64,000 nucleotides of DNA from positions 30,731-94,730 of the forward strand of contig CAYYIS010000008.1 of NCBI GenBank assembly GCA_964470965.1, read 5' to 3'. The translations under genes were made by a program, and so were the position numbers. Positions 1 through 64,000 of the stretch are shown one piece after another (positions within the stretch are counted from its first letter, which is position 1; each line of letters starts with the position of its first letter). Below the pieces are notes generated by a model. It had not been told where the DNA came from. It made no database searches and saw only the letters and a list, made by a program, of their open reading frames with translations. Source of the stretch: an uncultured Gemmatimonadota bacterium (lineage in GTDB: Bacteria; JAAXHH01; JABIQT01).

Positions 1-470
1 TTCCAGCCGGTAAATATGCGAACGATGCACTGGAATGGTCACTCTTGCTGGGTACCTCGATTGAGGCCGGCGAGGACGCCTTCGCCGCTTATCTCGACGC
101 GGTTCTTCTGGAACGCAGGTTCAAACAGCAGGATGCCTTGGATGCCTATAAACGATTCCTTACCGCCTATCCGGATACGCCCATCAGCGATCTCGCGGCG
201 TTCGGAACAGGTGTTATCCTCAACGACCAGGGAAAACAGTTTGAATCTATCGCCGCTTTCCGTGATCTTCTGGAGCGTTATCCGTCAAGCGGGCACGCTG
301 CAAAAGCGCAACGGCAGATCGCCCAGATTTACGAAGTCCGACTTCAAAATATCCCGCAGGCCATCGCGGAATACCAGGCCATTCTGGTGAATTTCCCGGC
401 GAACTTCCACAACGACGCCATCCGTAGAAAAATTCGGAGGCTGACCACCTTACATCCGCCCCGACCGTGA
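1..470 (+). CDS. TPR-repeat protein, C-terminal fragment (tol-pal YbgF/CpoB-like); 5' end lies outside the window
   Basis: Open frame from the window start to a stop at 468-470. Repeated TPR-like helices with A-x-Y-x-x-F-L-x-x-YP motifs (AYKRFLTAYPDTP, AFRDLLERYPSSG, AEYQAILVNFPAN), typical of YbgF C-terminal TPRs. Confidence 0.5.
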   Translation, partial: PAGKYANDALEWSLLLGTSIEAGEDAFAAYLDAVLLERRFKQQDALDAYKRFLTAYPDTPISDLAAFGTGVILNDQGKQFESIAAFRDLLERYPSSGHAAKAQRQIAQIYEVRLQNIPQAIAEYQAILVNFPANFHNDAIRRKIRRLTTLHPPRP

Positions 471-1879
471 CTCCCAATCCCCCCCTTAGGATCCACCTTG
501 TCGCTATCTGCGGCACCGCCATGGCGCCGCTCGCCGTGATGCTCAAGGCAATTGGCCATCACATCACGGGAAGCGATACGGATATCTACCCCCCTATGAG
601 TACTGTCCTGGAAGAACAGGGCATTGCCGTATACCGGGGATTCGATGAAACTCATCTTGACCCTCCGCCAGATCTCGTAATTGTAGGCAACGCGATTTCC
701 AGGGGGAATCCGGAAGCCGAAGCAGTGCTCGCCAGAAAAATCCGCTACATGTCCCAGGCCGCAGCCCTGAGGGAGTTTTTTCTATGGGACAAAACCACGA
801 TCGTCATTACAGGTACCCACGGTAAAACTACGACCACCACACTGCTGGCATGGGTCCTGCAACAGGCGGGGTTAGATCCGAGCTACATGATCGGCGGCGT
901 GCCGGTTGGATGGGAATCAGGCGCCAAATTGGGTGCTGGCAGGTATTTTATTCTGGAGGGCGATGAATACGACAGCGCATTCTTCGACAAGCGTGCCAAA
1001 TTCCTCAATTATCTGCCGGACATCGTAATAATCAACAACATCGAGTTCGATCATGCGGACGTTTTTGACAGCCTCGATGAGATCATACTCGCATTCCAGC
1101 GGCTCGTCAACCTGGTGCCTGGGAATGGGCTGCTGATTGGCTCTGCCGACGACGCAATCGTCCGATCACTGCTACACTCGACACACTGTCCCGTTCAATC
1201 TTTCGGACAACAGAACAATGCGCGTTGGCGTGCGAAAGGGGTCGCAGTGTCACCCGCCGGAACGACATTCGACGTGATTGAAGACGGTGAGTCGCGGGGA
1301 GCTGTTACGCTGCCGATGTTCGGGGTCCACAACGTCCAGAACGCCCTGGCAGTGACAGCAGCGGCGGCAGAGGCTGGCGTGCCCTGGGAACGTATTGTTG
1401 CAGGATTGAAGTCCTTCCCCGGCGTGAAACGCCGTATGGAAATCCGCGGTGTGGTCGGCGGCATCACGGTTTACGATGACTTCGCACATCATCCCACTGC
1501 AGTAAGAATGACGCTGCAATCCTTACGGGCGGCCTATCCCGATGCGGGGATCTGGGCGGTCTTCGAACCGCGCACTGCTACAACGATCCGTAAAGTTTTT
1601 CAAACGGCTTATGAAGAGGCGTTCGATGCGGCGGACCATGTGATACTGGCACCGATATTCAATCCCCAGAAAGCACCCGAGGGCAACCGGTTCTCTTTGG
1701 AGAATCTGGTGAATGGTCTAACCAAGCGTGGCCAGGATACATTGGCGCTCGCAGATGTGGAAACCATTGTTTCATACCTGCGGGACCACACCCGACCGGG
1801 AGACCATGTGGTTTTCATGAGCAATGGTGGCTTCGGCGGCATACATGACAAGATGCTGGTCGCTTTAAAGCGGGGTTGA
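467..1879 (+). CDS. mpl: UDP-N-acetylmuramate:L-alanyl-gamma-D-glutamyl-meso-diaminopimelate ligase (murein peptide ligase, Mur ligase family)
   Basis: 470 aa. N-terminal 'IHLVAICGTAMAPLAVMLKAIGHHITGSD' and P-loop 'ITGTHGKTTTTTLLAWVL'. The overall Mur-ligase architecture and length fit Mpl rather than MurC. Confidence 0.8.
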   Translation: MTPNPPLRIHLVAICGTAMAPLAVMLKAIGHHITGSDTDIYPPMSTVLEEQGIAVYRGFDETHLDPPPDLVIVGNAISRGNPEAEAVLARKIRYMSQAAALREFFLWDKTTIVITGTHGKTTTTTLLAWVLQQAGLDPSYMIGGVPVGWESGAKLGAGRYFILEGDEYDSAFFDKRAKFLNYLPDIVIINNIEFDHADVFDSLDEIILAFQRLVNLVPGNGLLIGSADDAIVRSLLHSTHCPVQSFGQQNNARWRAKGVAVSPAGTTFDVIEDGESRGAVTLPMFGVHNVQNALAVTAAAAEAGVPWERIVAGLKSFPGVKRRMEIRGVVGGITVYDDFAHHPTAVRMTLQSLRAAYPDAGIWAVFEPRTATTIRKVFQTAYEEAFDAADHVILAPIFNPQKAPEGNRFSLENLVNGLTKRGQDTLALADVETIVSYLRDHTRPGDHVVFMSNGGFGGIHDKMLVALKRG

Positions 1880-1886
1880 CCTTAAG

Positions 1887-2489
1887 ATGTTGGATGAAGA
1901 CGCGGTGATGGGGATCGACCTGGCAGGTGTAGAAACGAATCCGACAGGCGTTTGTGTCCTTCGGGGAAACGAGGTGGAGACGTGCCACCTTCTTACCGAT
2001 ACGGAAATCCTGAGATTCGCTGATGAGATCCGACCGTTCCTGATCGGCATCGATGCCCCCCTCAGTCTTCCCCGGGGCCGTCGATCCATCCATGACCGAA
2101 CCGATAACCACCTGCGGGACTGTGACCGTGAGTTAACACGGCACGGAATTCGCTATTTCCCCGTCACACTCGGTCCGATGCGTAAGCTGACAGAACGCGG
2201 CCTACTGTTGAAAAAACACCTGCTTGAACTAGAAATCGACTCGTTTGAAATATATCCGGGCGGAGCCCAGGATATATTTGGCATTCCCAGAAAGCAAAAA
2301 GGCCTCGATTTACTGCGTGCCGGCCTTGAAGGCCTGGGCATCAAAGGGCTTCATGCCGAAATGTCCGACCATGAGTTGGACGCGGTGACCGGTGCGTTCG
2401 TAATCCAGGCCTATGTTAACGATAAAGCCCGCGGGTGGGGTGATCCCGATGAAGGTGTGATCGTGATGCCTGATGTGAACCCGATGTAA
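1887..2489 (+). CDS. DUF429-family protein (predicted RNase H-like fold)
   Basis: 200 aa. N-terminal 'GIDLAGVETNPTGVCVL' and 'IGIDAPLSLPRG' resemble DUF429 proteins. Confidence 0.45.
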   Translation: MLDEDAVMGIDLAGVETNPTGVCVLRGNEVETCHLLTDTEILRFADEIRPFLIGIDAPLSLPRGRRSIHDRTDNHLRDCDRELTRHGIRYFPVTLGPMRKLTERGLLLKKHLLELEIDSFEIYPGGAQDIFGIPRKQKGLDLLRAGLEGLGIKGLHAEMSDHELDAVTGAFVIQAYVNDKARGWGDPDEGVIVMPDVNPM

Positions 2490-2495
2490 CGTCAA

Positions 2496-3479
2496 TCAGG
2501 GACCTCTGTCGTAAATCTCAACATCTACCGGCCTACCTTCATATTCAAACTGGTTCTGGAAGGTAGCTTCGTGTTCGAATCCTTCCCCAAGTAGCGCGCC
2601 GGTTTTCCAATCTGTGTCGTTTTCAGTGAAGGACTGGATTTTTCTGTTCTCCGGCAACGGCAAGGATTGGAGAAGCGCAGGAGCGTGGGAGGTATACTCT
2701 GGATGCAGATAAAGGTCAAGCAGCAGTGTCTGTTCCGTCCAACGTCTATCCGGCTGGATCATAACGTAGCCCACGATGGCACCGGTGGTAGACTTAAGTA
2801 TTCGCGCATCCCGGTTGGGATCCTCTTCAATCCCCTTCAGGAAGGTAAGAAACCCGCCTTCGAAGTTCTTCTGGCCAAACAGTTCAAACGCGATACTCCT
2901 TAAATAAGGCGCGCCGCCCTGCGCGCATAGCACATTCATGGTCGGCCAATCTTTCCAGGTCGGTTTCACGATTTTCACTTCGGCTGAGTTAAAGTAGTCT
3001 GTTTCAAACGTGTCCGATGCCTGGTAGTACATGAAACCAGAGTCCGGTGAGATGCTTCTGAATCCGAAATCGTGGTAAATCCAGTAGGGGTGAGATTGGA
3101 ACCACGTGCCCAATGTCAGGTAACGGCCGTTTCGCATTCCGAAATCCGTCATCTGCTCAGTCATCACAAGCCGGCAGGCGCTCTTTCGGCGTTGTTCAGG
3201 CCTTGTGTACACGTGGCCCAGAATGCCGATACCATCGTACTCCACCGTCATAATGTTGCATATGGGTGTTTCGTCCAGCAAACCCAGGTAGAATCGTGTT
3301 TCCAAATCGGCGATACGACCCGGTTCGAACGCACACTCGAAATGCCATTGGAAGTTCCCAGGTTTGTGCCCCAGAAACGGCACCACGCGCGACCGGAATG
3401 ATGCCTCCGGTGTCAGAACAACACCGATCTCGAGCGGTTCTCCTGTGGTCAGCCGAGTTGATTTTAGCGGTGTGTACAT
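2496..3479 (-). CDS. Hypothetical protein (possible GNAT-like fold, weak)
   Basis: 327-aa ORF with good coding character. No recognisable motif beyond a weak GNAT motif-A-like segment (VYTRPEQRRKSACRLV). Confidence 0.3.
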   Translation of the reverse strand: MYTPLKSTRLTTGEPLEIGVVLTPEASFRSRVVPFLGHKPGNFQWHFECAFEPGRIADLETRFYLGLLDETPICNIMTVEYDGIGILGHVYTRPEQRRKSACRLVMTEQMTDFGMRNGRYLTLGTWFQSHPYWIYHDFGFRSISPDSGFMYYQASDTFETDYFNSAEVKIVKPTWKDWPTMNVLCAQGGAPYLRSIAFELFGQKNFEGGFLTFLKGIEEDPNRDARILKSTTGAIVGYVMIQPDRRWTEQTLLLDLYLHPEYTSHAPALLQSLPLPENRKIQSFTENDTDWKTGALLGEGFEHEATFQNQFEYEGRPVDVEIYDRGP

Positions 3480-3895
3480 CAGTATCCTTCCTGGTTAATC
3501 CCTGTCTCCTGAAACGTTTCCGGAACATGCCGGACGACGGATACCATACATGGTTTCAACCTTTCTGGAAACCGGTACCCGCCACGGCTCACGACGTCAT
3601 TTTCCAAACAGAAGGCCCGGTGAAGATACGACCTTGCATAGAAGTACGACCTTGTCCGCGATCCAGTCGCCAAACATGATCATACGGGTACTCCGGGGGT
3701 GGACTCATTAGGACACCGGGCAGCCCCACAGGCATTCCTGATGTCTTCCAGACAGAAATAATTGCGCCCTGCGGGTGTCCGGAGTATTATAGATATCCTT
3801 TATCTTACATAAACGCACCTATTATATGGAGTACAAGAACGCGCGCAAACAGTTATTTCTTACCTTGAACAGGCGAAACAGGAGGACTGTTACCG

Positions 3896-5317
3896 ATGGA
3901 GCAAACAGGCATCTGTTTTTCGACCGCGGTGAATCTGGTCGACCTCATCCGGAAAAGGGAGATCTCGGTCCGGGACGTCGTAGAGGCTCATCTGGCCCAG
4001 ATAGAACAGGTAAATCCCAAAGTCAATGCCATCGTGACACTGGTGGTGGAGCAGGCCATGGAAGAAGCCGACCGTGCGGACAGGGCCCTGGCCGCCGGTG
4101 AGACGACTGGGCCGTTGTTCGGCCTGCCTATAGCCCACAAGGACCTGGTGGAAACCAAAGGAATAAGGACAACCTGGGGATCCCCAATCCATAAAGATTC
4201 CGTGCCGGATTTCGACGCTTTGATAGTCGAACGACTGAAGAATGCAGGCGCGATAACTATCGGGAAAACCAATGTACCCGAATTCGGAGCCGGGTCGCAG
4301 ACGTTCAATCCGGTGTTCGGTGAGACATTGAATCCGTATGACACATCCAAGACTTGCGGAGGCAGCAGTGGCGGTGCAGCAGTGGCACTGGCCTGCGGAA
4401 TGCAGCCGATCGCGGACGGCAGTGATATGGGAGGTTCGCTTCGTAATCCAGCCAACTTCTGCAACGTGGTCGGCATTCGTACATCGCCCGGCCGCGTACC
4501 AAAGTGGCCCGTAGGCAACGCGTGGTCACCCTTCAGCGTGCAGGGACCCATGGCCCGTACGGTTCAGGATACCGCGCTGATGCTCAGCGCCATTGCCGGT
4601 CCGGATCCCAGATCGCCCATCTCGATCGTGGAACCTGGCAGTATTTTCAGACAGCCCCTTGACCGTGATTTCAACGGTGTCCGCGTTGCCTGGAGCAAGG
4701 ATTTCGGAACGTTGCCGGTCGATCAGCGCGTAACGGATGTTCTCGAATCACAACGTCATGTATTCGGGGACCTGGGCTGTATCGTGGAGGAAGGAGAACC
4801 GGATTTCACAGGCGCTGATGATGCCTTCAAGGTGCTTCGAGCCGCTTCTTTTGCACAATCCTATGAGGAACTGCTCAAAACACACAGGGACCTTATAAAA
4901 GACACTGTAATCTGGAACACAGAAGCAGGCCTGGCACTTAAAGGGTCCGATCTGGCGCGGGCGGAATCCGAACGGACAGAGCTATACCACAGGGTCCGAA
5001 GGTTTATGGAATCCTACGAGTTCATGATATATCCGGTTAGCCAGGTGCCGCCTTTTGATGTGACAACGCCGTACATCACAGAGATAAATGGTGTCGAAAT
5101 GGACACCTATATCGACTGGATGAGTTCGGCATATTTCATAAGCGTCACAGGCTTACCAGCTATCTCCGTGCCGTGTGGCTTCACTTCGAAAGGCTTACCG
5201 GTGGGAATTCAGATCGTGGGACGTCATCAGGATGATTTCGGCGTACTCCAGATGGCCCATGCCTTCGAGGAGGCGACCGGTGTTTGGAAACGGCGTCCCA
5301 ATGTTGTCGGCGCATAA
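3896..5317 (+). CDS. Amidase (amidase-signature family, GatA-like)
   Basis: 473 aa. Amidase-signature motif 'GGSSGGAAVALACG' with Ser-cisSer-Lys context (KDLVETKGIRTTWGS). Confidence 0.8.
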   Translation: MEQTGICFSTAVNLVDLIRKREISVRDVVEAHLAQIEQVNPKVNAIVTLVVEQAMEEADRADRALAAGETTGPLFGLPIAHKDLVETKGIRTTWGSPIHKDSVPDFDALIVERLKNAGAITIGKTNVPEFGAGSQTFNPVFGETLNPYDTSKTCGGSSGGAAVALACGMQPIADGSDMGGSLRNPANFCNVVGIRTSPGRVPKWPVGNAWSPFSVQGPMARTVQDTALMLSAIAGPDPRSPISIVEPGSIFRQPLDRDFNGVRVAWSKDFGTLPVDQRVTDVLESQRHVFGDLGCIVEEGEPDFTGADDAFKVLRAASFAQSYEELLKTHRDLIKDTVIWNTEAGLALKGSDLARAESERTELYHRVRRFMESYEFMIYPVSQVPPFDVTTPYITEINGVEMDTYIDWMSSAYFISVTGLPAISVPCGFTSKGLPVGIQIVGRHQDDFGVLQMAHAFEEATGVWKRRPNVVGA

Positions 5318-5319
5318 GG

Positions 5320-6108
5320 ATGTTTCCTATGGACATGGACACGGTGTTGCACAACCTGGGCGTACGCGATGACACGCTTTCAGAAAATGAAATGAGTCAT
5401 CTGGATGAAAAAGGGTTTCTAACGCTACCCAACATCATGTCTGCCAATCAAGTAGCAGCATTCAGGTCGAGACTGGAAACCTTGATTGAAGAAGAAGGCG
5501 ATGACGCAGGAAAGGAAGTGCATCAGGAAGCGGGGGCGCTAAGGTTAAGTGACTTGATCAATAAGGATCCCATGTTCGATTTCTGCTATACCCATCCAAG
5601 GCTTCTGGCGGCTGTCCGCCAGATGCTTACCTCCGATTTCAAGGTACATTCACTGAACAGCCGGTTTGCGATTCCGGGAGAAGGGAAACAGGGGTTTCAT
5701 ATGGATTGGGGACCGCGTGACGAAGAAGAACGAAAGCTCTCTCAGAACGGTCATTATTTCGTGGCTAATTCTCTATGGCTGCTGGATGATTTCACCGCGA
5801 CAAATGGTCCGACGCGGCTGGTGCCCGGGTCCCACAAGTGGGGGAAATCACCACAGGAGGTGATGGACGACCCGACTTCATCTCATCCAGATGAGGTGAA
5901 GGTTGTGGCCCCGGCCGGTACGGTCGTGGCCTTCAATTCCCATATATGGCACGGCGGCTCGTTGAACCGCAGTCATGATATGCGCCGGGCGATGCACATG
6001 GCCTTTGTACGTCGTAACCTGCCACAGCAGACGGATCAAAAGCAACACCTGCGACCCGGAACTGCATCCAGGTTGGACGAAGAGAAACGTATTTTGCTGG
6101 ATTTGTGA
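5320..6108 (+). CDS. Phytanoyl-CoA dioxygenase (PhyH) family Fe(II)/2-oxoglutarate oxygenase
   Basis: HxD...H pattern (HMDW...; SHIWHGG) and the 'TNGPTRLVPGSHKW' motif typical of PhyH. The start was moved to the ATG after the amidase stop at 5317. Confidence 0.65.
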   Translation: MFPMDMDTVLHNLGVRDDTLSENEMSHLDEKGFLTLPNIMSANQVAAFRSRLETLIEEEGDDAGKEVHQEAGALRLSDLINKDPMFDFCYTHPRLLAAVRQMLTSDFKVHSLNSRFAIPGEGKQGFHMDWGPRDEEERKLSQNGHYFVANSLWLLDDFTATNGPTRLVPGSHKWGKSPQEVMDDPTSSHPDEVKVVAPAGTVVAFNSHIWHGGSLNRSHDMRRAMHMAFVRRNLPQQTDQKQHLRPGTASRLDEEKRILLDL

Positions 6109-6586
6109 ACACAACGACAACAAGAATTGAGCAGCGAACACTGCAAACGGCGCGGACAGCATCAAGCCGGCAGGATTGTATTCTAGGCCAACCGCCCTAC
6201 CAACCGTGGATAAACCTGCTGAGCCGTTTGCTTCTGCGTTCCATCGTTCCACCCGAATTCCAGCATCAAGTCCACTTGTCTCTTCGATCAGAGTGCACTG
6301 AAAACACCCAGGGCATGGAGCGAAGTGCATTCGGTTTGGCCGATTCCATGTTAAGATGAACACAATGAGCGAGAACAAGACCACAGGCTTTCAGGCAGAC
6401 GGCTTCAAACCTGCCCACAAACATGTTTATTCAAGTTGGCACACAAGTATCCTGAAACATCTACAGAAATAGGTGGGCAACACCCCCGGCTGTCACTATA
6501 TTTTGTGACGGAAATCCATGTTCATTTTCCGACTGTGAAATCCTGGTGATGGATTGAGCCGGTATTTTAAACGCCTGGGATAAACT

Positions 6587-8455
6587 ATGACCAACAAGCA
6601 AACGGCGCCATTTGGCTTCTGGGAGAGTCCGTTTACCCCCTCCATGATGGGCGGACAGCTCCGGTTTTCGGATGTGCAGTGGGACACCGATGGACAACGG
6701 CTCGTGTGGCTGGAAGTACGCTCCGGGCGCGGTGTTTTGGTGTGCCGGGGGGGTACGAACGCCCCGTATGATCTCAATGACGAGCACAACGTGCGAGCCG
6801 GGGTAGGTTACGGTGGCGGAGATTTTACGGTTTCGCACGGTTACGTGGTGTACGTGGAAAAAAGCGGGCGCCTTTTCCGGCAATCGCTGGATTCTGGACC
6901 TGCTGACGCCATCACCCCGGCATTCGGTCACGCGGGATCCCCGGTGGTGTCTCCGAATGGTGAATGGGTACTGTACGTGCACAGTTATGAACGGACGGAT
7001 GTGCTGGCACTGACGAATTCCGACGGTGTGAAATGGCCCATCAACCTGGTATCGGGTTCCGATTTTTACATGCAGCCGGCCTGGCATCCAGAGGGTGACC
7101 GGATCGCCTGGATCGAATGGGATCAGCCCAATATGCCCTGGGACGGCACTCGGTTGATGCTTGGTAGATTGTCGGAGAGTGTAACCGGGGCTCTAGAAGA
7201 AACACAGATTACCGGAAACGAAAAGACAAGTGTGTTCCAACCGGAGTTTTCCCCGGATGGCGAATGGCTTTCTTATATCACTACGGAAGGTGAATGGGAC
7301 GCGCTCGTAATCCATAACCTGGAATCCGATGAGCGCGTGGTACTTGAGAAGGATACAACGCTTGCAGAACCGGCCTGGGTGCAGGGCATACGCGTTTACG
7401 GGTGGGGGCCGGACAGTAAATCTATATACTACCATCGGAACGATCAGGGCACCGGGACTCTCTGGCAGGTGAATACAGAAACAGGAGAACGGAGTAAGGT
7501 GGAGACAGGCCCCTATTCATGGCTCCAGCAGATTTCGGTCTCGCCTGCCGACAGTGCGATCGTCTGCACCGCCTCCTCTCCTGCTGTCCCGGATCGGGTC
7601 ATCACAATAGAATCCTCCGGAAGAACGATCCACCGGCGCAGCAGCTCCGAACGCGTTTCGACCAGCGAGATGTCCATTCCCCGCCCACATTCCTGGGAAG
7701 CGCCGGATGGCACCAGGGTCCACGGTCTGTATTATCCCCCAAAAAACAGCCGATACGCCTATGAGGGCGCACCACCCGCCATCGTCGGCATCCACGGGGG
7801 CCCCACCGGTCAGCGCACGGCGAACTATTCCAGCGAAGCCGCCTTCTTTACAAGCAGAGGCTATGCTTTCCTCGATGTGAATTATCGTGGTAGCACCGGC
7901 TACGGACGCTCTTACATGGTTGCCCTGAGAGGGCACTGGGGTGCCTACGACGCAGAAGATGCTGTCGGTGGGGCGCAGTCCCTGATCGATCAGGGACTGG
8001 CGGATCCTGACCGAATCGTGATAAAAGGTGGTAGCGCAGGAGGATACACGGTTCTGAATACCTTGATCCACCACCCGGGCGTGTTCAAGGCAGGAATGTG
8101 CCTTTATGGTGTTACAAACCTGTTTACTCTGGCGACTGAAACCCATAAATTCGAAGAAAAATATCTGGACCTCATAGTCGGAACATTGCCGGAACACGGT
8201 GAACGATACCAGGCATGGTCGCCCATTTTTCACGCTGAAAAAATCAGGGATCCGATTGCAGTATTCCAGGGCACAGAAGATCAGGTCGTACCACCAAATC
8301 AGGCCGAATCGATAGTCAACGTTCTCAATCGGAATGGCGTCCCGCATATCTATCGGCAATACGAGGGGGAAGGGCACGGCTGGAGGAAGATGTCAACGAT
8401 CGAATCGTTTTATGAAGATGTCGATACCTTTTTAAAGCAGTATGTGTTGATCTGA
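6587..8455 (+). CDS. S9-family serine peptidase (prolyl oligopeptidase / acylaminoacyl-peptidase-like) with N-terminal beta-propeller
   Basis: 622 aa. C-terminal alpha/beta hydrolase domain with the catalytic-Ser motif 'KGGSAGGYTV' and downstream D/H residues. N-terminal WD/TolB-like propeller repeats. Confidence 0.8.
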   Translation: MTNKQTAPFGFWESPFTPSMMGGQLRFSDVQWDTDGQRLVWLEVRSGRGVLVCRGGTNAPYDLNDEHNVRAGVGYGGGDFTVSHGYVVYVEKSGRLFRQSLDSGPADAITPAFGHAGSPVVSPNGEWVLYVHSYERTDVLALTNSDGVKWPINLVSGSDFYMQPAWHPEGDRIAWIEWDQPNMPWDGTRLMLGRLSESVTGALEETQITGNEKTSVFQPEFSPDGEWLSYITTEGEWDALVIHNLESDERVVLEKDTTLAEPAWVQGIRVYGWGPDSKSIYYHRNDQGTGTLWQVNTETGERSKVETGPYSWLQQISVSPADSAIVCTASSPAVPDRVITIESSGRTIHRRSSSERVSTSEMSIPRPHSWEAPDGTRVHGLYYPPKNSRYAYEGAPPAIVGIHGGPTGQRTANYSSEAAFFTSRGYAFLDVNYRGSTGYGRSYMVALRGHWGAYDAEDAVGGAQSLIDQGLADPDRIVIKGGSAGGYTVLNTLIHHPGVFKAGMCLYGVTNLFTLATETHKFEEKYLDLIVGTLPEHGERYQAWSPIFHAEKIRDPIAVFQGTEDQVVPPNQAESIVNVLNRNGVPHIYRQYEGEGHGWRKMSTIESFYEDVDTFLKQYVLI

Positions 8456-8467
8456 GCCGGAGGCAGG

Positions 8468-8836
8468 ATGCGTATTAAGTTATATGAGAAACCCACTTGA
8501 AGCAAATGCAGGGAGGCGGTCAGCCTCCTCGACGACAGGGGGCTCTCTTACGACAGAATTGATTACTACACCGCCCCTCTCACCCGGGATGTACTGGTAC
8601 GATTACTCACTGAAATGGATGCCCGTCCCAGAGACATCATGCGGACCAGTGAAACAACCTATAAAGAGTTGAATTTGGCAGATTCGGACCTGGCCGACGA
8701 TGCGTTAATCGATCTGATGATTCAACATCCTGACTTACTTCAGCGTCCTATTTTGGAGATCGATGACCAGGCGTTGCTGGGCAGACCGACGGATCGGATC
8801 GAGGCGTTTCTGGATGCCGCTATCGCCATGGGGTGA
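8468..8836 (+). CDS. Spx/ArsC-family thiol oxidoreductase with an in-frame UGA (putative selenocysteine) at 8498-8500, forming a UxxC redox motif
   Basis: Continuous reading ATG(8468) MRIKLYEKPT-TGA-SKCREAVSLLDDRGLSYDRIDYYTAPLTRDVLVRLLTEMDARPRDIMRTSETTYKELNLADSDLADDALIDLMIQHPDLLQRPILEIDDQALLGRP... aligns end to end with Spx/ArsC (Spx: LYTSPSCTSCRKARAWLEE...). The TGA sits exactly at the first Cys of the CxxC motif. A hairpin follows 10 nt downstream. The six-frame track split this gene into 8615..8836 only. Confidence 0.7.
8511..8530 (+). promoter_or_regulatory. Candidate bacterial SECIS hairpin (7-bp stem GGGAGGC/GCCUCCU, apical loop GGUCA) 10 nt downstream of the in-frame UGA
   Basis: Sequence gggaggc-ggtca-gcctcct at 8511-8529. 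The spacing and the G/U-containing apical loop resemble fdhF-type bSECIS elements. Confidence 0.5.
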
Positions 8837-9182
8837 ATCTTTTCCTTATTGCTGTTGCGGAGGCGGGCCGGAGTGGGAAATGATCGGGAGAAGGCGAAAA
8901 GGTATGTCGGTACACACATGAATCCGAAACCTTCACCAAAACGGAATATGGGGTGGCGGTGGCCTGTCACACCGCCAAAATCCTGCTCACTCGCAAAAAC
9001 CTCCTTATTCTGGTAGATATCGAGCCTGAGACATACACCCTGAATGTTACAGTAAGTAACAAAACCTGTGTACCAATCCGACAATGCCTCTGTACTCCTG
9101 TTTTTAAAGACGCATCTGGAAGAAAACAGCCGGCAATTCCGATAATTCGTCAATTATCTAATCCGTTCCTCCGGAGGTACTC

Positions 9183-10322
9183 TTGTTTTATTTACGCTAC
9201 CCTTCAATTATCGCCGCAATCTGTTTCCTGCTGGCCTGCGGCTCCGAACCCTTGCAGATCGACGAACTGGACCCCAACAGCCCCTTGAATTCCATCAAGA
9301 TGCCACCGGGGTTCAACATCCGCGTTTACGCGGATAACGTTGCGAATGCCCGGGGAATGGTGCTGAGTCCCGGCGGCGTGCTGTTCGTCGGTAGTCGCCG
9401 GGAGGGTAAAGTGTATGCGCTGCAGAACCTGGACGGTGATCACACGGCCGAAAAAATGTATACCGTCGACACCGGGCTGCGAATGCCCACCGGGGTGGCA
9501 TTCCGGGAAGGGGCATTGTTTGTGGGAGCGGTGAATCAGATCCTTCGCTATGACAATATCGAGTCAAACCTGGAGAATCCCCCCGATCCGGTAATCGTGC
9601 TCGACACCCTGCCTTCCGACCGGCACCACGGATGGAAGTATCTTGGCTTCGGGCCGGACGGGCGGCTGTATGTACCTGTGGGGGCGCCTTGCAATATCTG
9701 CAACAAAGAAGAAGAAGATCAGCGATATGCTTCTATCCTGAGCATGAACCCGGACGGCTCGGACATCCAGGTGTTCGCCTCCGGTATTCGGAATACGGTT
9801 GGTTTCGACTGGCATCCAGTAACGGATGAACTGTGGTTCACCGACAATGGCCGAGATCTGATGGGCAATGAAATTCCACCCGATGAATTGAACCACGCCC
9901 CTACTTCCGGCCTACATTTTGGTTATCCGTTCCACCACGCCACAAACGTCACCGATCCCGAATTTGGTGATCAGCGTGCCAAGGAGACTACCGTATCACC
10001 GGTGCAGGATCTGGGACCGCATGTTGCGGCGATCGGCATGGCATTTTACGAAGGGACCATGTTTCCAGAAGAATACCGTAACCAGATCTTTATCGCTGAG
10101 CACGGCTCCTGGAACCGAGACGCAAAAATCGGATACCGCATCACGCTGGTTCGCCTCGATGAAAACAATAAGTCCCTCGGCTACGAAGTCTTCGCGGAAG
10201 GTTGGCTCCAGGGCGAAGAACAATGGGGCCGTCCGTCGGACGTGCTCGTCGTCCCCGGCGGTGCCCTGTTAGTTTCTGATGATCAGGCAGGGATCGTCTA
10301 TCGAATTTCATACGATGAATGA
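9183..10322 (+). CDS. PQQ-dependent sugar (sorbosone/glucose) dehydrogenase-family beta-propeller lipoprotein
   Basis: 379 aa with lipoprotein signal (LLACGS). Motifs 'GFDWHP', 'ELWFTDNGRD' and 'HFGYPF' are characteristic of soluble PQQ sugar dehydrogenases (YliI/Asd-like). Confidence 0.7.
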   Translation: MFYLRYPSIIAAICFLLACGSEPLQIDELDPNSPLNSIKMPPGFNIRVYADNVANARGMVLSPGGVLFVGSRREGKVYALQNLDGDHTAEKMYTVDTGLRMPTGVAFREGALFVGAVNQILRYDNIESNLENPPDPVIVLDTLPSDRHHGWKYLGFGPDGRLYVPVGAPCNICNKEEEDQRYASILSMNPDGSDIQVFASGIRNTVGFDWHPVTDELWFTDNGRDLMGNEIPPDELNHAPTSGLHFGYPFHHATNVTDPEFGDQRAKETTVSPVQDLGPHVAAIGMAFYEGTMFPEEYRNQIFIAEHGSWNRDAKIGYRITLVRLDENNKSLGYEVFAEGWLQGEEQWGRPSDVLVVPGGALLVSDDQAGIVYRISYDE

Positions 10323-10391
10323 CATAATTGACGGATAAGCGGAATATCCTATTCTGTTGATCCGCCAATACAAACTACCGGAGACATCTTC

Positions 10392-11690
10392 ATGTTCAAC
10401 CTACCCCTGCATTGGCAAATCATCATTGGACTGATTCTCGGACTGATTTACGGCATAGTCTCAGCGGCGATGGGATGGGCACAATTTACGACGGACTGGA
10501 TTGTTCCGTTCGGTGATATTTTCCTGAACCTGCTCAAATTGATTGCCGTCCCACTGGTACTGGGATCCCTAATCACAGGTGTCGCTTCCCTTTCGGACAT
10601 GCACAAACTGTCCAGAATCGGTGGGAAAACCATCACGATCTATATTGCCACGACCGCGGTCTCGGTTACGATAGGCCTCATCCTGGTCAATATACTGCAG
10701 CCTGGAGCCTCCGTACCCCAGGACCTGCAACGGGAGCTGCAGGCAGCCTATCAGGCGGAGACCGAAACGAGGCAGGGCAGTGCAGAGGCGGTCAAGGAAC
10801 GGGGACCATTGCAGGTGTTCGTAGACATGGTCCCGGGCAATATCTTCGCGGCAGCCGGCAACAACGGCAACATGCTCCAGGTGGTGTTCTTTTCCATCCT
10901 GTTCGGTATCGCCATGATCATGATCCCGAAAGAGAAAGCGCAGCCGCTTCTCGGATTCTTCGAGGGCCTTACGGACGCGATCATTAAAATCGTTGAAATC
11001 ATTATGCTGGCTGCGCCTATCGGCGTGTTCGCACTTATCGCCAAAACGATCAATCAAGTGGCTAAGGACGATCTGTCCGCCGTGGTGGAACTGTTGAGCG
11101 CCCTCGGTTTCTACTGTCTGGTTGTGGTGATCGGTCTATTAATCCACGGGGTCATTACCTATCCTATCCTGCTCAAATCATTCACCAAACTCAAGGCGGT
11201 GCAGTTTTTCAGAGACGTAGCCCCCGCCCAGCTTCTCGCCTTCTCCACAAGTTCCAGCGGCGCTACGCTGCCAGTGACCATGGATGTATGCGAGAAAAAG
11301 ATAGGGGTCTCCGAGGAGGTATCGTCCTTTGTGCTCCCCCTCGGAGCCACCATCAACATGGATGGGACAGCCCTCTATCAGGCCGTTGCCTCCGTATTCA
11401 TCGCACAGGCCCTGGGCATCGGACTCGACATCTCAGCCCAGCTTCAGATCATCCTGACCGCGGTACTTGCATCTATCGGTACAGCAGCGGTTCCCGGCGC
11501 CGGGATCATTATGCTGGTGATAATCCTAGAAACGGTGGGTGTCCCAACCGCCGGTATCGCCTTGATTCTCGGCGTAGATCGAATCCTCGACATGTGTCGC
11601 ACAGCCGTCAACGTTACGGGGGATGCCACCGTAGCCACCGCCGTAGCGGCTTCCGAAGGTCAGCTTCATTCGCCGAACGAGGAGGCTTAG
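10392..11690 (+). CDS. Dicarboxylate/amino acid:cation symporter (DAACS family, GltP/DctA-like)
   Basis: 432 aa, polytopic. The 'PLGATINMDGTALYQ' and 'AAVPGAGIIML' re-entrant loop motifs are typical of sodium:dicarboxylate symporters. Confidence 0.8.
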   Translation: MFNLPLHWQIIIGLILGLIYGIVSAAMGWAQFTTDWIVPFGDIFLNLLKLIAVPLVLGSLITGVASLSDMHKLSRIGGKTITIYIATTAVSVTIGLILVNILQPGASVPQDLQRELQAAYQAETETRQGSAEAVKERGPLQVFVDMVPGNIFAAAGNNGNMLQVVFFSILFGIAMIMIPKEKAQPLLGFFEGLTDAIIKIVEIIMLAAPIGVFALIAKTINQVAKDDLSAVVELLSALGFYCLVVVIGLLIHGVITYPILLKSFTKLKAVQFFRDVAPAQLLAFSTSSSGATLPVTMDVCEKKIGVSEEVSSFVLPLGATINMDGTALYQAVASVFIAQALGIGLDISAQLQIILTAVLASIGTAAVPGAGIIMLVIILETVGVPTAGIALILGVDRILDMCRTAVNVTGDATVATAVAASEGQLHSPNEEA

Positions 11691-11693
11691 GAG

Positions 11694-12452
11694 ATGACCG
11701 GCGCGCAGTCCTGGAATCCGGATCGCTATGCCCGCAACGCACGTTTCGTGGCAGAACTGGGAATGCCTGTTTTTTCGTTGCTCGATCCAAAGGCCGGAGA
11801 ACGGATACTCGATCTCGGCTGCGGCGATGGCGCCTTGACGGAGAAGCTGGTGGAAGCGGGCTGTGACGTGGTGGGGGTCGACGGTAGCGCAGAACAGATC
11901 GAAGCGGCATGTCAGCGGGGATTGAATGCACAGGTGATGGACGGGCAGCAACTAACGTTTGAAAATGAATTCGACGCCGTTTTCAGCAACGCGGCCATGC
12001 ACTGGATGAACCGTCCCGACGATGTGATTTCCGGTGTCCGGCGGGCACTCAAGCCGGAGGGACGATTCGTGTCAGAAATGGGCGGATTCGGATGTGTTCG
12101 GACTATCGAGTCGACACTGCTCGATATGCTCGCTGCCCGCGGCGTCACCGGTACCGACATCAGTCCCTGGTACTTTCCCACCGACACGGAGTACCGGAGT
12201 CGCATGGAAACACAGGGATTTCGCGTGGACTACATCGCGCTGATCCAGCGTCCCACGCCTCTGCCGGGGGATGTCGCCGCATGGTTGGAAACGTTCGCCG
12301 AGAGCTTTACGAACCGGCTGCCTGAATCAGATCGGCCTGCATTTCTCGAAGAAGTCCGGGAGTGCTTGAGACCGAAATTGTGTAATGCGGAAGGGCTGTG
12401 GACGGCCGATTATGTGCGGCTACGGTTTACAGCCGTCAAAACAGTGGATTAA
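11694..12452 (+). CDS. Class I SAM-dependent methyltransferase, trans-aconitate 2-methyltransferase (Tam)-like
   Basis: 252 aa. 'WNPDRYARNARFVAEL...ILDLGCGDGALTEKL' (motif I GxGxG). The overall Tam-like layout. Confidence 0.7.
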   Translation: MTGAQSWNPDRYARNARFVAELGMPVFSLLDPKAGERILDLGCGDGALTEKLVEAGCDVVGVDGSAEQIEAACQRGLNAQVMDGQQLTFENEFDAVFSNAAMHWMNRPDDVISGVRRALKPEGRFVSEMGGFGCVRTIESTLLDMLAARGVTGTDISPWYFPTDTEYRSRMETQGFRVDYIALIQRPTPLPGDVAAWLETFAESFTNRLPESDRPAFLEEVRECLRPKLCNAEGLWTADYVRLRFTAVKTVD

Positions 12453-12473
12453 ACCCAGAATCCGGGGACAGCC

Positions 12474-13853
12474 GTGTTCAGAACATTGATAATCACTCAT
12501 TTACTGATGTCTTTGACAACCGCGCGCGCTAACGACATAGATTCCTATATCAAGGCGCAGATGAAAGAACGTCATATTCCGGGACTGGCTATAGCGATCG
12601 TGCAGAACGGAGATTTATCTGAATTCCGGGGCTACGGCCTGTCGAGCGTCGAGCACGAGGTTCCCGTGACGGTTCGTTCGATCTTTGAGATCGGTTCCGT
12701 CACGAAGCAGGTCACTGCCGTCGGCATCATGCTGCTGGTCGAAGACGGCAGGGTGGATCTCGACGCGCCCATCAGAACTTACATGAAGGAATCCCCCATT
12801 AGGTGGGACGCAGTCACTATCCGTCACCTGCTGACACATACCTCGGGCATTAGAAATTATACCGGCCTACCGGGATTCGAGCTGTCGCGCCGCATGAACC
12901 GGGCAGCCTTCATACATGAACTGGCAAAGTACCCGCTCGACTTTACGCCCGGAGAAAAATGGTCTTACTCTAATTCCGGATACAACCTTCTGGGTCATAT
13001 CATCGAACAGGCGAGCGACCAAACGTACTGGGATTTTCTGGCCAATGCTGTGTTCAAACCCGCGAATATGGCGGATACCGGGGATCGGGATCTCCAGTAT
13101 GTGATCAAACACCGCGCCACGGGCTACGAATGGATTGATGATTCACTGCTGGGACGTGACTATGACCTGACGGATTTATTCTCCGCCGGCGCCATGGTCT
13201 CCTCGTTGGCGGATCTTGTTCGATGGAACGCGGCGCTCTCAGAGATTGATCTGTTACAGGCTTCCAGTATGAGAGAACTATGGAAACCGGTAACGCTCAA
13301 CAATGGGGAAACCTATCCATACGGTTTCGGATGGTACATTGAAAATATCCGGGGTTACCGGCGTCTCAGGCACAACGGACAAACGGCAGGTTTTTCTGCG
13401 AACTATACGCACTATCCGGATCAGAACCTGTCGATCATAGTCCTATGCAATCTGGGAACCATCGGCCTGGCAGGGGATATAGCTAACGGTGCGGCAAAAT
13501 ACTACATTCCGGGCTTATCATTAAAAAATGCCGTCACCATTGATGACGTTGCGCCGGAGTTGACAAAGTCCCTAAAAAAATTACTGGACGACAGATGGAA
13601 CAATATCTTGCAGCTGGAAAAATTCACCGGCAATGCAAGAAAAAAATTGATCACTGACAATGCTGTCGGCGTCAACAAGCGCCTTGCGACTTATGGAAAG
13701 CCGACAGCGTTCGACCTTATCGGGCATGAACAAATAGAATCTATCACCACGAGATATTACAGAGTTGTAATCGGGAACAATTTTCTGGTCTTCCGGGTTG
13801 TTGCAACTGATAGCGGCCTTGTCGACGACATGACCCTTATGGAAGAAGAATGA
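12474..13853 (+). CDS. Serine hydrolase, beta-lactamase/PBP (class C-like) family, secreted
   Basis: 459 aa with signal peptide. Active-site 'SVTKQ' (SxxK) and 'YSNSGY' (YxN) motifs. Confidence 0.75.
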   Translation: MFRTLIITHLLMSLTTARANDIDSYIKAQMKERHIPGLAIAIVQNGDLSEFRGYGLSSVEHEVPVTVRSIFEIGSVTKQVTAVGIMLLVEDGRVDLDAPIRTYMKESPIRWDAVTIRHLLTHTSGIRNYTGLPGFELSRRMNRAAFIHELAKYPLDFTPGEKWSYSNSGYNLLGHIIEQASDQTYWDFLANAVFKPANMADTGDRDLQYVIKHRATGYEWIDDSLLGRDYDLTDLFSAGAMVSSLADLVRWNAALSEIDLLQASSMRELWKPVTLNNGETYPYGFGWYIENIRGYRRLRHNGQTAGFSANYTHYPDQNLSIIVLCNLGTIGLAGDIANGAAKYYIPGLSLKNAVTIDDVAPELTKSLKKLLDDRWNNILQLEKFTGNARKKLITDNAVGVNKRLATYGKPTAFDLIGHEQIESITTRYYRVVIGNNFLVFRVVATDSGLVDDMTLMEEE

Positions 13854-14626
13854 CATGGGATTTTTTAGGAGAAACTATGAGTCTGGAACCACATGAAATA
13901 GATCATTTTCACGGAGAAGGTTATCTGATCTTCCCTGCATTGATTCACGGGGAAAAACTCACCCGTTATAAATCCAGCCTGGCTGAACTGGTGACGCGGG
14001 CGAACGGAATGGAGACGTCACAGGACGGGTATTCATTACAGCCTGATAAAAACGGGGAGTTGATACCAGGTCGTCTTTTCAAAGTCCAGGGTGTATGTGT
14101 GGTGGAACCGCTTTTACTCGACCTGGCCCGTGAATCCGAAATCACGGACCGCATCGCCTCTTTAATCGGTCCGGATTTGCATATGTTCGGCTCCAAGTTC
14201 TTCCCGATGCTGCCCCACGGCGGAACCTCAACCGGCTGGCACCAGGACAACCACTACTTCGGAACGCAGTCCGATCGCGTCGTAAGCTGCGGAATCTACC
14301 TTGAAGAGTCGGATCGCTCCAATGGATGTCTCAAACTTTTGCCGAAGAGCCACGCCACCGGAAGCTTGGTGGCCCACACCCACGGCAGCGGCACTTTCGC
14401 CCACGGCAATTGGACCGAAGTAGACGAATCTCAGGCCATCGATGTGGTATGTCCCGGGGGCACCGTCGTCCTGTTTTCCGCCAATCTGCTCCATGGGGCC
14501 ACCATTAACACCAGCGCCCGTTCCAGATACAGCACCGCCTGGCATTACATTCCGGCGGATCTGGATCTGGAAATGTTTCCTTTCGAGAAATATCAGGATA
14601 GGCATGAAGTACGTGGTATTGATTGA
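13850..14626 (+). CDS. Phytanoyl-CoA dioxygenase (PhyH) family oxygenase
   Basis: 258 aa. 'TGWHQDNHYF' (HxD) plus the downstream 'LLHGA' His, and 'GCLKLLPKSH'. The true start may be the ATG at 13877. Confidence 0.65.
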   Translation: MTWDFLGETMSLEPHEIDHFHGEGYLIFPALIHGEKLTRYKSSLAELVTRANGMETSQDGYSLQPDKNGELIPGRLFKVQGVCVVEPLLLDLARESEITDRIASLIGPDLHMFGSKFFPMLPHGGTSTGWHQDNHYFGTQSDRVVSCGIYLEESDRSNGCLKLLPKSHATGSLVAHTHGSGTFAHGNWTEVDESQAIDVVCPGGTVVLFSANLLHGATINTSARSRYSTAWHYIPADLDLEMFPFEKYQDRHEVRGID

Positions 14627-14830
14627 TCTGTTGACTTATTCGCTGCAACAAATAGGCGCCCGCGAGCCGATAGCTGCAAACATTTCCGGTCTTGGAATTA
14701 ATCATGATCAAGATTCGTTTTGCCAGCTACTTCTCCCAATTGGCCTTATAATTTACGTCTTGATGATAACGTTGAATAGTATATATTACGGTACAATCAC
14801 AGGCAGATTGCAAATTAGCAAGAGGATTAA

Positions 14831-16207
14831 ATGAATCAAACACAATACCAGGCAACTTGGGAATCCCTGGACAGCCGTCCCATGCCAAGGTGGTTCAATG
14901 AAGCGAAATTCGGCATCTTCATTCACTGGGGCCTTTACTCGGTTCCCGCATGGCGACCTCTGAGCAAAGAGCGGTACGCTTCTTATGCGGAGTGGTATTA
15001 CGCCACGGTGATCGGTGATCATGAATTCGGTGGGGATGCGTTCCATAAGCAGACTTATGGGGAGAATTTCGAGTACCGGGATTTCGGCCCGATGTTCAAG
15101 GCAGAACTGTTCGACCCGGATTACTGGGCATCACTGTTTCAGAAGTCCGGCGCGAAATACGTGGTGCTGACCACCAAGCACCACGACGGATACTGTCTCT
15201 GGCCCACCAAGAGTCCTTACAAAAAAGAGTGGAACAGCATGGCGATCGGTCCGAAACGGGATCTGGTGGGGAATTTGACGACGGCAGTCAGGAACCAGGG
15301 CTTACGTATGGGGCTTTACTACTCGATTATCGAATGGGAAAGCATATGGACGCACCGAGCTGACACCGGATATTACGTGGATAAATCCCTGGTGGACCGA
15401 TACCGCATCCCGGAAGATAAATATGTGACCGAACACCTGATACCCCAGTTAAAGGAGCTGGTACAAATATATCAGCCGGATGTCATTTTCTCGGATGGCG
15501 GGGAATGGGATGGCAGCGAGGAATACTTTAAGACAAAGGAGTTCCTGGCTTGGCTGTACAACGAGGCGCCCAACAAGGAGGAGGTCGTGGTAAACGACCG
15601 CTGGGCGAAAGATGTACCGGGCAACCATGGAGATTACTACTCCAGCGAATACGAAGACACGGATGCTATCGGGCTGGACCATCCCTGGGAGGAAAGTAGG
15701 GGGATCGGTGGGTCGTACGGATTTAACCGGGCGGAAAACATCGAAGACTATCGGACTTCCGAAGAGCTTATCCATGAATTGATCGGGGTGGTAAGCAGGG
15801 GGGGCAACTTCTTGCTAAACGTCGGCCCCACTTCGGACGGCAGGATTCCGGTTATCCAACAGCAGAGGCTCCTCGATGTTGGTGAGTGGATGGCAGTCAA
15901 CGGCGAGGCGATCTACGACGCACAGGCCTGGCGGGAGAGCCGCGATACGGATCTGACGTCGGTGGCCTTTACCGTTAAGGGTAACAACCTGTATGTGATT
16001 TGCACGGAATGGCCGGTGAATCAGGTTTTCGTTCCAGGGATCACGTCTCACGACAGTCTCACTGTCGAGATGCTCGGTACGGACAGGTCGGTAACGTGGT
16101 CAGCGGAGAATGGCGGGATCACTGTTTCGCCTCCTGCCCTGTCGCCGGGAGAAGTGCCGTGCCGGCACGCTTATGTATTTAAAATCACAGAATTTAAGAA
16201 AGCGTAG
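14831..16207 (+). CDS. Alpha-L-fucosidase (GH29)
   Basis: 458 aa. 'WFNEAKFGIFIHWGLYSVPAW' and 'KHHDGYCLWPTK' are hallmark GH29 motifs. Confidence 0.85.
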   Translation: MNQTQYQATWESLDSRPMPRWFNEAKFGIFIHWGLYSVPAWRPLSKERYASYAEWYYATVIGDHEFGGDAFHKQTYGENFEYRDFGPMFKAELFDPDYWASLFQKSGAKYVVLTTKHHDGYCLWPTKSPYKKEWNSMAIGPKRDLVGNLTTAVRNQGLRMGLYYSIIEWESIWTHRADTGYYVDKSLVDRYRIPEDKYVTEHLIPQLKELVQIYQPDVIFSDGGEWDGSEEYFKTKEFLAWLYNEAPNKEEVVVNDRWAKDVPGNHGDYYSSEYEDTDAIGLDHPWEESRGIGGSYGFNRAENIEDYRTSEELIHELIGVVSRGGNFLLNVGPTSDGRIPVIQQQRLLDVGEWMAVNGEAIYDAQAWRESRDTDLTSVAFTVKGNNLYVICTEWPVNQVFVPGITSHDSLTVEMLGTDRSVTWSAENGGITVSPPALSPGEVPCRHAYVFKITEFKKA

Positions 16208-16210
16208 CAT

Positions 16211-17299
16211 ATGGATCAATTTCTAGATATCCTGAACCAGACCTGGCAGTGGACCGGCATGGAGTTGCTGACGGCCTTCGGCATTCTGGTAGCCGCATTC
16301 ATTGCGCGCAAGTTGTTCCGGATCTTCCTGGAACGCGGGGCAAAACGTCTGACTGCAAAGACGGAAACAGATCTGGATGACCTGCTGATCCAGGCTATCG
16401 AGAAGCCGATCGATGTTGGTATACTTATTCTGGGCGTTTATCTGGCGGCACAGAGTCTGAATCCGCCTGACCGAATGCAGGAATGGCTGACATCCATCTT
16501 CTGGATTCCTTATTCGTTCCTGATCGCCTGGACGATGTTCAGGGGTATCAGCGTCCTCTCACATGGCCTGCACAAGTGGGCGCAGCGCACGGACAACGCC
16601 CTGGACGACCAGCTCGTTCCGCTGGTGGACCGGGCGGCAAAAGTAGTCGTATGGATCCTGGCCATATTGATGGTACTTCAGAATATGGGCTATTCCATTT
16701 CCGGCCTGATCGCTGGTCTGGGGGTGGGTGGTCTGGCCGTGGCGCTGGCCGCGCAGAAGACCCTGGCGGATGTGTTTGGATCAGTGATGCTCCTGGCGGA
16801 CCGGCCGTTTGCCATAGGGGACTGGGTGGTCTCTCCGGACAAGGAAATCGAAGGCACAGTAGAACGTATCGGATTCCGCAGTACCCGCATTCGTACGTTT
16901 GATCAGACGCTTGTAACCATCCCTAACAGCCGCCTGGCCGATTTTGTCATCAACAACATGTCACAACGGCCCGTGCGGCGGGTCTGGATAACTGTGGGGC
17001 TCACCTATGGCACCCAGGTGAATCAGATGAAAGAGGCGGTTTCAAAGATCGATAGCCTGTTGCGCACCCATCCCGATGTGGACCAGGATTCTACGATCCT
17101 AGTTTACTTCACCGACTTTGGGGACAGTTCCCTCAACATCATGGTCTACTACTTCGCGAATACAACGGTCTGGGGAGAATACCTGCGGGTACGCGAAGAT
17201 GTGAACCTTAAGATCATGAAGGTCGTCGAGGATCTGGGGCTCTCCATCGCCTTCCCTACGCGCACGGTACATCTGGAGCATAGCGCCGAATCGGGCTGA
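16211..17299 (+). CDS. Mechanosensitive ion channel, MscS family
   Basis: 362 aa. N-terminal TM helices, then 'RPFAIGDWV...GTVERIGFRSTRIRTFDQTLVTIPNS', the conserved MscS beta-domain. Confidence 0.8.
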   Translation: MDQFLDILNQTWQWTGMELLTAFGILVAAFIARKLFRIFLERGAKRLTAKTETDLDDLLIQAIEKPIDVGILILGVYLAAQSLNPPDRMQEWLTSIFWIPYSFLIAWTMFRGISVLSHGLHKWAQRTDNALDDQLVPLVDRAAKVVVWILAILMVLQNMGYSISGLIAGLGVGGLAVALAAQKTLADVFGSVMLLADRPFAIGDWVVSPDKEIEGTVERIGFRSTRIRTFDQTLVTIPNSRLADFVINNMSQRPVRRVWITVGLTYGTQVNQMKEAVSKIDSLLRTHPDVDQDSTILVYFTDFGDSSLNIMVYYFANTTVWGEYLRVREDVNLKIMKVVEDLGLSIAFPTRTVHLEHSAESG

Positions 17300-17578
17300 T
17301 CTCACTAAAACTTGAGCGTTGCGACAGGATCCTCTTTCGTGGCACGGCTTACAGGAACGAAGTTGCCGAACAGAGCCACCACGGTCGCAATGAAGACGAC
17401 ACAGATAGTCTTTGCGGTGTCGTTCAGAAGTAGAGGGATTTTCGTTGTTTTAAAATAGTCGACGCAGGGCATCACAGGATCCCCTCGATGCTAAAACCCT
17501 GCGACGACAACCCTGTTCCCGATATTTAAGATTTCGTTCACCCATTCGCCCGCACCTGCCGAAAAAGCAACCCCTCCT

Positions 17579-17875
17579 ATGACTGATACTGACGTGACCG
17601 CGCCCCATATCGACCTGCAGCGGCGAACCGGACGGAGTGTCAGTCAACCATATGCCGTCGTACTTCACAATGACGACTATCACGAGATGGATTATGTTGT
17701 GCAGTCGCTGGTAGAAAGTGTGCCTGAACTATCCTCAGGTGACGCCTTCCGGATCATGATGGAGACGCATAAAACCGGAAAAGCCATCGTGATTGTCTGT
17801 CCGCTGGAACAAGGGGAACTCTACCGAGATCGAATCCGTAACTGTGGCCTGGCGGCGACTGTAGAGAAGGTTTGA
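17579..17875 (+). CDS. clpS: ATP-dependent Clp protease adaptor protein ClpS
   Basis: 98 aa. 'YAVVLHNDDYHEMDYVVQSLV...AFRIMMETHKTGKAIVIV' is a near-canonical ClpS core. No clpA follows; a convergent gene starts at 17880. Confidence 0.85.
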   Translation: MTDTDVTAPHIDLQRRTGRSVSQPYAVVLHNDDYHEMDYVVQSLVESVPELSSGDAFRIMMETHKTGKAIVIVCPLEQGELYRDRIRNCGLAATVEKV

Positions 17876-17879
17876 GACG

Positions 17880-18965
17880 TCAAAACCAGCTGTCATAAGG
17901 GTTAGCCGAATCTTCTAATGGTAAAGAAACCCTGTCCCCCCTTATGTGGGACAGCCTGGCAGCCATGGCCATTTCCATATGTTTACGAGCGGTCTTTCCC
18001 GTACACAGCTCAAATTCCGGCTTTTTACCCTCTATCATATCAATCATGGAACGGGCCATGCGGTGGTGAGCGTTGATCCATTTCTGGCTGCCGGACACCT
18101 CCTCATGAGCCAGGATTTCCCAGCGATCGTCCTCCAGCAGCTTCGGGTTGGTGTGCGGGTGGTAATAGATATCCGGACCGTCCTGGGTAGGCCCGGGCAA
18201 ACAAAGCGTTCCTTCGGTGCCGTGAATATCGATACGGTACGGGTTTTCGACACCGTCGCCCGCATAGGACTCGAATTCGGCATTGAAACCATCGAACTGG
18301 TAGTGGGCCCAGATGCCGTTACCGGCGGACAATCCCATACCGAACACACCGTCCTTCTTATCAGCCGGCGTGGCAGAACGCCCGTCCTGGGTGATGATTG
18401 ACTGGCACCAGAGCGGTGCCCCGAATAGCTGCCACAGAAAATCGAAGAAGTGCGGATAAAGATCTATTAACCACTGATCCCCGCCCAGTTCGCCGCCGAA
18501 GCCGTACATGCGCGCCCACCTTGGTTCCCCAATCTTTCCGCTGCGTATCATCGGTATCGCAGTGGTTTGAATTTCGGGACGTCCGCGCCAGGGGTGCGCC
18601 ATTACAAGCATTGCGCCGGCACGGTCGCAAGCCTTCAGCATCTGATCCGCTTCTGCCGGAGTTCGGGCCAATGGTTTTTCAACGTATACATGTGTGCCCT
18701 GTTCGGCGGCGGCCATCACCATGTCCAGATGGTTGCTCATTTCGTGGGTCGCGAGCACCGCGATGTCGGTCTCTTCGACACTCAGCATCTCACGGTAATC
18801 CGCGTAGGCCTTCCGGGCGCCGGTACGTTCGACAGCCTTGGCGCGTCCCCCTTCATCCGGATCGGCAAGCGCAACAATCTCCGCCCCCGCCACACCGACA
18901 AATGCCTGATCGAGCGAATGCCCGTAGTCACCACATCCTGTGTGACCGATGATACATACCTTCAT
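17880..18965 (-). CDS. Gfo/Idh/MocA-family NAD(P)-dependent oxidoreductase
   Basis: 361 aa. N-terminal Rossmann 'MKVCIIGHTGCGDYG' and 'EKPLARTPAEADQM'. Confidence 0.75.
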   Translation of the reverse strand: MKVCIIGHTGCGDYGHSLDQAFVGVAGAEIVALADPDEGGRAKAVERTGARKAYADYREMLSVEETDIAVLATHEMSNHLDMVMAAAEQGTHVYVEKPLARTPAEADQMLKACDRAGAMLVMAHPWRGRPEIQTTAIPMIRSGKIGEPRWARMYGFGGELGGDQWLIDLYPHFFDFLWQLFGAPLWCQSIITQDGRSATPADKKDGVFGMGLSAGNGIWAHYQFDGFNAEFESYAGDGVENPYRIDIHGTEGTLCLPGPTQDGPDIYYHPHTNPKLLEDDRWEILAHEEVSGSQKWINAHHRMARSMIDMIEGKKPEFELCTGKTARKHMEMAMAARLSHIRGDRVSLPLEDSANPYDSWF

Positions 18966-19272
18966 GAGGCCGAAACTCCTTAAGACAGGTTCTCCACGAA
19001 AGGCTTAAAATTCCGTTTGGCAGCCTTCCATTCCAGCAGCTTGTTGCAGATATAGACGATCACTGTAAATGAATTCACCGCCGTGTTCAGATGGAACAGA
19101 TTGGTACCGACTCCGGCTTCGGTGATCCTGAGTAATTCATGATTGGTGACAGAATCCCATATATCTTCATGGCGGTTAGACCACTGTGTGTCCATCCGGA
19201 AATCCCCGCAAACACATTACCCCCAAGCCCCCCACTGCTGCGGGCACAGGTAAATGCGCATACTTCTTCGAA

Positions 19273-19715
19273 TCAGGTGTCACGATTCACACCGTCGCAA
19301 TACGAGTTCTCCTGCCCTGCCAACCTGTGTATCGCTGGCCCCGCCTCCGGTGCGGTTAACTTGGTGTCGAGATCCTTAATGCGACCATCTTTTAAACCGT
19401 AGATCCACCCGTGCATGGAAAGCAAACATTGATATGTTTGAACCTTGAGGACTTCCACGGCGTGCTGCAACACTGACAGACAATTAAAATCCGTATGCAA
19501 CATCCGATTTGCTATGTTGCGGTGCACAAATACCTCTTCCGGTTTCAACTCCAAGATCTGATTTGGCGGAACCCGGCTGTCGGCACAATCAACCCAGAAA
19601 TATTCCGGTGTCCGCTGTTGGGCAATTTTTTAAACATATCCGGTGTTTCATCTATGACACCTTCCGCCTACTTTTCGTTTTTTTCCAAGAGTTGATTCAA
19701 AGATTTGAGTGACAT
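19273..19715 (-). pseudogene. Beta-class carbonic anhydrase pseudogene: nonsense codon, 1-bp deletion in a poly-A run, and a ~85-codon internal deletion removing the Zn ligands
   Basis: Minus-strand reading gives [33 protein letters not shown], then a frame shift, then [61 protein letters not shown] joined directly to [16 protein letters not shown]. The E. coli Can/CynT block containing HYGCGG is missing. Its ATG overlaps the upstream gene's stop (TAATG). Confidence 0.7.
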
Positions 19716-22375
19716 TATGGTAGATTTCTGTTCTTGGGTAAACTCAACAAATTTGAGAATATCCTATAGGCTCCCGGTACTCCAGCCGGAAGCTGACGAA
19801 ACCAAGCATAGCCGGTGTATATGTAAAATCCTTCCCCATAACGCGCCTCTACAAGACCGCCTGCCTTCGGTTCTTCACCCGGATCCTGTGACGCCATCAG
19901 CGGGGTATACCGATCGTCCCATTCACCAAAAAAATACAACCCTCGTTCCTGCACCCACCCATCAAAATCTTTTTTCGAAATCTTGTTCGGAATATTAAAA
20001 ACAGGATGGTTTGGCTCCAATATTTCAACAGGTGCATCTTCTCTTGTGACCCTATCGTGCGGCCTGCTAATATGGGCCGGATAGGGACTGAACTGAGTGC
20101 GGTTGAAAACGTACTGATTATATTGTACGATGTAAGTACCGCCGTTCCGTACAAATTCTAAAAGCCGGTGGTTGAACGCTACCAAATCTTCCCGCACCGC
20201 ATAGGCCCGAATACCTGAAATAATAACGTCATAAGCCTCCAGATCCCCACTCGAAAGCTCGTTCGTGTCCAACAAATGAACTTCGACCCCCAGTTGCGCC
20301 AGAGATGCGGGGATACCGTCTCCGGCCCCCACGATATAACCTACGTTTAATCCTTCGGCAATCTCAACTTCAAACACTTTGACTTCAGAAACCGCATCTC
20401 GGTACAGGTGATGTGGATTAATATGGGGATAGCTGATCTCCACGTACCCCTCCCGATACTCTTTTCCATCCCATTCCGCCACTGCATTAAAGAAATAGGT
20501 GCCGCTTTGTATGGAAGGTGACGGCATTACTTCGAAGATGAGGGTAGTCTCCTCATTTTCACGGTTGAAGTCGAACGGATAACCAGCTGGATTCACAGTC
20601 CATCCATCCGGTACTTCGAGTCGTATGTTCGCGGCAGCGGGCCCGGGTACATTATTACGGACCGTCACCTGGAATGGTCGCGACCGCTTCTCGCGGGATA
20701 CGGGGACAACTGCGTTTTCAGGGGTCAGCCTTACGGATAAAGCCGGAGCGATCATGAGCGGACGGCGGATCTCCCCTATGGCCTGATCCGCATACCGGTA
20801 TTCTGCCGGCTGCACGATCTCAATCGTTGTGCTATCGACCATAAACACGGCATGGCCGACCACCCCGGTCGGACGCCACGGCAGCCCTATCATATCATCG
20901 GAATCCACTACGACTGTACTGGCATATTTCGATTCCCGTCTCCAGTAGGGCTTACTGGTACGGGCGTAATCGCTGACTGTCACGGAAACCGGGTTGTCCA
21001 TCTGCTGGTTGTACCCCAGCGGATTTTTAATGACATCTCCGGATTTAATCTTCCATGTTTCCGGTGTTTCGAGCCAGGTCGCAACCGGTATGATCGGGAT
21101 TCTGCTGCGGTTTAACAACTGCAGGTTCACCCCGAATGTGCTGCCTGGGATCACCACCGGATCGTCCACGAGCACCTCGAAGGACAAACCGAGGGCCAGT
21201 GAGACCACATCAACAAAGTCCTGTTCTTTGAGATCTGAAAGAAACAGCAGGTAGTCTTTATCAGCCGCATCTATATGGCTCATCACAATATTGCGACGAA
21301 CATTGCGGAGGTGCTGCAAGCCTCTTAGGGTGGCGGGCAAGACGGTTGAGGGCTCGAAAGGACGGTAGGCTTCAATAGCCTCACGCGCGGCCATGTCGGT
21401 TAATTCCAGCGTGGGCGCGATCATACGATTGAATGAAACGTCATCGGATACATTAGCGAACCGCATGAATGAAGTATCGATACCATCGAACAAGGATCTG
21501 TCGCGTGTGTCTGGCGGAACTTCAGTGGTCCGTTCCACCAGCTTGATTTTGGTGGTTGCGGGCCCTTTACGCTGAATGGACCCCATATCCTGTGACCGGT
21601 GCTGGCTGCGGCCGGCAAGGCCTATTTCTTGATAGGACCTCTGGTATATGGGGCTGTATTCGCCGGTATTAATAAGAAGGGAATCCAAACTTTCAAAAGA
21701 AGCGCGCGTGTTGCTTATATACAGTTTACCGGCCTGCCATGGATGCAGTCCCTGTGCGATCTGATCCGGAAACTGGTCAGGATCTGCTGCTACCCGAAAG
21801 GCCTCACGGGTCGTAATGCCTGCCGCCTGATGCTGCCCGTGCCCGTCCCGTGGGGAACCCGCGAACACAGATACTATCACATCGGGACGAAAACGGCGGA
21901 TAATCCGAACCACATCATCAAGAAGCAGGTCTCGCCCCCACAGTTCGAACGCTTCGTCTGCGTTCTTGGAAAATCCATAGTCAAATGCCCTGGTAAAAAA
22001 CTGTTCCGCACCATCAAATTTACGCGCTGCCAGCAGCTCATCCGTACGGATCGCTCCGATGCCGTCATATAACTCGGGTCCAATCAGGTTCTGGCCGCCC
22101 TCTCCCCTGTTCAGGGCCATGTAAGCAGTCCGCACATGCATGCCCCTGCTTACATAAGCCAACAGGGAACTCCCCTCATCATCCGGATGGGCACCCGTAT
22201 GAAGCATGCTGGCTACCACCGGAAGCTTCTGAAGCGCCTGTGCCAGGGTAGCAGCACCACGACTATCGGGCAGGGGACGGGCAAGTCCTGCTTTTGCGTC
22301 GAAAATTGTGGAAGGCAGCAAAAGGCACAGGCACAAAGGTGTCGCCCAAGAAAGATTTGCCCATACACGAGTCAT
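19715..22375 (-). CDS. PIG-L/LmbE-family N-acetylglucosaminyl deacetylase fused to a C-terminal ThuA/class-I-glutamine-amidotransferase-like domain, secreted
   Basis: The LmbE signature 'HTGAHPDDE' lies near the N-terminus after a signal peptide (start taken at MTRVWANLSWATPLCLCLL). A C-terminal 'GYIVGAGDGIPASL...YDVIISGIRAY' ThuA-like fold. 886 aa from this start. Confidence 0.65.
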   Translation of the reverse strand: MTRVWANLSWATPLCLCLLLPSTIFDAKAGLARPLPDSRGAATLAQALQKLPVVASMLHTGAHPDDEGSSLLAYVSRGMHVRTAYMALNRGEGGQNLIGPELYDGIGAIRTDELLAARKFDGAEQFFTRAFDYGFSKNADEAFELWGRDLLLDDVVRIIRRFRPDVIVSVFAGSPRDGHGQHQAAGITTREAFRVAADPDQFPDQIAQGLHPWQAGKLYISNTRASFESLDSLLINTGEYSPIYQRSYQEIGLAGRSQHRSQDMGSIQRKGPATTKIKLVERTTEVPPDTRDRSLFDGIDTSFMRFANVSDDVSFNRMIAPTLELTDMAAREAIEAYRPFEPSTVLPATLRGLQHLRNVRRNIVMSHIDAADKDYLLFLSDLKEQDFVDVVSLALGLSFEVLVDDPVVIPGSTFGVNLQLLNRSRIPIIPVATWLETPETWKIKSGDVIKNPLGYNQQMDNPVSVTVSDYARTSKPYWRRESKYASTVVVDSDDMIGLPWRPTGVVGHAVFMVDSTTIEIVQPAEYRYADQAIGEIRRPLMIAPALSVRLTPENAVVPVSREKRSRPFQVTVRNNVPGPAAANIRLEVPDGWTVNPAGYPFDFNRENEETTLIFEVMPSPSIQSGTYFFNAVAEWDGKEYREGYVEISYPHINPHHLYRDAVSEVKVFEVEIAEGLNVGYIVGAGDGIPASLAQLGVEVHLLDTNELSSGDLEAYDVIISGIRAYAVREDLVAFNHRLLEFVRNGGTYIVQYNQYVFNRTQFSPYPAHISRPHDRVTREDAPVEILEPNHPVFNIPNKISKKDFDGWVQERGLYFFGEWDDRYTPLMASQDPGEEPKAGGLVEARYGEGFYIYTGYAWFRQLPAGVPGAYRIFSNLLSLPKNRNLP

Positions 22376-22380
22376 ACAAG

Positions 22381-23178
22381 CTATCCTTTCCCGTCGGGCA
22401 GGGAACGCCGGTAAAGCCATAGGAATCCAGCCAACACGACGCAGATCATTGCCAGGACCCATCCAAACCTGCGACGCGTGCTGACTTCCTCTCTGACCAA
22501 GAGGAGTTCCTTGTCCACGTTTTTCAGACTGTCCCTGAATGAATCTGCCATCGGAATGAGAGTATCGAACAAAAACACGTGTGAAGCCTGTTCCCTGTAT
22601 GTGTTTCTGATTCGGTCTAGCTTGCCGAGTATCGGATCTACCGGCACCCCGGTAGGCAGTAATTCCAATGCAGCCATCCTCGTCTCCGCAATCGGGTCCA
22701 GGATGCCATTGACCGCCGTAACGAATTGATCGAGCGTCGCATTTTCATGGCAGTCTTCACAATTATCCGGAATCGAAATTTCCGCTACCTGGGGCTGGCG
22801 GATGATATGGCTGCCATGACAATCGATACAACTGGGCCAAAGGCCTCCCGCCAATCCGTGGGGACTCGCAAGGTAATTAGTCATCTGGATCTGATGACAT
22901 GTACCGCACACTTGGTGGACTTGATCGGGCTGCAGTTCCCCCTTGAATCCGGCTTCCAAGTCATGGGAAATCTCCTTTACCATGGAAGCGGCGGAACCGC
23001 CATGGCACTCCTGACACGCTATGCCGGCCATCTGATGAACGCTTCCCCGCCATTCCGGGACAGGAGCGGCCATCGCCTCCTGTTCCAGGGCGGCATGGCA
23101 GAGCACACAGGCATTTGAAGATTGGGCCGCTACTGTCGCAGGTAGCAGAAACACTAGGAAGAGCATCAGATTAAGCAT
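22381..23178 (-). CDS. Pentahaem c-type cytochrome, membrane-anchored
   Basis: 265 aa with five CxxCH motifs (CVLCH, CQECH, CGTCH, CIDCH, CEDCH). N-terminal signal and a C-terminal TM helix. Immediately downstream of the cytochrome b gene. Confidence 0.8.
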   Translation of the reverse strand: MLNLMLFLVFLLPATVAAQSSNACVLCHAALEQEAMAAPVPEWRGSVHQMAGIACQECHGGSAASMVKEISHDLEAGFKGELQPDQVHQVCGTCHQIQMTNYLASPHGLAGGLWPSCIDCHGSHIIRQPQVAEISIPDNCEDCHENATLDQFVTAVNGILDPIAETRMAALELLPTGVPVDPILGKLDRIRNTYREQASHVFLFDTLIPMADSFRDSLKNVDKELLLVREEVSTRRRFGWVLAMICVVLAGFLWLYRRSLPDGKG

Positions 23179-23183
23179 AGCTT

Positions 23184-24338
23184 TTAAGGCTCCACTATGA
23201 TCTGGGGCAATCCGTATACGTCGAAATGGTACTTCGTGCCTAATATGATCTGATCCGTGTCCGAAATATGCCCCAGGACACCCAGCGCGATCGTGAAGCC
23301 AATGAAGAGTATACCAGCTACAATGGCCACCGGACGCTTACCCGGATGTCTTTCAGGCGAGCGATCCCAAAACGGCAACAAAAGCAGTGCAAGGATTACG
23401 ATGCCAGTGCCTAAAAGCCCTATCAGTTCCGGGAAAAACTTCAACACCTGGTACAGCGGTAGAAAATACCACTCCGGTTTCACACCCAGTGGCGTATTGA
23501 AGGGATCCGCCTTGTCCTCCAGCGGCACTGGATAATACACGACCATGAGAATCATGGTTGCGATTATTAGCAACACCATAATCGATTCTTTGAGGACATG
23601 CTGTGGAAAAAACGGCTTGCCCCCTCTCCGGGTAAGTTCCTCGGAGTTGGGTTCGGGGGTGTCGGTGCTGTCCAGCGTCGAGATGCCCAGATACCGAATC
23701 AGGAACAGGTGAACGCCCACGAGCAACATAAACACCCAGGGAAGAACGATCACATGCACCGTGAAGAAGCGGGTCAATGTCGATTCCGATACGATCTCCC
23801 CGCCGCGCAGGATCAGGAGGGTGTGCTCACCAACGATGGGCACTGCGCCGGCAATTTCGGTACCAACCACCGTGGCCCAGTAGGAGACCTGGTCCCAGGG
23901 CAGCAGGTAGCCTGTGAATCCAAACATCATGGTGACACCCAGCAGAGCGAACCCGAATAACCAGGTAACCTCTCTCGGTTTTTTATATCCTCCGTAAAAA
24001 TAAACGCGTACCACGTGCAACAGCAGGAAAGCGATCATGAAATTAGCGCCGTAGACATGGGACTGGCGCATCAACCATCCGAAAGGGACTTTCTCCATGA
24101 TAAACTTAATGCTGTCGTAGGCCGTGCTTGCGGATGCTTCGTAGTATATCATCAATAGCAGGCCTGATATGGCCTGGGTAATGAAAAATGCGAACGTGAT
24201 CGTTCCAAAGGAAAACAACCAGTTCACATGCTTCGGAACGGGTTTGGTTAGGTGTTTACGGGCGAAGTCGATGGCAGCGGAGAGTTCCATCCGCTCCTCG
24301 ATCCATTCGTAAAGCCATCGTATTAGACGTCCCGCCAT
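23184..24338 (-). CDS. Cytochrome b subunit of a Rieske/cyt b (bc-type) complex
   Basis: 384 aa. Haem-ligand His pairs in TM helices ('VRVYFYGG', 'HLFLIRY'), 'PEWYFLP' and 'DKADPFNTP' motifs typical of cytochrome b/b6 with fused subunit IV. Confidence 0.85.
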   Translation of the reverse strand: MAGRLIRWLYEWIEERMELSAAIDFARKHLTKPVPKHVNWLFSFGTITFAFFITQAISGLLLMIYYEASASTAYDSIKFIMEKVPFGWLMRQSHVYGANFMIAFLLLHVVRVYFYGGYKKPREVTWLFGFALLGVTMMFGFTGYLLPWDQVSYWATVVGTEIAGAVPIVGEHTLLILRGGEIVSESTLTRFFTVHVIVLPWVFMLLVGVHLFLIRYLGISTLDSTDTPEPNSEELTRRGGKPFFPQHVLKESIMVLLIIATMILMVVYYPVPLEDKADPFNTPLGVKPEWYFLPLYQVLKFFPELIGLLGTGIVILALLLLPFWDRSPERHPGKRPVAIVAGILFIGFTIALGVLGHISDTDQIILGTKYHFDVYGLPQIIVEP

Positions 24339-24342
24339 AAGT

Positions 24343-24813
24343 TTATGCTCCGAGCACGACTTTATCGCCGATTACACTGACACCGAGCCGCACCAGCGGG
24401 ACCGGTGGCGGCCCACCTGTAACCTGTCCCTTTATATCGAAGCGGCCACCGTGACAAGGACAGATAAATTCCTGGTTTTTCTGCACCCATTTCACAGCAC
24501 ACCCCAGATGTGAACATGTCGCCATGAACGCGACAAATCCGTCCGGTCCGTTCACTACCAGCGCCGGTCGACCCCGATAGGTCACAACCTTGGCGGCGCC
24601 GGTCGGCAGTTCGGCCAGATCGATCTCGACCTTGCTGACACCTTTCGCTTCCGGCGGCGGCTCAATGTACCTTATCACAGGATATAGGAAACTCATCAGG
24701 CCCAGGCTGCTTATCAGCCCCATACACCTGGCCAGGAAACGGCGGCGCACTTCATATTTCGTAGGAGAACCTGTGGACGGCATAACGTCGTCCGGCGAAT
24801 TTAGCTGACCCAT
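24343..24813 (-). CDS. Rieske [2Fe-2S] iron-sulfur protein with Tat signal
   Basis: 156 aa. Rieske boxes 'CSHLGCAV' and 'CPCHGGRF'. Twin-arginine motif 'RRRFLARC' near the N-terminus. Confidence 0.85.
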   Translation of the reverse strand: MGQLNSPDDVMPSTGSPTKYEVRRRFLARCMGLISSLGLMSFLYPVIRYIEPPPEAKGVSKVEIDLAELPTGAAKVVTYRGRPALVVNGPDGFVAFMATCSHLGCAVKWVQKNQEFICPCHGGRFDIKGQVTGGPPPVPLVRLGVSVIGDKVVLGA

Positions 24814-25448
24814 GGGAATGGTAGCTCCATCTATACACCGGTAGTTGATTACCTTAGGTTACCGTACCATAAATTGCACGATAACGTAATCGAAAAACCT
24901 GTCTCTTGTCAACCTTTTTTGCAGGCTTGAATCGATTGGATGCGCCTAATTTTCCACTTGACTTTTTGGGTATATCAGTCCATCATGCATTGAGATTTCC
25001 GCCTAAAATCCGTTCTGCTCCACAACGGGTGCCCGGACCGGGATTTTTTTCCTGGCAACGCTTATGTCTTATCTCCACCTCCTCGGAAACGACCGTTGTT
25101 TTTGCGGTTGTAGAGGCAGGTTTTTCCGGGGAAGGGCATCGAGCGGGTTCGGCGGGCACAGACAACATCTTGACCAGCCTACAACTGATATCATTGTACT
25201 GAACCTGGTCATACCCGAATTGGACAGCAGGCGGGGCCTCGCATGATTCGAGGAACAGGTGCCACATATTCACGTGGTGATCTAATTGACATATCCGGTG
25301 TTTGAGAACCGGTACCTGACCAGACCGGCCGATCCCTGCGCGGTCAAATCACCAGACCTCACCGAATGGATGGGAACACGCCACAACATTTCGTTGTTCT
25401 TCAGAATTTCAATCGGCAATAGCACGACAGACCGCGACTCAACCATCT

Positions 25449-26429
25449 ATGAGAATCCGCCAGAACTACTTCTCTTTCATCGGCCTCCTGTGCTTTATGA
25501 CCGGCATTTCCTGTGCCGTATCTCAAACGGTTACATTCATGATGCCGCGGCCTCCGCTGGTCAACCTGCTGGAATCCAGACCGATCGCCAGCATGGGTTT
25601 CAACGGGGACAACCTCCAGCTGAACTCCCAGCTTGACTTCCTACTCTCAAGACTGCTCATAGCAGACTCCACCATCGCTCTGATCGATCCGGTCAAGGTG
25701 TTGCAGGCTCTTTCGGGCCAGGCTTATATGGCCGGAATGATTTCCGATACCCTTGCCGTAAAAGCGGGGAGAACCGTGGGTGCTGATGCAGTCCTGCTCG
25801 GGGAATTTTCCACCAGGTTCACGGAAGAATATGGCGAAGAGAAGAAGTTCCGTACCTCGGAGGCCTTCGGACCTTCAAGCCAGGGTACCCAGATCCGCCT
25901 CGCACAGGTGGCATATCAGGAACCGTTTATAAACCAGGTGGTTACCCTTACCGCCGTTATTCAGGTCCTGGAGGTAGCAACCGGTCGGCGTATCGGGTCC
26001 GACAGGGTGGTTGTAGTGGATTCACTGCATCTCGTGTTGCCTACTATAGTGGAGGAGCCGCCCGATGGTCCCGTTGAGGTGCCGCGGGTAACGCCCAGGC
26101 TGGTTGATCGAGCTATGGTCGCCCTGTCACGGCAGTTAAAAGAAAGATTTTCATGGCACAGTGTTCGGACAACAAGATACATGGCGCGGAAAGTGATGGA
26201 TGGCGATATCGGCCTGACAGCCGCGCTCGGTGGCAACTGGAACAAAGCTAGGATGATCTGGGAGCAGGCGGTCCGGGAGAATCCGGACAATGCCGGCGCC
26301 TGGAACAACCTGGCCATAGCATACGAACAGGCCGGGCGGCAGAAAGAGGCCCAGGAAGCGTACAATCGTGCGCAAAGACTCGGTCCGGATGATCCGACGA
26401 TCCGTCAGAACAGAGGTGGACAGAGGTGA
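25449..26429 (+). CDS. Lipoprotein with C-terminal TPR repeats, function unknown
   Basis: 326 aa. Signal and lipobox (LLCFMTGISC). C-terminal 'AGAWNNLAIAYEQAGRQKEAQEAYNRAQRL' TPR. Confidence 0.5.
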   Translation: MRIRQNYFSFIGLLCFMTGISCAVSQTVTFMMPRPPLVNLLESRPIASMGFNGDNLQLNSQLDFLLSRLLIADSTIALIDPVKVLQALSGQAYMAGMISDTLAVKAGRTVGADAVLLGEFSTRFTEEYGEEKKFRTSEAFGPSSQGTQIRLAQVAYQEPFINQVVTLTAVIQVLEVATGRRIGSDRVVVVDSLHLVLPTIVEEPPDGPVEVPRVTPRLVDRAMVALSRQLKERFSWHSVRTTRYMARKVMDGDIGLTAALGGNWNKARMIWEQAVRENPDNAGAWNNLAIAYEQAGRQKEAQEAYNRAQRLGPDDPTIRQNRGGQR

Positions 26430-26488
26430 GGGTGTACGAACTGTAGAAGATCGGACTCATGACGGAGAGGTTATCCCCACCATCATTT

Positions 26489-27541
26489 CTACAGGGCCAC
26501 CTCCCTGCCTTCGTCCTGACTCCTGTAGATACCATCTAGTATGGATAAGACCTGTAGCGATTGTTCAGCCGGAACGGGTGATGGTGCCCCTGAGGCAACG
26601 GCTCTGGCGAATTCCACACATTCCTGCGCGTGAGGCTCAAGTTTGTCCCCGGTTACCTTCAACAATGTATTGTAATGCTGCTTTGTTTCGTAATTCGTCT
26701 TGAGGATTTCGCAGGAAGGCCAGTGGCTGCCTCCATCGGTTCCATATAACCACATTTGCATGTCCTCGCCTTGCGTATCGTGGTGCAGCAACCAGCTTAC
26801 TTCCAGAATGAGTGTCGCCCCGTTTTCAAATCTGATAAACCCCGCCGCCATTTCCTCCACATCCATCTCTTTTGGAATCGCACCACCCCAAATACTGAAC
26901 GCGCCTTCTTTGCGGGCGAGCGTAGTCCGGGCAACACCGCTGCAAGCCACGGGGTTCGGGTTGCCCATCATCCAGAGGGTCAGATCCAGTATATGCACAC
27001 CGATATCGATGCAGGGACCACCGCCACTGTGTTTCTTGAGTACGAATCCGGGAGTTGTGGGGGCCGCAGCCCTCCGCAGCATCCACCCGCGGGCGTGGTA
27101 CACATCACCCAGAGCACCAGCGTCTATCTCCCGTTTGAGTGCCTGGGAATGTCCGTGAAACCTGAAATGCTGTGCGGTCATCAAGCATTTCCCGGAAGCA
27201 TCCCTGGCCGAGATCATATCCCTTATGTCCTCGGGTGTCGGCGCCAGGGGCTTCTCGCAGATTACATGCTTGCCACCGTTCAGAGCGGCGATGGCCAGCG
27301 GCGCGTGGTACATATTGGGCGTACAGATATCGATGATATCGATGTCGGGATCGCTGATGAGTCGCGCCGGGTCCGTAGTCAGGTTGGTGATGCCGTTCTT
27401 CTGTCCCCATGAATTTAGTACGGATTCGTTAACATCACTGCCGGCAATGAGCTCTGCATCCTCAGAGGCAGCCCAACCGGGAAGATGTGTGCCCGCTATA
27501 CCACCAACGCCTATGATGCCTACTTTTAGAGATTCGCCCAT
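26489..27541 (-). CDS. Gfo/Idh/MocA-family oxidoreductase
   Basis: 350 aa. 'LKVGIIGVGGIAGTH' Rossmann motif and 'EKPLAPTPEDIRDM'. Confidence 0.8.
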   Translation of the reverse strand: MGESLKVGIIGVGGIAGTHLPGWAASEDAELIAGSDVNESVLNSWGQKNGITNLTTDPARLISDPDIDIIDICTPNMYHAPLAIAALNGGKHVICEKPLAPTPEDIRDMISARDASGKCLMTAQHFRFHGHSQALKREIDAGALGDVYHARGWMLRRAAAPTTPGFVLKKHSGGGPCIDIGVHILDLTLWMMGNPNPVACSGVARTTLARKEGAFSIWGGAIPKEMDVEEMAAGFIRFENGATLILEVSWLLHHDTQGEDMQMWLYGTDGGSHWPSCEILKTNYETKQHYNTLLKVTGDKLEPHAQECVEFARAVASGAPSPVPAEQSLQVLSILDGIYRSQDEGREVAL

Positions 27542-27569
27542 GGTGCAAATTCCTTTCTGAAGTTTGTTA

Positions 27570-28592
27570 TCATCTCAAACGGATCATTTTACCCTGTTCC
27601 GCACTTTTATAAATGCCTTCCAGGATCTTCATCATTTCTAACCCCTGCTCACCGGTTGACATCGGTTCACGCCCTTCCTGTATGCAGTTCACCAGATGGG
27701 CGATCTCCGCGGCGATACAATCACCCCATGAACGAGGTCTGACCACCGGCGTGATGTCGACCAGTTCCCCATGCAACTCGGTAAAAACGGTGAGTTTGTC
27801 TCCGTGGATTTCCGCACCGCCTTTGGTTCCTATCAGCTTGACGTAGGATTGTTCCTGGGGCACATTTGTGGCCCAGCTCGCTTCCGCGACCAGAGTTGCG
27901 TCGCCATCAAGCTTGATGAATCCTACTGCCAGATCTTCCACATCGTAGTGGCCGCCTTTAACCGTATGGGCAAACTTTGAATAGACGGAGCCCTGAACTG
28001 TGTGTGGTTTGGGATTGCCCATCAACCAGCGTGTCAGGTCGATCATGTGCACGCCCAGGTCGATCAAGGGGCCACCGCCGGACCGTGCCTTGGTGGTAAA
28101 CCAACCTCCCGCTCCGGGGATCCCCCGCCGTCTCAGCCAGCCGGTTTTCGCATAATAGATTTCTCCCAGTTCACCCTGTTCGATCAACTTCTTCAAAATC
28201 TGAGCTTCTGTTCGAAAACGGTTATTGAGAGCAATCATGAGGTATCGTTTATAGCGTTTGGATGCATTGACCATCCGTTGTGCTTCCGCAGCGTTCATGG
28301 CCATGGGCTTCTCGCACAGCACATGGGCACCGGCCTTCAGTGAATCGATCGTCGCCGACGCATGCAGGTAGTTAGGCAGTGCCACACTGACCAGATCCGG
28401 TTCCAGCTTCAGGAGGTCGTGGTAGGAGTCACAGACATTCGGGATCCGATATTGATCGGAGGCTTCCTGTAGACGTTTTCTATCAAGATCCGCCACGCCG
28501 ACAATGTCTACCTGGCTGTTATCCGCATACCCCGCCAGATGATGCCGTCCCAGCCCGAGACCGATAATACCCACATTCAGTTTCCGTTCCAT
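27570..28592 (-). CDS. Gfo/Idh/MocA-family oxidoreductase
   Basis: 340 aa. 'LNVGIIGLGLGRHH' and 'EKPMAMNAAEAQRM'. Confidence 0.8.
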   Translation of the reverse strand: MERKLNVGIIGLGLGRHHLAGYADNSQVDIVGVADLDRKRLQEASDQYRIPNVCDSYHDLLKLEPDLVSVALPNYLHASATIDSLKAGAHVLCEKPMAMNAAEAQRMVNASKRYKRYLMIALNNRFRTEAQILKKLIEQGELGEIYYAKTGWLRRRGIPGAGGWFTTKARSGGGPLIDLGVHMIDLTRWLMGNPKPHTVQGSVYSKFAHTVKGGHYDVEDLAVGFIKLDGDATLVAEASWATNVPQEQSYVKLIGTKGGAEIHGDKLTVFTELHGELVDITPVVRPRSWGDCIAAEIAHLVNCIQEGREPMSTGEQGLEMMKILEGIYKSAEQGKMIRLR

Positions 28593-28781
28593 GGGAACTC
28601 CCTGAGATTGGTTCGTTCTTGATTCCCCTAGGTGTCAACGATTGCTTAGCAAACCTTTGAAAAATCTTCCCTGTTACAACGATCCAATTAAATTTTGATC
28701 CCCAGAATTCGACGCGTACCTATTGGGCAACACACTACGATCCCCGGTCAGACGGGATCGTGAATTGTCGAGGGTTGGCAG

Positions 28782-29828
28782 TTAAAATTCCTTGAAATAC
28801 CTCCGTAAAAACGGCCAGGCGCCATCCTTGTAGTACCGATGACCGCCCTCGCCTATATACATCATACAATCATTTTCGGCACCGGCGATTCTATATATAT
28901 TTTTTAAACGGGCAAAGGCATATTTCACCTGTTCAATCGGAAAAATGGGGTCCGTGCGGCCGGCTATAGCCATAAAAGGCCGGGGGGCTATTAATCCGGC
29001 GACGTCATACATCTCGCCAAAGCGCAGGATACCGGGCACATAGTTGCACTCGCAATGGGAAATCGTGCCTATACTGCCCTCGAAGGTGCAGAAGTAGCTT
29101 CCGGGAATGGCAACGGCTATGCGGGGTTCGCATGCGGCGGTAAACAGAGAGACGGTGCCGCCGCCGGAGTTTCCTGTGATGGCGATACGGTCCGTATCGA
29201 TATGCCCATGCACCGCGGCCCACTCAATCAGGCACTTCATGTCCCACACACGCTCACCGATGGGCGTGCGGCCTGCGAGTAGTCCGTAAACCAGCTGGTC
29301 ACGGCAGGAATTCATTTCCCCATCTTCTTTTGCCTTCGACGTCCTGGTTTCCCCGAATGCCCTTGTGGTGGGAGCGATGGCGACAAAACCCTCGCGGACC
29401 GCCTGGACCGCGATGTCCCTCTCCCCTTCTTCAATATGGGCTGCTTCCTCGTCATCATGGGCAATGCCCACATAAATATGCGGGTGGTTGTGTCCGTGCG
29501 GTATCAGAATCAGAGGCGCTTTGTCGACAAGAGCCTTGGGACGGAGCATGTAGAACGGTAGCGGAACAGTCGGTTCTACCCAGATGTGCCATTCCTCCCT
29601 GGTATAGTCTCCCATGTCGACGGTATGCCTCCTTTCCGCTGTCGGCTGGTGACCCCTGAGATCCATATGGATGTTATCGAGACCGAGGATATTCCTCAGT
29701 CGCGCCCGGAACGCCGTCTGCCAGTGAGAAAATTCTTCCGGTGACTCCGCCTTGAATCGAAATACCGGCTCGAAGGCGTGGTAAGTCGATTTAAAATGTT
29801 CAGATGCATCGTACATAGAAGCCCTCAC
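28782..29828 (-). CDS. Alpha/beta-hydrolase-fold esterase (dienelactone-hydrolase / acetylxylan-esterase-like)
   Basis: 348 aa. Nucleophile elbow 'ITGNSGGG' and downstream acidic/His residues. Sits inside a carbohydrate-catabolism gene string. Confidence 0.55.
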   Translation of the reverse strand: MRASMYDASEHFKSTYHAFEPVFRFKAESPEEFSHWQTAFRARLRNILGLDNIHMDLRGHQPTAERRHTVDMGDYTREEWHIWVEPTVPLPFYMLRPKALVDKAPLILIPHGHNHPHIYVGIAHDDEEAAHIEEGERDIAVQAVREGFVAIAPTTRAFGETRTSKAKEDGEMNSCRDQLVYGLLAGRTPIGERVWDMKCLIEWAAVHGHIDTDRIAITGNSGGGTVSLFTAACEPRIAVAIPGSYFCTFEGSIGTISHCECNYVPGILRFGEMYDVAGLIAPRPFMAIAGRTDPIFPIEQVKYAFARLKNIYRIAGAENDCMMYIGEGGHRYYKDGAWPFLRRYFKEF

Positions 29829-30030
29829 GGGTAATCAGTGGGAACCGCGTCTTCATCAAATCCGTCCGCGGCCTTTCTTGCCGTTCCCTCATTCCGTCCC
29901 TCGGCCAGCGTTTACATCAGGCCTTCAACCGGTCGTGCTGTAAACCCGGCCTGAGATCGCATCGTCTCATTTTCTGTACATCCCGGGAATACTTGGGTTA
30001 GAGCCTGCGTCTCTTGCGGGACACGATGTC

Positions 30031-31305
30031 TCAATAGAGGAGTCCCCTGAAATCCTTAACGGTGTGAAACGTGATTAAATTGCCGTCGTGGGCATCTGCG
30101 GCGCGTTCGTCACCTGATCGGCTCAGAATATGAAGGTCGGCGCCATCGATGACCATACTGGCATAATGCCGTGCCTGACGAGGTGACGGACTGTGAGTCA
30201 CAAGACCAGCGAAACACCAGTCTACCATGTTGGTTGAAAAATGAAGCTGCAACCGGTGACGTTCGTTGTTGGGCAGGTTATAACGTTCCGCGGGCAGCCG
30301 ATCCGCCCGCGTCATACTGTCGGTAGCCTGGGTACTGAGCAGCCAGTAAAGCTGTGTAGGTTCGTCATACAGAACATGAAATTTCATCTGCCCGCCCGGA
30401 CAGGGCACGTACAGTATGGTTTTACCTGAGGGGACGATCTCCAGCATGGTGGTCATGCCGCCGTCCTCCTGTTCTGTTACTTTCGCGATCGCGGCGTAAC
30501 CCGTACCACCTGTGTGGGCACGCATCCAGAGATGGAATGTCTTTCCCATCGGATCAAACCAGTAGTGAGACGGATCGACAAACTGTACCACGTTGGTCTC
30601 AAGCCACCCCATCGGTGCGCATGCCCTGCCTGTTGCCTGCACGGCTCCCTTGGGGTACGGGGCATCGAAAAACGGGACGCCGAAGAAATCGGTCACGGGA
30701 ATAGTCTCCGCCTGCGGCATCACTTCACGGAATGAGAGCTCCGAGGCGAACGTCCAATTGTCCCGTTCGAGAAGATTCTCATCAACACGTCCCCGCATGA
30801 GCACAGGTGCCAGCTCGCCCACATACCAGGTCTCCGTATCGAAGGTCATACGGCGTTCCATGACAAGGTAAACGGAATCGTTTGCAAAATGTACATTGCA
30901 GGGTGCCTGATGCCAGAATTGCCCCTGGGTAAGCGCTACAGGCTCCGACCAGGTTTTGCCGTGATCATCCGAACGCATAATCATCAGGTCTCCCGCATGC
31001 CCCAGAACGTAGACGGCGTCCCCTGCGACAAACGGTCTTGCGTGCATGAAGGGAAAATCAGACCGGTGTTTCCATGTATTCCCGTGGTCGTCCGATGTAA
31101 ACACTTTTCCCTGCCAAGCCCACTGGCGCTCTCCGCTCTCATACTTGGGTCCCGGCATATCTGCCACGGCAGGCCCGCCCAGATCTATAGACGCTATGAG
31201 ACGCCCGTTCCGGCAACGTGCGATTCCGGGACTGTAACAGTGAAGGCCTTCATAGTCGGGGGAGGTGTAAAGAACGGTATATTCTTGAGCCAAAGGACGG
31301 GGCAT
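30031..31305 (-). CDS. BNR/Asp-box repeat glycoside hydrolase, sialidase-like
   Basis: 424 aa. Two clear Asp-box repeats (TSDDHGNTW, RSDDHGKTW). Confidence 0.6.
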   Translation of the reverse strand: MPRPLAQEYTVLYTSPDYEGLHCYSPGIARCRNGRLIASIDLGGPAVADMPGPKYESGERQWAWQGKVFTSDDHGNTWKHRSDFPFMHARPFVAGDAVYVLGHAGDLMIMRSDDHGKTWSEPVALTQGQFWHQAPCNVHFANDSVYLVMERRMTFDTETWYVGELAPVLMRGRVDENLLERDNWTFASELSFREVMPQAETIPVTDFFGVPFFDAPYPKGAVQATGRACAPMGWLETNVVQFVDPSHYWFDPMGKTFHLWMRAHTGGTGYAAIAKVTEQEDGGMTTMLEIVPSGKTILYVPCPGGQMKFHVLYDEPTQLYWLLSTQATDSMTRADRLPAERYNLPNNERHRLQLHFSTNMVDWCFAGLVTHSPSPRQARHYASMVIDGADLHILSRSGDERAADAHDGNLITFHTVKDFRGLLY

Positions 31306-31740
31306 GGACTCTCTTATTTAAAAAGGCCCTTCATACTGGAAGTGCCCAGAGGAAATTGTTAAATTACCGTTGAAATGTGTTTGTGGAATATCTTCCACTC
31401 ATCATTCGATTCTGTCAGGACATACGTGGCAGATGAGGCTTCAGGTTCAGGAATCTTCCCATATGCTTCGTCGGAAAGATCGCCGGTGCACCAAAATGTT
31501 GCTGCACCAATCGAATCGGTCTACGCCCATTCCTTCAAATTCACGCACCTTCAGGTCTCTTCTTGCATTGAAGCACCTGACGTTCCGGCACACCGCAAAA
31601 CTGTGTTCATCGTTCCGGATCGGTACATCCAGGAACGAGAAAAATTTGGGCGAAACGGTTCTTTTCTCGGCCCCACGGTTCCGGGAAGGAATCAGGTTTC
31701 GGTCACGTCTACCACACGCTCGCCCCCCATCCTTCACCTC

Positions 31741-32571
31741 TCATCCTTCCAATGGCTCCTCGTCGTTGAACACCTGCGTCCGCTTCATTACGCGTCGTTC
31801 CGTGTCGGGAAACGGTTCCCGACGGTGCATGGTAGGCCGGTTGTCCCACATGACAAGGTCGCCGACCTGCCAATGATGTGTCCACTCGAATTGAGGCTGC
31901 GACTGATGTGCGATCAGGGTATCGAGTAATTCCCTACTTTCGTTTTCGCTGAGACCGACGACGTATTTGGTCAGATGCGGCCCCACATACAGCGAACTTC
32001 TGCCGGTGTCAGGGTGTGTGCGCACCACAGGATGGTCAACTGGATAAGGCGGGTTCTGTTCCTCCACATAATGACGGTGCACCGCCCGCAAACCCTTCAA
32101 TCGTCTTTTCATCTCATCGTCGAGCGCCTCGTATGCGGCATAGCAGTTACACCACTGGGTGGCGCCGCCGACCATTGGAATCTCAACCGCGTACAGCACC
32201 GATATGGTGCCGGGTTTGGGCATGTATGAGAGGTCTGAATGAAAGCTAATTTCCTCATTGCCGAGGGCACCGATCGGCTCCCCATTCTCCTTCAGGTTGG
32301 AGATAATAAAGATTTCCTTCACACGCCGATCCCGTTGCTTACGGACATGTTGTACAGGCTTACCGAAATAGGAGGTGAATCGCACCTGATCCTCATCGGT
32401 AATCGTCTGATTTCGAAAATAGATCACACAGTGATCCTGCAATGCCTGTCGAACAATATTGACTTCCCGGGAAGAGAGTGGCAAACTCAGATCCAGTCCG
32501 GTTATTTCCACGCCCAGGGCGCCGCCGGTTGGGTGAACCTGCATGTGATCGTGCTTGTTCATGGTTGACAT
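31741..32571 (-). CDS. TauD/TfdA-family Fe(II)/2-oxoglutarate dioxygenase
   Basis: 'WHSDLSYMPKPGTISVLYAVEIP...GGATQWCN' and C-terminal 'MHRREPF' are typical TauD motifs. Start chosen at the ATG preceded by GAGGAG at 6 nt spacing. Confidence 0.7.
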   Translation of the reverse strand: MSTMNKHDHMQVHPTGGALGVEITGLDLSLPLSSREVNIVRQALQDHCVIYFRNQTITDEDQVRFTSYFGKPVQHVRKQRDRRVKEIFIISNLKENGEPIGALGNEEISFHSDLSYMPKPGTISVLYAVEIPMVGGATQWCNCYAAYEALDDEMKRRLKGLRAVHRHYVEEQNPPYPVDHPVVRTHPDTGRSSLYVGPHLTKYVVGLSENESRELLDTLIAHQSQPQFEWTHHWQVGDLVMWDNRPTMHRREPFPDTERRVMKRTQVFNDEEPLEG

Positions 32572-32581
32572 GAACCGCTCC

Positions 32582-33394
32582 TCAACGGTAGGTGAGTTTC
32601 GGTTCCTCACCGAGCATTTTTACACCACTTACCATTATGCTGTTGTTGGATTCATAGGCCGCTTTACCGATCGGACGGGTGGCAGGTGAATGGTATCCGA
32701 TGCGTACGGACTTTCGCCACTGGTCGGTGCGGTTTACATCGGACCAGTGGATCAGGTAATAACTGAAAAAGACGACGTCGCCGGGGTGGGCGGGAACCGC
32801 AACGGTATCCACCTTGTCAGGATGATACGTATCCGGCGGGAGATAGGGCCGGGTATGTTCGCCTGTAATATGTTCGAGGGGCCCTCTGCAATGACTTCCA
32901 GGCACCACCTGAAGGCATCCGCTTTCATGGGGTGTTTCATCCAGGTGTATCAGGCAATCCACGAAATCAGGTCCATCATGGGGGTAAAACGGATAGTCCT
33001 GGTGCATAGGAAACGGCGTACCTTTCTCCGGCGGTTTGGCATGAAGGACCGTGTGATGCCACTGCACATCGTCACCGAGCAGGGCCCGAAGAGATGCTAC
33101 CAGGCCCGGATGGAATATCACACGACTCCACGCGGCGGAATACATATGCGGATTGGATATCAACACAGCCTTTGTCTTATACCGTTCATTCTCCTCCAGA
33201 TAAACATCCCGCCACGGCCCGCGCCATCCGATGCTGTCTTCCCCCCACCATTCCTCGATCAGCCACTTCATCTCTCGGTTGAGTTCATCAACATCGGCAG
33301 GCGGCACCAACCCTTCAACCTTCACATAACCGTCCCGCTGATACAATGCAACCTGCTGCTGCGACAACATGTAATTATGCCTTTTCAGCAACAA
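32582..33394 (-). CDS. Phytanoyl-CoA dioxygenase (PhyH) family oxygenase
   Basis: 270 aa. 'FPMHQDYPFYPHDGPDFVDCLIHLDETPHESGCLQVVPGSH'. An alternative start at 33370 would remove the 20-nt overlap with the upstream gene. Confidence 0.7.
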   Translation of the reverse strand: MLLKRHNYMLSQQQVALYQRDGYVKVEGLVPPADVDELNREMKWLIEEWWGEDSIGWRGPWRDVYLEENERYKTKAVLISNPHMYSAAWSRVIFHPGLVASLRALLGDDVQWHHTVLHAKPPEKGTPFPMHQDYPFYPHDGPDFVDCLIHLDETPHESGCLQVVPGSHCRGPLEHITGEHTRPYLPPDTYHPDKVDTVAVPAHPGDVVFFSYYLIHWSDVNRTDQWRKSVRIGYHSPATRPIGKAAYESNNSIMVSGVKMLGEEPKLTYR

Positions 33395-34151
33395 TTGTAT
33401 TCTTCAACACCCCAATACCGCTGATCTCCACCTCTACATTGTCTCCCGGAGCAACAGGTCCCACTCCCGCGGGTGTTCCGGTATAAATCACATCACCGGG
33501 CAGGAGTGTGATCGCATCTGAGATATATTCGATCAGACGCGCGACCGGAAAAATCAGATCGGAGGTGCTGGTATTCTGACGAACTTCGCCATTGAGCCTG
33601 GTTGTAAGTTCCAGGTCCGTGGGATCAAGATCCGTGGCGATATAGGGGCCCATAGGTTTAAAGGTGTCGAACCCCTTGCCCATCAGCACACATCCCTGGC
33701 TCATCTCCTGGCGCTGTATCACCCGCTCTGAGATGTCATTGCCGCACGTATAACCCAGGACATGGTCAAGTGCATTAGCCGCAGACACATCCTTCGCCTC
33801 TTTGCCGATGACCACGACGAGCTCCCCTTCGTATTCAATATGTTGGCCCTGTAAGGGATACACAACGTCATCGCCCTGACCCACCACCGTAGTCCACGGC
33901 AGCATGAAGAGCATCGGTATGGGCGGCGGCTCTTTGCCGCCTTCCGCAGCGTGGGCTGCATAGTTGAGCCCTACGCCTATCAATCTGGGCCGAGGCACCG
34001 GCGCCAGCACGCGCACATCTGCCAGATTTGTTGTTACCCCGTCGGTTTCGATGCCGTCAAAGGGTGAACCGGCAAGCTGCTGTATGGCCCCGTTCTCTTC
34101 CAATGTACCGTATCGGGTTTCGTTATTGCGCTGATAACGTAAGATTTTCAT
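33375..34151 (-). CDS. Fumarylacetoacetate hydrolase (FAH) family protein (2-keto-4-pentenoate hydratase / oxaloacetate-decarboxylase-like)
   Basis: 258 aa. 'GVGLNYAAHAAE', 'EGELVVVIGK' and 'GDVIYTGTPAGVG' FAH-fold motifs. Confidence 0.75.
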   Translation of the reverse strand: MKILRYQRNNETRYGTLEENGAIQQLAGSPFDGIETDGVTTNLADVRVLAPVPRPRLIGVGLNYAAHAAEGGKEPPPIPMLFMLPWTTVVGQGDDVVYPLQGQHIEYEGELVVVIGKEAKDVSAANALDHVLGYTCGNDISERVIQRQEMSQGCVLMGKGFDTFKPMGPYIATDLDPTDLELTTRLNGEVRQNTSTSDLIFPVARLIEYISDAITLLPGDVIYTGTPAGVGPVAPGDNVEVEISGIGVLKNTIVAEKA

Positions 34152-34279
34152 GGGTAAACTCCTTAATTAATACTGCCTCTCCGTCGCAAACAAAAGTCAC
34201 TATGGGCCTGTTGGCGCTTTACGAATTGCTGTTTCCAATCAGTCGAAAATATCGCCACTTCGATCCGGATGACATTGAG

Positions 34280-35191
34280 TTAAGATACAAACTCTTTATA
34301 TCGATCGTCAATTCCGGCCGTTCCTGCGTCACCGTCGTGTAACACAATACGGATGGTCTGATCCGTATGGTCATTCGGGGAAATCGAAGACCCTCTTGTT
34401 CCGAAGGGATTGATGGTCATCGTGCCGTAATCAGCGACCTGCCATGGATAGGGATCTACGTCCGGCGGCTGAAAAACAGCAATACCCGCCGTATGACCCG
34501 GTATGACCGGCCCCGAACAATCGATCCATCCGGCCTTTTTCCCGGTGATCTCTGCAGCCCCAGTCCGCCCTTTAGCATCCGAATAAACTGCACCCTGACT
34601 ACTGCGCAGCGTCTCGACCATTCGGACACCAAAGTAGGCATGTCGCGCCGGCCCTATAGTCAAGTCCCACTCCGTGGCCATAAGCCGGGAGCTGACATCT
34701 ATTACGTGAGCCATCCTGTCCGGATAAATATCGATGGTGCGCAATTCATGAGCCAGTACACGCCCATCCGGCGCCGCCCATTCGGGAGGTCCCTGCCAGT
34801 GAAGTTTCTGCCGCAATCGAAGGTGGGTATCAGATACGATGTTATGATCGATTGCCACGGAAACGATTCGCCCCGGCGCCCTTCCCTGGAACGTCTCATT
34901 TACATAAAAGTTATATACGGCATCTTCAAATGAGTCAACCGAAAACGGCAGTCGGCAATGTACACGATCCGCAGCCACCCAGATGGCATTGTGATGGGGG
35001 TGGTCCGGCGGTGATTCCGCTGTGAGAGCAAATCCCGCCGGCGAATAGACGGGGTGCAAATATGACCGAAACGCGCCTTGGGTAAGAGACACCACTGATC
35101 GGCCATTCCACGTAATGTTCAGGCGATGGCCTTTTGCACATGCGCCTCGCGGCAGATCAAAGATATCTGGAGTGATGTTGAATGCGGTCAT
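34280..35191 (-). CDS. PmoA-like (DUF6807) family protein, function unknown
   Basis: 303 aa. This family commonly co-occurs with Gfo/Idh/MocA oxidoreductases. Called from overall resemblance and gene context only. Confidence 0.35.
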   Translation of the reverse strand: MTAFNITPDIFDLPRGACAKGHRLNITWNGRSVVSLTQGAFRSYLHPVYSPAGFALTAESPPDHPHHNAIWVAADRVHCRLPFSVDSFEDAVYNFYVNETFQGRAPGRIVSVAIDHNIVSDTHLRLRQKLHWQGPPEWAAPDGRVLAHELRTIDIYPDRMAHVIDVSSRLMATEWDLTIGPARHAYFGVRMVETLRSSQGAVYSDAKGRTGAAEITGKKAGWIDCSGPVIPGHTAGIAVFQPPDVDPYPWQVADYGTMTINPFGTRGSSISPNDHTDQTIRIVLHDGDAGTAGIDDRYKEFVS

Positions 35192-35194
35192 ATG

Positions 35195-36217
35195 TTAGAC
35201 TATATCCACTGGCTGACCATTTGTACCCGATTCATAGGCCGCACGTACGATTCCCAGGACGTGGCGAGCAGCACGGGGTTGTACCGGCACCTCGGTCTGA
35301 TTTACTATAGCATCGATAAATGTACACAACAACGCAGGAAAGCCCGCTTCGTCGTGACCTTCCGGTTCGACGTCCACCAGAGACCAGACGCCCGATTCCT
35401 CCTGCCAGACAGATACCTGCAGTTCACCACCGAGTCGGATCTGACCACGCGTTCCGTAAATCTCCTCGACCCGAACACCTCCTCCTGGTGCGCACCAGCC
35501 TACCTGTACGGAAGATGTCGCACCGTTCTCATGTTCAATTAACAACAGAGCGGTGTCTTCCACGTCGATGTCCTGCACGTATCTCCCGATACGGGCGTAT
35601 ACACGCTTCGCAGGGGATTGAAGATGATCGACCGCGCAGTAAATCTGGTGGTAGCCGTTATCGATCAGCGGTCCGCCGCCACCGGCAGAGGCAGATGTTC
35701 GCCAGTGTTGATCCACACCCCGACCTACCACATGCCGGGAGCTGAACCCTTCATTACGGATGAGAAAAATATCACCTATACTTCCGTCAGATACACAACC
35801 GGCGATCGCACGATGCACCGGTCTGAACAACTGGTTATGGCTGACCGTCAGACGTCGGCCGGTTTCTTCCGAAACTGCTATGATACGATCAGCTTCTTCC
35901 ACAGATGTGGCAATCGGCTTCTCAACCAGTACATCGGTCCCCGCCTGCATCGACGCGATAGCCTGTGATTCATGCAAGTGGTGAGGTGTACAGATATGAA
36001 CCAGATCCAGGGATTCCTTCTCCAACATGGACTCGTAATCGCTATAACGATGTGCCTGCGGGACTCCGTATTGATCGCCGATCAAGGCAAGCCGGTCCTC
36101 CGATACATCGGAAATAGCTGATACGACCACACGATCATTAAGGCCTGACAACACAGGAAGGTGACGTCGTTCGGCGATTCCGCCACATCCGATGACACCG
36201 ACCCGGAGCATTGTCAA
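35195..36217 (-). CDS. Gfo/Idh/MocA-family oxidoreductase
   Basis: 340 aa. 'LRVGVIGCGGIAERRH' and 'EKPIATSVEEADRI'. The start overlaps the upstream stop (ATGA). Confidence 0.8.
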   Translation of the reverse strand: MTMLRVGVIGCGGIAERRHLPVLSGLNDRVVVSAISDVSEDRLALIGDQYGVPQAHRYSDYESMLEKESLDLVHICTPHHLHESQAIASMQAGTDVLVEKPIATSVEEADRIIAVSEETGRRLTVSHNQLFRPVHRAIAGCVSDGSIGDIFLIRNEGFSSRHVVGRGVDQHWRTSASAGGGGPLIDNGYHQIYCAVDHLQSPAKRVYARIGRYVQDIDVEDTALLLIEHENGATSSVQVGWCAPGGGVRVEEIYGTRGQIRLGGELQVSVWQEESGVWSLVDVEPEGHDEAGFPALLCTFIDAIVNQTEVPVQPRAARHVLGIVRAAYESGTNGQPVDIV

Positions 36218-37059
36218 TCCCTTCCTACGCCTGCCGAAATAAAAGCGTGCTGGAGCGATTCATATGAAATTTCTGCAGCCTTGACACAATCGTAATCGGC
36301 GCGCCCCCAGACGCGGGCGCTTACCTCCAGTGTTATGTAACCGTTCCATCCCCCTTGTTGCATGGCCTTGACATATTCAGTGGCATCCAGATCACCATCA
36401 CCCAAAAGCAGTAGATCGAAGGAACCGTCCGGGTGTTTTCGGGCATCTGTGATGTGGGTATGGGCGGTGATCGGCAGGAGACGGCGTACCGCTTCGGATT
36501 CGTTTTCACCGGAGAGGTAAAAATGTACGATATCGAAATGCAGACGGGCACAGGGACTGTCCACGGCATTAATCAACCATAACGCACGGTCCGATCGGTC
36601 GACAGAGGCGCCGCAGTGGGCCTCACCTGCCAGGACGAATCCTTCTTGGACCCCCAGCGCGGCAAAATCTCTGAACCGGGACACCACACGACCCCGCACA
36701 TAATCCCACTGGTCGGTTTTGCCTCCGATCCCCATGGCGAGCACAGGCGCATCTGCCATTCCGAGATCCCGGGCAAGCTGGATCGTTCGGCGGGTGTGTT
36801 CCAGATTTCGTTGATGTTCGCTATCGTCTTCGTGAAAGATTTGCCCTGTCATGAACAGCGCGGGGATGCCCATGCCATGTTCCCTCAGCATATCCCGAAT
36901 TCTCTTCCTGCGTTCCGAATTAATTTCGGCCGGCATGGAGCCTATGTGCCTGGGGCTGAGACAGATCTCGATACCGTCGTAGCCAATCTCCGCCAGCAAT
37001 GGAATCACGTCCTCCAACGGTGATTCGGGCATGGCATAGGTACCAAAAGCAATTTTCAT
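36214..37059 (-). CDS. Sugar phosphate isomerase/epimerase (xylose isomerase-like TIM barrel)
   Basis: 281 aa. 'GYDGIEICL' and 'HTHITDA' motifs of the AP-endonuclease-2 / xylose-isomerase-like TIM barrel. Confidence 0.7.
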   Translation of the reverse strand: MKIAFGTYAMPESPLEDVIPLLAEIGYDGIEICLSPRHIGSMPAEINSERRKRIRDMLREHGMGIPALFMTGQIFHEDDSEHQRNLEHTRRTIQLARDLGMADAPVLAMGIGGKTDQWDYVRGRVVSRFRDFAALGVQEGFVLAGEAHCGASVDRSDRALWLINAVDSPCARLHFDIVHFYLSGENESEAVRRLLPITAHTHITDARKHPDGSFDLLLLGDGDLDATEYVKAMQQGGWNGYITLEVSARVWGRADYDCVKAAEISYESLQHAFISAGVGRD

Positions 37060-38066
37060 GCAGCGGCCGCCTCCGCCTTTGCACGATCTACATGCGCCTT
37101 CATGTAGGCGATGGAATAAGCGGTTCCTACACGGCCATCCTCCGTCATCGAAGGGATGTGATCCGGAATCAACACACCGTCGAAATCGACTTCCTGGAGA
37201 ACCTTGGTGGCGTTGTACATGTCAAAATACCCGTTGTCTATGAATGTCTCAATGAAATGCGGTAACGGCTGGTCCACATTGCGGTAGTGGATTTTGAACA
37301 GTTTTCCCCGTTCTCCGAAATACCGCAGAGACTCTTCCACACCTTTCCCCATGAGAGGACCGCCTTCAAGCCAGCAACCGATACAGAAGCAGATCCCTAC
37401 GTTCGGACTGTCCGCTATATCCATGGCCCGGGCGTATCCTTCATAGCTGCTGAAAATGCATCGGGGCACTCCTCCCAATTCTGGCTGGGGAGGATCATCG
37501 GGGTGGATACCTATGCGGACACCAGCTTCCTCTGCCACCGGTGCTGCTTGTTTGATGAAATATGTATAGTTCGCCCATATCTCATCTTCGCTGTAGTTCC
37601 GGCCATGGGTAAGGGGCATATTGAATATGCGGCCGCCCCAGTGTCCTTCTGTCGCATTCGCCAGATCGAACCCTCGAGCGCTTGCGCCGCCGCGCGTTGT
37701 CTCACGATCGGTGCTCCAGATACCGTTCCCCATATGGGCATAAGTTGTGTACGGGATACCGGCCTTGCCGAGATCACGGATATAACGTTTGTACTGTTCA
37801 ACTTTATCATCCCTGTTGGAAAGGTTCAGCACGATTCCGTCCTGGTTATGCACATCACTGTTACCGAAACCGTAGATCTTAATGCCCGCGTTCTCGTAGA
37901 TTTCCCGTGAGCGCATGAAATAATCGTAGTTGGCATTTATGCCGTCAGTCCACAGGCAAACGTATTCGATGCCCATCTGCTGTGCGAACTGCAGATCTTC
38001 CGGGGTTGGCTCTGGCGACATCTGACCGGCAACTTTCATTCCGGGTTCTAAAGACATGAGGGACAT
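37056..38066 (-). CDS. uxuA: Mannonate dehydratase
   Basis: 336 aa. 'FIKQAAPVAEEAGVRIGIHPDDPPQP' and 'IPDHIPSM' align with E. coli UxuA ([23 protein letters not shown] ... IPMRPDHGHQM). Confidence 0.75.
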   Translation of the reverse strand: MSLMSLEPGMKVAGQMSPEPTPEDLQFAQQMGIEYVCLWTDGINANYDYFMRSREIYENAGIKIYGFGNSDVHNQDGIVLNLSNRDDKVEQYKRYIRDLGKAGIPYTTYAHMGNGIWSTDRETTRGGASARGFDLANATEGHWGGRIFNMPLTHGRNYSEDEIWANYTYFIKQAAPVAEEAGVRIGIHPDDPPQPELGGVPRCIFSSYEGYARAMDIADSPNVGICFCIGCWLEGGPLMGKGVEESLRYFGERGKLFKIHYRNVDQPLPHFIETFIDNGYFDMYNATKVLQEVDFDGVLIPDHIPSMTEDGRVGTAYSIAYMKAHVDRAKAEAAAA

Positions 38067-38089
38067 AGTGAAATCTCCATTTTTTGAGG

Positions 38090-39460
38090 TTAAAACGTGG
38101 CTAACCGATTAAGAAGTCTACCATAAGCTGTCAGTCCGCGCCTGAAGCTTCTTATTCTGAAATATTCATTGGGGGCGTGAATATTTTCATCTTCCAGGCA
38201 GAACCCGAACATCACGGTATATACACCAAGGGTGTTCAGGAAAAGGGTGCAGATCGGAAGGCTCCCCCCGAGTCTCACGTAATAGGGATCTTTGCCGTAC
38301 ACTCCTTTTAAAACATCATGCGCTGCCCGGTTGCCGGGATGGTCGCCCGCCATTGAATATGGATATGCATGGCTTGACAACCGCCGAACCGTGGCGGAAA
38401 CCCCCGCCGGCGTATGAGAGGCTATATGCTGCTCGATGGCATCCATTACCTGTTCCGGGGTCTGATCGGCTACGAGCCGACACGTAATTTTAGCATGCGC
38501 CTCCGACGGCAGCACTGCCTTGACGCCATCACCCTGAAAGCCGCCCCAGATCCCGTTAATCTCAAGTGTGGGCCGCGCCCAAGCCCGTTCATAGGTCGTG
38601 TAATCCGCTTCTCCGTAAACATCATCAATACCGACCTGCGCTTTATAGTGTGTCTCATCGTACGGTACGGCAGCGATCTGACTTCTGTCTTCATCAGATA
38701 AAGGTTGGACGTTTTCATAAAATCCGTCTACCGCGATGCGCCCGTCCTTGCTTCGCATGGTGTCAAGCACGTGTACCAGAGCATGCAATGGATTTTGTAC
38801 GGCGCCACCGAAAATACCGGAATGCAGGTCACTATCCGGACCTTTCAGATCGATCTGAAGCGCACAGATACCTTTGAACCCTAGGAATAAAGCGGGTTGA
38901 TCCTCCCGCCACTGCAGTCCATCCGCACTGATCACGAGGTCACAGGTCAGAAGTTCTTTATGCTTTTCAATAAACTGAGGAATCTGAGGGCTGCCTATTT
39001 CCTCCTGGCCTTCGAACATAAAGACCACGTTCACCGGCAACACCCCTTCGGAATTGAGAAGCGCCTCTACCGCCAGAATTGGGATCAGCATATTGCCCTT
39101 GTCGTCAGAAGCGCCGCGGGCGAAAATACATTCATTCTTAATAACAGGCTCGAACGGCGGTTGATCCCATGCGTCGGACGGATCCGCCGGTTGTGTATCG
39201 AAATGGCCGTAGATGAGGATCGTCGGCTTGTCACCCGCATGCTTCCATTCACCTACCACCACCGGATGTCCGCCTGTAGGCAGAATGCTTACCTCCTCGA
39301 TGCCTGCTCTTTCCATACGGGCTGCCACCCATACGGCAGCTCTCTGGATATCATCCGCGTGTTCCGGCAGACTCGACACGCTCGGGATCCGTAGAAAATC
39401 CATCAATTCGTCGATATATTGTGTGTGATGTTCCCGGAGATAGGTTTCCCAGGCAGACAT
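38090..39460 (-). CDS. M20-family metallopeptidase (dipeptidase / ArgE-DapE-CPG2-like)
   Basis: 456 aa. 'GHFDTQP', 'ARGASDDKG' and 'EGQEEIGS' metal-binding motifs. Confidence 0.8.
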   Translation of the reverse strand: MSAWETYLREHHTQYIDELMDFLRIPSVSSLPEHADDIQRAAVWVAARMERAGIEEVSILPTGGHPVVVGEWKHAGDKPTILIYGHFDTQPADPSDAWDQPPFEPVIKNECIFARGASDDKGNMLIPILAVEALLNSEGVLPVNVVFMFEGQEEIGSPQIPQFIEKHKELLTCDLVISADGLQWREDQPALFLGFKGICALQIDLKGPDSDLHSGIFGGAVQNPLHALVHVLDTMRSKDGRIAVDGFYENVQPLSDEDRSQIAAVPYDETHYKAQVGIDDVYGEADYTTYERAWARPTLEINGIWGGFQGDGVKAVLPSEAHAKITCRLVADQTPEQVMDAIEQHIASHTPAGVSATVRRLSSHAYPYSMAGDHPGNRAAHDVLKGVYGKDPYYVRLGGSLPICTLFLNTLGVYTVMFGFCLEDENIHAPNEYFRIRSFRRGLTAYGRLLNRLATF

Positions 39461-39636
39461 GGTAAGGCTCCTCGAATTATGATCAGAACATGATGGGATG
39501 AATACCGGATGTCAAGCGGGATTTTGGGTATTGCTGGGCGAATATCTATCCAGGGTTGACGTTCCGTCCGGTTCAGTTATATTCTGTTCACAATTTATCC
39601 CTTCCGGCAAGCCCACACACAACTCGGAGGCCCTCG

Positions 39637-40482
39637 GTGAAACTTGCATTCTATAACAATTATACACTTGGTGTCATAGATGACGGAAACATCATGGATG
39701 CATCTGCCGCCGTCTCCGATATCACGCCATGCAACCCGCAGGCGTTGCTGGAAACGGTCATCGGAAACTGGGATACCTACGGTGCGCGTATCGCGGATGC
39801 GACACAGGGACAGAGTGGTGTATCGCTCGATAGCGTGACACTGGGCCCGCCGGTTCCACGACCGGGGCAGCTGGTCTGCCTGGCCGGTAATTTTATCGAA
39901 CCTGCAGTACCGAACAGAGGAAATTTCAATGCATTCCTTAAATCAAATACTTCGGTAATGGGCCAGAATGCCGTCGTCGAGCTGCCTGCGGCTGAGGCAA
40001 CCGTTTTCCACTTCGAACCTGAACTGGCGATCGTGATCGGCAGACGGGCAAGTAAGTTGTCCGCCGATGAAGCGCTGGACCATGTGTTCGGGTATGTGCA
40101 GTTCCTCGACGTTTCAGCCAGAGGATTGCCGGGGGGGTTCTTCCTGGGCAAAAGCTGGCATACCTTCGGGCCCATGGGACCGGCGCTGGTGACCGCCGAC
40201 GAGGTAGGCGACGCCAACCAGTTATCGGCAAAGATGTGGGTCAACGACACTTTGAAGCACGATTTCAACACCAACCAGATGGCCCGTTACATTCCCGAAC
40301 TTCTGGCAGAAGTAACTAACGTACTGACACTGGAACCTGGCGATGTGGTACCTACCGGAACGCACCACCACGCTCTTTCGCCTATCCAGAATGGTGACAG
40401 TATAACATTCGATGTAGAAAAATTGGGGCCCGCTCTGACGCTTACTGTAAAAGACGAGCAGGGAAGGACCTGGGAACGGTAG
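39637..40482 (+). CDS. Fumarylacetoacetate hydrolase (FAH) family protein
   Basis: 'FEPELAIVIGRRA' and 'GDVVPTGT' FAH motifs. GTG start at 39637 with a GGAGG Shine-Dalgarno 6 nt upstream; the longer ATG-initiated ORF from 39556 has no RBS. Confidence 0.7.
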   Translation: MKLAFYNNYTLGVIDDGNIMDASAAVSDITPCNPQALLETVIGNWDTYGARIADATQGQSGVSLDSVTLGPPVPRPGQLVCLAGNFIEPAVPNRGNFNAFLKSNTSVMGQNAVVELPAAEATVFHFEPELAIVIGRRASKLSADEALDHVFGYVQFLDVSARGLPGGFFLGKSWHTFGPMGPALVTADEVGDANQLSAKMWVNDTLKHDFNTNQMARYIPELLAEVTNVLTLEPGDVVPTGTHHHALSPIQNGDSITFDVEKLGPALTLTVKDEQGRTWER

Positions 40483-40483
40483 G

Positions 40484-41593
40484 TTAGAACAGGATCCTAT
40501 AAAAATCAGGATAGAACTGCTCCTCGACGAACGATCGGATATCGAGCCCGCCACTCAGGCCACTGGGCTGTACGAAGAATAGCGGATAAATTCGGGTATC
40601 AAGTGCATAAGGATCCACACGTCCGTTGGGGGAGTCCAGGTAGGACACTACAACATAATCCCCAAAATCCGGCAGCTGCATCAGTTGTATAGCGCCCGCT
40701 TTCATACCCAGATCAGAAAGCAGATGTTCAGCCTCCATACGCCCGGAGGCGATTTGCATCAGCAGCGAGATACCGGGCGCCTGTTCCAGGCCGTTCTGAA
40801 CCGCCTCAGTCATAAGGATCGCCTGCATAGTGCCTATGATCTGGTCGTTTTCACGGGGCGCAAATGATATGGCAGTCACATTCGGGGATTCCCAGTGCAC
40901 CGCATACAATTGTGTTGTCGCCTCCTGACGCAACAGAAACGCTAGACCGATACTCACGAGGGACAAGAGGAACCAGGCCGCCAGCGCCCTGGTGCGCCGC
41001 GGTGGTTTCCAGCCCCGCGCGCGGGCAGGCGAACGGAACGGGTTGAACATCGAAATCCGCGCCATATAGCGCTCACTGTCCTTACCGTATTTTCCTCGAA
41101 TCACTTCCTCTTCATGCCGCGCCAGCAGGTAATAAAGACCAAGCATCATCAGAAACGTCAACAGCACGAAGAAGCGAGGCCACATCAGCAGAAATCCCAG
41201 TCCGGAGATCGATAGGCAGAGATACTGTGGATGACGGACCCGGGCATACAACCCGCTGTTCACCAAAAGCCTTTTAACGAATTTCCCATAGTAGAGCTGT
41301 ACCGCACATGCCAGAAACCCCAGGAGTCCGATTCCGGCAAGCGGCGGTCCCAGATACGAGAGAGCGAGGAACAGTTGGTTTTTCGATTGGGCCAGGTGGG
41401 GTAAAAAAAACTGTGGTAGCCATGCAGTAGATTCAAAAAGAGTAAATGCGTGGATGATCGGCGTATACACGCTGTAAAAATACGCCGCGAACGGTGTCAC
41501 CATGATGATGACTTCAAGCGCACTCACAACATAGATGAGGATAGCAGGCAACCAGTGCCACTGAAAATGGTCGGAGGTGGGATTTTTCTTCAT
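40484..41593 (-). CDS. Isoprenylcysteine carboxyl methyltransferase (ICMT/PEMT) family membrane methyltransferase with a C-terminal extension
   Basis: 369 aa. 'VNSGLYARVRHPQYL' is the ICMT/PEMT SAM-binding signature. Multiple TM helices. Confidence 0.6.
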   Translation of the reverse strand: MKKNPTSDHFQWHWLPAILIYVVSALEVIIMVTPFAAYFYSVYTPIIHAFTLFESTAWLPQFFLPHLAQSKNQLFLALSYLGPPLAGIGLLGFLACAVQLYYGKFVKRLLVNSGLYARVRHPQYLCLSISGLGFLLMWPRFFVLLTFLMMLGLYYLLARHEEEVIRGKYGKDSERYMARISMFNPFRSPARARGWKPPRRTRALAAWFLLSLVSIGLAFLLRQEATTQLYAVHWESPNVTAISFAPRENDQIIGTMQAILMTEAVQNGLEQAPGISLLMQIASGRMEAEHLLSDLGMKAGAIQLMQLPDFGDYVVVSYLDSPNGRVDPYALDTRIYPLFFVQPSGLSGGLDIRSFVEEQFYPDFYRILF

Positions 41594-41601
41594 TGGGCCT
41601 G

Positions 41602-42570
41602 CTACTTCTTCAGCTCATAGTGCACGGATTTCCGGTGGTCACCACCGATTTGCTCCAGCACTGTTTTCGGGACTTTGCAAACCATGGTATACGCCGGATC
41701 GTACACATTTCCCACGTCGTATTCCACGCATTGACCGAGCAGCGTGTGGGCACCCACCGGGTCCAGTCCGTAGCCGTCCTGAAGCCATCGGGCCATCTCA
41801 GTGGTAGCATGCTGCAGCGCCTGATCGAGAGGACGTGCATTACCAGCCGTAAAGATGTAATCCTCGTTCTCGCCGCGCGGCCATCCAATCTTCATGCCTT
41901 TCAGAAGGCGAAAAGTTAGTTGTACGTCGAATGAGATCTCAATCCCGTTCCCGACGATTTCACCATCACCCTGCACTGCGTGTCCATCACCCACGTAGAA
42001 CAGTGCCCCGGGAACAAAAACCGGAAAATACACGGTTACACCCTCTACAAACCCCCTATAATCCATATTGCCGCCGTTCGTACCCGAGGTGGCGGTAGAA
42101 ATAGCCTGCCCTCTCGGCGGAGCGACCCCGAAACAGCCCAGCATGGGCGCCATCGGAAGCTTGAGGCGCCCGATACCCGTATCTTCTGGTGTAGTCAAGG
42201 TAACCCTGCGGTTCTCGAGATCCATTTCCCAGAAACAACTGTAGTCCTGCTGTGGCAGGTCACGGGTCAGTTGTATGACGTAATCGGGGTCGAGCACGCT
42301 GGGCGCCACCAAGGGAGAAGTAAATCCCCGTTGACGATTGGGTACCAGGGAATCGAGATGTACGGCCAGGGTATCACCGGGTTCTGCTCCGTCGATGTAA
42401 AAAGGTCCGGTCTGCGGATTACCTCGCTCTGTGACTGTTTCGCCTGTGTGGTCCTGGCCACGGGCATCCACCGTGGTGGTGACGAGTGTGTCACCATCGA
42501 CAACATGCAGGACCGGCTCATGGGAACCGAGTGTCGTATAATAATGTGTCGGTTCGAATCGATGGATCAT
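41602..42570 (-). CDS. Acetamidase/formamidase (FmdA/AmdA) family amidohydrolase
   Basis: 322 aa. 'GPFYIDGAEPGDTL', 'GGNMDYR' and 'GDGHAVQGDGEI' motifs of the FmdA_AmdA family. Confidence 0.75.
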   Translation of the reverse strand: MIHRFEPTHYYTTLGSHEPVLHVVDGDTLVTTTVDARGQDHTGETVTERGNPQTGPFYIDGAEPGDTLAVHLDSLVPNRQRGFTSPLVAPSVLDPDYVIQLTRDLPQQDYSCFWEMDLENRRVTLTTPEDTGIGRLKLPMAPMLGCFGVAPPRGQAISTATSGTNGGNMDYRGFVEGVTVYFPVFVPGALFYVGDGHAVQGDGEIVGNGIEISFDVQLTFRLLKGMKIGWPRGENEDYIFTAGNARPLDQALQHATTEMARWLQDGYGLDPVGAHTLLGQCVEYDVGNVYDPAYTMVCKVPKTVLEQIGGDHRKSVHYELKK

Positions 42571-42707
42571 GTGACCTCTGGTATCTTAATAGGAATTTGA
42601 TTCCGAAATCGATGACTACTATAGAGGCATGCCCTCCAGGGGTCAAGAGAAAAGCGGACTTCTACAGTAATAGAAATCTTTGAGTCGAGGCACCTTGAAT
42701 CTTTACC

Positions 42708-44654
42708 TTAATACATGTGCACCCGGTGGCCGTTGCCAGGGAACCATATTATATCTACAATATAAAGTAAAAAAATACCCACCGTGTAGCCGGCTATCAT
42801 CCCGACGACAAAGGGTTGTGCCTTTCTATACTGTGTGACGCCGCCGATGCGAAGGAGCAGAACTTTGGCCAGCCAAGCGATAAAGATGGAGAATGCCATA
42901 GTCGGCATGCCCTCTGTAGCGGCCACGGCGTATCCGATCGGATGTAGCGGCCATCCGGGAAACCTGTGATGAATGAAAATCAAAACCCCTCCCACAACAC
43001 TGCCTATGGCCATGAAAAAAAACTCGACACCGGAAAACACTCTTTTATTGTTGAGCCAGGTGACCAGGGTGTTGTAGGATCCGCGGCTACCACCTGGAAA
43101 AGGAGGATCGGTGAATTGCTGCGCGCCGCCGGTAAAGTACCCCAGATACAGCGTGTACAGAACGGTTGTGATCACACCTATTGCCAGCGTTACCGTGATC
43201 ACCCCGAATACGCCGCGCCCTATCCCGCCCATCTGATCTCCGACTTTGCTGACATGCGCCATAGAGCACATTCCGAGGGTCCGCCAATTATGGGAATAGG
43301 CGTTAGAGAGGGCAAGTTGGGTAAGATTCATCGGCGAGATGCTTCCGGATCCGATGGTTGAAACCGTAAAGGCATGCGCATTGTAGGGCAGATCCACGAA
43401 TATCAAACCTGTTTCCGCCACGATACGTGTGATCCCGATGAACATAAGCAGCAATGAACCCATAAGGAAAGCGGCGATTCCCAAAGACATACCGGATGTC
43501 TGCAACCAGGCAAATATAAAAAGCAGACCGAAGAACAGGCAGAATAGGGCGGTCCGGTAACTCAGAAATTCCTTTGAATCATCCACATCCGGTGCCAGAC
43601 CTACGGCTTTTCTCCAGACAAGTGTTAAATGGCGCCGGGCCATCCACAGCGTGAACAGTACGAACACAATAAATCCACCCATATGCTGGGAAGTGGCAAC
43701 CCACGGCGCCCGGGGGACCCCTACCCGTACCATGACACCGGTTTGGAATGTCTTGATAAGGAAAAACAACCAGGTACTGAGCAGCACATTTGTGTGGGTG
43801 AAGAATGCGACACCGGCGGTCAGAAAATTGAACGTGATAGGGACCTCCGGAAACGAGCGCGCCGGTAACAGGTTGTTCTTATACAGTGCGAGGATAGTAA
43901 TTTCGGGTAAAACGTTAAAAAAGCTAAGCATCTGCCAGAAGAGTACTCCAAGGGCGGTTCCGAATCCGATCCAGAACAACCGGTTTCCCGTGATGGCGGG
44001 TAAAAGGCTTTCTTCACGGTCTACCTTTATCATCGCCAGAGGAATCTGCGCCAGTGGAAATACCAACCGTTCGTGTTCGATCCACTGTTTCCGCAGGATG
44101 ACGATCAGGGATGCGCCCACTAGAAATATGGCGAGAAAAAAAAGGCTCCACCAGAACAGGGGGGTAACCCAGAATTGCCAAAGCATCGACTCGCCATCGG
44201 GTAGCCCTTCGTAAAACCAGGCCACAGAGCTGTAGTTAGACACGATGAGCCAGTCCGGTAGGTACTGGAAAAACGTCTCCACCCAGCGGTTTTCAGGTGA
44301 CGCGAAGTAAAGAGGGCCGCTGATGACACCAAGCCAGTATGAACTGAACGCCCACCCCGGAATAGAGGATGCAGTGAAGACCAGAAAAAAAATGATTATA
44401 AGTTCCTGGGGCGATAGGCCACGGCGGGGAGAAAGGAATTTGAATGCAGGATTCAACAAGAAAACCGTCAGCACGAACGGAAACAACGCCGCGATCGGTA
44501 TATGGCTGATCGTGATCAGGGAAGAATTGGCATTGTAGGAGGTGTGTATGGCCCAAATACACGAGAGAATCGAAAGGACAACTCCGATTCCGACAGCACG
44601 GATCGTTAGTCCGGAGGGCACCGTCCTGTGGGTATCAGAGCTGGCGTTGATCAT
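42708..44654 (-). CDS. Large polytopic membrane protein of unknown function (DUF-type, ~15 predicted TM helices)
   Basis: 648 aa from the ATG at 44654, which overlaps the upstream ALDH stop by 1 nt (ATGA coupling). Strongly hydrophobic helical segments throughout; no transporter family recognisable by eye. Confidence 0.55.
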   Translation of the reverse strand: MINASSDTHRTVPSGLTIRAVGIGVVLSILSCIWAIHTSYNANSSLITISHIPIAALFPFVLTVFLLNPAFKFLSPRRGLSPQELIIIFFLVFTASSIPGWAFSSYWLGVISGPLYFASPENRWVETFFQYLPDWLIVSNYSSVAWFYEGLPDGESMLWQFWVTPLFWWSLFFLAIFLVGASLIVILRKQWIEHERLVFPLAQIPLAMIKVDREESLLPAITGNRLFWIGFGTALGVLFWQMLSFFNVLPEITILALYKNNLLPARSFPEVPITFNFLTAGVAFFTHTNVLLSTWLFFLIKTFQTGVMVRVGVPRAPWVATSQHMGGFIVFVLFTLWMARRHLTLVWRKAVGLAPDVDDSKEFLSYRTALFCLFFGLLFIFAWLQTSGMSLGIAAFLMGSLLLMFIGITRIVAETGLIFVDLPYNAHAFTVSTIGSGSISPMNLTQLALSNAYSHNWRTLGMCSMAHVSKVGDQMGGIGRGVFGVITVTLAIGVITTVLYTLYLGYFTGGAQQFTDPPFPGGSRGSYNTLVTWLNNKRVFSGVEFFFMAIGSVVGGVLIFIHHRFPGWPLHPIGYAVAATEGMPTMAFSIFIAWLAKVLLLRIGGVTQYRKAQPFVVGMIAGYTVGIFLLYIVDIIWFPGNGHRVHMY

Positions 44655-46174
44655 TAATCTCCGAACGAGATTCCCTGTGCCAGGGGAAGGTCCGTCGACC
44701 AGTTGATCGTATTCGTCTGTCGGCGCATATAACTTTTCCACGCATCAGATCCGGATTCACGGCCACCGCCGGTCTCCTTCTCACCACCGAACGCACCGCC
44801 GATTTCAGCACCGGAGGTGCCGATATTAACGTTGGCGATACCACAATCGGAACCGGCAGAACCGAGAAAGCGTTCCGCCTGGCGGATGCTGTCAGTGAAT
44901 ATGGCGCTTGAAAGCCCCTGTGGGACGCCGTTGTGAATCTCCACGGCGTCTTCGAGTGCGTCGTATTCCATCAGATACAGAATCGGGGCGAACGTCTCAT
45001 CCTTTACAATATCTGTCTGACCGGGCATCTTGATGATCGTGGGCTCAACGAAGTTCGGCCCGACATCGGCCTTGGCATTCCCACCGGAAAGCACCTCGCC
45101 ACCCTGGGCCTTCGCCTGTTCGATGGCCTTCATCATATCCTCGACCGCACCACCGGTAACCAATGGCCCCATAAGCGTGGCATCGTCGAGCGGGTCTCCG
45201 ATCGGAACCTGTTCGTAGGCGTTGACCAGCCGATCCGTGAGTGTCGGCATGATACTTTTATGGCCGATAATACGGCGTGTAGAAGTACATCTCTGACCCG
45301 CCGTACCTACCGCACCGAAAACAATCCCACGGGTCGCCAATTCCAGGTCCGCTTTTTCAGTGACGATTATAGCGTTGTTACCGCCCAGCTCCAGTATGGT
45401 ACTTCCAAAGCGACCGGCAACAGCGGCTGATACTTTTCTGCCGGTTTGGGTTGAGCCGGTGAAGGAGACTAGTGGTAACCGGGAGTCTTCCAGCATCATA
45501 CTGCCCACATCGCTGCCCCGGCCAATGGTCAGACCAAAGAGGCCATCCAGACCGTGGTCTCCCATGACCCGGTTGCAGAGATGCTGGACTGCGATGGCGG
45601 TCAGCGGCGTCTGACCGCTCGGCTTCCAAACCATAGTGTCGCCACAGACTGCGGCCAGAGCTGCGTTCCAGGACCACACGGCTACCGGAAAATTGAAGGC
45701 CGTGATGATACCTACCACACCGAGCGGATGCCACTGCTCGTACATGCGGTGCAGCGGACGCTCGCTGCCCATGGTCATGCCGTACAACTGCCGGGAGAGA
45801 CCGACGGAGTAGTCACAAATATCTATCATCTCCTGAACTTCTCCCATACCCTCCATCCGGATTTTGCCCATCTCAAGTGATACGAGTTCGCCCAATGGCT
45901 CTTTGTACTCCCGCAGGACATTGCCGAGGTCCCGGACTACCTCGCCGCGTTTGGGGGCCGGCGTCATTCGCCAAGTCTTGAAGCAACCGGCGGCTTTTTC
46001 GACAACCGCATTGTACACATCCGGCGTCGCCTGTCGCACCCCGGCGATCGGCTCACCGTTGGTTGGATTGTAGGAGGTTAAAATCGGCCCTTCGGTGTGG
46101 ATCCAGCCGTCGGGACCGTGGCAGGCCCCGTGATTAATCTCTTCTATATACAGTTTTTCGAGCAGTGCTTTCAT
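44654..46174 (-). CDS. Aldehyde dehydrogenase, ALDH7 (antiquitin / piperideine-6-carboxylate / aminoadipate-semialdehyde dehydrogenase)-like
   Basis: 506 aa. 'VSLEMGKI', 'VDICDYSVGLSR', 'GIITAFNFPVAVW', 'ELGGNNAIIV' and 'GTAGQRCTSTRR' align closely with ALDH7A1. Confidence 0.8.
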   Translation of the reverse strand: MKALLEKLYIEEINHGACHGPDGWIHTEGPILTSYNPTNGEPIAGVRQATPDVYNAVVEKAAGCFKTWRMTPAPKRGEVVRDLGNVLREYKEPLGELVSLEMGKIRMEGMGEVQEMIDICDYSVGLSRQLYGMTMGSERPLHRMYEQWHPLGVVGIITAFNFPVAVWSWNAALAAVCGDTMVWKPSGQTPLTAIAVQHLCNRVMGDHGLDGLFGLTIGRGSDVGSMMLEDSRLPLVSFTGSTQTGRKVSAAVAGRFGSTILELGGNNAIIVTEKADLELATRGIVFGAVGTAGQRCTSTRRIIGHKSIMPTLTDRLVNAYEQVPIGDPLDDATLMGPLVTGGAVEDMMKAIEQAKAQGGEVLSGGNAKADVGPNFVEPTIIKMPGQTDIVKDETFAPILYLMEYDALEDAVEIHNGVPQGLSSAIFTDSIRQAERFLGSAGSDCGIANVNIGTSGAEIGGAFGGEKETGGGRESGSDAWKSYMRRQTNTINWSTDLPLAQGISFGD

Positions 46175-46290
46175 GGGTCTAGATTCCTCAACTGTGGTTG
46201 TGTGAAACTTTATGCTTGCGGAACATTCTATCAGTACAAATAATATGAAAAAATGTCAACTACAAGATCGTATCAAAAGAAAGCGGGCAA

Positions 46291-47571
46291 ATGACGGGAA
46301 AGACAATTTATCAGAATGATCTTGTGGGGATTTTGTCCGAATTCGGGATGGAGAATCACCTCGCAAAGTGGGAAGTTGGTTGGCAGGTCTCATCCCGGTC
46401 TTATCAGGGGAATGCGCTTCACTTCATCCAAGCGGATTATGTAGATGAGCAATGCCGCTTCCTGGGAATGACCGCTGAAATGCGGTCCGAGGTCGTGGCC
46501 GGATCCGAGATGTTTAGGCGCATACCGATGTTAAAACCTCTGCTCTGGCACTGCCATGATCTCGCCTTCCGACAGACAGTCCCGCTTCACCACGGCGTAT
46601 TCCGCAACTGGTCGCCCATTCCCGATGCCGTCGACTCCTGCGCGGCCATGTTCTTTATTTACCTGTTTCTTTCAGGCGTACCCTATACTCTGGCGATGCA
46701 CCAGAATCTGAAGATTCCTCGGCAGGTTTCGGTCGATACTATGCGGGACCTCCTGGTGTGGATTGGTGATGAATTGAGAAAAACGGGACAGTGGGGACTG
46801 GATTTTTCACAGGTCAGTTGGCTCGGCCTGCATTTTACCGGTAACCTGTTCCAGCTGGGTCGGCTACAGTTTGACCGGAACAACTGCTATTATGACTTCC
46901 AGGCGTTCAAGCGGAAGTCCGATGGCCACATCGTCGTTCTGGCCGGTGACGGTCAGCGGTTCCGGAGCGATGGCCAGTTTGACGGCGCCAACGATACGAC
47001 CGACCCCAAGGCCTGGAACGCGGCTTTCCGGTCGACGGACACCGCTGTAACCGGCCACCCGCTCCATCCTGAAGGATACGCACAACATGAAACCGTAGAA
47101 TTACCAACCGCCGAATGGCATCGGGTTCTGGCACCAGGAGATACGACCATCGGCGTGCACATACCGGGTACAGGACCGATGGATTTCGATCAATGCGGCA
47201 ATTCATTCGGCCAGGCGCTGTCGTTCTGGCCAACCCATTTCCCGGAACACCGTGTCCACGCCTTTCTCTGTACCTCATGGCTCCTCGATCCCCAGTTCGA
47301 GCAAACTTTGCAACCGAACAGTAATATCGTTCGCTTTTTAAGGGAATGGTATTTGCTGCCTTTGCCTCATGCCGGTGGCGGGGAAACACTTAGGCGGGTT
47401 TTCGGTGTCCGGGAGGTGGGCGACGATAAGCTGTCCGCATTGTCGCAGAACACGTCGCTCGAACGTGCCGTCGTTCGTCATATCCAGTCAGGCGGCCAAT
47501 GGCGGGGCCACGGAGCGGTCATGTTTCCACACCATATGAACTGGGGTAAACAGGTTTACAGGCAAGGGTGA
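46291..47571 (+). CDS. Hypothetical protein (possibly acyltransferase-like, unconfirmed)
   Basis: 426-aa ORF with good coding character and no motif I can assign. Divergent from the ALDH operon. Confidence 0.3.
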   Translation: MTGKTIYQNDLVGILSEFGMENHLAKWEVGWQVSSRSYQGNALHFIQADYVDEQCRFLGMTAEMRSEVVAGSEMFRRIPMLKPLLWHCHDLAFRQTVPLHHGVFRNWSPIPDAVDSCAAMFFIYLFLSGVPYTLAMHQNLKIPRQVSVDTMRDLLVWIGDELRKTGQWGLDFSQVSWLGLHFTGNLFQLGRLQFDRNNCYYDFQAFKRKSDGHIVVLAGDGQRFRSDGQFDGANDTTDPKAWNAAFRSTDTAVTGHPLHPEGYAQHETVELPTAEWHRVLAPGDTTIGVHIPGTGPMDFDQCGNSFGQALSFWPTHFPEHRVHAFLCTSWLLDPQFEQTLQPNSNIVRFLREWYLLPLPHAGGGETLRRVFGVREVGDDKLSALSQNTSLERAVVRHIQSGGQWRGHGAVMFPHHMNWGKQVYRQG

Positions 47572-47669
47572 GGAGAAGGGATTAAGGAGAAATCGAAACC
47601 CTGCATCCATTCGATCTGGTCTGTAAATTCAATGATATTGTTTTCCATGAACTGATAATGCTTTATCCA

Positions 47670-48671
47670 TCAATCAACGTCCCTGTACAGGCTCTGAACC
47701 GTTTTTACTACGGCAGCTTCGTTCGGAATGGTCGAGGGTTCCAGAGAGGGACTGAAGGGAACCGGGACATCCATGGCACCGAGTCGTTTTACCGGGGCAT
47801 CTAGATAGTCGAACGCTTCGTCGCCTATCAAGGAGGCTATTTCGGCGGTTACCCCGTAGCTTCGGTGGCCTTCGTCAATGACCAGGGCTCGGCTCGTTTT
47901 CCTGACCGAACTAAGGATCGTTTCGGTATCAAGCGGACTGAGCGTTCTCGGGTCAACCACTTCGACGCTTATGCCGTCTTCCTCCTGGAGTGTACCGGCC
48001 GCGTCCAAGGCTACCTGTACCATGCTGGAAGTGGCGACAATCGTGACATCAGATCCCTCTCTTTTGACGTCGGCTATCCCGATTGGTACCGTGTGGTCGA
48101 CACCTTCCGGCACCATACCTTTGACGCTGTACATCATCTTGTCTTCGTAAATAATGACCGGGTTTTCGTCCCTGATCGCGGATTTTAATAGGCCTTTGAG
48201 ATCGGCCGGGGTGGAAGGAATAAGAACCTTGATACCGGGAATATGCGCCATCCACGCTTGAAGGCTCTGGGAATGCTGCGCCGCTGAAGACCGGCCTGCA
48301 CCGATAGTGGTACGAATAGTAAGTGGAACACTGGTTTGACCGCCCGTCATGTAGCAGAGCTTGGCGGCCTGGTTCACGACCTGGTCCATGGCGATCGTTA
48401 TGAAATCACCGAACATTATTTCGACAATCGGTCGCATACCGGTCAGGGCGGCGCCCACTCCGGCCCCCATGATGCCGGCCTCCGAGATGGGCGTGTCTCT
48501 GATCCGACCCGGACCGAACTCGTCGACAAGACCGGCGGTTACTTTAAACACACCTCCGGCCGCCGCTACATCTTCTCCCATAAAAAAAACGGTCTCATCC
48601 CGGCGCATCTCTTCGGCGATCGCCTCGCGCACCGCTTCTCCGAATGTGATCTCTCTTTCAGATGTAGACAT
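47670..48671 (-). CDS. 2-oxoacid (pyruvate/acetoin/branched-chain) dehydrogenase E1 component, beta subunit
   Basis: 333 aa. 'FFMGEDVAAAGGVFKVTAGL', 'DTPISEAGIMGAGVGAALTGMRPIVEIMF' and the 'GDVTIV' transketolase-C region. Confidence 0.85.
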   Translation of the reverse strand: MSTSEREITFGEAVREAIAEEMRRDETVFFMGEDVAAAGGVFKVTAGLVDEFGPGRIRDTPISEAGIMGAGVGAALTGMRPIVEIMFGDFITIAMDQVVNQAAKLCYMTGGQTSVPLTIRTTIGAGRSSAAQHSQSLQAWMAHIPGIKVLIPSTPADLKGLLKSAIRDENPVIIYEDKMMYSVKGMVPEGVDHTVPIGIADVKREGSDVTIVATSSMVQVALDAAGTLQEEDGISVEVVDPRTLSPLDTETILSSVRKTSRALVIDEGHRSYGVTAEIASLIGDEAFDYLDAPVKRLGAMDVPVPFSPSLEPSTIPNEAAVVKTVQSLYRDVD

Positions 48672-49677
48672 GTTCAGCCACCTCTTCCTTGGCCGGAAAC
48701 GGCGCCAGTTTCCCGAATTCCACAGCGTGGCTTACGGCCTGTTTTATCGTTTGATCGATGTCTTCAATTCCCGCCTCGGTCGCCATGCCCGATGTCACCA
48801 TTCGGCGGGCCAACCGGGTAATCGGATCTCTGGTCTTCCAGGAGTCTGTCTCTTCCTGGGTTCGATATGTTTTCTCTGGATTTCCATCGCCCACATGGTG
48901 GCCGCGATACCGGTACGTTTTGGTTTCTATCATGCAGGGCCCGTCGCCTGAGCGAGCGCGTTCCACCATCTTGAGGGTAGTTTCATACACGGCGGCCACG
49001 TCCATACCATCAACAACCAGGGCAGGCATGTTAAAACCAGCCGCCCGTTCAGCCACGTGTTCTTTGATGGCGGTGACCTGTTTATGGTTCGTGTATTCAC
49101 CGTACTGATTGTTCTCACACACAAAAAGTACCGGAAGGTTCCAGACGGATGCCATATTAGCCGCCTCAAGGAATGATCCCTGATTCGCAGCACCATCACC
49201 GAAGAAACAGACTGCAACCTGGTCGGTGCCGCGTAACTGTGCGGACAAACCGGCGCCTGTAGCCATACCCATACCCCCACCGACGATACCATTGGCGCCC
49301 AGGATACCGAGGCTCATATCTGCGATATGCATCGTGCCTCCTTTACCTCGGTTATACCCGGTCTCCTTACCCATCATCTCCGCCATCATGCGATCCACAT
49401 GACCGCCTTTGGCTATCAGGTGACCGTGCCCGCGATGGGTGCTGGTAATGTAATCATCATCACGAAGCGCAGAACAGACCCCCACTGCTGATGCCTCTTG
49501 ACCGATATACGGATGGGCGAGTCCAGGCATAAGCCCCTGAGTATAAACTTCCAGAACCGCTTCTTCGAACCGACGTATGGTTACCATCTTCTGGTACATG
49601 TCGGCGCAAAGCTCAGGCGAAAGCGTGAGGTCTGTGTCATCACTGGTTGAAGGTATAATCTGGATTTCATCCGTCAT
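48658..49677 (-). CDS. 2-oxoacid dehydrogenase E1 component, alpha subunit (TPP-binding)
   Basis: 'GQEASAVGV', 'THRGHGH' and the TPP motif 'GDGAANQGSFLEAANMASVWNLPVLFVCENNQYGE'. Start chosen at the ATG with AGGAG upstream; the longer ORF extends to 49725. Confidence 0.8.
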   Translation of the reverse strand: MTDEIQIIPSTSDDTDLTLSPELCADMYQKMVTIRRFEEAVLEVYTQGLMPGLAHPYIGQEASAVGVCSALRDDDYITSTHRGHGHLIAKGGHVDRMMAEMMGKETGYNRGKGGTMHIADMSLGILGANGIVGGGMGMATGAGLSAQLRGTDQVAVCFFGDGAANQGSFLEAANMASVWNLPVLFVCENNQYGEYTNHKQVTAIKEHVAERAAGFNMPALVVDGMDVAAVYETTLKMVERARSGDGPCMIETKTYRYRGHHVGDGNPEKTYRTQEETDSWKTRDPITRLARRMVTSGMATEAGIEDIDQTIKQAVSHAVEFGKLAPFPAKEEVAEHVYI

Positions 49678-49804
49678 AGTACGCCGCACTCCTTTATTAA
49701 TTGAACACAAACCGGAATTCGACACGTGACTGCATTCATGTTTTATTCGAGAATCAGGCTTTCTAAATTAGTGAAACGTTTACGAAGGAGCAAGAGGAAA
49801 ATAT

Positions 49805-50398
49805 CTACTGGACATTTCGAGATCTCCCCAAGCGTTTCATGGCGTACGGAACGAGCACTATCATTAACACCAGTTCCGGAATGATGTAGCTGCCGTTGTA
49901 CAGAAGGGAGTATAACCACGGCGTCACGCCACCTTGTAACAAGGGCGGAAATGAAATACCAAGATACTCGTTGAAAAATTGATAGGTCTGTCGGTTTAAA
50001 CCGTCCGGGGCGTAAGCCGCAAAAAAAATGGCACCGGAGATCACATGAAAAACCAGCCCCGCTGCGCTGGACAGGCATATGCCCCACCTGGGTGACCTGC
50101 GGAACCATCCTGCGATGCCAATGGAGATGTATGGCAGAATAAAATCGAGCAGAACCTGAACCGGATGAAGGATTACAGGATCGAACATAAACGTGATAAG
50201 TCCGGTGATAAATCCGCCCGCCATACCCGCTTTGGGACCACACCGGAATGCCAGATAGAATAACGGAAGGAGTTTCAACGAAACAGAACCGCCCCAGGGC
50301 AGACGGTATAATTTAAAGAACCCGAGGACGGTCGCCAACGAAGCTACAACTGCGATCTCAACGAGCAAACGCTTCCGATCAGTCTGGGTGTTTGCCAT
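49805..50398 (-). CDS. thiT: Energy-coupling-factor-type thiamine transporter S component
   Basis: 197 aa, 6 TM. 'LLVEIAVVASLA', 'AGMAGGFITGLIT' and 'GIAGWF' align with L. lactis ThiT (LLTEIAFMAALA ... GIAGLF). Confidence 0.6.
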   Translation of the reverse strand: MANTQTDRKRLLVEIAVVASLATVLGFFKLYRLPWGGSVSLKLLPLFYLAFRCGPKAGMAGGFITGLITFMFDPVILHPVQVLLDFILPYISIGIAGWFRRSPRWGICLSSAAGLVFHVISGAIFFAAYAPDGLNRQTYQFFNEYLGISFPPLLQGGVTPWLYSLLYNGSYIIPELVLMIVLVPYAMKRLGRSRNVQ

Positions 50399-51008
50399 GT
50401 CCGTTAAGGCTTGCCGCCCGTTCGATGTGGGCCAGTTCCACCAGGCGTTTCACGATCTGCTCGAGGGAATCGTCGAGTTTGCGCATCCGTTCCGCGGTGG
50501 AGGTCAGTTCGAGGAGTGTCTGCTTTTCTTCCAGTTCCAAATCCATTGTCGATGCTATAAAGAAGGAAAACTGTTTCGGGTCGAATATCCCCTTCACGCC
50601 ACCTATCCCGCTTGTTTGAAGTTTTATCATGGCCTGATAGGATTCCAGTACGCGTTCCAGCAGGTCATCCGGTACGTCATCATTCACATCGTCGAAATAC
50701 TCGATAGTAGCTTCCAGGAGATCGTCGTCTTGTATGAATTCAAGGACATGAAACCGCCTGCTACCTTCGGTGAGTATATCTAATTTACCGTCCGCATACT
50801 GTGTATACACCTGCGTGACTTTAGCAGTACACCCCACATTGGAGAGTTGCGCGTCGTTGAGTAACAGGACGCCGAATTCGGACTCGGACTTAAGGCAATT
50901 GTCTACCATCTCCTTATAACGCTCTTCGAATATATGCAATGGAAGATGCATCCCCGGATACAATACCAGATTCAGTGGAAAGAGGGGAATGTTAAGCGTG
51001 TTTTCCAT
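50379..51008 (-). CDS. LON-protease substrate-binding (N-terminal) domain protein
   Basis: 209 aa. 'IPLFPLNLVLYPGMHLPLHIFEERYKEM' is the canonical start of the LON N-domain. No AAA+ or protease domain. Confidence 0.65.
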   Translation of the reverse strand: MENTLNIPLFPLNLVLYPGMHLPLHIFEERYKEMVDNCLKSESEFGVLLLNDAQLSNVGCTAKVTQVYTQYADGKLDILTEGSRRFHVLEFIQDDDLLEATIEYFDDVNDDVPDDLLERVLESYQAMIKLQTSGIGGVKGIFDPKQFSFFIASTMDLELEEKQTLLELTSTAERMRKLDDSLEQIVKRLVELAHIERAASLNGHGKHPD

Positions 51009-51238
51009 CGTACCGTGCTCCAGATATCTAGTGGGCCTTCTTGTAATTGTAAATTTGGAAATGCACCGTACTAATCCAAGGTCCGATGTTTGTCCATTAT
51101 ACAGTCGGTGGCAACCGTGTCAACGGAAAAAACTGAACCGCGAAAACCTGATGAAATGCTTGACTGCAACACCATCCCACACTATATTAATGTACTCTGC
51201 AGTTTCCATAAATAAGGGCATTTACAGGCGACTCCTTA

Positions 51239-52870
51239 ATGAGTTTATCGGAGAATAAAAAGACGCGTCGGAGTACGCGAGATGTTAGACAGGATTTCAG
51301 GACTATCTCCGGGGAATCGATCAATCCTCTTTACACTCCTGAGGACAGGGCTGACTCCGAATATGCTGACGACCTGGGAGATCCTGGTGTCTATCCTTAT
51401 ACCCGAGGCATCCACACCACCATGTACCGGGACCGGCTGTGGACTATGCGTCAGTTCTCCGGCTACGGTACGGCCGCTGATTCCAACTCACGGTTTAAAT
51501 TCCTACTCGAACACGGTCAAACCGGGCTGTCTGTCGCCTTTGACGTACCGACCCTGATGGGGCTGGATTCCGATCATCCCCTTTCCGAAGGAGAGGTCGG
51601 TGTCTGTGGTGTGGCGGTCGACTCTCTTGCTGATATGGAAACCCTGTTTGAGGGCATACCGCTCGGCTCGGTAAGTACGTCCATGACGATCAACGCACCA
51701 GCGTCGATCCTGCTGGCCATGTACCTCGCAGTAGCGGAAAAGCAAAGCGTGGCCTGGGCTGACCTGCGGGGTACGCTTCAGAATGACATCCTCAAGGAAT
51801 ATATCGCACAGAAAGAGTGGATATGTCCCCCCCGACCAGCCATGAAGATGGTGGCAGATACGGTCCTTTTCTGTACCGAACACGTTCCGCAGTGGAATCC
51901 CATCAGCATCAGCGGATATCATATCCGTGAAGCTGGTTCGACAGCCGTGCAGGAACTGGCTTTCACCCTGGCAGATGGATTTGCATACATCGACGCTTGC
52001 CTCGAAGCCGGTTTGGACATCGATCAGTTTGCCCCCCGCCTGTCATTCTTCTTCAATTCTCATATGGATTTCTTCGAAGAGATTGCCAAGTACCGTGCTG
52101 CCCGCCGCATCTGGGCCAAACATCTGAAACATCGGTACGGGGCCAGGAATGAAAAATCTCTCCTGATGCGCTTTCACACACAGACGGCCGGATGTAGTCT
52201 GACCGCCCAGCAGCCGGAAAACAACGTGGTCCGAACCACCATAGAAGCATTGGCAGCCGTCCTTGGAGGTACACAGTCGCTCCACACGAACGCACTCGAT
52301 GAGGCGTATGCCCTTCCCTCTGAACAGGCTGCAAAAATCGCCCTGCGGACCCAGCAGATCATCGCCCACGAATCCGGTGTGACTAACACAGTGGATCCAC
52401 TCGGCGGATCTTATTATCTCGAATCACTCACCGATAGCCTGGAAGATGCCGCAGAGGCCTATTTCGATAAAATCGCGTCGTTTGGCGGGATGGTAAGGGC
52501 CATTGAGGCGGGGTATCCTCAGAAAGAGATAAGCGACGCATCCAAGCGGTTTCAACATGCGGTGGAACAGGAAGAGCAGATTATAGTGGGCGTGAATGAA
52601 TATGTAGAACCCGATGAGTCGGATATAGAAATGCTCAGGATCGGCCCAGCCATCGAACGCGCACAAATCAGCCATCTCAAAGATACCAGAGACCGGCGCA
52701 GTGCATTAAAAGTGGAGCAGGCATTGCATGTATTGCGTGATACTGTGTCGATGGGTGGCAACTCCATGCCACCCATCCTGGATGCTGTCCGGGCATATGC
52801 TACGATCGGTGAAATTGTTAACGTGTTGCAGGCGGTGTACGGGACCTACGACGAATCGCCTGTTTATTGA
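51239..52870 (+). CDS. Methylmalonyl-CoA mutase family, large (substrate-binding TIM-barrel) subunit lacking the C-terminal B12-binding domain
   Basis: 543 aa. '[28 protein letters not shown]', '[11 protein letters not shown]' and '[23 protein letters not shown]' MCM motifs. Ends before any DxHxxG cobalamin-binding module. Confidence 0.8.
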
Positions 52871-52899
52871 CAGTGTCAGTCGTCCTGTAAGGAGTTTCC

Positions 52900-53649
52900 A
52901 TGAATACGATTGTCTGTATCAAGCAAGTACCGGATACGGCAACAAAGGTCCAGATTGCCGCCGACGGACGCTCAATCCAGTCCGGGGAATTGAACTATGT
53001 AATGAACCCCTACGACGAGTTCGCGGTTGAAGCCGCCACCACGCTGAAGGAACAGCACGGCGGCGAGGTGACCGCCGTCTGCCTCGGGACCCAGGATGCA
53101 GTAGCCGCGCTGCGTAGTGCTGTTGCTCTGGGCGCCGACCATGCCGTCCTGCTGAAGACCGACCGGCCAGACATCGATGCCTCCGCCACAGCCACCGCTC
53201 TCGCCGAGGCAATCCGGGCTCGGTCTCCCGATCTTGTATTGTTCGGCAAACAGGCCGTGGATGACGATAATGCCCAGGTCGGTCCGATGGTCGCCGAATT
53301 ACTGTCGATACCCTGTGTGTGCCAGATCGTAAATCTGGAATACAAGGATGGAATCGTGATGGTTAATAAACAGGTGGAGGGAGGCGAAGAAGTGGTATCT
53401 GTGTCCTTACCGACAGTGCTCACCACTCAAAAAGGATTGAATGAGCCGCGCTATGCCTCGCTCAAAGACATCATGCGTGCCAAGCGGGCGCCCATAGATG
53501 AACAGGAAGTGTCTCTGATCCCTTCACGGGTAGAAACTATTGAACTCAACCTCCCTGCGGAACGTCAGGCGGGGCTGTTTATCGGTCAGGGCACGGAGGC
53601 TGTACCTGAACTGATTCAGCGGCTGAAAGAAGAAGCGAAAGTGTTGTAG
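52900..53649 (+). CDS. etfB: Electron transfer flavoprotein, beta subunit
   Basis: 249 aa. 'MNTIVCIKQVPDT' and 'VLFGKQAVDDDNAQVGPMVAELL'. Confidence 0.85.
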   Translation: MNTIVCIKQVPDTATKVQIAADGRSIQSGELNYVMNPYDEFAVEAATTLKEQHGGEVTAVCLGTQDAVAALRSAVALGADHAVLLKTDRPDIDASATATALAEAIRARSPDLVLFGKQAVDDDNAQVGPMVAELLSIPCVCQIVNLEYKDGIVMVNKQVEGGEEVVSVSLPTVLTTQKGLNEPRYASLKDIMRAKRAPIDEQEVSLIPSRVETIELNLPAERQAGLFIGQGTEAVPELIQRLKEEAKVL

Positions 53650-53695
53650 ACCCCGATGCTCAGCCTTTTCGAGCATCTGTCACAAAGGGAACATC

Positions 53696-54877
53696 ATGAG
53701 TAAAAAAAAACCGGGTCTCTCGACCAAAGCGGTACATGCCGGCGAGTGCCGGGAAAAGCCGTCCCGGGCCATCACCAATCCTATCGTTCAGACATCTACG
53801 TATGTGTTCCGTAATACCGAAGAACTGATCGATTTCAACGAAGGTCGAATCGAAAGGGACGAATACGGTCGGTACGGCAACCCGACTAGGGCTGTGGCGG
53901 AAGCGAAGATTGCAAATTTGGACGGAGGAGAAGACGCGTTATTATTCTCATCGGGTATGAATGCCATCGTGTCAGTCCTTCTCGCCATGCTTTCACAAGG
54001 GTCTCATGTGGTGATCATGGATGAGTGCTACCGGCGGACCCGTCAGTTCTGTCTTCAAGTGTTGCCCCGATATGGAATCGAAGTTTCGTTCGTAAAAACC
54101 GGTGATTACGAAGCCATGCAAAAGGCTATTACGGAAAAGACGCGGCTGATCGTATCGGAGTCTCCAACTAATCCGTACCTGAACGTGATCGATCTGGAAC
54201 GGATCGCGTCCATTGCAAAAGAGCATCGCCTGAAAGTCATGATCGACAGTACGTTTTCCACGCCGTACAACCAGCGTCCGATCGAATTCGGGATAGATAT
54301 CGTAATACACAGTGCCACCAAATATCTGGGTGGTCACAACGACCTGATGGCCGGTGTGGTGGTCGGTAACAAGATGTTGCTGGGCGCTATCCGTGAATTT
54401 AGGGACATCACTGGCGGCATTACCGATCCCCATACGGCCTATCTATTGATCCGGGGTTTAAAATCCTTTGCGCTGCGTATGGAGCAGCACAATAAAAACG
54501 GTATGGCCATCGCCCGGTTCCTGGAAGAACATCCAAAGGTCCGTCGCGTATATTATCCAGGTCTGGAAAGCCATCGGCATTACGACATTGCGCAACGTCA
54601 AATGACCGGATTCGGAGGTGTTGTCAGCTTCGAGTTGGATGGCGACATGGACATGACGAGTCAATTCATCGACAGCCTGGAGCTGCCTTACATCGGTCCG
54701 AGCCTGGGTGGCGTGGAGAGTTTGATCGAGCAACCGGCACTACAATCTTTCTATGAAATGAGTAAGGAAGAACGGCTGGCTATCGGGATCAAGGATGAAC
54801 TGGTAAGATTTTCCACAGGTGTTGAAAATGCCGATGATCTGATCACGGACCTGGCACAGGCTCTGGATAAAATATAG
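53696..54877 (+). CDS. PLP-dependent Cys/Met-metabolism enzyme (cystathionine gamma-synthase / beta-lyase / methionine gamma-lyase family)
   Basis: 393 aa. 'TKAVHAG', 'YGRYGNPT' and the PLP-Lys motif 'HSATKYLGGH'. Confidence 0.75.
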   Translation: MSKKKPGLSTKAVHAGECREKPSRAITNPIVQTSTYVFRNTEELIDFNEGRIERDEYGRYGNPTRAVAEAKIANLDGGEDALLFSSGMNAIVSVLLAMLSQGSHVVIMDECYRRTRQFCLQVLPRYGIEVSFVKTGDYEAMQKAITEKTRLIVSESPTNPYLNVIDLERIASIAKEHRLKVMIDSTFSTPYNQRPIEFGIDIVIHSATKYLGGHNDLMAGVVVGNKMLLGAIREFRDITGGITDPHTAYLLIRGLKSFALRMEQHNKNGMAIARFLEEHPKVRRVYYPGLESHRHYDIAQRQMTGFGGVVSFELDGDMDMTSQFIDSLELPYIGPSLGGVESLIEQPALQSFYEMSKEERLAIGIKDELVRFSTGVENADDLITDLAQALDKI

Positions 54878-54894
54878 TTTGATGAGGAGAATAT

Positions 54895-55878
54895 ATGGCA
54901 GGTGTACTCGTTTTCGCAGAACAGAGAGACGGCACATTTCGGAATGCGGCATTTGAAGCGGTTAGTGTGGGACGCAGGCTGGCCGATGAGCTGAATACTG
55001 AGCTGGTAGCAGCGGTCGTAGGGGCAGGTGTCAGAGACATGGCAGCCTCTCTCGGGCGGTACGGCGTTGACAGGGTGATCGTGGCTGATGCCCCGGACCT
55101 CGCACGGTTTTCCAGCGATGGATATACGACGGCGGTGGCCGACATCGCACGTTCGTTTGACCCATCTGTTTTATTGCTCTCGGCCTCGGTCACGGGTAAA
55201 GCACTTGGACCGGCGGTGGCAGCCCGCTTGGAAACCGGCCTGGCAACAGACTGTATCGATATTTTGATAGCAGGTGGACGCCTGGAGATCCAGCGACCGG
55301 TCTATGCGGGTAAAGCCATCGCCACCGTTATCATCAAGACAGATCCGCAGATCGTCTCGCTTCGTCCCAATGTGTTTCCCGCTACCGTTATGGATGAGCA
55401 GGGATTCGCGCCGGTGGAGCAGGTGTCGGCAGGAGTTACCGCTGACTGCACCCGCGTGGCGGTTCAGGAGATCGTAGCTGCCTCCGGCGGCAGGCCGGAT
55501 TTAACGGAATCGCCTGTTATCGTCTCCGGTGGCCGCGGCCTGGGCAGTCCCGAGAATTTCTCACTCATCGAGGAGCTGGCCGATGTGCTGGGCGGTGTGG
55601 TCGGTGCTTCACGAGCGGTGGTGGATATCGGTTGGCGTCCCCAGTCCGACCAGGTCGGCCAGACCGGCAAGACCGTATCGCCCTCATTATATATCGCCTG
55701 CGGCATCTCGGGCGCCATACAGCACCTGGCGGGAATGTCATCCTCCAAATGTATCGTGGCCATCAACAAGGATCCAGATGCCCCGATCTTCCAAAAGGCG
55801 GATTACGGTATCGTTGGGGATGTGCTCGAAGTGGTGCCAGCGCTCACGGCGGAACTGCGGCGAGTTCTAGGACGCTGA
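54895..55878 (+). CDS. etfA: Electron transfer flavoprotein, alpha subunit
   Basis: 327 aa. 'PVIVSGGRGLGSPENF', 'LGGVVGASRAVVDIGW' and 'QVGQTGKTVSPSLYIACGISGAIQHLAGM'. Confidence 0.85.
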   Translation: MAGVLVFAEQRDGTFRNAAFEAVSVGRRLADELNTELVAAVVGAGVRDMAASLGRYGVDRVIVADAPDLARFSSDGYTTAVADIARSFDPSVLLLSASVTGKALGPAVAARLETGLATDCIDILIAGGRLEIQRPVYAGKAIATVIIKTDPQIVSLRPNVFPATVMDEQGFAPVEQVSAGVTADCTRVAVQEIVAASGGRPDLTESPVIVSGGRGLGSPENFSLIEELADVLGGVVGASRAVVDIGWRPQSDQVGQTGKTVSPSLYIACGISGAIQHLAGMSSSKCIVAINKDPDAPIFQKADYGIVGDVLEVVPALTAELRRVLGR

Positions 55879-55912
55879 CCCACCCGTTAATATAAGGTGC
55901 CTATGAAATAAA

Positions 55913-55950
55913 AACGGCCATCGGATGAATGTATCCCGATGGCCGTTTTG
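55913..55950. terminator. Bidirectional rho-independent terminator between convergent etfA and recA
   Basis: aaaaa-CGGCCATCGGAT-gaatgt-ATCCCGATGGCCG-ttttg. A ~12-bp GC-rich stem with a 1-nt bulge, flanked by an A-run on one side and a T-run on the other. Confidence 0.65.
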
Positions 55951-55974
55951 TGTTACCGCTGTCTTTCCAGGCCC

Positions 55975-57072
55975 CTAGCTCTTGACTTTGGCACCGGTGT
56001 TTTTCGCCTCTGTCTCTGCCGGAACTTTCTCTTCTGCGGCCTCATCGTCTGCCTTGCCGATGGGATTGCCCATGAGGATGTTTCGCAACTGATTCTCGAT
56101 ATCCTGAGCCAGCGCTTTATTCTCTTTCAACAGGGAGCGAACGTTTTCACGTCCCTGCCCCAGCCGCTCGCCGTTGTAGGAGAACCAGGTTCCGCTCTTG
56201 TCGATGATGCCGTTATTCACACCAAGTTCGATCAGGTCCCCCTCCTTAGAGATGCCTTCTCCGTAGAGGATATCGAACTGCGCATCCCGGAAGGGAGGCG
56301 CCATTTTATTTTTCTTTACGGAACCTCTGACCTGGATTCCGGCGGACGCATCATCCCCTTTGATCTGGCCGATGCGGCGGACTTCAATGCGTACGGACGC
56401 GTAGAACTTTAGCGCCAGTCCACCGGTTGTAGTCTCGGGATTTCCGTACATAACGCCTATCTTAAGGCGAACCTGGTTGATGAAGATGACGCTGGTGCGT
56501 GACCGGCTGATGGCGGCAGTCAGTTTACGGAGCGCCTGGGACATCAGTCTGGCCTGGAGCCCAACGTGCGAATCACCCATTTCGCCTTCGATTTCAGCCT
56601 TGGGCACGAGTGCGGCAACTGAATCGACTACGATCACGTCGAAGGCACCGCTACGAACCAGTGTTTCGGCAATATCGAGTGCCTGCTCACCCGTGTCCGG
56701 CTGTGTGATATACAGATTTTCGATATCAACGCCGAGCGCTTTTGCGTACCGTGCATCGATCGCATGCTCCGCATCTATGAACGCTGCGTAGCCCCCCATC
56801 TTCTGTGCCTCGGCGATGATGTGCTGGGCCAGCGTCGTCTTGCCGGAGGATTCGGTGCCGTATATCTCAATGACACGGCCACGGGGTATACCACCTATCC
56901 CGAGGGCCAGGTCCAGCGTCAATGAGCCGGTCGGTATGGCTTCCACCTGCATCTTGGTGCTATCGTCCCCCAGGCGCATAATGGAGCCTTTGCCGTACTG
57001 GCGCTCGATCTGCGTAACCGCTGCGCCTATCGCCTTACCGCGTTCCCTATCAATATCACCATTGACTGCCAC
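55975..57072 (-). CDS. recA: Recombinase A
   Basis: 365 aa. '[15 protein letters not shown]' Walker A and '[34 protein letters not shown]'. Confidence 0.95.
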
Positions 57073-57350
57073 AGTGGGCCTCCCTTCACATCGGTTGCGC
57101 TTTACTGGATAACTTTACCCAATATACTAAACTATTGTTTAGATATCAAGTGTTTTTTTGCCTGGAATCGATTAATACGCTATAAACAGTCGGATTCAAA
57201 CCGATAATCTCGTAACAAAAGTACATGGAACATAAATTTTGTAAAGCGTAAACATCGTGGCAGGATGTATTCAGTTGTGCAACATTATACTTTGTGATAC
57301 ATTACATAAATATCTTATAGATAACAAAATGTAAAATACCGGAGTCTAGT

Positions 57351-59594
57351 ATGCCTGACATGATAAATACGCTACGCTGCTTACTGCGTAACAGACAAGT
57401 CTGGCTCTTCTGTGTGCTGGCAATGACGCAGGGATGCGCCGGAATCACAACGACTACGCCGGGCACAACCTCGAAGCCGGCATCCGTCGATGAATTGGTA
57501 AAAGCCGGCAACGCGCTGGTTTCTGGAGGGAATTACGATGCGGCCATGGCCCAGTACAACCGGGCGCTGGCACAGGACATCGCTTCGGCGGACGCCCACG
57601 GCAATCTCAGCGTGGCGCTTTACTATGTCGGCAGGTACGACGACGCCATCCGGGAAGCGCAACAGGCTATCGTGATGGCACCCACCGAACTCAACTGGCG
57701 TCTTAATCTCGGAGCGGCCTACACCAAGAAAGACGATAACGAACGAGCCATATCGGCCTATGAAGGTGCGGTAAACCTGGCCCGCCGCCTTCGGGACGAG
57801 AACCGCAGCCTGCTCCGAAGCGCCCTGATCGGCTTGGGGCGTGCGTGCGAGGCGGCGGACCTCCATCAGCAGGCGTTGGATGCATACCGCGAAGCGATGG
57901 TTTTTTCCCCGGGGGACCCGGACCTCCTGGCGGGTATCGGCAATATCTACTACCGTCAGGACCGCTATGACGAAGCGGAAGAAGTATACCGGCAGGTGCT
58001 CGATGCCGATCGAGCCAACAGTCTGGCCAACTATAATCTCGGGTTGATATACGCCCGGACCGGCCAGTATGACAAGGCCATCGCCCTGTTTTCGGAGACG
58101 CCAGACCTACCGGAAAACGTGGTAGGCATCATTGAAGGATCGTCCCTGTCAGCCGTGGACCGCAGCCGTTCCGACCGAATCGAAGCGTTTCGTTCCCAGC
58201 TCGGTAAAATGGGCGGCGTGGCGCCCCCCTCCCGTACTGGAAAGCCGCCTCCCTACACATATGCTCTGGGCCTTACCTACTATGACCAGGGCGACAATGA
58301 AGCAGCCATAGATGCTTTTTCAAGAGCGATCGCAGAGGACGGAGAACTGGCGGAGGCGCATCTTTACATTGGCAATATCCGGGTTCGACAGGGCTTGATA
58401 GAACAGGCAATCGCCGCATATGGTGAGGCGATCCGGGTCGATCCGGGACTGGCGCCCGCGTACAATAATATGGGCAGTCTATATGCGGAACAGGGTCAGA
58501 CGGAGTCCGCCATGGACGCCTACAGAAAGGCACTGGACGCGAATCCCAAATTCTACGACGCCCGCAACAACCTGGGCCTCCTTTACGCGGAGGCCGGCAG
58601 GTACGATGAAGCCATAAAGGAATATAAAACCGTCATCAAGGCGGACAGGGGCATCGCGGAGGCACACAACAACCTCAGTATGATCTACCTTAACCAGAAT
58701 AAACTGGAAGAAGCAATAGATCAGAGCAACAAAGCGCTAAAGTTACGGAAGGACTTTCCCGAGGCCCACAACAACCTGGGGCTGGCGTACGGACATCGTG
58801 TATATTTCGATGATCTGGTTGACACCTGGCGTGATAACGCCGGGGCATGGACCGGCGGTCACGTTTCGACGGGATCCGATTGGCTCCTGCTGAGGCGTGT
58901 CCCCGCTAATTCATCGAATGTAGGCGGCCGCGCACGGACGCTCTACGCGGAAGGGGTGGAGAAGGCCGCTCTGGGACTGTTCGATCAGGCGGCCAGTCTG
59001 TTCCGGCAAACGCTTGTGGTAAAGCCCCTCTGGCCAGCAGCACAGCTGGCGCTCGGATCCGCTTACCTGGCGCAGGAAAGCTGGCAGGAAGCGGTTGATG
59101 CCCTGACGGATGCCGTGAGACTGGACGACTCTGACCCCCTGGCCAGCGGGTCCCTTGCCATCGCTCTGATGATGCAGGGTGCCTACACCGGTGCCATCGA
59201 TGCCTGGAAACAGGTGGTGCGGGTTACCGAAGGTGCTGAGAGGGAGTTGACCCGTGAATCCCTCGAGATCGTTCGTGAACGCCAGAAATGGGCCGACGAA
59301 GCGATTAAAGCACTCCAAAGAGCGGTACAACTGGACCCGGAGTTCGCCAAAGCGCACTTTAATCTTGGTATTCTCTACGACCAGATTCACCGTTATCCGG
59401 CAGCGGTTGCCGCCTACGAGCAAGTCGAAGCGCTCTCACCGGATATTCCGGTCATACATTTCCGCCTTGGCGTCGCTTACAGCCGTGTGGGACGCACGCA
59501 GGAAGCGCAGACTTCGATCCAGAAATACATCTCGATGGTTGTGGATCCTATGCTGTTGCCGCAGGTGGAGACGTTCCTGAAGCGAATAAATTGA
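57351..59594 (+). CDS. Large TPR-repeat lipoprotein
   Basis: 747 aa. Signal and lipobox (LAMTQGCAG). More than 15 TPR units (AxxxYxxAL/AxxNLG periodicity) throughout. Confidence 0.7.
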   Translation: MPDMINTLRCLLRNRQVWLFCVLAMTQGCAGITTTTPGTTSKPASVDELVKAGNALVSGGNYDAAMAQYNRALAQDIASADAHGNLSVALYYVGRYDDAIREAQQAIVMAPTELNWRLNLGAAYTKKDDNERAISAYEGAVNLARRLRDENRSLLRSALIGLGRACEAADLHQQALDAYREAMVFSPGDPDLLAGIGNIYYRQDRYDEAEEVYRQVLDADRANSLANYNLGLIYARTGQYDKAIALFSETPDLPENVVGIIEGSSLSAVDRSRSDRIEAFRSQLGKMGGVAPPSRTGKPPPYTYALGLTYYDQGDNEAAIDAFSRAIAEDGELAEAHLYIGNIRVRQGLIEQAIAAYGEAIRVDPGLAPAYNNMGSLYAEQGQTESAMDAYRKALDANPKFYDARNNLGLLYAEAGRYDEAIKEYKTVIKADRGIAEAHNNLSMIYLNQNKLEEAIDQSNKALKLRKDFPEAHNNLGLAYGHRVYFDDLVDTWRDNAGAWTGGHVSTGSDWLLLRRVPANSSNVGGRARTLYAEGVEKAALGLFDQAASLFRQTLVVKPLWPAAQLALGSAYLAQESWQEAVDALTDAVRLDDSDPLASGSLAIALMMQGAYTGAIDAWKQVVRVTEGAERELTRESLEIVRERQKWADEAIKALQRAVQLDPEFAKAHFNLGILYDQIHRYPAAVAAYEQVEALSPDIPVIHFRLGVAYSRVGRTQEAQTSIQKYISMVVDPMLLPQVETFLKRIN

Positions 59595-60048
59595 GAAACC
59601 ACCTGCTCTATCACCAATAGTCTCATGGTACCCTGAAACGCGGCACGCGTTAATCCGGCAAGGCTGGTAGTTTTGAAAGTGTTCCGTTTGCTTGCTGGAG
59701 CGAGGTGCTTACGAACCGGCGCGGATAGATTGTCCGGATTTTCTGCTTGCCCGCAACGCTCCGCATCCGCCGTAACCTCGGCGGGTCCGGTAGTTTTCTC
59801 CGGAAAACCGAAATGGGCGGAAGGATCCGATCGCCTCTGAGAGTTGTTTTTCATAATAAGCTCCACAAGAAATCGCTTACTGAATGCCCAACACGACAAC
59901 AGCCCTGAACCGTGTCTGGCTGTATTAATGGTCGGCAGTCGGTAGTTGGATTTATTCAGTGTGGTGATTAACCGATAAACAAAACGTAGGATTTTGCCTT
60001 GGCCGGATGGGTCCCGTAGCGGACAGTAAGGCAGGAAAGGATTAATGT

Positions 60049-60831
60049 ATGCGTATCTGCGTTATCAATCCGTTTGCAGGCACAGAACATTACGGGCGTG
60101 AAAACCTCGAAACGGTAGCCGCGCCGGGCACCACGTTTGATATGGTTAACATCGCCGACCGGTATCCTTTGACGAACAATCAGTGGCTTTACTTCAAACA
60201 CAGTTGTACCGGTCCGACGATCGACAGGGCGATTCAAGCGGAACGGGAGGGCTATGACGCGGTTCTAATCAGCTGCAACCTTGACATCGGTCTCTACGAG
60301 TGTCGACAGATGTGTACCATACCGATCACCTCCGCTCTGGAGTCCGCCGCGCTGGCGGCGCACATGATGTGCAGGCGCTTCAGCCTTCTCAGCGTGGATG
60401 ACCAGAACGGTCAGATTCAGAAGATGCTCCTGGAGCAGTATCAACTGGCCACCGGCCTGGTGTCGGTCCGCAGTTTCGGCATAGACGCCAACGATCTGTA
60501 CCTGGAACGCACCTGCGCTGATGAAATCACGGAAAAGGTTCTGACGGTGGCCCGACGGTGCCTGGAGCTGGACGGGGCCGAATGCCTGATCGCGGGCTGT
60601 ACCCTGGCAGGTTCCGTTTTGTCGAAGATCTCTCGAGGAAATCCGGAATTTATGCCGGCTCCAATCATCGATGGGATGGTCTATGGTTTAAAGCTGGCCG
60701 AGATGATGGTGTCACTAGGGCGTGCCGGTATGCCGCCGGTCAGCCGCATAGGTGTGTACGAACAACCACCGCTGGAGGATCTGCGGAAGGTGCGCCATTC
60801 TCAGGGGCAGCCAATGCCACTGTGGGCTTAA
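60049..60831 (+). CDS. Asp/Glu/hydantoin racemase-family protein (arylmalonate decarboxylase / maleate isomerase-like)
   Basis: 260 aa. 'DAVLISCNLDIG' and 'AECLIAGCTLAG' paired Cys-containing motifs of this racemase fold. Confidence 0.6.
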   Translation: MRICVINPFAGTEHYGRENLETVAAPGTTFDMVNIADRYPLTNNQWLYFKHSCTGPTIDRAIQAEREGYDAVLISCNLDIGLYECRQMCTIPITSALESAALAAHMMCRRFSLLSVDDQNGQIQKMLLEQYQLATGLVSVRSFGIDANDLYLERTCADEITEKVLTVARRCLELDGAECLIAGCTLAGSVLSKISRGNPEFMPAPIIDGMVYGLKLAEMMVSLGRAGMPPVSRIGVYEQPPLEDLRKVRHSQGQPMPLWA

Positions 60832-60848
60832 CACAGAATTCAAATAGT

Positions 60849-61685
60849 CTATTCCGGCTTCCGTCTATAGAGCTGCCGGCCGTAAGGTCGGGCATCACCG
60901 TCGTACTTTGGGTGCAGTGGCTCCACAAGCGCCCGCGCCCGCGCCGGCCACCCGCCAGACAGCGGCTGTATTTTCGCCACCATCTGTGCCTTGATGGGTT
61001 CAGGAAGGGCGTCGAACCTCGGTTGATACCAGAGCGTGATCACCGTGCGCCTCTCATCGGATGCATTGCCATGTGTGGCGTGAAGCAACCGCGCGTCCCC
61101 AATGAGCAAATCACCGGCTTTCACTGGCACATCGAGTTCATCGGGCCGTTGGGAAAATGCGGGCATCCCTTCATCATACGTCGAAGACAGTTCTTCCGAG
61201 TGAGGTTCATCGATTACATCGTGCAGAGCGTTGTGAAGCCGATGGGACCCAGGAATTACACGAAGACAGCCGTTCTCACGACCGGTGTCGGACAGGTAGT
61301 ACATCAGAAAAACCTGTTGAGGATCGGGATCGTAGGCGGTAGGATCCTGCCACGCAAACCAGTCGTAATGCCAGAACAGCGCCGGGCTGTGAGGCGGCTT
61401 GGATATCACATATCCATCGGTATAAGTGGGATGCTCAAACCCTAGAGCTTTGATTGCGTCCAGCGCAGGTTGCCAGGCTATGAGTTCCGCGAATATCGCG
61501 TCGGCGGACGTCCGCACCATGCTGCCCTGGGTAAGGTTTTGCCCTGGATCTTCCAGGTTCTGAGTTTCCGCCAGACGGGTCGTTACCTCGCTCAGGCGCT
61601 TGACGAACGGTTGGGTCAGAATGTCTTCGAACAGGCAGAATCCGTGTTCTATGAGTTGGGCGTATTTTTCCGATCTATTCTTCAT
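60849..61685 (-). CDS. Phytanoyl-CoA dioxygenase (PhyH) family oxygenase
   Basis: 278 aa. 'FWHYDWF' (HxD), 'GCLRVIPGSH' and 'LLHATHGN'. Confidence 0.7.
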   Translation of the reverse strand: MKNRSEKYAQLIEHGFCLFEDILTQPFVKRLSEVTTRLAETQNLEDPGQNLTQGSMVRTSADAIFAELIAWQPALDAIKALGFEHPTYTDGYVISKPPHSPALFWHYDWFAWQDPTAYDPDPQQVFLMYYLSDTGRENGCLRVIPGSHRLHNALHDVIDEPHSEELSSTYDEGMPAFSQRPDELDVPVKAGDLLIGDARLLHATHGNASDERRTVITLWYQPRFDALPEPIKAQMVAKIQPLSGGWPARARALVEPLHPKYDGDARPYGRQLYRRKPE

Positions 61686-61936
61686 ATTTTTTACGGGAGT
61701 TGTGTCGACAGATACAGACAGGACGATTCCCCAGCCGCCCGCTGTCCGGTCGAGGACCGGTGCGGATACCTGTCAAGACAGGATTTCCGGATTTTCGAAA
61801 GCTTTATGAAAGGGTAGCCGATCCGTCAACCGTATGTCCGGACAGTGTCATGGACATACGATTCGGTCTTAACAGCCCAAAGGGGTCCGCGTCAAAAACG
61901 ATAAGTACCCGGTGATTTGTTCCCAGTGCTGAGCCA

Positions 61937-62893
61937 TTAGCGCATTAACGTCTTCGACTGAGGATTACGCGTTGTTTCTCTCGGCAGCACCACAAATCCC
62001 AGCGAATCAACGGACGCTGAGCCAAAGAGGCCAATGGCGCCGTCCAAGCGGAAAATAGGCCGGTCAAAAGAATCACCGGCCAGTCCGCCGAATCCACCGT
62101 TCTGAAGTTCGGGACTCGACCGGGCGAAGTCGTACCAGTTGTCGTCCATTGCAAACACCTTGAGATGGTGACGACCAGCGAAGGCGATGGCGAACCATGG
62201 GAGGCGCAGTCTGCCATCGGCCACCTCCAGCGGCGGCGAACTGGATTCCCGTTCGAAATCTTCGAAATCCTCCTTCTCCAGAAAGTCTGCAACTATAACA
62301 AAGTCCGATGCGGGATCGAGACTGAAGATACCCACCTGATATGCCTGTACATCCACCCGGTCGAAACGGACTTCCAGAAGAAACTCCTGATATACTACCT
62401 GGTTCTCTGGTGCACCGAATACATCTGGCGGCGTATCCCTGTAGGTCGTCAACCGGTGCACATCATCCAAAGTGGCACCATCCAGAAGCACCACCTCGTC
62501 GATCGAAATTCGATCCGGCGTTGTCGTTGTCGCTCGCGCTTCATTACCGGCATATCGTATGAGAAGTTTGTATTCAGTCTGCGAGGTGATGACCGGAGAA
62601 TCGCCGGGCGGCAGGTAACGTCCCGGTGTCGCACTGTCTTCAGTGTAAGGATATACAGCGGTGCCCTGCGATATGATTACCTCCGCTCCACTCACTGCCG
62701 CCATGCTTTCTGTATACATCCCATTGGGGCTGAGCGTCTGCCGCAAAAACAGGGGCGGCATGGCCTGATCCACGATAAGGGTCGCGTCCACCACGAGAAT
62801 CCCGGACTCATTGGGGCCAAATAATGACGACGGGTCACGCTCGGCCCCACAGGAAAGCGCTATAAAAACAAACAGCAGTCTGAATGGTTGCAT
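61937..62893 (-). CDS. DUF4249-family lipoprotein (partner of a TonB-dependent receptor)
   Basis: 318 aa. Lipoprotein signal (ALSCGAE). Gene order immediately downstream of a TonB-dependent receptor, as is typical for DUF4249. Confidence 0.5.
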   Translation of the reverse strand: MQPFRLLFVFIALSCGAERDPSSLFGPNESGILVVDATLIVDQAMPPLFLRQTLSPNGMYTESMAAVSGAEVIISQGTAVYPYTEDSATPGRYLPPGDSPVITSQTEYKLLIRYAGNEARATTTTPDRISIDEVVLLDGATLDDVHRLTTYRDTPPDVFGAPENQVVYQEFLLEVRFDRVDVQAYQVGIFSLDPASDFVIVADFLEKEDFEDFERESSSPPLEVADGRLRLPWFAIAFAGRHHLKVFAMDDNWYDFARSSPELQNGGFGGLAGDSFDRPIFRLDGAIGLFGSASVDSLGFVVLPRETTRNPQSKTLMR

Positions 62894-62908
62894 GGTCTTT
62901 TTTCCGGT

Positions 62909-64000
62909 TTAAAATTTAAAATTCATGCCCAGTGTCGGTATAACCGGCAACTGCTTCACAACATTCGGTTTCGTGTTTAAATTCTGTGTGTCGTACTGTA
63001 TGAACCATTCGTTGCGGCGGCTGTACACATTGAAAACCTGCAGGTACCACTGTGCGTTCTGCCCAAACACGCTGAAGTCTCTGGTAATGCTCAGATCCAG
63101 CCGATGGTAGGGTAACAGGCGCGCACTGTTGCGGGCAGCAGGCAGCACGAAGTCGTCGTCCGGCAATATACCGGTTGCCGGGGATCGCAGCGAATACCGG
63201 GCAGACGCCGGGGTGAATGCCTGTCCGGTGGCATAGACGAAATTCGAGCCTAACGTCCAATCGCCGGTCTTGAACTTGCCCACCAGGGACAGATCATGTC
63301 GGCGATCGTATTTGGGCGGAAATGCCTGGCCCCGGTTCAGTTCGGTGAAGGTCCTCCGAGTCCATCCAAGCGTATAGCCGATCCATCCGGTAAGCGCGCC
63401 CGTCCGGCGATTCAGGAACAGTTCCACACCGGTGGCATAGCCGCTGCCTCCGGTCTTGAAAACATCGTTCGATTGGCTGCTCTCTCCATCGGCCGACTGG
63501 TTGTTGTCAAGGACAACCAGGTTGTTTAACCGTGTAAAATAACCTTCGATCGACAGCTGATACCGCTCCGACGGCTCCCACTCGAATCCCGTGACCGTCT
63601 GCCATGAAAATCCCGGCGTAACGGTACTATCCAGGGGCACCCAGAAATCACCACCACTGAACCCTTCCGTGGTAATGAGCTGGAGGTACTGGTGATACAG
63701 GCCGCCTCCTGTTTTAAATCGCACCGTAGGAGTCACGAGATGGCTGACGGACAATCTGGGTTCGATATCAAGACGGCTCTGCTCACTGAAGTAATTACCG
63801 CGGATTCCCAGGCGGACGGTCGTATTATCCAAGGCCTGCCACTGATCCTGTCCGTATAGAGAAAGTAGATAAGGATTCAGTTTCAGATTGAGCTGATCCC
63901 GCTGATTGAACGATTGTCTAAAGTTGAAATCGTACCGGGTGGCCAGGAATCCTGCCCTGATACTGTGGTCGCTGCTAGCGAAGAAATCCAGGTCGCCTTT
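62909..64000 (-). CDS. TonB-dependent outer-membrane receptor, C-terminal beta-barrel portion; 5' end outside the window
   Basis: The reading frame stays open to the window edge. Beta-strand-rich sequence with alternating aromatic residues and a C-terminal '...NFKF' Phe terminus characteristic of OM beta-barrels. Confidence 0.7.
   Translation of the reverse strand, partial: KGDLDFFASSDHSIRAGFLATRYDFNFRQSFNQRDQLNLKLNPYLLSLYGQDQWQALDNTTVRLGIRGNYFSEQSRLDIEPRLSVSHLVTPTVRFKTGGGLYHQYLQLITTEGFSGGDFWVPLDSTVTPGFSWQTVTGFEWEPSERYQLSIEGYFTRLNNLVVLDNNQSADGESSQSNDVFKTGGSGYATGVELFLNRRTGALTGWIGYTLGWTRRTFTELNRGQAFPPKYDRRHDLSLVGKFKTGDWTLGSNFVYATGQAFTPASARYSLRSPATGILPDDDFVLPAARNSARLLPYHRLDLSITRDFSVFGQNAQWYLQVFNVYSRRNEWFIQYDTQNLNTKPNVVKQLPVIPTLGMNFKF

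Follow-up and report, generated by a model that had tools for sequence, protein, structure and literature searches.

The locus raises the question of why an aldehyde dehydrogenase (ALDH) gene should overlap that of a large membrane protein, and whether the two products serve a common pathway. Within the window (the whole 64,000-nucleotide stretch of DNA that was analysed), the two genes follow one another on the minus strand, with two further genes downstream on the same strand and a divergent gene for a 426-aa protein upstream; this layout of open reading frames is as originally predicted. The junction (44652..44662), read directly from the minus strand as GGAGATTAATGATC, bears out the claim of an overlap: the ALDH stop codon TAA (44656..44654) and the ATG of the membrane protein (44654..44652) have 1 nt in common, and a Shine-Dalgarno-like GGAG (44662..44659) sits 4 nt 5′ of this ATG. 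The membrane ORF as a whole spans 42708..44741, but a start at ATG 44654, giving 648 aa, is favoured over the upstream GTG at 44741, because homologues are 640–665 aa long and their alignments begin at residues 3–17 of the 648-aa form. The two genes are probably co-transcribed and translationally coupled. The 1-nt codon overlap is unique to the window, orthologous loci having gaps of 9–36, 160 and 164 nt, and this lack of conservation favours a different view, in which the overlap is a matter of compact gene packing and the adjacency is inherited synteny without a common pathway. The shared strand, the overlap and the Shine-Dalgarno sequence in the window argue against that view, which is taken up again below with the distribution of the gene pair.

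By its sequence, the 506-aa dehydrogenase (44654..46174, minus strand) is a textbook ALDH7, that is, an L-piperideine-6-carboxylate / 2-aminoadipate-semialdehyde dehydrogenase, as first proposed. It scores 425 bits with Pfam Aldedh and 772.4 bits with the equivalog NCBIfam NF050084 (pip_6_carb_DH; curated cutoff 730, next family 294 bits), and its PDB matches include Pcd (6rtr, 603 bits) and human ALDH7A1 (4x0t, 547 bits). The motifs EVQE (E115), GQRCT, ELGGNN and the C-terminal PLAQGI align with those of Pcd 6rtr and seabream antiquitin 2jg7, and are conserved also in one ALDH7-like structure included in the alignment. Aminoadipate is bound by Glu121, Arg301, Thr303 and Gly461/Ala462 in human numbering (PMC11362210). 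The alignment shows that the catalytic Cys, the general-base Glu, the Glu121/Arg301/Thr303 set and the C-terminal crook are all retained, and with them the contacts to both the alpha-amino and the alpha-carboxylate group of aminoadipate semialdehyde (AASA). The enzyme would therefore be expected to oxidise 2-aminoadipate 6-semialdehyde / piperideine-6-carboxylate to 2-aminoadipate with NAD+.

The original prediction had also considered that an orphan membrane protein lay at the heart of an undescribed module, which would take up and oxidise betaine-aldehyde-like osmolyte precursors or else lipid aldehydes. ALDH7 enzymes can indeed oxidise betaine aldehyde and medium-chain aldehydes (PMC11362210), and the tight coupling of the ALDH and membrane genes would suit such a module. 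Against it stand the intact AASA-specific Glu/Arg/Thr set, the score above the equivalog cutoff for piperideine-6-carboxylate dehydrogenase, the failure to find any choline or betaine gene nearby, and the family membership of the membrane protein described next. Neither substrate class finds support, the retained AASA-binding residues rule both out as a primary reading, and the module in that form deserves hardly any credence.

The membrane protein (42708..44654, minus strand) is polytopic, with a GRAVY of 0.71, 12 Kyte-Doolittle segments and about 14–16 membrane-length helices in the structural model. Far from being an orphan, it matches two catalogued Pfam domains above their gathering thresholds: DUF6785 (residues 17–509; 369.4 bits, profile positions 1–498 of 498) and DUF6784 (residues 546–636; 84.3 bits, positions 2–92 of 101). 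Both domains are present in 32/32 aligned homologues, and DUF6785 comprises 7,151 cluster representatives at 50% identity, although literature searches found no publications on DUF6785, DUF6784, PF20581 or PF20580. Structure prediction matches the 648-aa protein over its whole chain to the Yellow Stripe 1/OPT fold, with core and scaffold domains, so that the description of the protein as an undescribed orphan falls on this count as well; the notion that it is a transporter gains from the same model. Identity to YS1/OPT (HvYS1, 7wsr/7wst) is only 11–13%; the OPT profile PF03169 matched none of 32 family members at E≤10, and a profile of the family alignment gave no hit at E≤10 against PDB sequences, HvYS1 included. 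With no resemblance to OPT detectable in the sequence, the claim of transport rests on the predicted fold. Acidic residues are prominent among the conserved positions of the DUF6785 family: E84, E362 and D634 are invariant, and E121, E149, E195, D359 and E414 nearly so. The model predicts a prokaryotic member of the Yellow Stripe 1/OPT fold that has diverged in sequence, and on this basis the protein most likely acts as a proton-coupled, elevator-type secondary importer.

On the other side of the ALDH gene, an AT-rich intergenic region of 116 bp (46175..46290) is presumed to hold a shared promoter region, although no consensus sigma-70 site was placed in it by a scan. Beyond it, and transcribed divergently as predicted, lies the gene for the 426-aa protein (46291..47571, plus strand). 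Its function had been called unknown; it is a homologue of the Tcp24/Dbv8-type N-acyltransferases (NAT), with matches to both Pfam NAT_N and GNAT_C (PF18082, 69.3 bits; PF18164, 125.6 bits) and to the structures of Tcp24 (4q36/4mfj, E 4.6e-28) and Dbv8 (4mfz, E 2.6e-25). The alignment falls into two blocks, 65–195 and 283–406, which cover both domains and are separated by an insertion of about 85 residues in the C-terminal domain (query residues about 196–283). The NAT gene is likewise divergent from ALDH7 at related loci (L080, L083, L091, L094-96 and L107). Its neighbours are ALDH7 and genes for the E1 beta and alpha subunits of a 2-oxoacid dehydrogenase; no NRPS or glycosyltransferase genes and no glycopeptide cluster were found around it.

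The two genes downstream of the putative transporter had been described as a formamidase and an ICMT-like methyltransferase. Their strand and family resemblance stand, while the specific names miss their cutoffs. The first (41602..42570, minus strand) encodes a short acetamidase/formamidase-family protein of 322 aa (Pfam FmdA_AmdA, 95 bits), whose nearest PDB entries, 5ubu and 3tkk, are structural-genomics depositions labelled 'putative acetamidase/formamidase'; as a true formamidase FmdA it is rejected (NCBIfam NF045496, 52.8 bits vs an equivalog cutoff of 500), leaving membership at the level of the Pfam family. The second (40484..41593, minus strand) encodes a 369-aa membrane protein with at least 4 hydrophobic segments and a PEMT/ICMT-like methyltransferase segment at residues about 100–180 (Pfam PEMT 29.9 bits, cutoff 25; PDB 4a2n, E 0.013). 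Assignment to ICMT fails (Pfam ICMT 20.5 bits vs 24; NF040696 35.9 vs 160). Between the transporter and the FmdA-like gene lie 137 bp with a promoter-like site, TTGACC-17-TATAGT (42618..42646, minus strand; 10/12 in a consensus scan, a pattern match only), and because of this site the two genes may form a separate transcription unit. An Rfam scan of 40000–50500 gave no RNA element.

The window gene is one of a large set. Single genomes of Latescibacterota, Gemmatimonadota and related MAGs carry many DUF6785 paralogues, some of them in tandem, and the neighbours of these paralogues include sulfatase, PhyH, MR_MLE, GGT, M32, AP_endonuc_2 and Gfo/Idh/MocA genes, with GGT adjoining several. Taken by themselves, these neighbours hint at sulfated sugars as much as at peptides. 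Because the paralogues each adjoin different catabolic enzymes, substrate specificity appears to be set per paralogue, and the orthologue in the window would serve the aminoadipate-semialdehyde step.

The distribution of the pair was examined at the loci of homologues, including relatives from a metagenome scan with an alignment of the membrane-protein orthologues; the closest homologues of the operon carry the labels Latescibacteria or Zixibacteria. ALDH7 lies directly upstream of DUF6785 in all orthologues of at least 62% identity (four lineages), and the ALDHs at orthologous loci are 79–82% identical to that of the window. At about 95 loci of DUF6785 homologues with 58% identity or less, no ALDH7 was seen. 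The pairing was seen in two deep lineages only, that of the window and a sister group with 80–99% identity among its members, so it is kept only in the closest relatives of the window and is clade-specific. The original prediction had named two outcomes that would count against it, a membrane protein of known family and a pairing not conserved in other genomes; the first is what was found, the second only in part.

These data bear directly on the synteny view introduced above, in which ALDH7 would be a housekeeping enzyme of lysine catabolism or stress, and DUF6785 would import an unrelated substrate (peptides, sulfated or oxidised organics), as for the paralogues. The restriction of the pairing to two deep lineages and the missing ALDH7 at the paralogue loci are in its favour, as is one related genome (L091) in which ALDH and NAT are kept and a VWA protein takes the transporter's place. 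So is the gene content of the window, where no AASA-generating enzyme was found (no lysine dehydrogenase, aminotransferase, pipecolate oxidase or phospho-lyase). On the other hand, NAT, ALDH7 and DUF6785 stay together at orthologous loci where both flanks have been replaced, an agmatinase-like gene has been inserted, and identity has fallen to 62–66% for the transporter and 47% for NAT. Mere synteny deserves to be taken seriously but is, on balance, unlikely.

The conserved NAT gene also bears on whether the membrane protein is an importer at all. Transport direction is unreadable from the fold, and the divergent Tcp24-like enzyme could make an acylated amine that needs to leave the cell; the DUF6785 protein might then export this product, or 2-aminoadipate, or it might be a membrane enzyme or scaffold. 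However, those proteins of this fold that have been characterised (YS1/YSL, OPT and CptA) are importers, the paralogues adjoin hydrolases and catabolic enzymes rather than biosynthetic clusters, and the NAT–ALDH pair of L091 does without the membrane protein. We consider such roles very improbable.

The reading preferred here, with a probability of roughly 0.55, is that of a clade-specific operon in an uncultured marine bacterium, in which an OPT-fold importer is linked to the aminoadipate-semialdehyde step and the substrate is possibly lysine-derived. The most plausible cargo would be a lysine derivative, either an amino acid or a small peptide-like compound, that is degraded via aminoadipate semialdehyde. 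Of the elements of this reading, the ALDH identity, the overlap of the genes, the match to the fold and the occurrence of the pair were observed, while transport, its direction, the coupling ion and the origin of the substrate from lysine are inferred. Sister loci offer some candidates for the route. Clusters of the sister lineages encode an APH–M23–aminotransferase-III fusion; among solved structures, its best match is ethanolamine-phosphate phospho-lyase. The same enzyme family is said, after work by Veiga-da-Cunha et al. in 2012, to include 5-phosphohydroxylysine phospho-lyase, which produces aminoadipate semialdehyde. In a bolder version of the importer reading, DUF6785/DUF6784 would be a large unrecognised prokaryotic branch of the Yellow Stripe/OPT superfamily of elevator transporters and a main family for nutrient uptake in Latescibacterota, Gemmatimonadota and related lineages, and its ALDH7-linked member would import the substrate of a new catabolic route for a compound derived from lysine. 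The route could start from 5-hydroxylysine (kinase/phospho-lyase fusion) or from homoarginine (PhyH-like oxygenase plus agmatinase-like hydrolase); candidate enzymes for both occur in the sister loci, and both routes would converge on aminoadipate semialdehyde. No orthologues of the agmatinase-like, PhyH-like or phospho-lyase genes were found in the window, and we regard this version as doubtful.

The ALDH is ordinary, and so is an operon that combines an importer with a catabolic enzyme. The interest of the locus lies in opening two Pfam DUFs to functional tests for the first time; jointly they make up a family of thousands, which is dominant in parts of the membrane proteome of poorly known uncultured phyla. 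The ALDH7-linked orthologue provides a defined start for guessing a substrate, among compounds that feed aminoadipate semialdehyde.

Compared with known systems, the dehydrogenase resembles ALDH7A1, antiquitin and bacterial Pcd-AmaB in its equivalog-level score, its catalytic and AASA-binding motifs and its C-terminal crook. It differs in its genomic partner: known bacterial pcd/amaB genes adjoin genes for lysine aminotransferase, lysine dehydrogenase or pipecolate oxidase, while the partner in the window is a membrane protein of predicted OPT fold. The divergent protein shares the two-domain NAT_N + GNAT_C architecture of the N-acyltransferases Tcp24 (Orf11*) and Dbv8, which are encoded in clusters for glycopeptide antibiotics and acylate a glucosamine, but is about 90 residues longer and belongs to a small subgroup of 420–435 aa from environmental bacteria. 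Yellow Stripe 1/YSL and OPT (TC 2.A.67; PF03169) have a fold like that predicted for the membrane protein, which Pfam divides into two DUFs and whose DUF6785 family is known only from prokaryotic MAGs. HvYS1 is characterised by the core proton-binding residues Asp446/490/494 and by a dimer interface of a C-terminal beta-strand and disulfide. The YS1/OPT core also contains an inverted structural repeat, in which TM1-3 are related to TM8-10; in the window protein, hhalign of the N-terminal against the C-terminal half returned a non-significant match (residues 6–65 vs 354–404, probability 1.5%). A functional parallel may be Campylobacter jejuni CptA, an OPT member that imports the GGT product Cys-Gly (PMC7340319). 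If the model holds, CptA and the DUF6785 proteins would have in common that they are bacterial secondary importers of the same superfamily fold; CptA has a functional link to GGT, and several DUF6785 paralogues adjoin GGT genes. CptA, however, is recognisable as OPT by sequence, whereas DUF6785 is not, and the DUF6785 orthologue in the window adjoins ALDH7 and not GGT.

The 506-aa ALDH gene (44654..46174) and the gene for the 648-aa membrane protein (42708..44654) both lie on the minus strand, and the final A of the ALDH stop codon TAA (44656..44654) is the first base of the membrane-protein ATG (44654..44652). The ORF table, translations and junction sequence agree here with the original prediction of a stop overlapping the start of a very large hydrophobic protein. 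A Shine-Dalgarno sequence, GGAG, is found at 44662..44659, 4 bases 5' of this ATG. Although the mechanical ORF reaches further 5' (GTG at 44741), translation probably starts at the ATG, since homologues are 640–665 aa long and align from residues 3–17 of the 648-aa form. After a gap of 137 bp, containing a promoter-like TTGACC-17-TATAGT, there follow on the same strand a 322-aa FmdA_AmdA-family gene (41602..42570) and, 8 bp beyond it, the gene for a 369-aa PEMT/ICMT-like membrane protein (40484..41593). They follow on that strand as described earlier, but both fall below the curated cutoffs, those for true formamidase and for ICMT respectively, and the 322-aa protein resembles only structural-genomics entries for a 'putative acetamidase/formamidase'. 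The divergent NAT gene (46291..47571, plus strand, 426 aa) is separated from ALDH by an AT-rich spacer of 116 bp. No Rfam family matched anywhere in 40000-50500.

Judged by its sequence, the ALDH is a canonical ALDH7 / piperideine-6-carboxylate dehydrogenase, as its motifs had indicated. It scores 772 bits against the NCBIfam equivalog NF050084 (cutoff 730; next model 294 bits); Streptomyces Pcd (603 bits) and human ALDH7A1 (547 bits) are both full-length matches. The alignments retain E115 (in EVQE, corresponding to seabream E120), GQRCT, ELGGNN and the C-terminal PLAQGI. In the human enzyme, Glu121, Arg301 and Thr303 ion-pair or hydrogen-bond the aminoadipate (PMC11362210), and by these residue roles the conserved motifs include the aminoadipate-binding residues. 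As an enzyme it is already known.

The membrane protein, previously taken for an orphan, belongs to a large family. It matches Pfam DUF6785 across the whole profile (369 bits) and DUF6784 (84 bits), and an exhaustive profile search returned 7,151 representatives of 50%-identity clusters at E<=1e-3 (2,450 at E<=1e-30), the named matches being from Latescibacterota, Zixibacteria, Gemmatimonadota and Planctomycetota MAGs. A literature search found no paper on DUF6785 or DUF6784. Several copies occur within single genomes, and they are often paired, in tandem or convergently; such pairs are frequent, only 8–90 bp apart and 33–42% identical to the query (loci L013, L014, L018, L021, L032, L033, L040, L044, L048, L057, L059, L068, L070 and L077), suggesting that local duplication has recurred or, possibly, that the copies act as heteromers. 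On three metagenome contigs (L104 1259-1733, L105 4285-4759, L106 6001-6475) only transporter residues ~12–108 were matched, at 58% identity, where a split hit begins; the matches may reflect truncation or pseudogenisation, or else a short N-terminal homologue.

The expected ~15 transmembrane helices are consistent with the high hydrophobicity of the protein (GRAVY 0.71) and the ~14–16 membrane-length helices of its model. The predicted fold matches that of the Yellow Stripe 1 transporter HvYS1, and the match is specific in that neither HvYS1 domain had a structural homologue (PMC9691689). At the sequence level, PF03169 (OPT) was absent at E<=10 from all 32 family members searched, and the family profile had no match among PDB sequences; hhalign of the N-half against the C-half matched the expected regions, non-significantly. 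With no such link to OPT, the protein is likened to an OPT/YSL transporter and not filed as a sequence-defined OPT member. On the model, then, this is a catalogued but unstudied family adopting a known, rare transporter fold, and the predicted placing of DUF6785/DUF6784 in the Yellow Stripe/OPT structural class is new.

Pairing with ALDH7 was found in part of the family only. An ALDH7 gene lies directly upstream of every transporter homologue of at least 62% identity (loci L080-82/L095, L083-85/L094/L096/L107 and L090), its product being 79–82% identical to that of the window and above the same equivalog cutoff. These loci form three sublineages, 80–99% identical to one another and 62–66% to the window, so that the pairing is documented in two deep branches. 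Their intergenic gaps are 9–36, 160 and 164 nt, making the codon overlap peculiar to the window. The pairing does not extend to 79 loci from GTDB species representatives (homologues of 32–54% identity), none of which has ALDH7 within 8 kb, nor to homologues at 58% and 53%. The linkage is thus clade-restricted, which narrows the substrate candidates for this orthologue.

Within ±4 genes of DUF6785 paralogues the commonest neighbour families are sulfatases (15 loci), PhyH dioxygenases (10 + 7), enolase-superfamily enzymes (10), and gamma-glutamyltranspeptidase (GGT), xylose-isomerase-like TIM barrels and Gfo/Idh/MocA oxidoreductases (9 each); M32 carboxypeptidase is an immediate neighbour (±1 gene) in 4 cases. 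Such varied catabolic neighbours suggest that the paralogues have diversified in specificity. At L088 8001-14932, a locus of the next-closest clade (P0010, 53% identity), a sulfatase precedes the transporter and a conserved family-less 129-aa protein follows it, with a 503-aa FmdA_AmdA protein, a PALP enzyme and GGT on the opposite strand; an FmdA-family amidase hence recurs near two different DUF6785 clades, one of them that of the window.

In the main rival reading, ALDH7 is a housekeeping enzyme, the importer is unrelated to it, and the two are neighbours through inherited synteny. In L091, a related metagenome contig sharing synteny with the window on the right-hand side of NAT (E1-beta 90%, E1-alpha 81%), ALDH7 (77%) is kept divergent from NAT (52%), a VWA-domain gene occupies the transporter's place, and no DUF6785 remnant was found at that position. 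Among the orthologues, the ALDH7 linkage persists despite rearranged flanks, which suggests that the substrate is one broken down to aminoadipate semialdehyde (AASA). The sister loci run from a divergent NAT through an agmatinase-like gene (TIGR01230, 196 bits against a cutoff of 174), ALDH7, DUF6785, a PhyH-like gene and sometimes a 541-aa family-less protein to a sulfatase and a 1,029-aa APH-M23-aminotransferase-III fusion (Peptidase_M23; NCBIfam PRK06148), both on the opposite strand. The PLP domain of this fusion has ethanolamine-phosphate phospho-lyase as best solved relative (499 bits). This larger cluster is conserved at L080 3840-15677 and L083 4043-17411, and also at L094, L096 and L107. 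It may serve as an island for the catabolism of hydroxylysine or guanidino compounds, the kinase/phospho-lyase fusion offering a plausible AASA source by the 5-hydroxylysine route. Veiga-da-Cunha et al., in 2012, reportedly took bacterial kinase/AGXT2L-type fusions as a clue to 5-hydroxylysine kinase and 5-phosphohydroxylysine phospho-lyase, the product of the latter being, reportedly, aminoadipate semialdehyde. Alternatively, the PhyH-like oxygenase and agmatinase-like hydrolase could break down homoarginine. Neither gene set is present in the window, the rest of which encodes no lysine-to-AASA enzyme, so the substrate of this orthologue can be named only tentatively.

The divergent 426-aa protein, originally of unknown function, has NAT_N and GNAT_C domains and is homologous to the N-acyltransferases Tcp24 (teicoplanin; E 5e-28) and Dbv8 (A40926; E 3e-25). 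It aligns to these in two blocks, and the intervening insertion of ~85 residues is its own. Its subgroup is small, environmental and 420–435 aa in length; none of the more distant homologues examined adjoins ALDH7. Some members of the long NAT_N/GNAT_C subgroup (P0291, P0296, P0302) carry a fused NUDIX hydrolase domain, a hint that the substrate of this subgroup may be linked to a nucleotide or to CoA. The family of NAT is known; the protein is a divergent representative of it, and its setting is unusual.

From NAT onwards, window 46291-55878 is collinear with L091 7001-15305 (NAT, E1-beta, E1-alpha, ThiT-like Thia_YuaJ, Lon N-domain, methylmalonyl-CoA mutase, ETF-beta, Cys/Met PLP enzyme). 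A Cys_Met_Meta_PP gene (53696-54877, cystathionine lyase/synthase-type) lies between the ETF-beta-like (52900-53649) and ETF-alpha (54895-55878) genes, an unusual split of the etfBA pair with the same order in L091. Elsewhere the window has four PhyH genes (5284-6108, 13850-14626, 32582-33394, 60849-61685), PhyH being also among the commonest paralogue neighbours, and one TauD-family Fe/2-oxoglutarate dioxygenase gene (31741-32610). A minus-strand trio for Rieske, cytochrome b and multihaem cytochrome c proteins (22381-24813) is followed by a gene (19715-22462) for a 915-aa protein with PIG-L (GlcNAc de-N-acetylase) and NPCBM-associated domains.

An importer coupled to a catabolic enzyme is a common operon logic. 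HvYS1 is a proton symporter for which an elevator mechanism has been proposed (PMC9691689), and we infer from the modelled fold that the DUF6785 protein works like an OPT/YSL transporter, as a secondary and probably proton-coupled importer. The GGT and M32 neighbours of its paralogues would fit OPT-type peptide or glutathione-type substrates, for which Campylobacter jejuni CptA, an importer of Cys-Gly (PMC7340319), is a bacterial precedent. With the OPT/YSL transporters themselves the protein shares a predicted fold, but differs in having no detectable sequence relationship to them.

Follow-up and report, generated by a model that had tools for sequence, protein, structure and literature searches.

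Why should a gene for a pyridoxal-phosphate (PLP)-dependent enzyme lie between the genes for the two subunits of an electron-transfer flavoprotein (ETF), downstream of an acyl-CoA mutase gene? The question arises from one cluster in a window of 64,000 nucleotides, the whole stretch of DNA analysed. As argued below, the order etfB-PLP-etfA seems to be a long-inherited peculiarity of gene arrangement and not a new sulfur-amino-acid pathway.

Layout and control signals of the cluster

The cluster consists of four open reading frames.

51239-52870, + strand: acyl-CoA mutase large subunit, 543 aa (Pfam PF01642)
52900-53649, + strand: etfB, ETF small/beta subunit, 249 aa (Pfam ETF)
53696-54877, + strand: PLP enzyme (Pfam Cys_Met_Meta_PP), plant-type cystathionine gamma-synthase (CGS)-like, 393 aa
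54895-55878, + strand: etfA, ETF large/alpha subunit with electron-transfer FAD domain, 327 aa (Pfam ETF and ETF_alpha)
51160-51188, + strand: sigma-70-like promoter candidate TTGACT-17-TATATT (10/12), 5' of the mutase gene
51096-51123, - strand: exact match to the sigma-70 consensus, TTGACA-16-TATAAT (12/12), serving the divergently oriented LON/ThiT/E1 genes
53655-53677, + strand: 7-bp inverted repeat GATGCTC/GAGCATC lacking a T-run, in the etfB-PLP spacer
55911-55949, no strand assigned: bidirectional intrinsic-terminator-like hairpin between etfA and convergent recA

An earlier, sequence-only reading had described four co-directional genes of these families, with 46-nt and 17-nt spacers and a shared terminator; the reading-frame coordinates match exactly, the Pfam domains agree with the family calls, and the hairpin lies 3' of etfA. 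The spacers measure 29 nt (mutase-etfB), 46 nt (etfB-PLP), and 17 nt (PLP-etfA) and hold, in that order, the Shine-Dalgarno-like motifs AAGGAG, AAGGGA, and GAGGAG. The genes are presumably co-transcribed, likely from the site at 51160-51188, a position suggested by the 230-nt divergent intergenic region; the site is a candidate, as sigma-70-like sites in the region are no more numerous than in shuffled sequence. The hairpin (dG -27.8 kcal/mol, z -4.39, equalled in stability by 0/200 shuffles) has A5 on one side and T4 on the other; it appears terminator-like and common to the cluster and recA.

The etfB-PLP spacer folds at -11.9 kcal/mol, and its inverted repeat is not kept in relatives, whose spacers of 4, 96, and 111 nt are unrelated in sequence. 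Neither a convincing internal promoter nor a riboswitch was found; as the relatives' spacers (4-111 nt) are also unconserved, the PLP gene appears to have no private promoter.

Four divergent genes precede the cluster.

50379-51008, - strand: LON_substr_bdg protein
49805-50398, - strand: ThiT-type thiamine transporter
48658-49725, - strand: pyruvate-dehydrogenase-type E1 alpha
47670-48671, - strand: pyruvate-dehydrogenase-type E1 beta

These neighbours (47670-51008) provide context and are not demonstrably members of the unit. The LON and ThiT genes adjoin the PLP locus in every close relative with enough flank, and the E1 alpha/beta pair (E1ab) occurs in relatives only at loci that also hold the mutase. 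Among the annotated reading frames selected across the window there is neither a B12-binding domain nor MeaB, and a six-frame scan of the window found no B12-binding motif (DxHxxG...SxL...GG), which bears out the earlier statement that the B12 subunit is absent from it. The annotated frames of the window likewise include no IcmB, acyl-CoA dehydrogenase, ETF-QO/FixCX, propionyl-CoA carboxylase, or epimerase.

Identities of the encoded proteins

The mutase was correctly described as devoid of a cobalamin-binding domain, MM_CoA_mutase being its sole Pfam domain. Its designation as a methylmalonyl-CoA mutase (MCM) does not hold: it scores 640 bits against an NCBIfam MCM equivalog cut-off of 876, and where MCM has its two defining residues, Tyr89 and the carboxylate-binding Arg207, this protein has Phe and Gln. 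The mutase is therefore unlikely to bind a carboxylated substrate. The motifs concerned are RQF (RQY in MCM), IAQ (MVR in MCM), and SVAFD (STDFD in HcmA), and the best PDB match is HcmA (4r3u, 541 bits), followed by human MCM (488) and IcmF (292). The Phe/Gln signature was read in 110 of the 120 closest homologs, one motif being unreadable in the other 10, and is also kept in the mutases of the cluster relatives. The protein is a member of a large family, found in many phyla, of separately encoded isobutyryl-CoA-mutase (ICM)-like large subunits. According to the part of PMC7764203 that cites Cracan et al. 2010, ICM-type enzymes are widely mis-annotated as methylmalonyl-CoA mutase.

The PLP enzyme had been assigned to the CGS/methionine gamma-lyase family, and the CGS half of this assignment survives. 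The best PDB match is tobacco CGS (1qgn/1i41, 417 bits, residues 11-393), with which it shares the motif CYR[KR]TR. A methionine gamma-lyase identity was rejected, since the best such match (343 bits) lies about 75 bits lower and the enzyme falls below the cut-off of every NCBIfam methionine gamma-lyase model; it also scores 412 against PRK08249 (cut-off 600). In the wider PLP family, thrC (threonine synthase) is next to the PLP gene co-directionally at 32 loci and convergently at 11, thrB is present at 10 loci, and aspartate kinase at 9; thrC lies directly upstream in other Latescibacterota (L025, L027, L030, L034) and many other phyla. This linkage argues for a biosynthetic and not a catabolic role. 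The enzyme is thus predicted to be a methionine-biosynthetic, plant O-phosphohomoserine-type CGS-like protein, and homology and gene neighbourhood indicate that it probably uses O-phosphohomoserine. Its gene has a GC3 of 0.576, inside the range of its neighbours, and hence gives no sign of recent transfer.

The best PDB match of EtfB is the Paracoccus ETF beta subunit, followed by bifurcating EtfB proteins, and those of EtfA are CarE, C. difficile EtfA, and A. fermentans EtfA. The best NCBIfam ETF models are acryloyl-CoA reductase ETF subunits, at scores far below cut-off. The nucleotide "zipper" motif of EtfB is DDDNAQ, and the clade motif D[DAG]DN[AG]Q fits neither the canonical nor the bifurcating consensus.

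Gene order in relatives and its likely origin

The earlier reading had proposed a check of etfB-PLP-etfA in relatives, and ENA, JGI, and Logan assemblies, independent of one another and derived from different samples, show it again. PLP identity at these loci is 99% (L001, L002), 81% (L003, L004), 76% (L168), 75% (L169), and 71% (the P0021 locus), and EtfB identity goes down to 61%. Some relatives have the triad without the mutase and E1 genes, others have mutase-PLP without ETF genes, and neither ETF nor mutase genes occur near the wider-family PLP genes (0 of about 160 loci). In a neighbour-joining tree of PLP proteins, the ETF-less arrangement forms one clade (99% bootstrap) among ETF-bearing lineages, which are the earliest branches of the best tree; backbone support is weak (32-60%), so that the nested placing rests mainly on parsimony of events. 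The 15,133-bp contig that carries P0013 also holds a mutase homolog, no EtfA match came from any contig of that length, and it may represent a second ETF-less lineage. The nearest outgroup ETF (L172; EtfA 61-62%, EtfB 53% identity) is encoded contiguously as etfB-etfA-fixC-fixX and has the identical motif DDDNAQ; L173 has etfA alone, with neither etfB nor the PLP gene nearby.

The sequence-only reading had named contiguous etfBA in relatives and a recent, lineage-specific PLP insertion with its own promoter as evidence against it. The contiguous pair does occur (L172) and the insertion is lineage-specific, but it is old and no promoter of its own is evident.

The explanation that we favour, and hold to be reasonably probable, is a conserved mixed-function operon of a lineage of uncultured Latescibacterota, with the PLP gene relocated and the products acting independently. 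The thrC linkage of the PLP family and the contiguous outgroup etfBA make the PLP gene most likely the mover. Specifically, it would have stood ancestrally just downstream of thrC, and in the common ancestor of the clade it would have moved to the short gap between adjoining etfB and etfA genes. From then on its expression would have relied on the upstream promoter, and that of etfA on transcription reading through the PLP gene; this would have locked the order in and kept the triad through deep divergence; one nested subclade would have lost both etf genes, leaving mutase-PLP, while other lineages without the mutase and E1ab would retain etfB-PLP-etfA. EtfA and EtfB would pair into a normal heterodimer that carries electrons for flavoprotein dehydrogenases whose genes lie elsewhere; one of these could plausibly be a short-chain acyl-CoA dehydrogenase for the butyryl- or isobutyryl-CoA handled by the mutase. 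The PLP enzyme would yield cystathionine or homocysteine. The cluster is thus probably a conserved operon whose parts are functionally unlinked; we infer both the substrates and the absence of biochemical coupling.

As a separate observation, the triad is kept where the mutase is lost, and etfB and the PLP gene are only 4 nt apart in L168, which counts against mere lock-in; persistence could instead reflect selection for co-expression.

A functional ETF-PLP unit, in which co-expression or physical contact is selected and the ETF serves a redox step on the PLP substrate or product in a homoserine- or sulfur-amino-acid-derived pathway, is unlikely. Retention of the triad in at least five lineages, including those without the mutase and E1ab, the short L168 junction, and the unusual ETF motif are consistent with it. 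However, the motif also occurs in the contiguous, fixCX-linked outgroup and is therefore unrelated to the etfB/etfA split, L173 keeps a lone etfA, and a whole subclade lacks the etf genes with the PLP protein near-unchanged. The fixed differences between ETF-bearing and ETF-less PLP proteins are two, both conservative (I26V, G334A), and the catalytic residues do not shift with ETF presence or absence: the close clade and the thrC-linked proteins agree at all 10 catalytic/binding positions checked, except that the latter show Arg/Lys variation at 114 and a single Thr/Ser difference at 208. Moreover, we know of no ETF-using redox chemistry in the Cys/Met PLP family.

The catabolic route put forward earlier is quite improbable. 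A PLP gamma-lyase would convert methionine, homocysteine, or cystathionine to 2-oxobutanoate, E1ab would lead to propionyl-CoA and thence methylmalonyl-CoA, and the mutase to succinyl-CoA, with the ETF taking acyl-CoA dehydrogenase electrons. CGS-family enzymes are capable of gamma-elimination to 2-oxobutanoate, and the tight co-directional spacing, the divergently adjacent E1ab and thiamine transporter genes, and the acryloyl-CoA reductase ETF models, far below cut-off as they are, fit the route. The proteins themselves do not: carboxylate binding is unlikely in a mutase with Phe and Gln at the Tyr89 and Arg207 positions, and the PLP enzyme is nearer plant CGS, has Arg at the methionine gamma-lyase hallmark Cys, and belongs to a thrC/thrB-linked family. 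The modules also separate freely in relatives with the PLP protein unchanged, and the window lacks the carboxylase, epimerase, and dehydrogenase required.

A two-step gain, in which an ancestral mutase-PLP pair later received etfB before and etfA after the PLP gene, is very improbable. The weak backbone would allow the ETF-less clade to be sister to the ETF-bearing lineages, but the genes for the two subunits of one heterodimer would have had to insert separately, at two sites around a single gene, the nearest outgroup has its ETF genes side by side, and ETF-bearing lineages branch earliest in the best tree; deletion of both etf genes is far more plausible. Lastly, a chimeric order produced by assembly or binning, conceivable where all data are metagenomic contigs, is effectively refuted by its recurrence in the independent assemblies at several divergence levels.

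Comparison with known systems

The ETF here matches canonical etfBA and etfB-etfA-fixC-fixX systems (EtfABCX/FixABCX) in domain content and subunit sizes and differs in the unrelated 1.2-kb PLP gene between the subunits and in having no fixC/fixX, ETF-QO, or acyl-CoA dehydrogenase gene nearby. Bifurcating ETFs have DGDTAQ, with an invariant Thr, and canonical group-1 ETFs DDDxNQ (PMC8958531); DDDNAQ lacks the Gly and Thr of the former and the Asn of the latter.

The PLP enzyme shares the PLP lysine and the carboxylate-binding arginine with the O-phosphohomoserine-dependent CGS of Nicotiana tabacum. In plants, CGS and threonine synthase share O-phosphohomoserine at a branch point (PMC13257386), which the thrC, thrB, and aspartate kinase neighbours of the bacterial family match. 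Unlike tobacco CGS, the enzyme is bacterial, has Arg for Lys165, and has a predicted substrate, and unlike in the thrC-linked family, its gene no longer adjoins thrC. Methionine gamma-lyases (PDB 9qm6, 7bqw, 1gc0; about 340 bits) share the fold family PF01053 and have YGCT where the PLP enzyme has YRRT.

The isobutyryl-CoA mutases IcmA/IcmB of Streptomyces cinnamonensis and the fused IcmF have, as the mutase does, Phe and Gln at the Tyr89 and Arg207 positions, and IcmA/IcmB likewise has a separate large subunit, about 545 aa long. Overall, the mutase is nearer HcmA and MCM than IcmF in the PDB search, and in contrast to Icm systems neither a small B12 subunit nor a MeaB-like chaperone is encoded in the window; the ICM-like assignment is a prediction from sequence. 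HcmA, the 2-hydroxyisobutyryl-CoA mutase large subunit of Aquincola tertiaricarbonis and the top-scoring solved structure, shares the Gln at the Arg207 position and the split large/small subunit architecture, but differs from the mutase at its specificity positions, with Ile (RQI) instead of Phe (RQF) and Asp (STDFD) instead of Ala (SVAFD).

Layout of the cluster and its flanks

The evidence points to a cluster made up of an isobutyryl-CoA mutase (ICM)-like large subunit, an ordinary electron-transfer flavoprotein (ETF) and a methionine-biosynthetic enzyme of plant type that probably depends on O-phosphohomoserine. The sequence-only reading had placed four co-directional ORFs here and assigned them to the mutase, ETF and Cys/Met PLP families; the coordinates are exact, and the family-level calls agree with the Pfam domains.

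Features of the cluster (window positions)
51239-52870, co-directional with the three genes that follow: acyl-CoA mutase homolog, 543 aa; Pfam MM_CoA_mutase only, without a cobalamin domain
52900-53649, co-directional: etfB, 249 aa; Pfam ETF
53696-54877, co-directional: Cys/Met-metabolism PLP enzyme, 393 aa; Pfam Cys_Met_Meta_PP
54895-55878, co-directional: etfA, 327 aa; Pfam ETF and ETF_alpha
51160-51188, plus strand: candidate promoter-like site upstream of the mutase, 10/12, inside the 230-nt upstream region
51096-51123, minus strand: perfect sigma-70 consensus TTGACA-16-TATAAT, candidate for the divergent LON-domain/ThiT/E1ab genes
55911-55949: hairpin 3' of etfA, dG -27.8 kcal/mol, z -4.4, with A5 and T4 flanks, facing the convergent recA

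The spacers between the four genes measure 29, 46 and 17 nt, and each contains a Shine-Dalgarno-like sequence. The perfect minus-strand consensus stands back-to-back with the weaker plus-strand site of the mutase operon; both are candidates only, since promoter and terminator scans of the region return counts that do not exceed those of shuffled sequence. The hairpin between etfA and recA was folded directly, its loop being longer than the limit of the terminator scan. An Rfam search (E<=1) over 46-58 kb finds no riboswitch and no other RNA family. A 7-bp inverted repeat without a T-run lies just past the etfB stop codon (53655-53677), is not conserved in relatives and is probably incidental. 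The etfB-PLP spacer is 4, 46, 96 or 111 nt long depending on the lineage, with no conserved sequence or structure, and a conserved regulatory hairpin in it is rejected because the relatives' spacers are unrelated.

The gene order recurs in independent ENA, JGI and Logan assemblies and is therefore real and no assembly artefact. An exact-sequence look-up of the window PLP protein gives no match, and a 99% variant is present; by the names that homologs bear, the organism belongs to Candidatus Latescibacterota. Farther out, an L-piperidine-6-carboxylate (alpha-aminoadipate semialdehyde) dehydrogenase that scores over its NCBIfam cut-off is divergent from a NAT_N/GNAT_C acyltransferase (44654-47571), and the two may form a lysine-catabolism pair; the dehydrogenase ORF is overlapped by 88 nt by a long, GTG-started DUF6785/DUF6784 ORF (42708-44741), which probably has an over-extended start. 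Fe(II)/2-oxoglutarate dioxygenase genes of the PhyH-family and TauD-like types are unusually numerous and scattered through the window (5284-6108, 13850-14626, 31741-32610, 32582-33394 and 60849-61685), interspersed with sugar-modifying GFO/IDH/MocA oxidoreductases and xylose-isomerase-like TIM-barrel proteins.

The mutase and the electron-transfer flavoprotein

Among solved structures, the mutase best matches HcmA, the large subunit of 2-hydroxyisobutyryl-CoA mutase (541 bits), with human and mycobacterial methylmalonyl-CoA mutase (MCM) at ~488 bits and IcmF at 292 bits. Aligned directly to human and M. tuberculosis MCM, it reads RQF against the RQY of the human enzyme and YIAQ against the FMVR of MCM, the Tyr and Arg of these motifs being Tyr89 and Arg207 (P. 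shermanii numbering). Arg207 of MCM binds the substrate carboxylate, and Phe and Gln in place of Tyr89 and Arg207 are the signature of ICM; these positions point to an IcmA-like large subunit. The Phe/Gln pair is kept in all mutase-bearing relatives, and the signature extended by Ala is read in 110 of the best 120 mutase homologs, one motif being unreadable in the remaining ten. The specificity residues of HcmA are Ile90 and Asp117, both visible in the 4r3u sequence; the window protein has Phe at the former and, with SVAFD aligned to STDFD, Ala at the latter, so that an assignment as HcmA is disfavoured. An assignment as MCM (EC 5.4.99.2) is disfavoured as well, because the mutase is without Tyr89 and Arg207, scores 640 bits against the 876-bit cut-off of the NCBIfam MCM equivalog NF006944, and has no B12 domain or MeaB in the window.

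Neither the mutase polypeptide nor the ORFs annotated across the 64-kb window contain a cobalamin-binding domain, a B12 subunit (including IcmB) or MeaB, and a B12-domain regex run over the six frames of the window gives only a false match inside a PhyH protein. A B12 subunit that would be encoded separately and outside the window, as first proposed, fits these results but is unremarkable: the best 120 homologs, whose named members belong to Gemmatimonadota, Calditrichota, Actinomycetota, Firmicutes and other groups, are all (120/120) stand-alone proteins, nearly all of 500-600 aa, without the DxHxxG cobalamin motif. ICM-type enzymes are widely mis-annotated as MCM, as stated in PMC7764203. 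Because of the signature, the stand-alone homologs, the missed MCM cut-off and this known mis-annotation, the large subunit without a B12 domain is ordinary and its label 'methylmalonyl' is probably wrong.

EtfA and EtfB both carry the ETF domain PF01012 (148 bits), EtfA has the C-terminal FAD-binding ETF_alpha domain PF00766 (127 bits), and both align over their full length to solved ETFs; by this domain content they are predicted to form an electron-transfer flavoprotein heterodimer. EtfA is nearest in sequence to the EtfA of bifurcating complexes, and EtfB to the Paracoccus ETF, with bifurcating EtfBs next. The nucleotide 'zipper' of EtfB reads DDDNAQ in the window and DADNGQ or DGDNAQ in relatives, with Thr in none. 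In bifurcating (group 2) EtfBs the motif is DGDTAQ, with Thr in 100% and Gly in 95% of 216 sequences, and in canonical group-1 EtfBs it is DDDxNQ, with Asn in 98% of 449 sequences (PMC8958531). The window protein therefore lacks the Thr of the former, and it has the 'extra' Asp at position 2 of the latter but Ala at the Asn position. The bifurcating DT-LAT motif, defined by EtfB Thr94 and Thr97 hydrogen-bonded to the ribose of the bifurcating FAD, aligns to DASAT, in which the first Thr is replaced by Ala and the second is kept. No FixCX, Bcd, Ldh or CarC partner for the ETF is found within the 64-kb window.

EtfA homologs of at least 69% identity occur only in the Latescibacterial group. The next one (62%) belongs to the outgroup locus L172, a contiguous etfB-etfA-fixC-fixX array whose EtfB likewise reads DDDNAQ, so this motif is unrelated to the split between etfB and etfA. 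The form D[DAG]DN[AG]Q runs across the whole ETF clade (L172 6216-9596; window 52900-53649) and fits neither DGDTAQ nor DDDxNQ. Elsewhere in the window, a Rieske protein, a cytochrome b and a multihaem cytochrome c stand in a row as a bc-type respiratory complex (22381-24813, minus strand), so the organism respires, a point of relevance to the possible acceptor of the ETF.

The PLP enzyme and its wider family

The best solved structure for the PLP enzyme is tobacco cystathionine gamma-synthase (CGS; 1qgn), matched at 417 bits over nearly its full length, as against 343 bits for the best methionine gamma-lyase. The two CGS-like proteins have in common the unusual motif CYR[KR]TR; methionine gamma-lyases have YGCT, the Cys of which is their active-site Cys. 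NCBIfam models all fall under their cut-offs, the best being PRK08249 of the CGS family (412 vs 600) and the methionine gamma-lyase model TIGR01328 reaching 391 of 550 bits; since the protein also shows YRRT where YGCT aligns, an identity as methionine gamma-lyase is disfavoured. The features of plant-type CGS are present, namely the Tyr-Arg-[Lys/Arg]-Thr motif, the PLP Lys and the Tyr/Arg from the neighbouring subunit, and the conserved positions comprise Y57, R59, Y112, R113, R114, D184, S206, T208, K209 and R371.

In the wider family, ~160 loci among the matches listed (53-66% identity; Latescibacterota, Methylomirabilota, Chloroflexota, Planctomycetota, Myxococcota and others) were clustered by their neighbours to identify the recurrent ones. 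Threonine synthase (thrC) adjoins the PLP gene in 43 of these ~160, immediately upstream and co-directional in 32 and convergent downstream in 11; homoserine kinase (thrB) is near it in 10 and aspartate kinase in 9, leuB and hisC recur as well, and ETF or mutase genes are near it in none. The thrC-PLP pair is present in other Latescibacterota genomes (L025, L027, L030, L034); the thrB/thrC association belongs to the family and is not seen at the window locus. O-phosphohomoserine is the substrate common to threonine synthase and plant CGS (PMC13257386). This branch point, together with the thrC, thrB and aspartate kinase neighbours, argues for a biosynthetic enzyme of methionine formation that is predicted to use, probably, O-phosphohomoserine. 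The route from methionine through 2-oxobutanoate and propionyl-CoA to methylmalonyl-CoA that the sequence-only reading had sketched is unsupported, with an ICM-like mutase and a plant-CGS-like PLP enzyme of a thrC-linked family.

Plant-type CGS homologs lie immediately downstream of thrC in loci L009, L016, L018, L021, L025-L027, L030, L034, L035, L041, L042, L045, L071, L089 and others, with the PLP gene at ~10001-11170 in most; they come from Latescibacterota, Methylomirabilota, Chloroflexota, Myxococcota and other phyla, often with homoserine and aspartate kinase near. No characterisation of this thrC-linked bacterial family was found in the literature searched. Its occurrence beside thrC/thrB suggests that these phyla make methionine from O-phosphohomoserine, and hence that current annotation understates how common this pathway is in bacteria. 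In Planctomycetota, a second Cys/Met-family paralog of 38-42% identity directly follows the CGS-like gene (L062 11198-12325; L069 11279-12400; L078 11194-12315; L083 3333-4463), an arrangement that resembles a metB-metC trans-sulfuration pair.

History of the locus and reading of the cluster

A check of the etfB-PLP-etfA arrangement in relatives, as first advised, finds it in two of four configurations; it is also present in L168, whose contig ends upstream of etfB.

Configurations of the locus in the window and in relatives
Configuration A (window, L001-L004): E1b-E1a-ThiT-LON, divergent mutase-etfB-PLP-etfA, convergent recA
Configuration B (L169 and the P0021 locus, the latter with a PLP protein 71% identical to that of the window): ThiT-LON, divergent etfB-PLP-etfA, without mutase and E1ab
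Configuration C (L005, L170, L006/L007, L171): E1b-E1a-ThiT-LON, divergent mutase-PLP, without ETF
Configuration D (L173): lone etfA beside recA

The short contig L008 likewise has the PLP gene directly after the mutase. Two ETF-less relatives have a gene called as two ORFs, either the mutase (377 + 126 aa) or E1 beta (176 + 157 aa) (L170 6405-7946; L171 2611-3611), which represent frameshift sequencing errors or incipient pseudogenes. In the Latescibacterial MAG contig L173 (GCA_016209865.1), an intact etfA of 72% identity (9001-9984) lies beside recA and a TPR gene, with no etfB and no PLP gene within 9 kb upstream; unless this contig is chimeric, split ETF genes can separate further.

The PLP proteins were placed in a neighbour-joining tree with 200 bootstrap replicates, which recovers the close clade at 95%. 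The first branch within it is the group that holds the window (99%), and configuration C forms one clade (99%) nested among ETF-bearing lineages, the backbone nodes being weak (32-60%). Whatever the topology, the change from C to A requires two separate insertions of heterodimer subunits flanking one gene, and the change from A to C requires deletions only. Taking these configurations together with the outgroups, which show thrC-PLP and a contiguous etfBA, parsimony favours a history in three steps: the PLP gene would have been relocated once into the etfB-etfA spacer in the ancestor of the clade, etfB-PLP-etfA would then have been inherited vertically, and both etf genes would have been lost later in one subclade, with mutase and E1ab lost in others. 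The GC3 of the PLP gene falls among the values of the adjoining genes, and the gene order is old, so a recent horizontal insertion is rejected. The sequence-only reading had raised the case of canonical etfBA in relatives and a recent, lineage-specific PLP insertion with its own promoter: contiguous etfBA does occur in L172 and the insertion is lineage-specific, but it is old instead of recent and the PLP gene has no evident private promoter.

The favoured reading is a mixed-function operon with the PLP gene as a housekeeping gene trapped in it, because the PLP residues are unchanged, the spacers unconserved, the GC3 unremarkable, the E1ab of pyruvate-dehydrogenase type and the partner enzymes absent from the window. 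Specifically, the 10 checked catalytic or binding positions are all alike in the close clade and the thrC-linked members, bar variation among thrC-linked proteins only (Arg/Lys at 114, one Thr/Ser at 208), and ETF-bearing and ETF-less lineages differ by two fixed, conservative changes, I26V and G334A. The ORFs annotated across the window include neither an acyl-CoA dehydrogenase nor a propionyl-CoA carboxylase, an epimerase, an ETF-QO or FixCX. A joint role of mutase and ETF in the metabolism of short-chain acyl-CoAs is plausible. A branched-chain route from valine to isobutyryl-CoA via E1ab and on to the mutase is downgraded, because E1ab matches pyruvate-dehydrogenase-type models (beta over the cut-off, alpha at 356 vs 394 bits). 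E1ab occurs only in the mutase-bearing configurations A and C and is absent together with the mutase in B; a ThiT-type thiamine transporter lies directly upstream of these thiamine-diphosphate-dependent E1 alpha/beta genes (47670-50398, minus strand), with no E2/E3 near. It is very unlikely that etfB-PLP-etfA is a selected functional unit in which EtfAB would pass electrons to or from a step tied to the substrate or product of the CGS-like enzyme, for example as a new redox branch of homoserine/sulfur-amino-acid metabolism in Latescibacterota, possibly in a physical complex. Such a unit would account for the persistence of the triad where the flanking mutase was lost, but the ETF has been cleanly lost from lineages whose PLP enzyme is unchanged.

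For annotation, the reading as a mixed-function operon has a corrective value, as a reading of MCM, methionine gamma-lyase and ETF would seed a wrong pathway in metabolic reconstructions of Latescibacterota. Moreover, the cluster would be a clear case from nature of a housekeeping gene caught in a heterodimer operon and kept through deep divergence, with the subunit genes later lost together. All parts of the cluster are members of known families, and the split of etfB and etfA by another gene is an unusual, conserved variant of gene order found in one uncultured lineage only.
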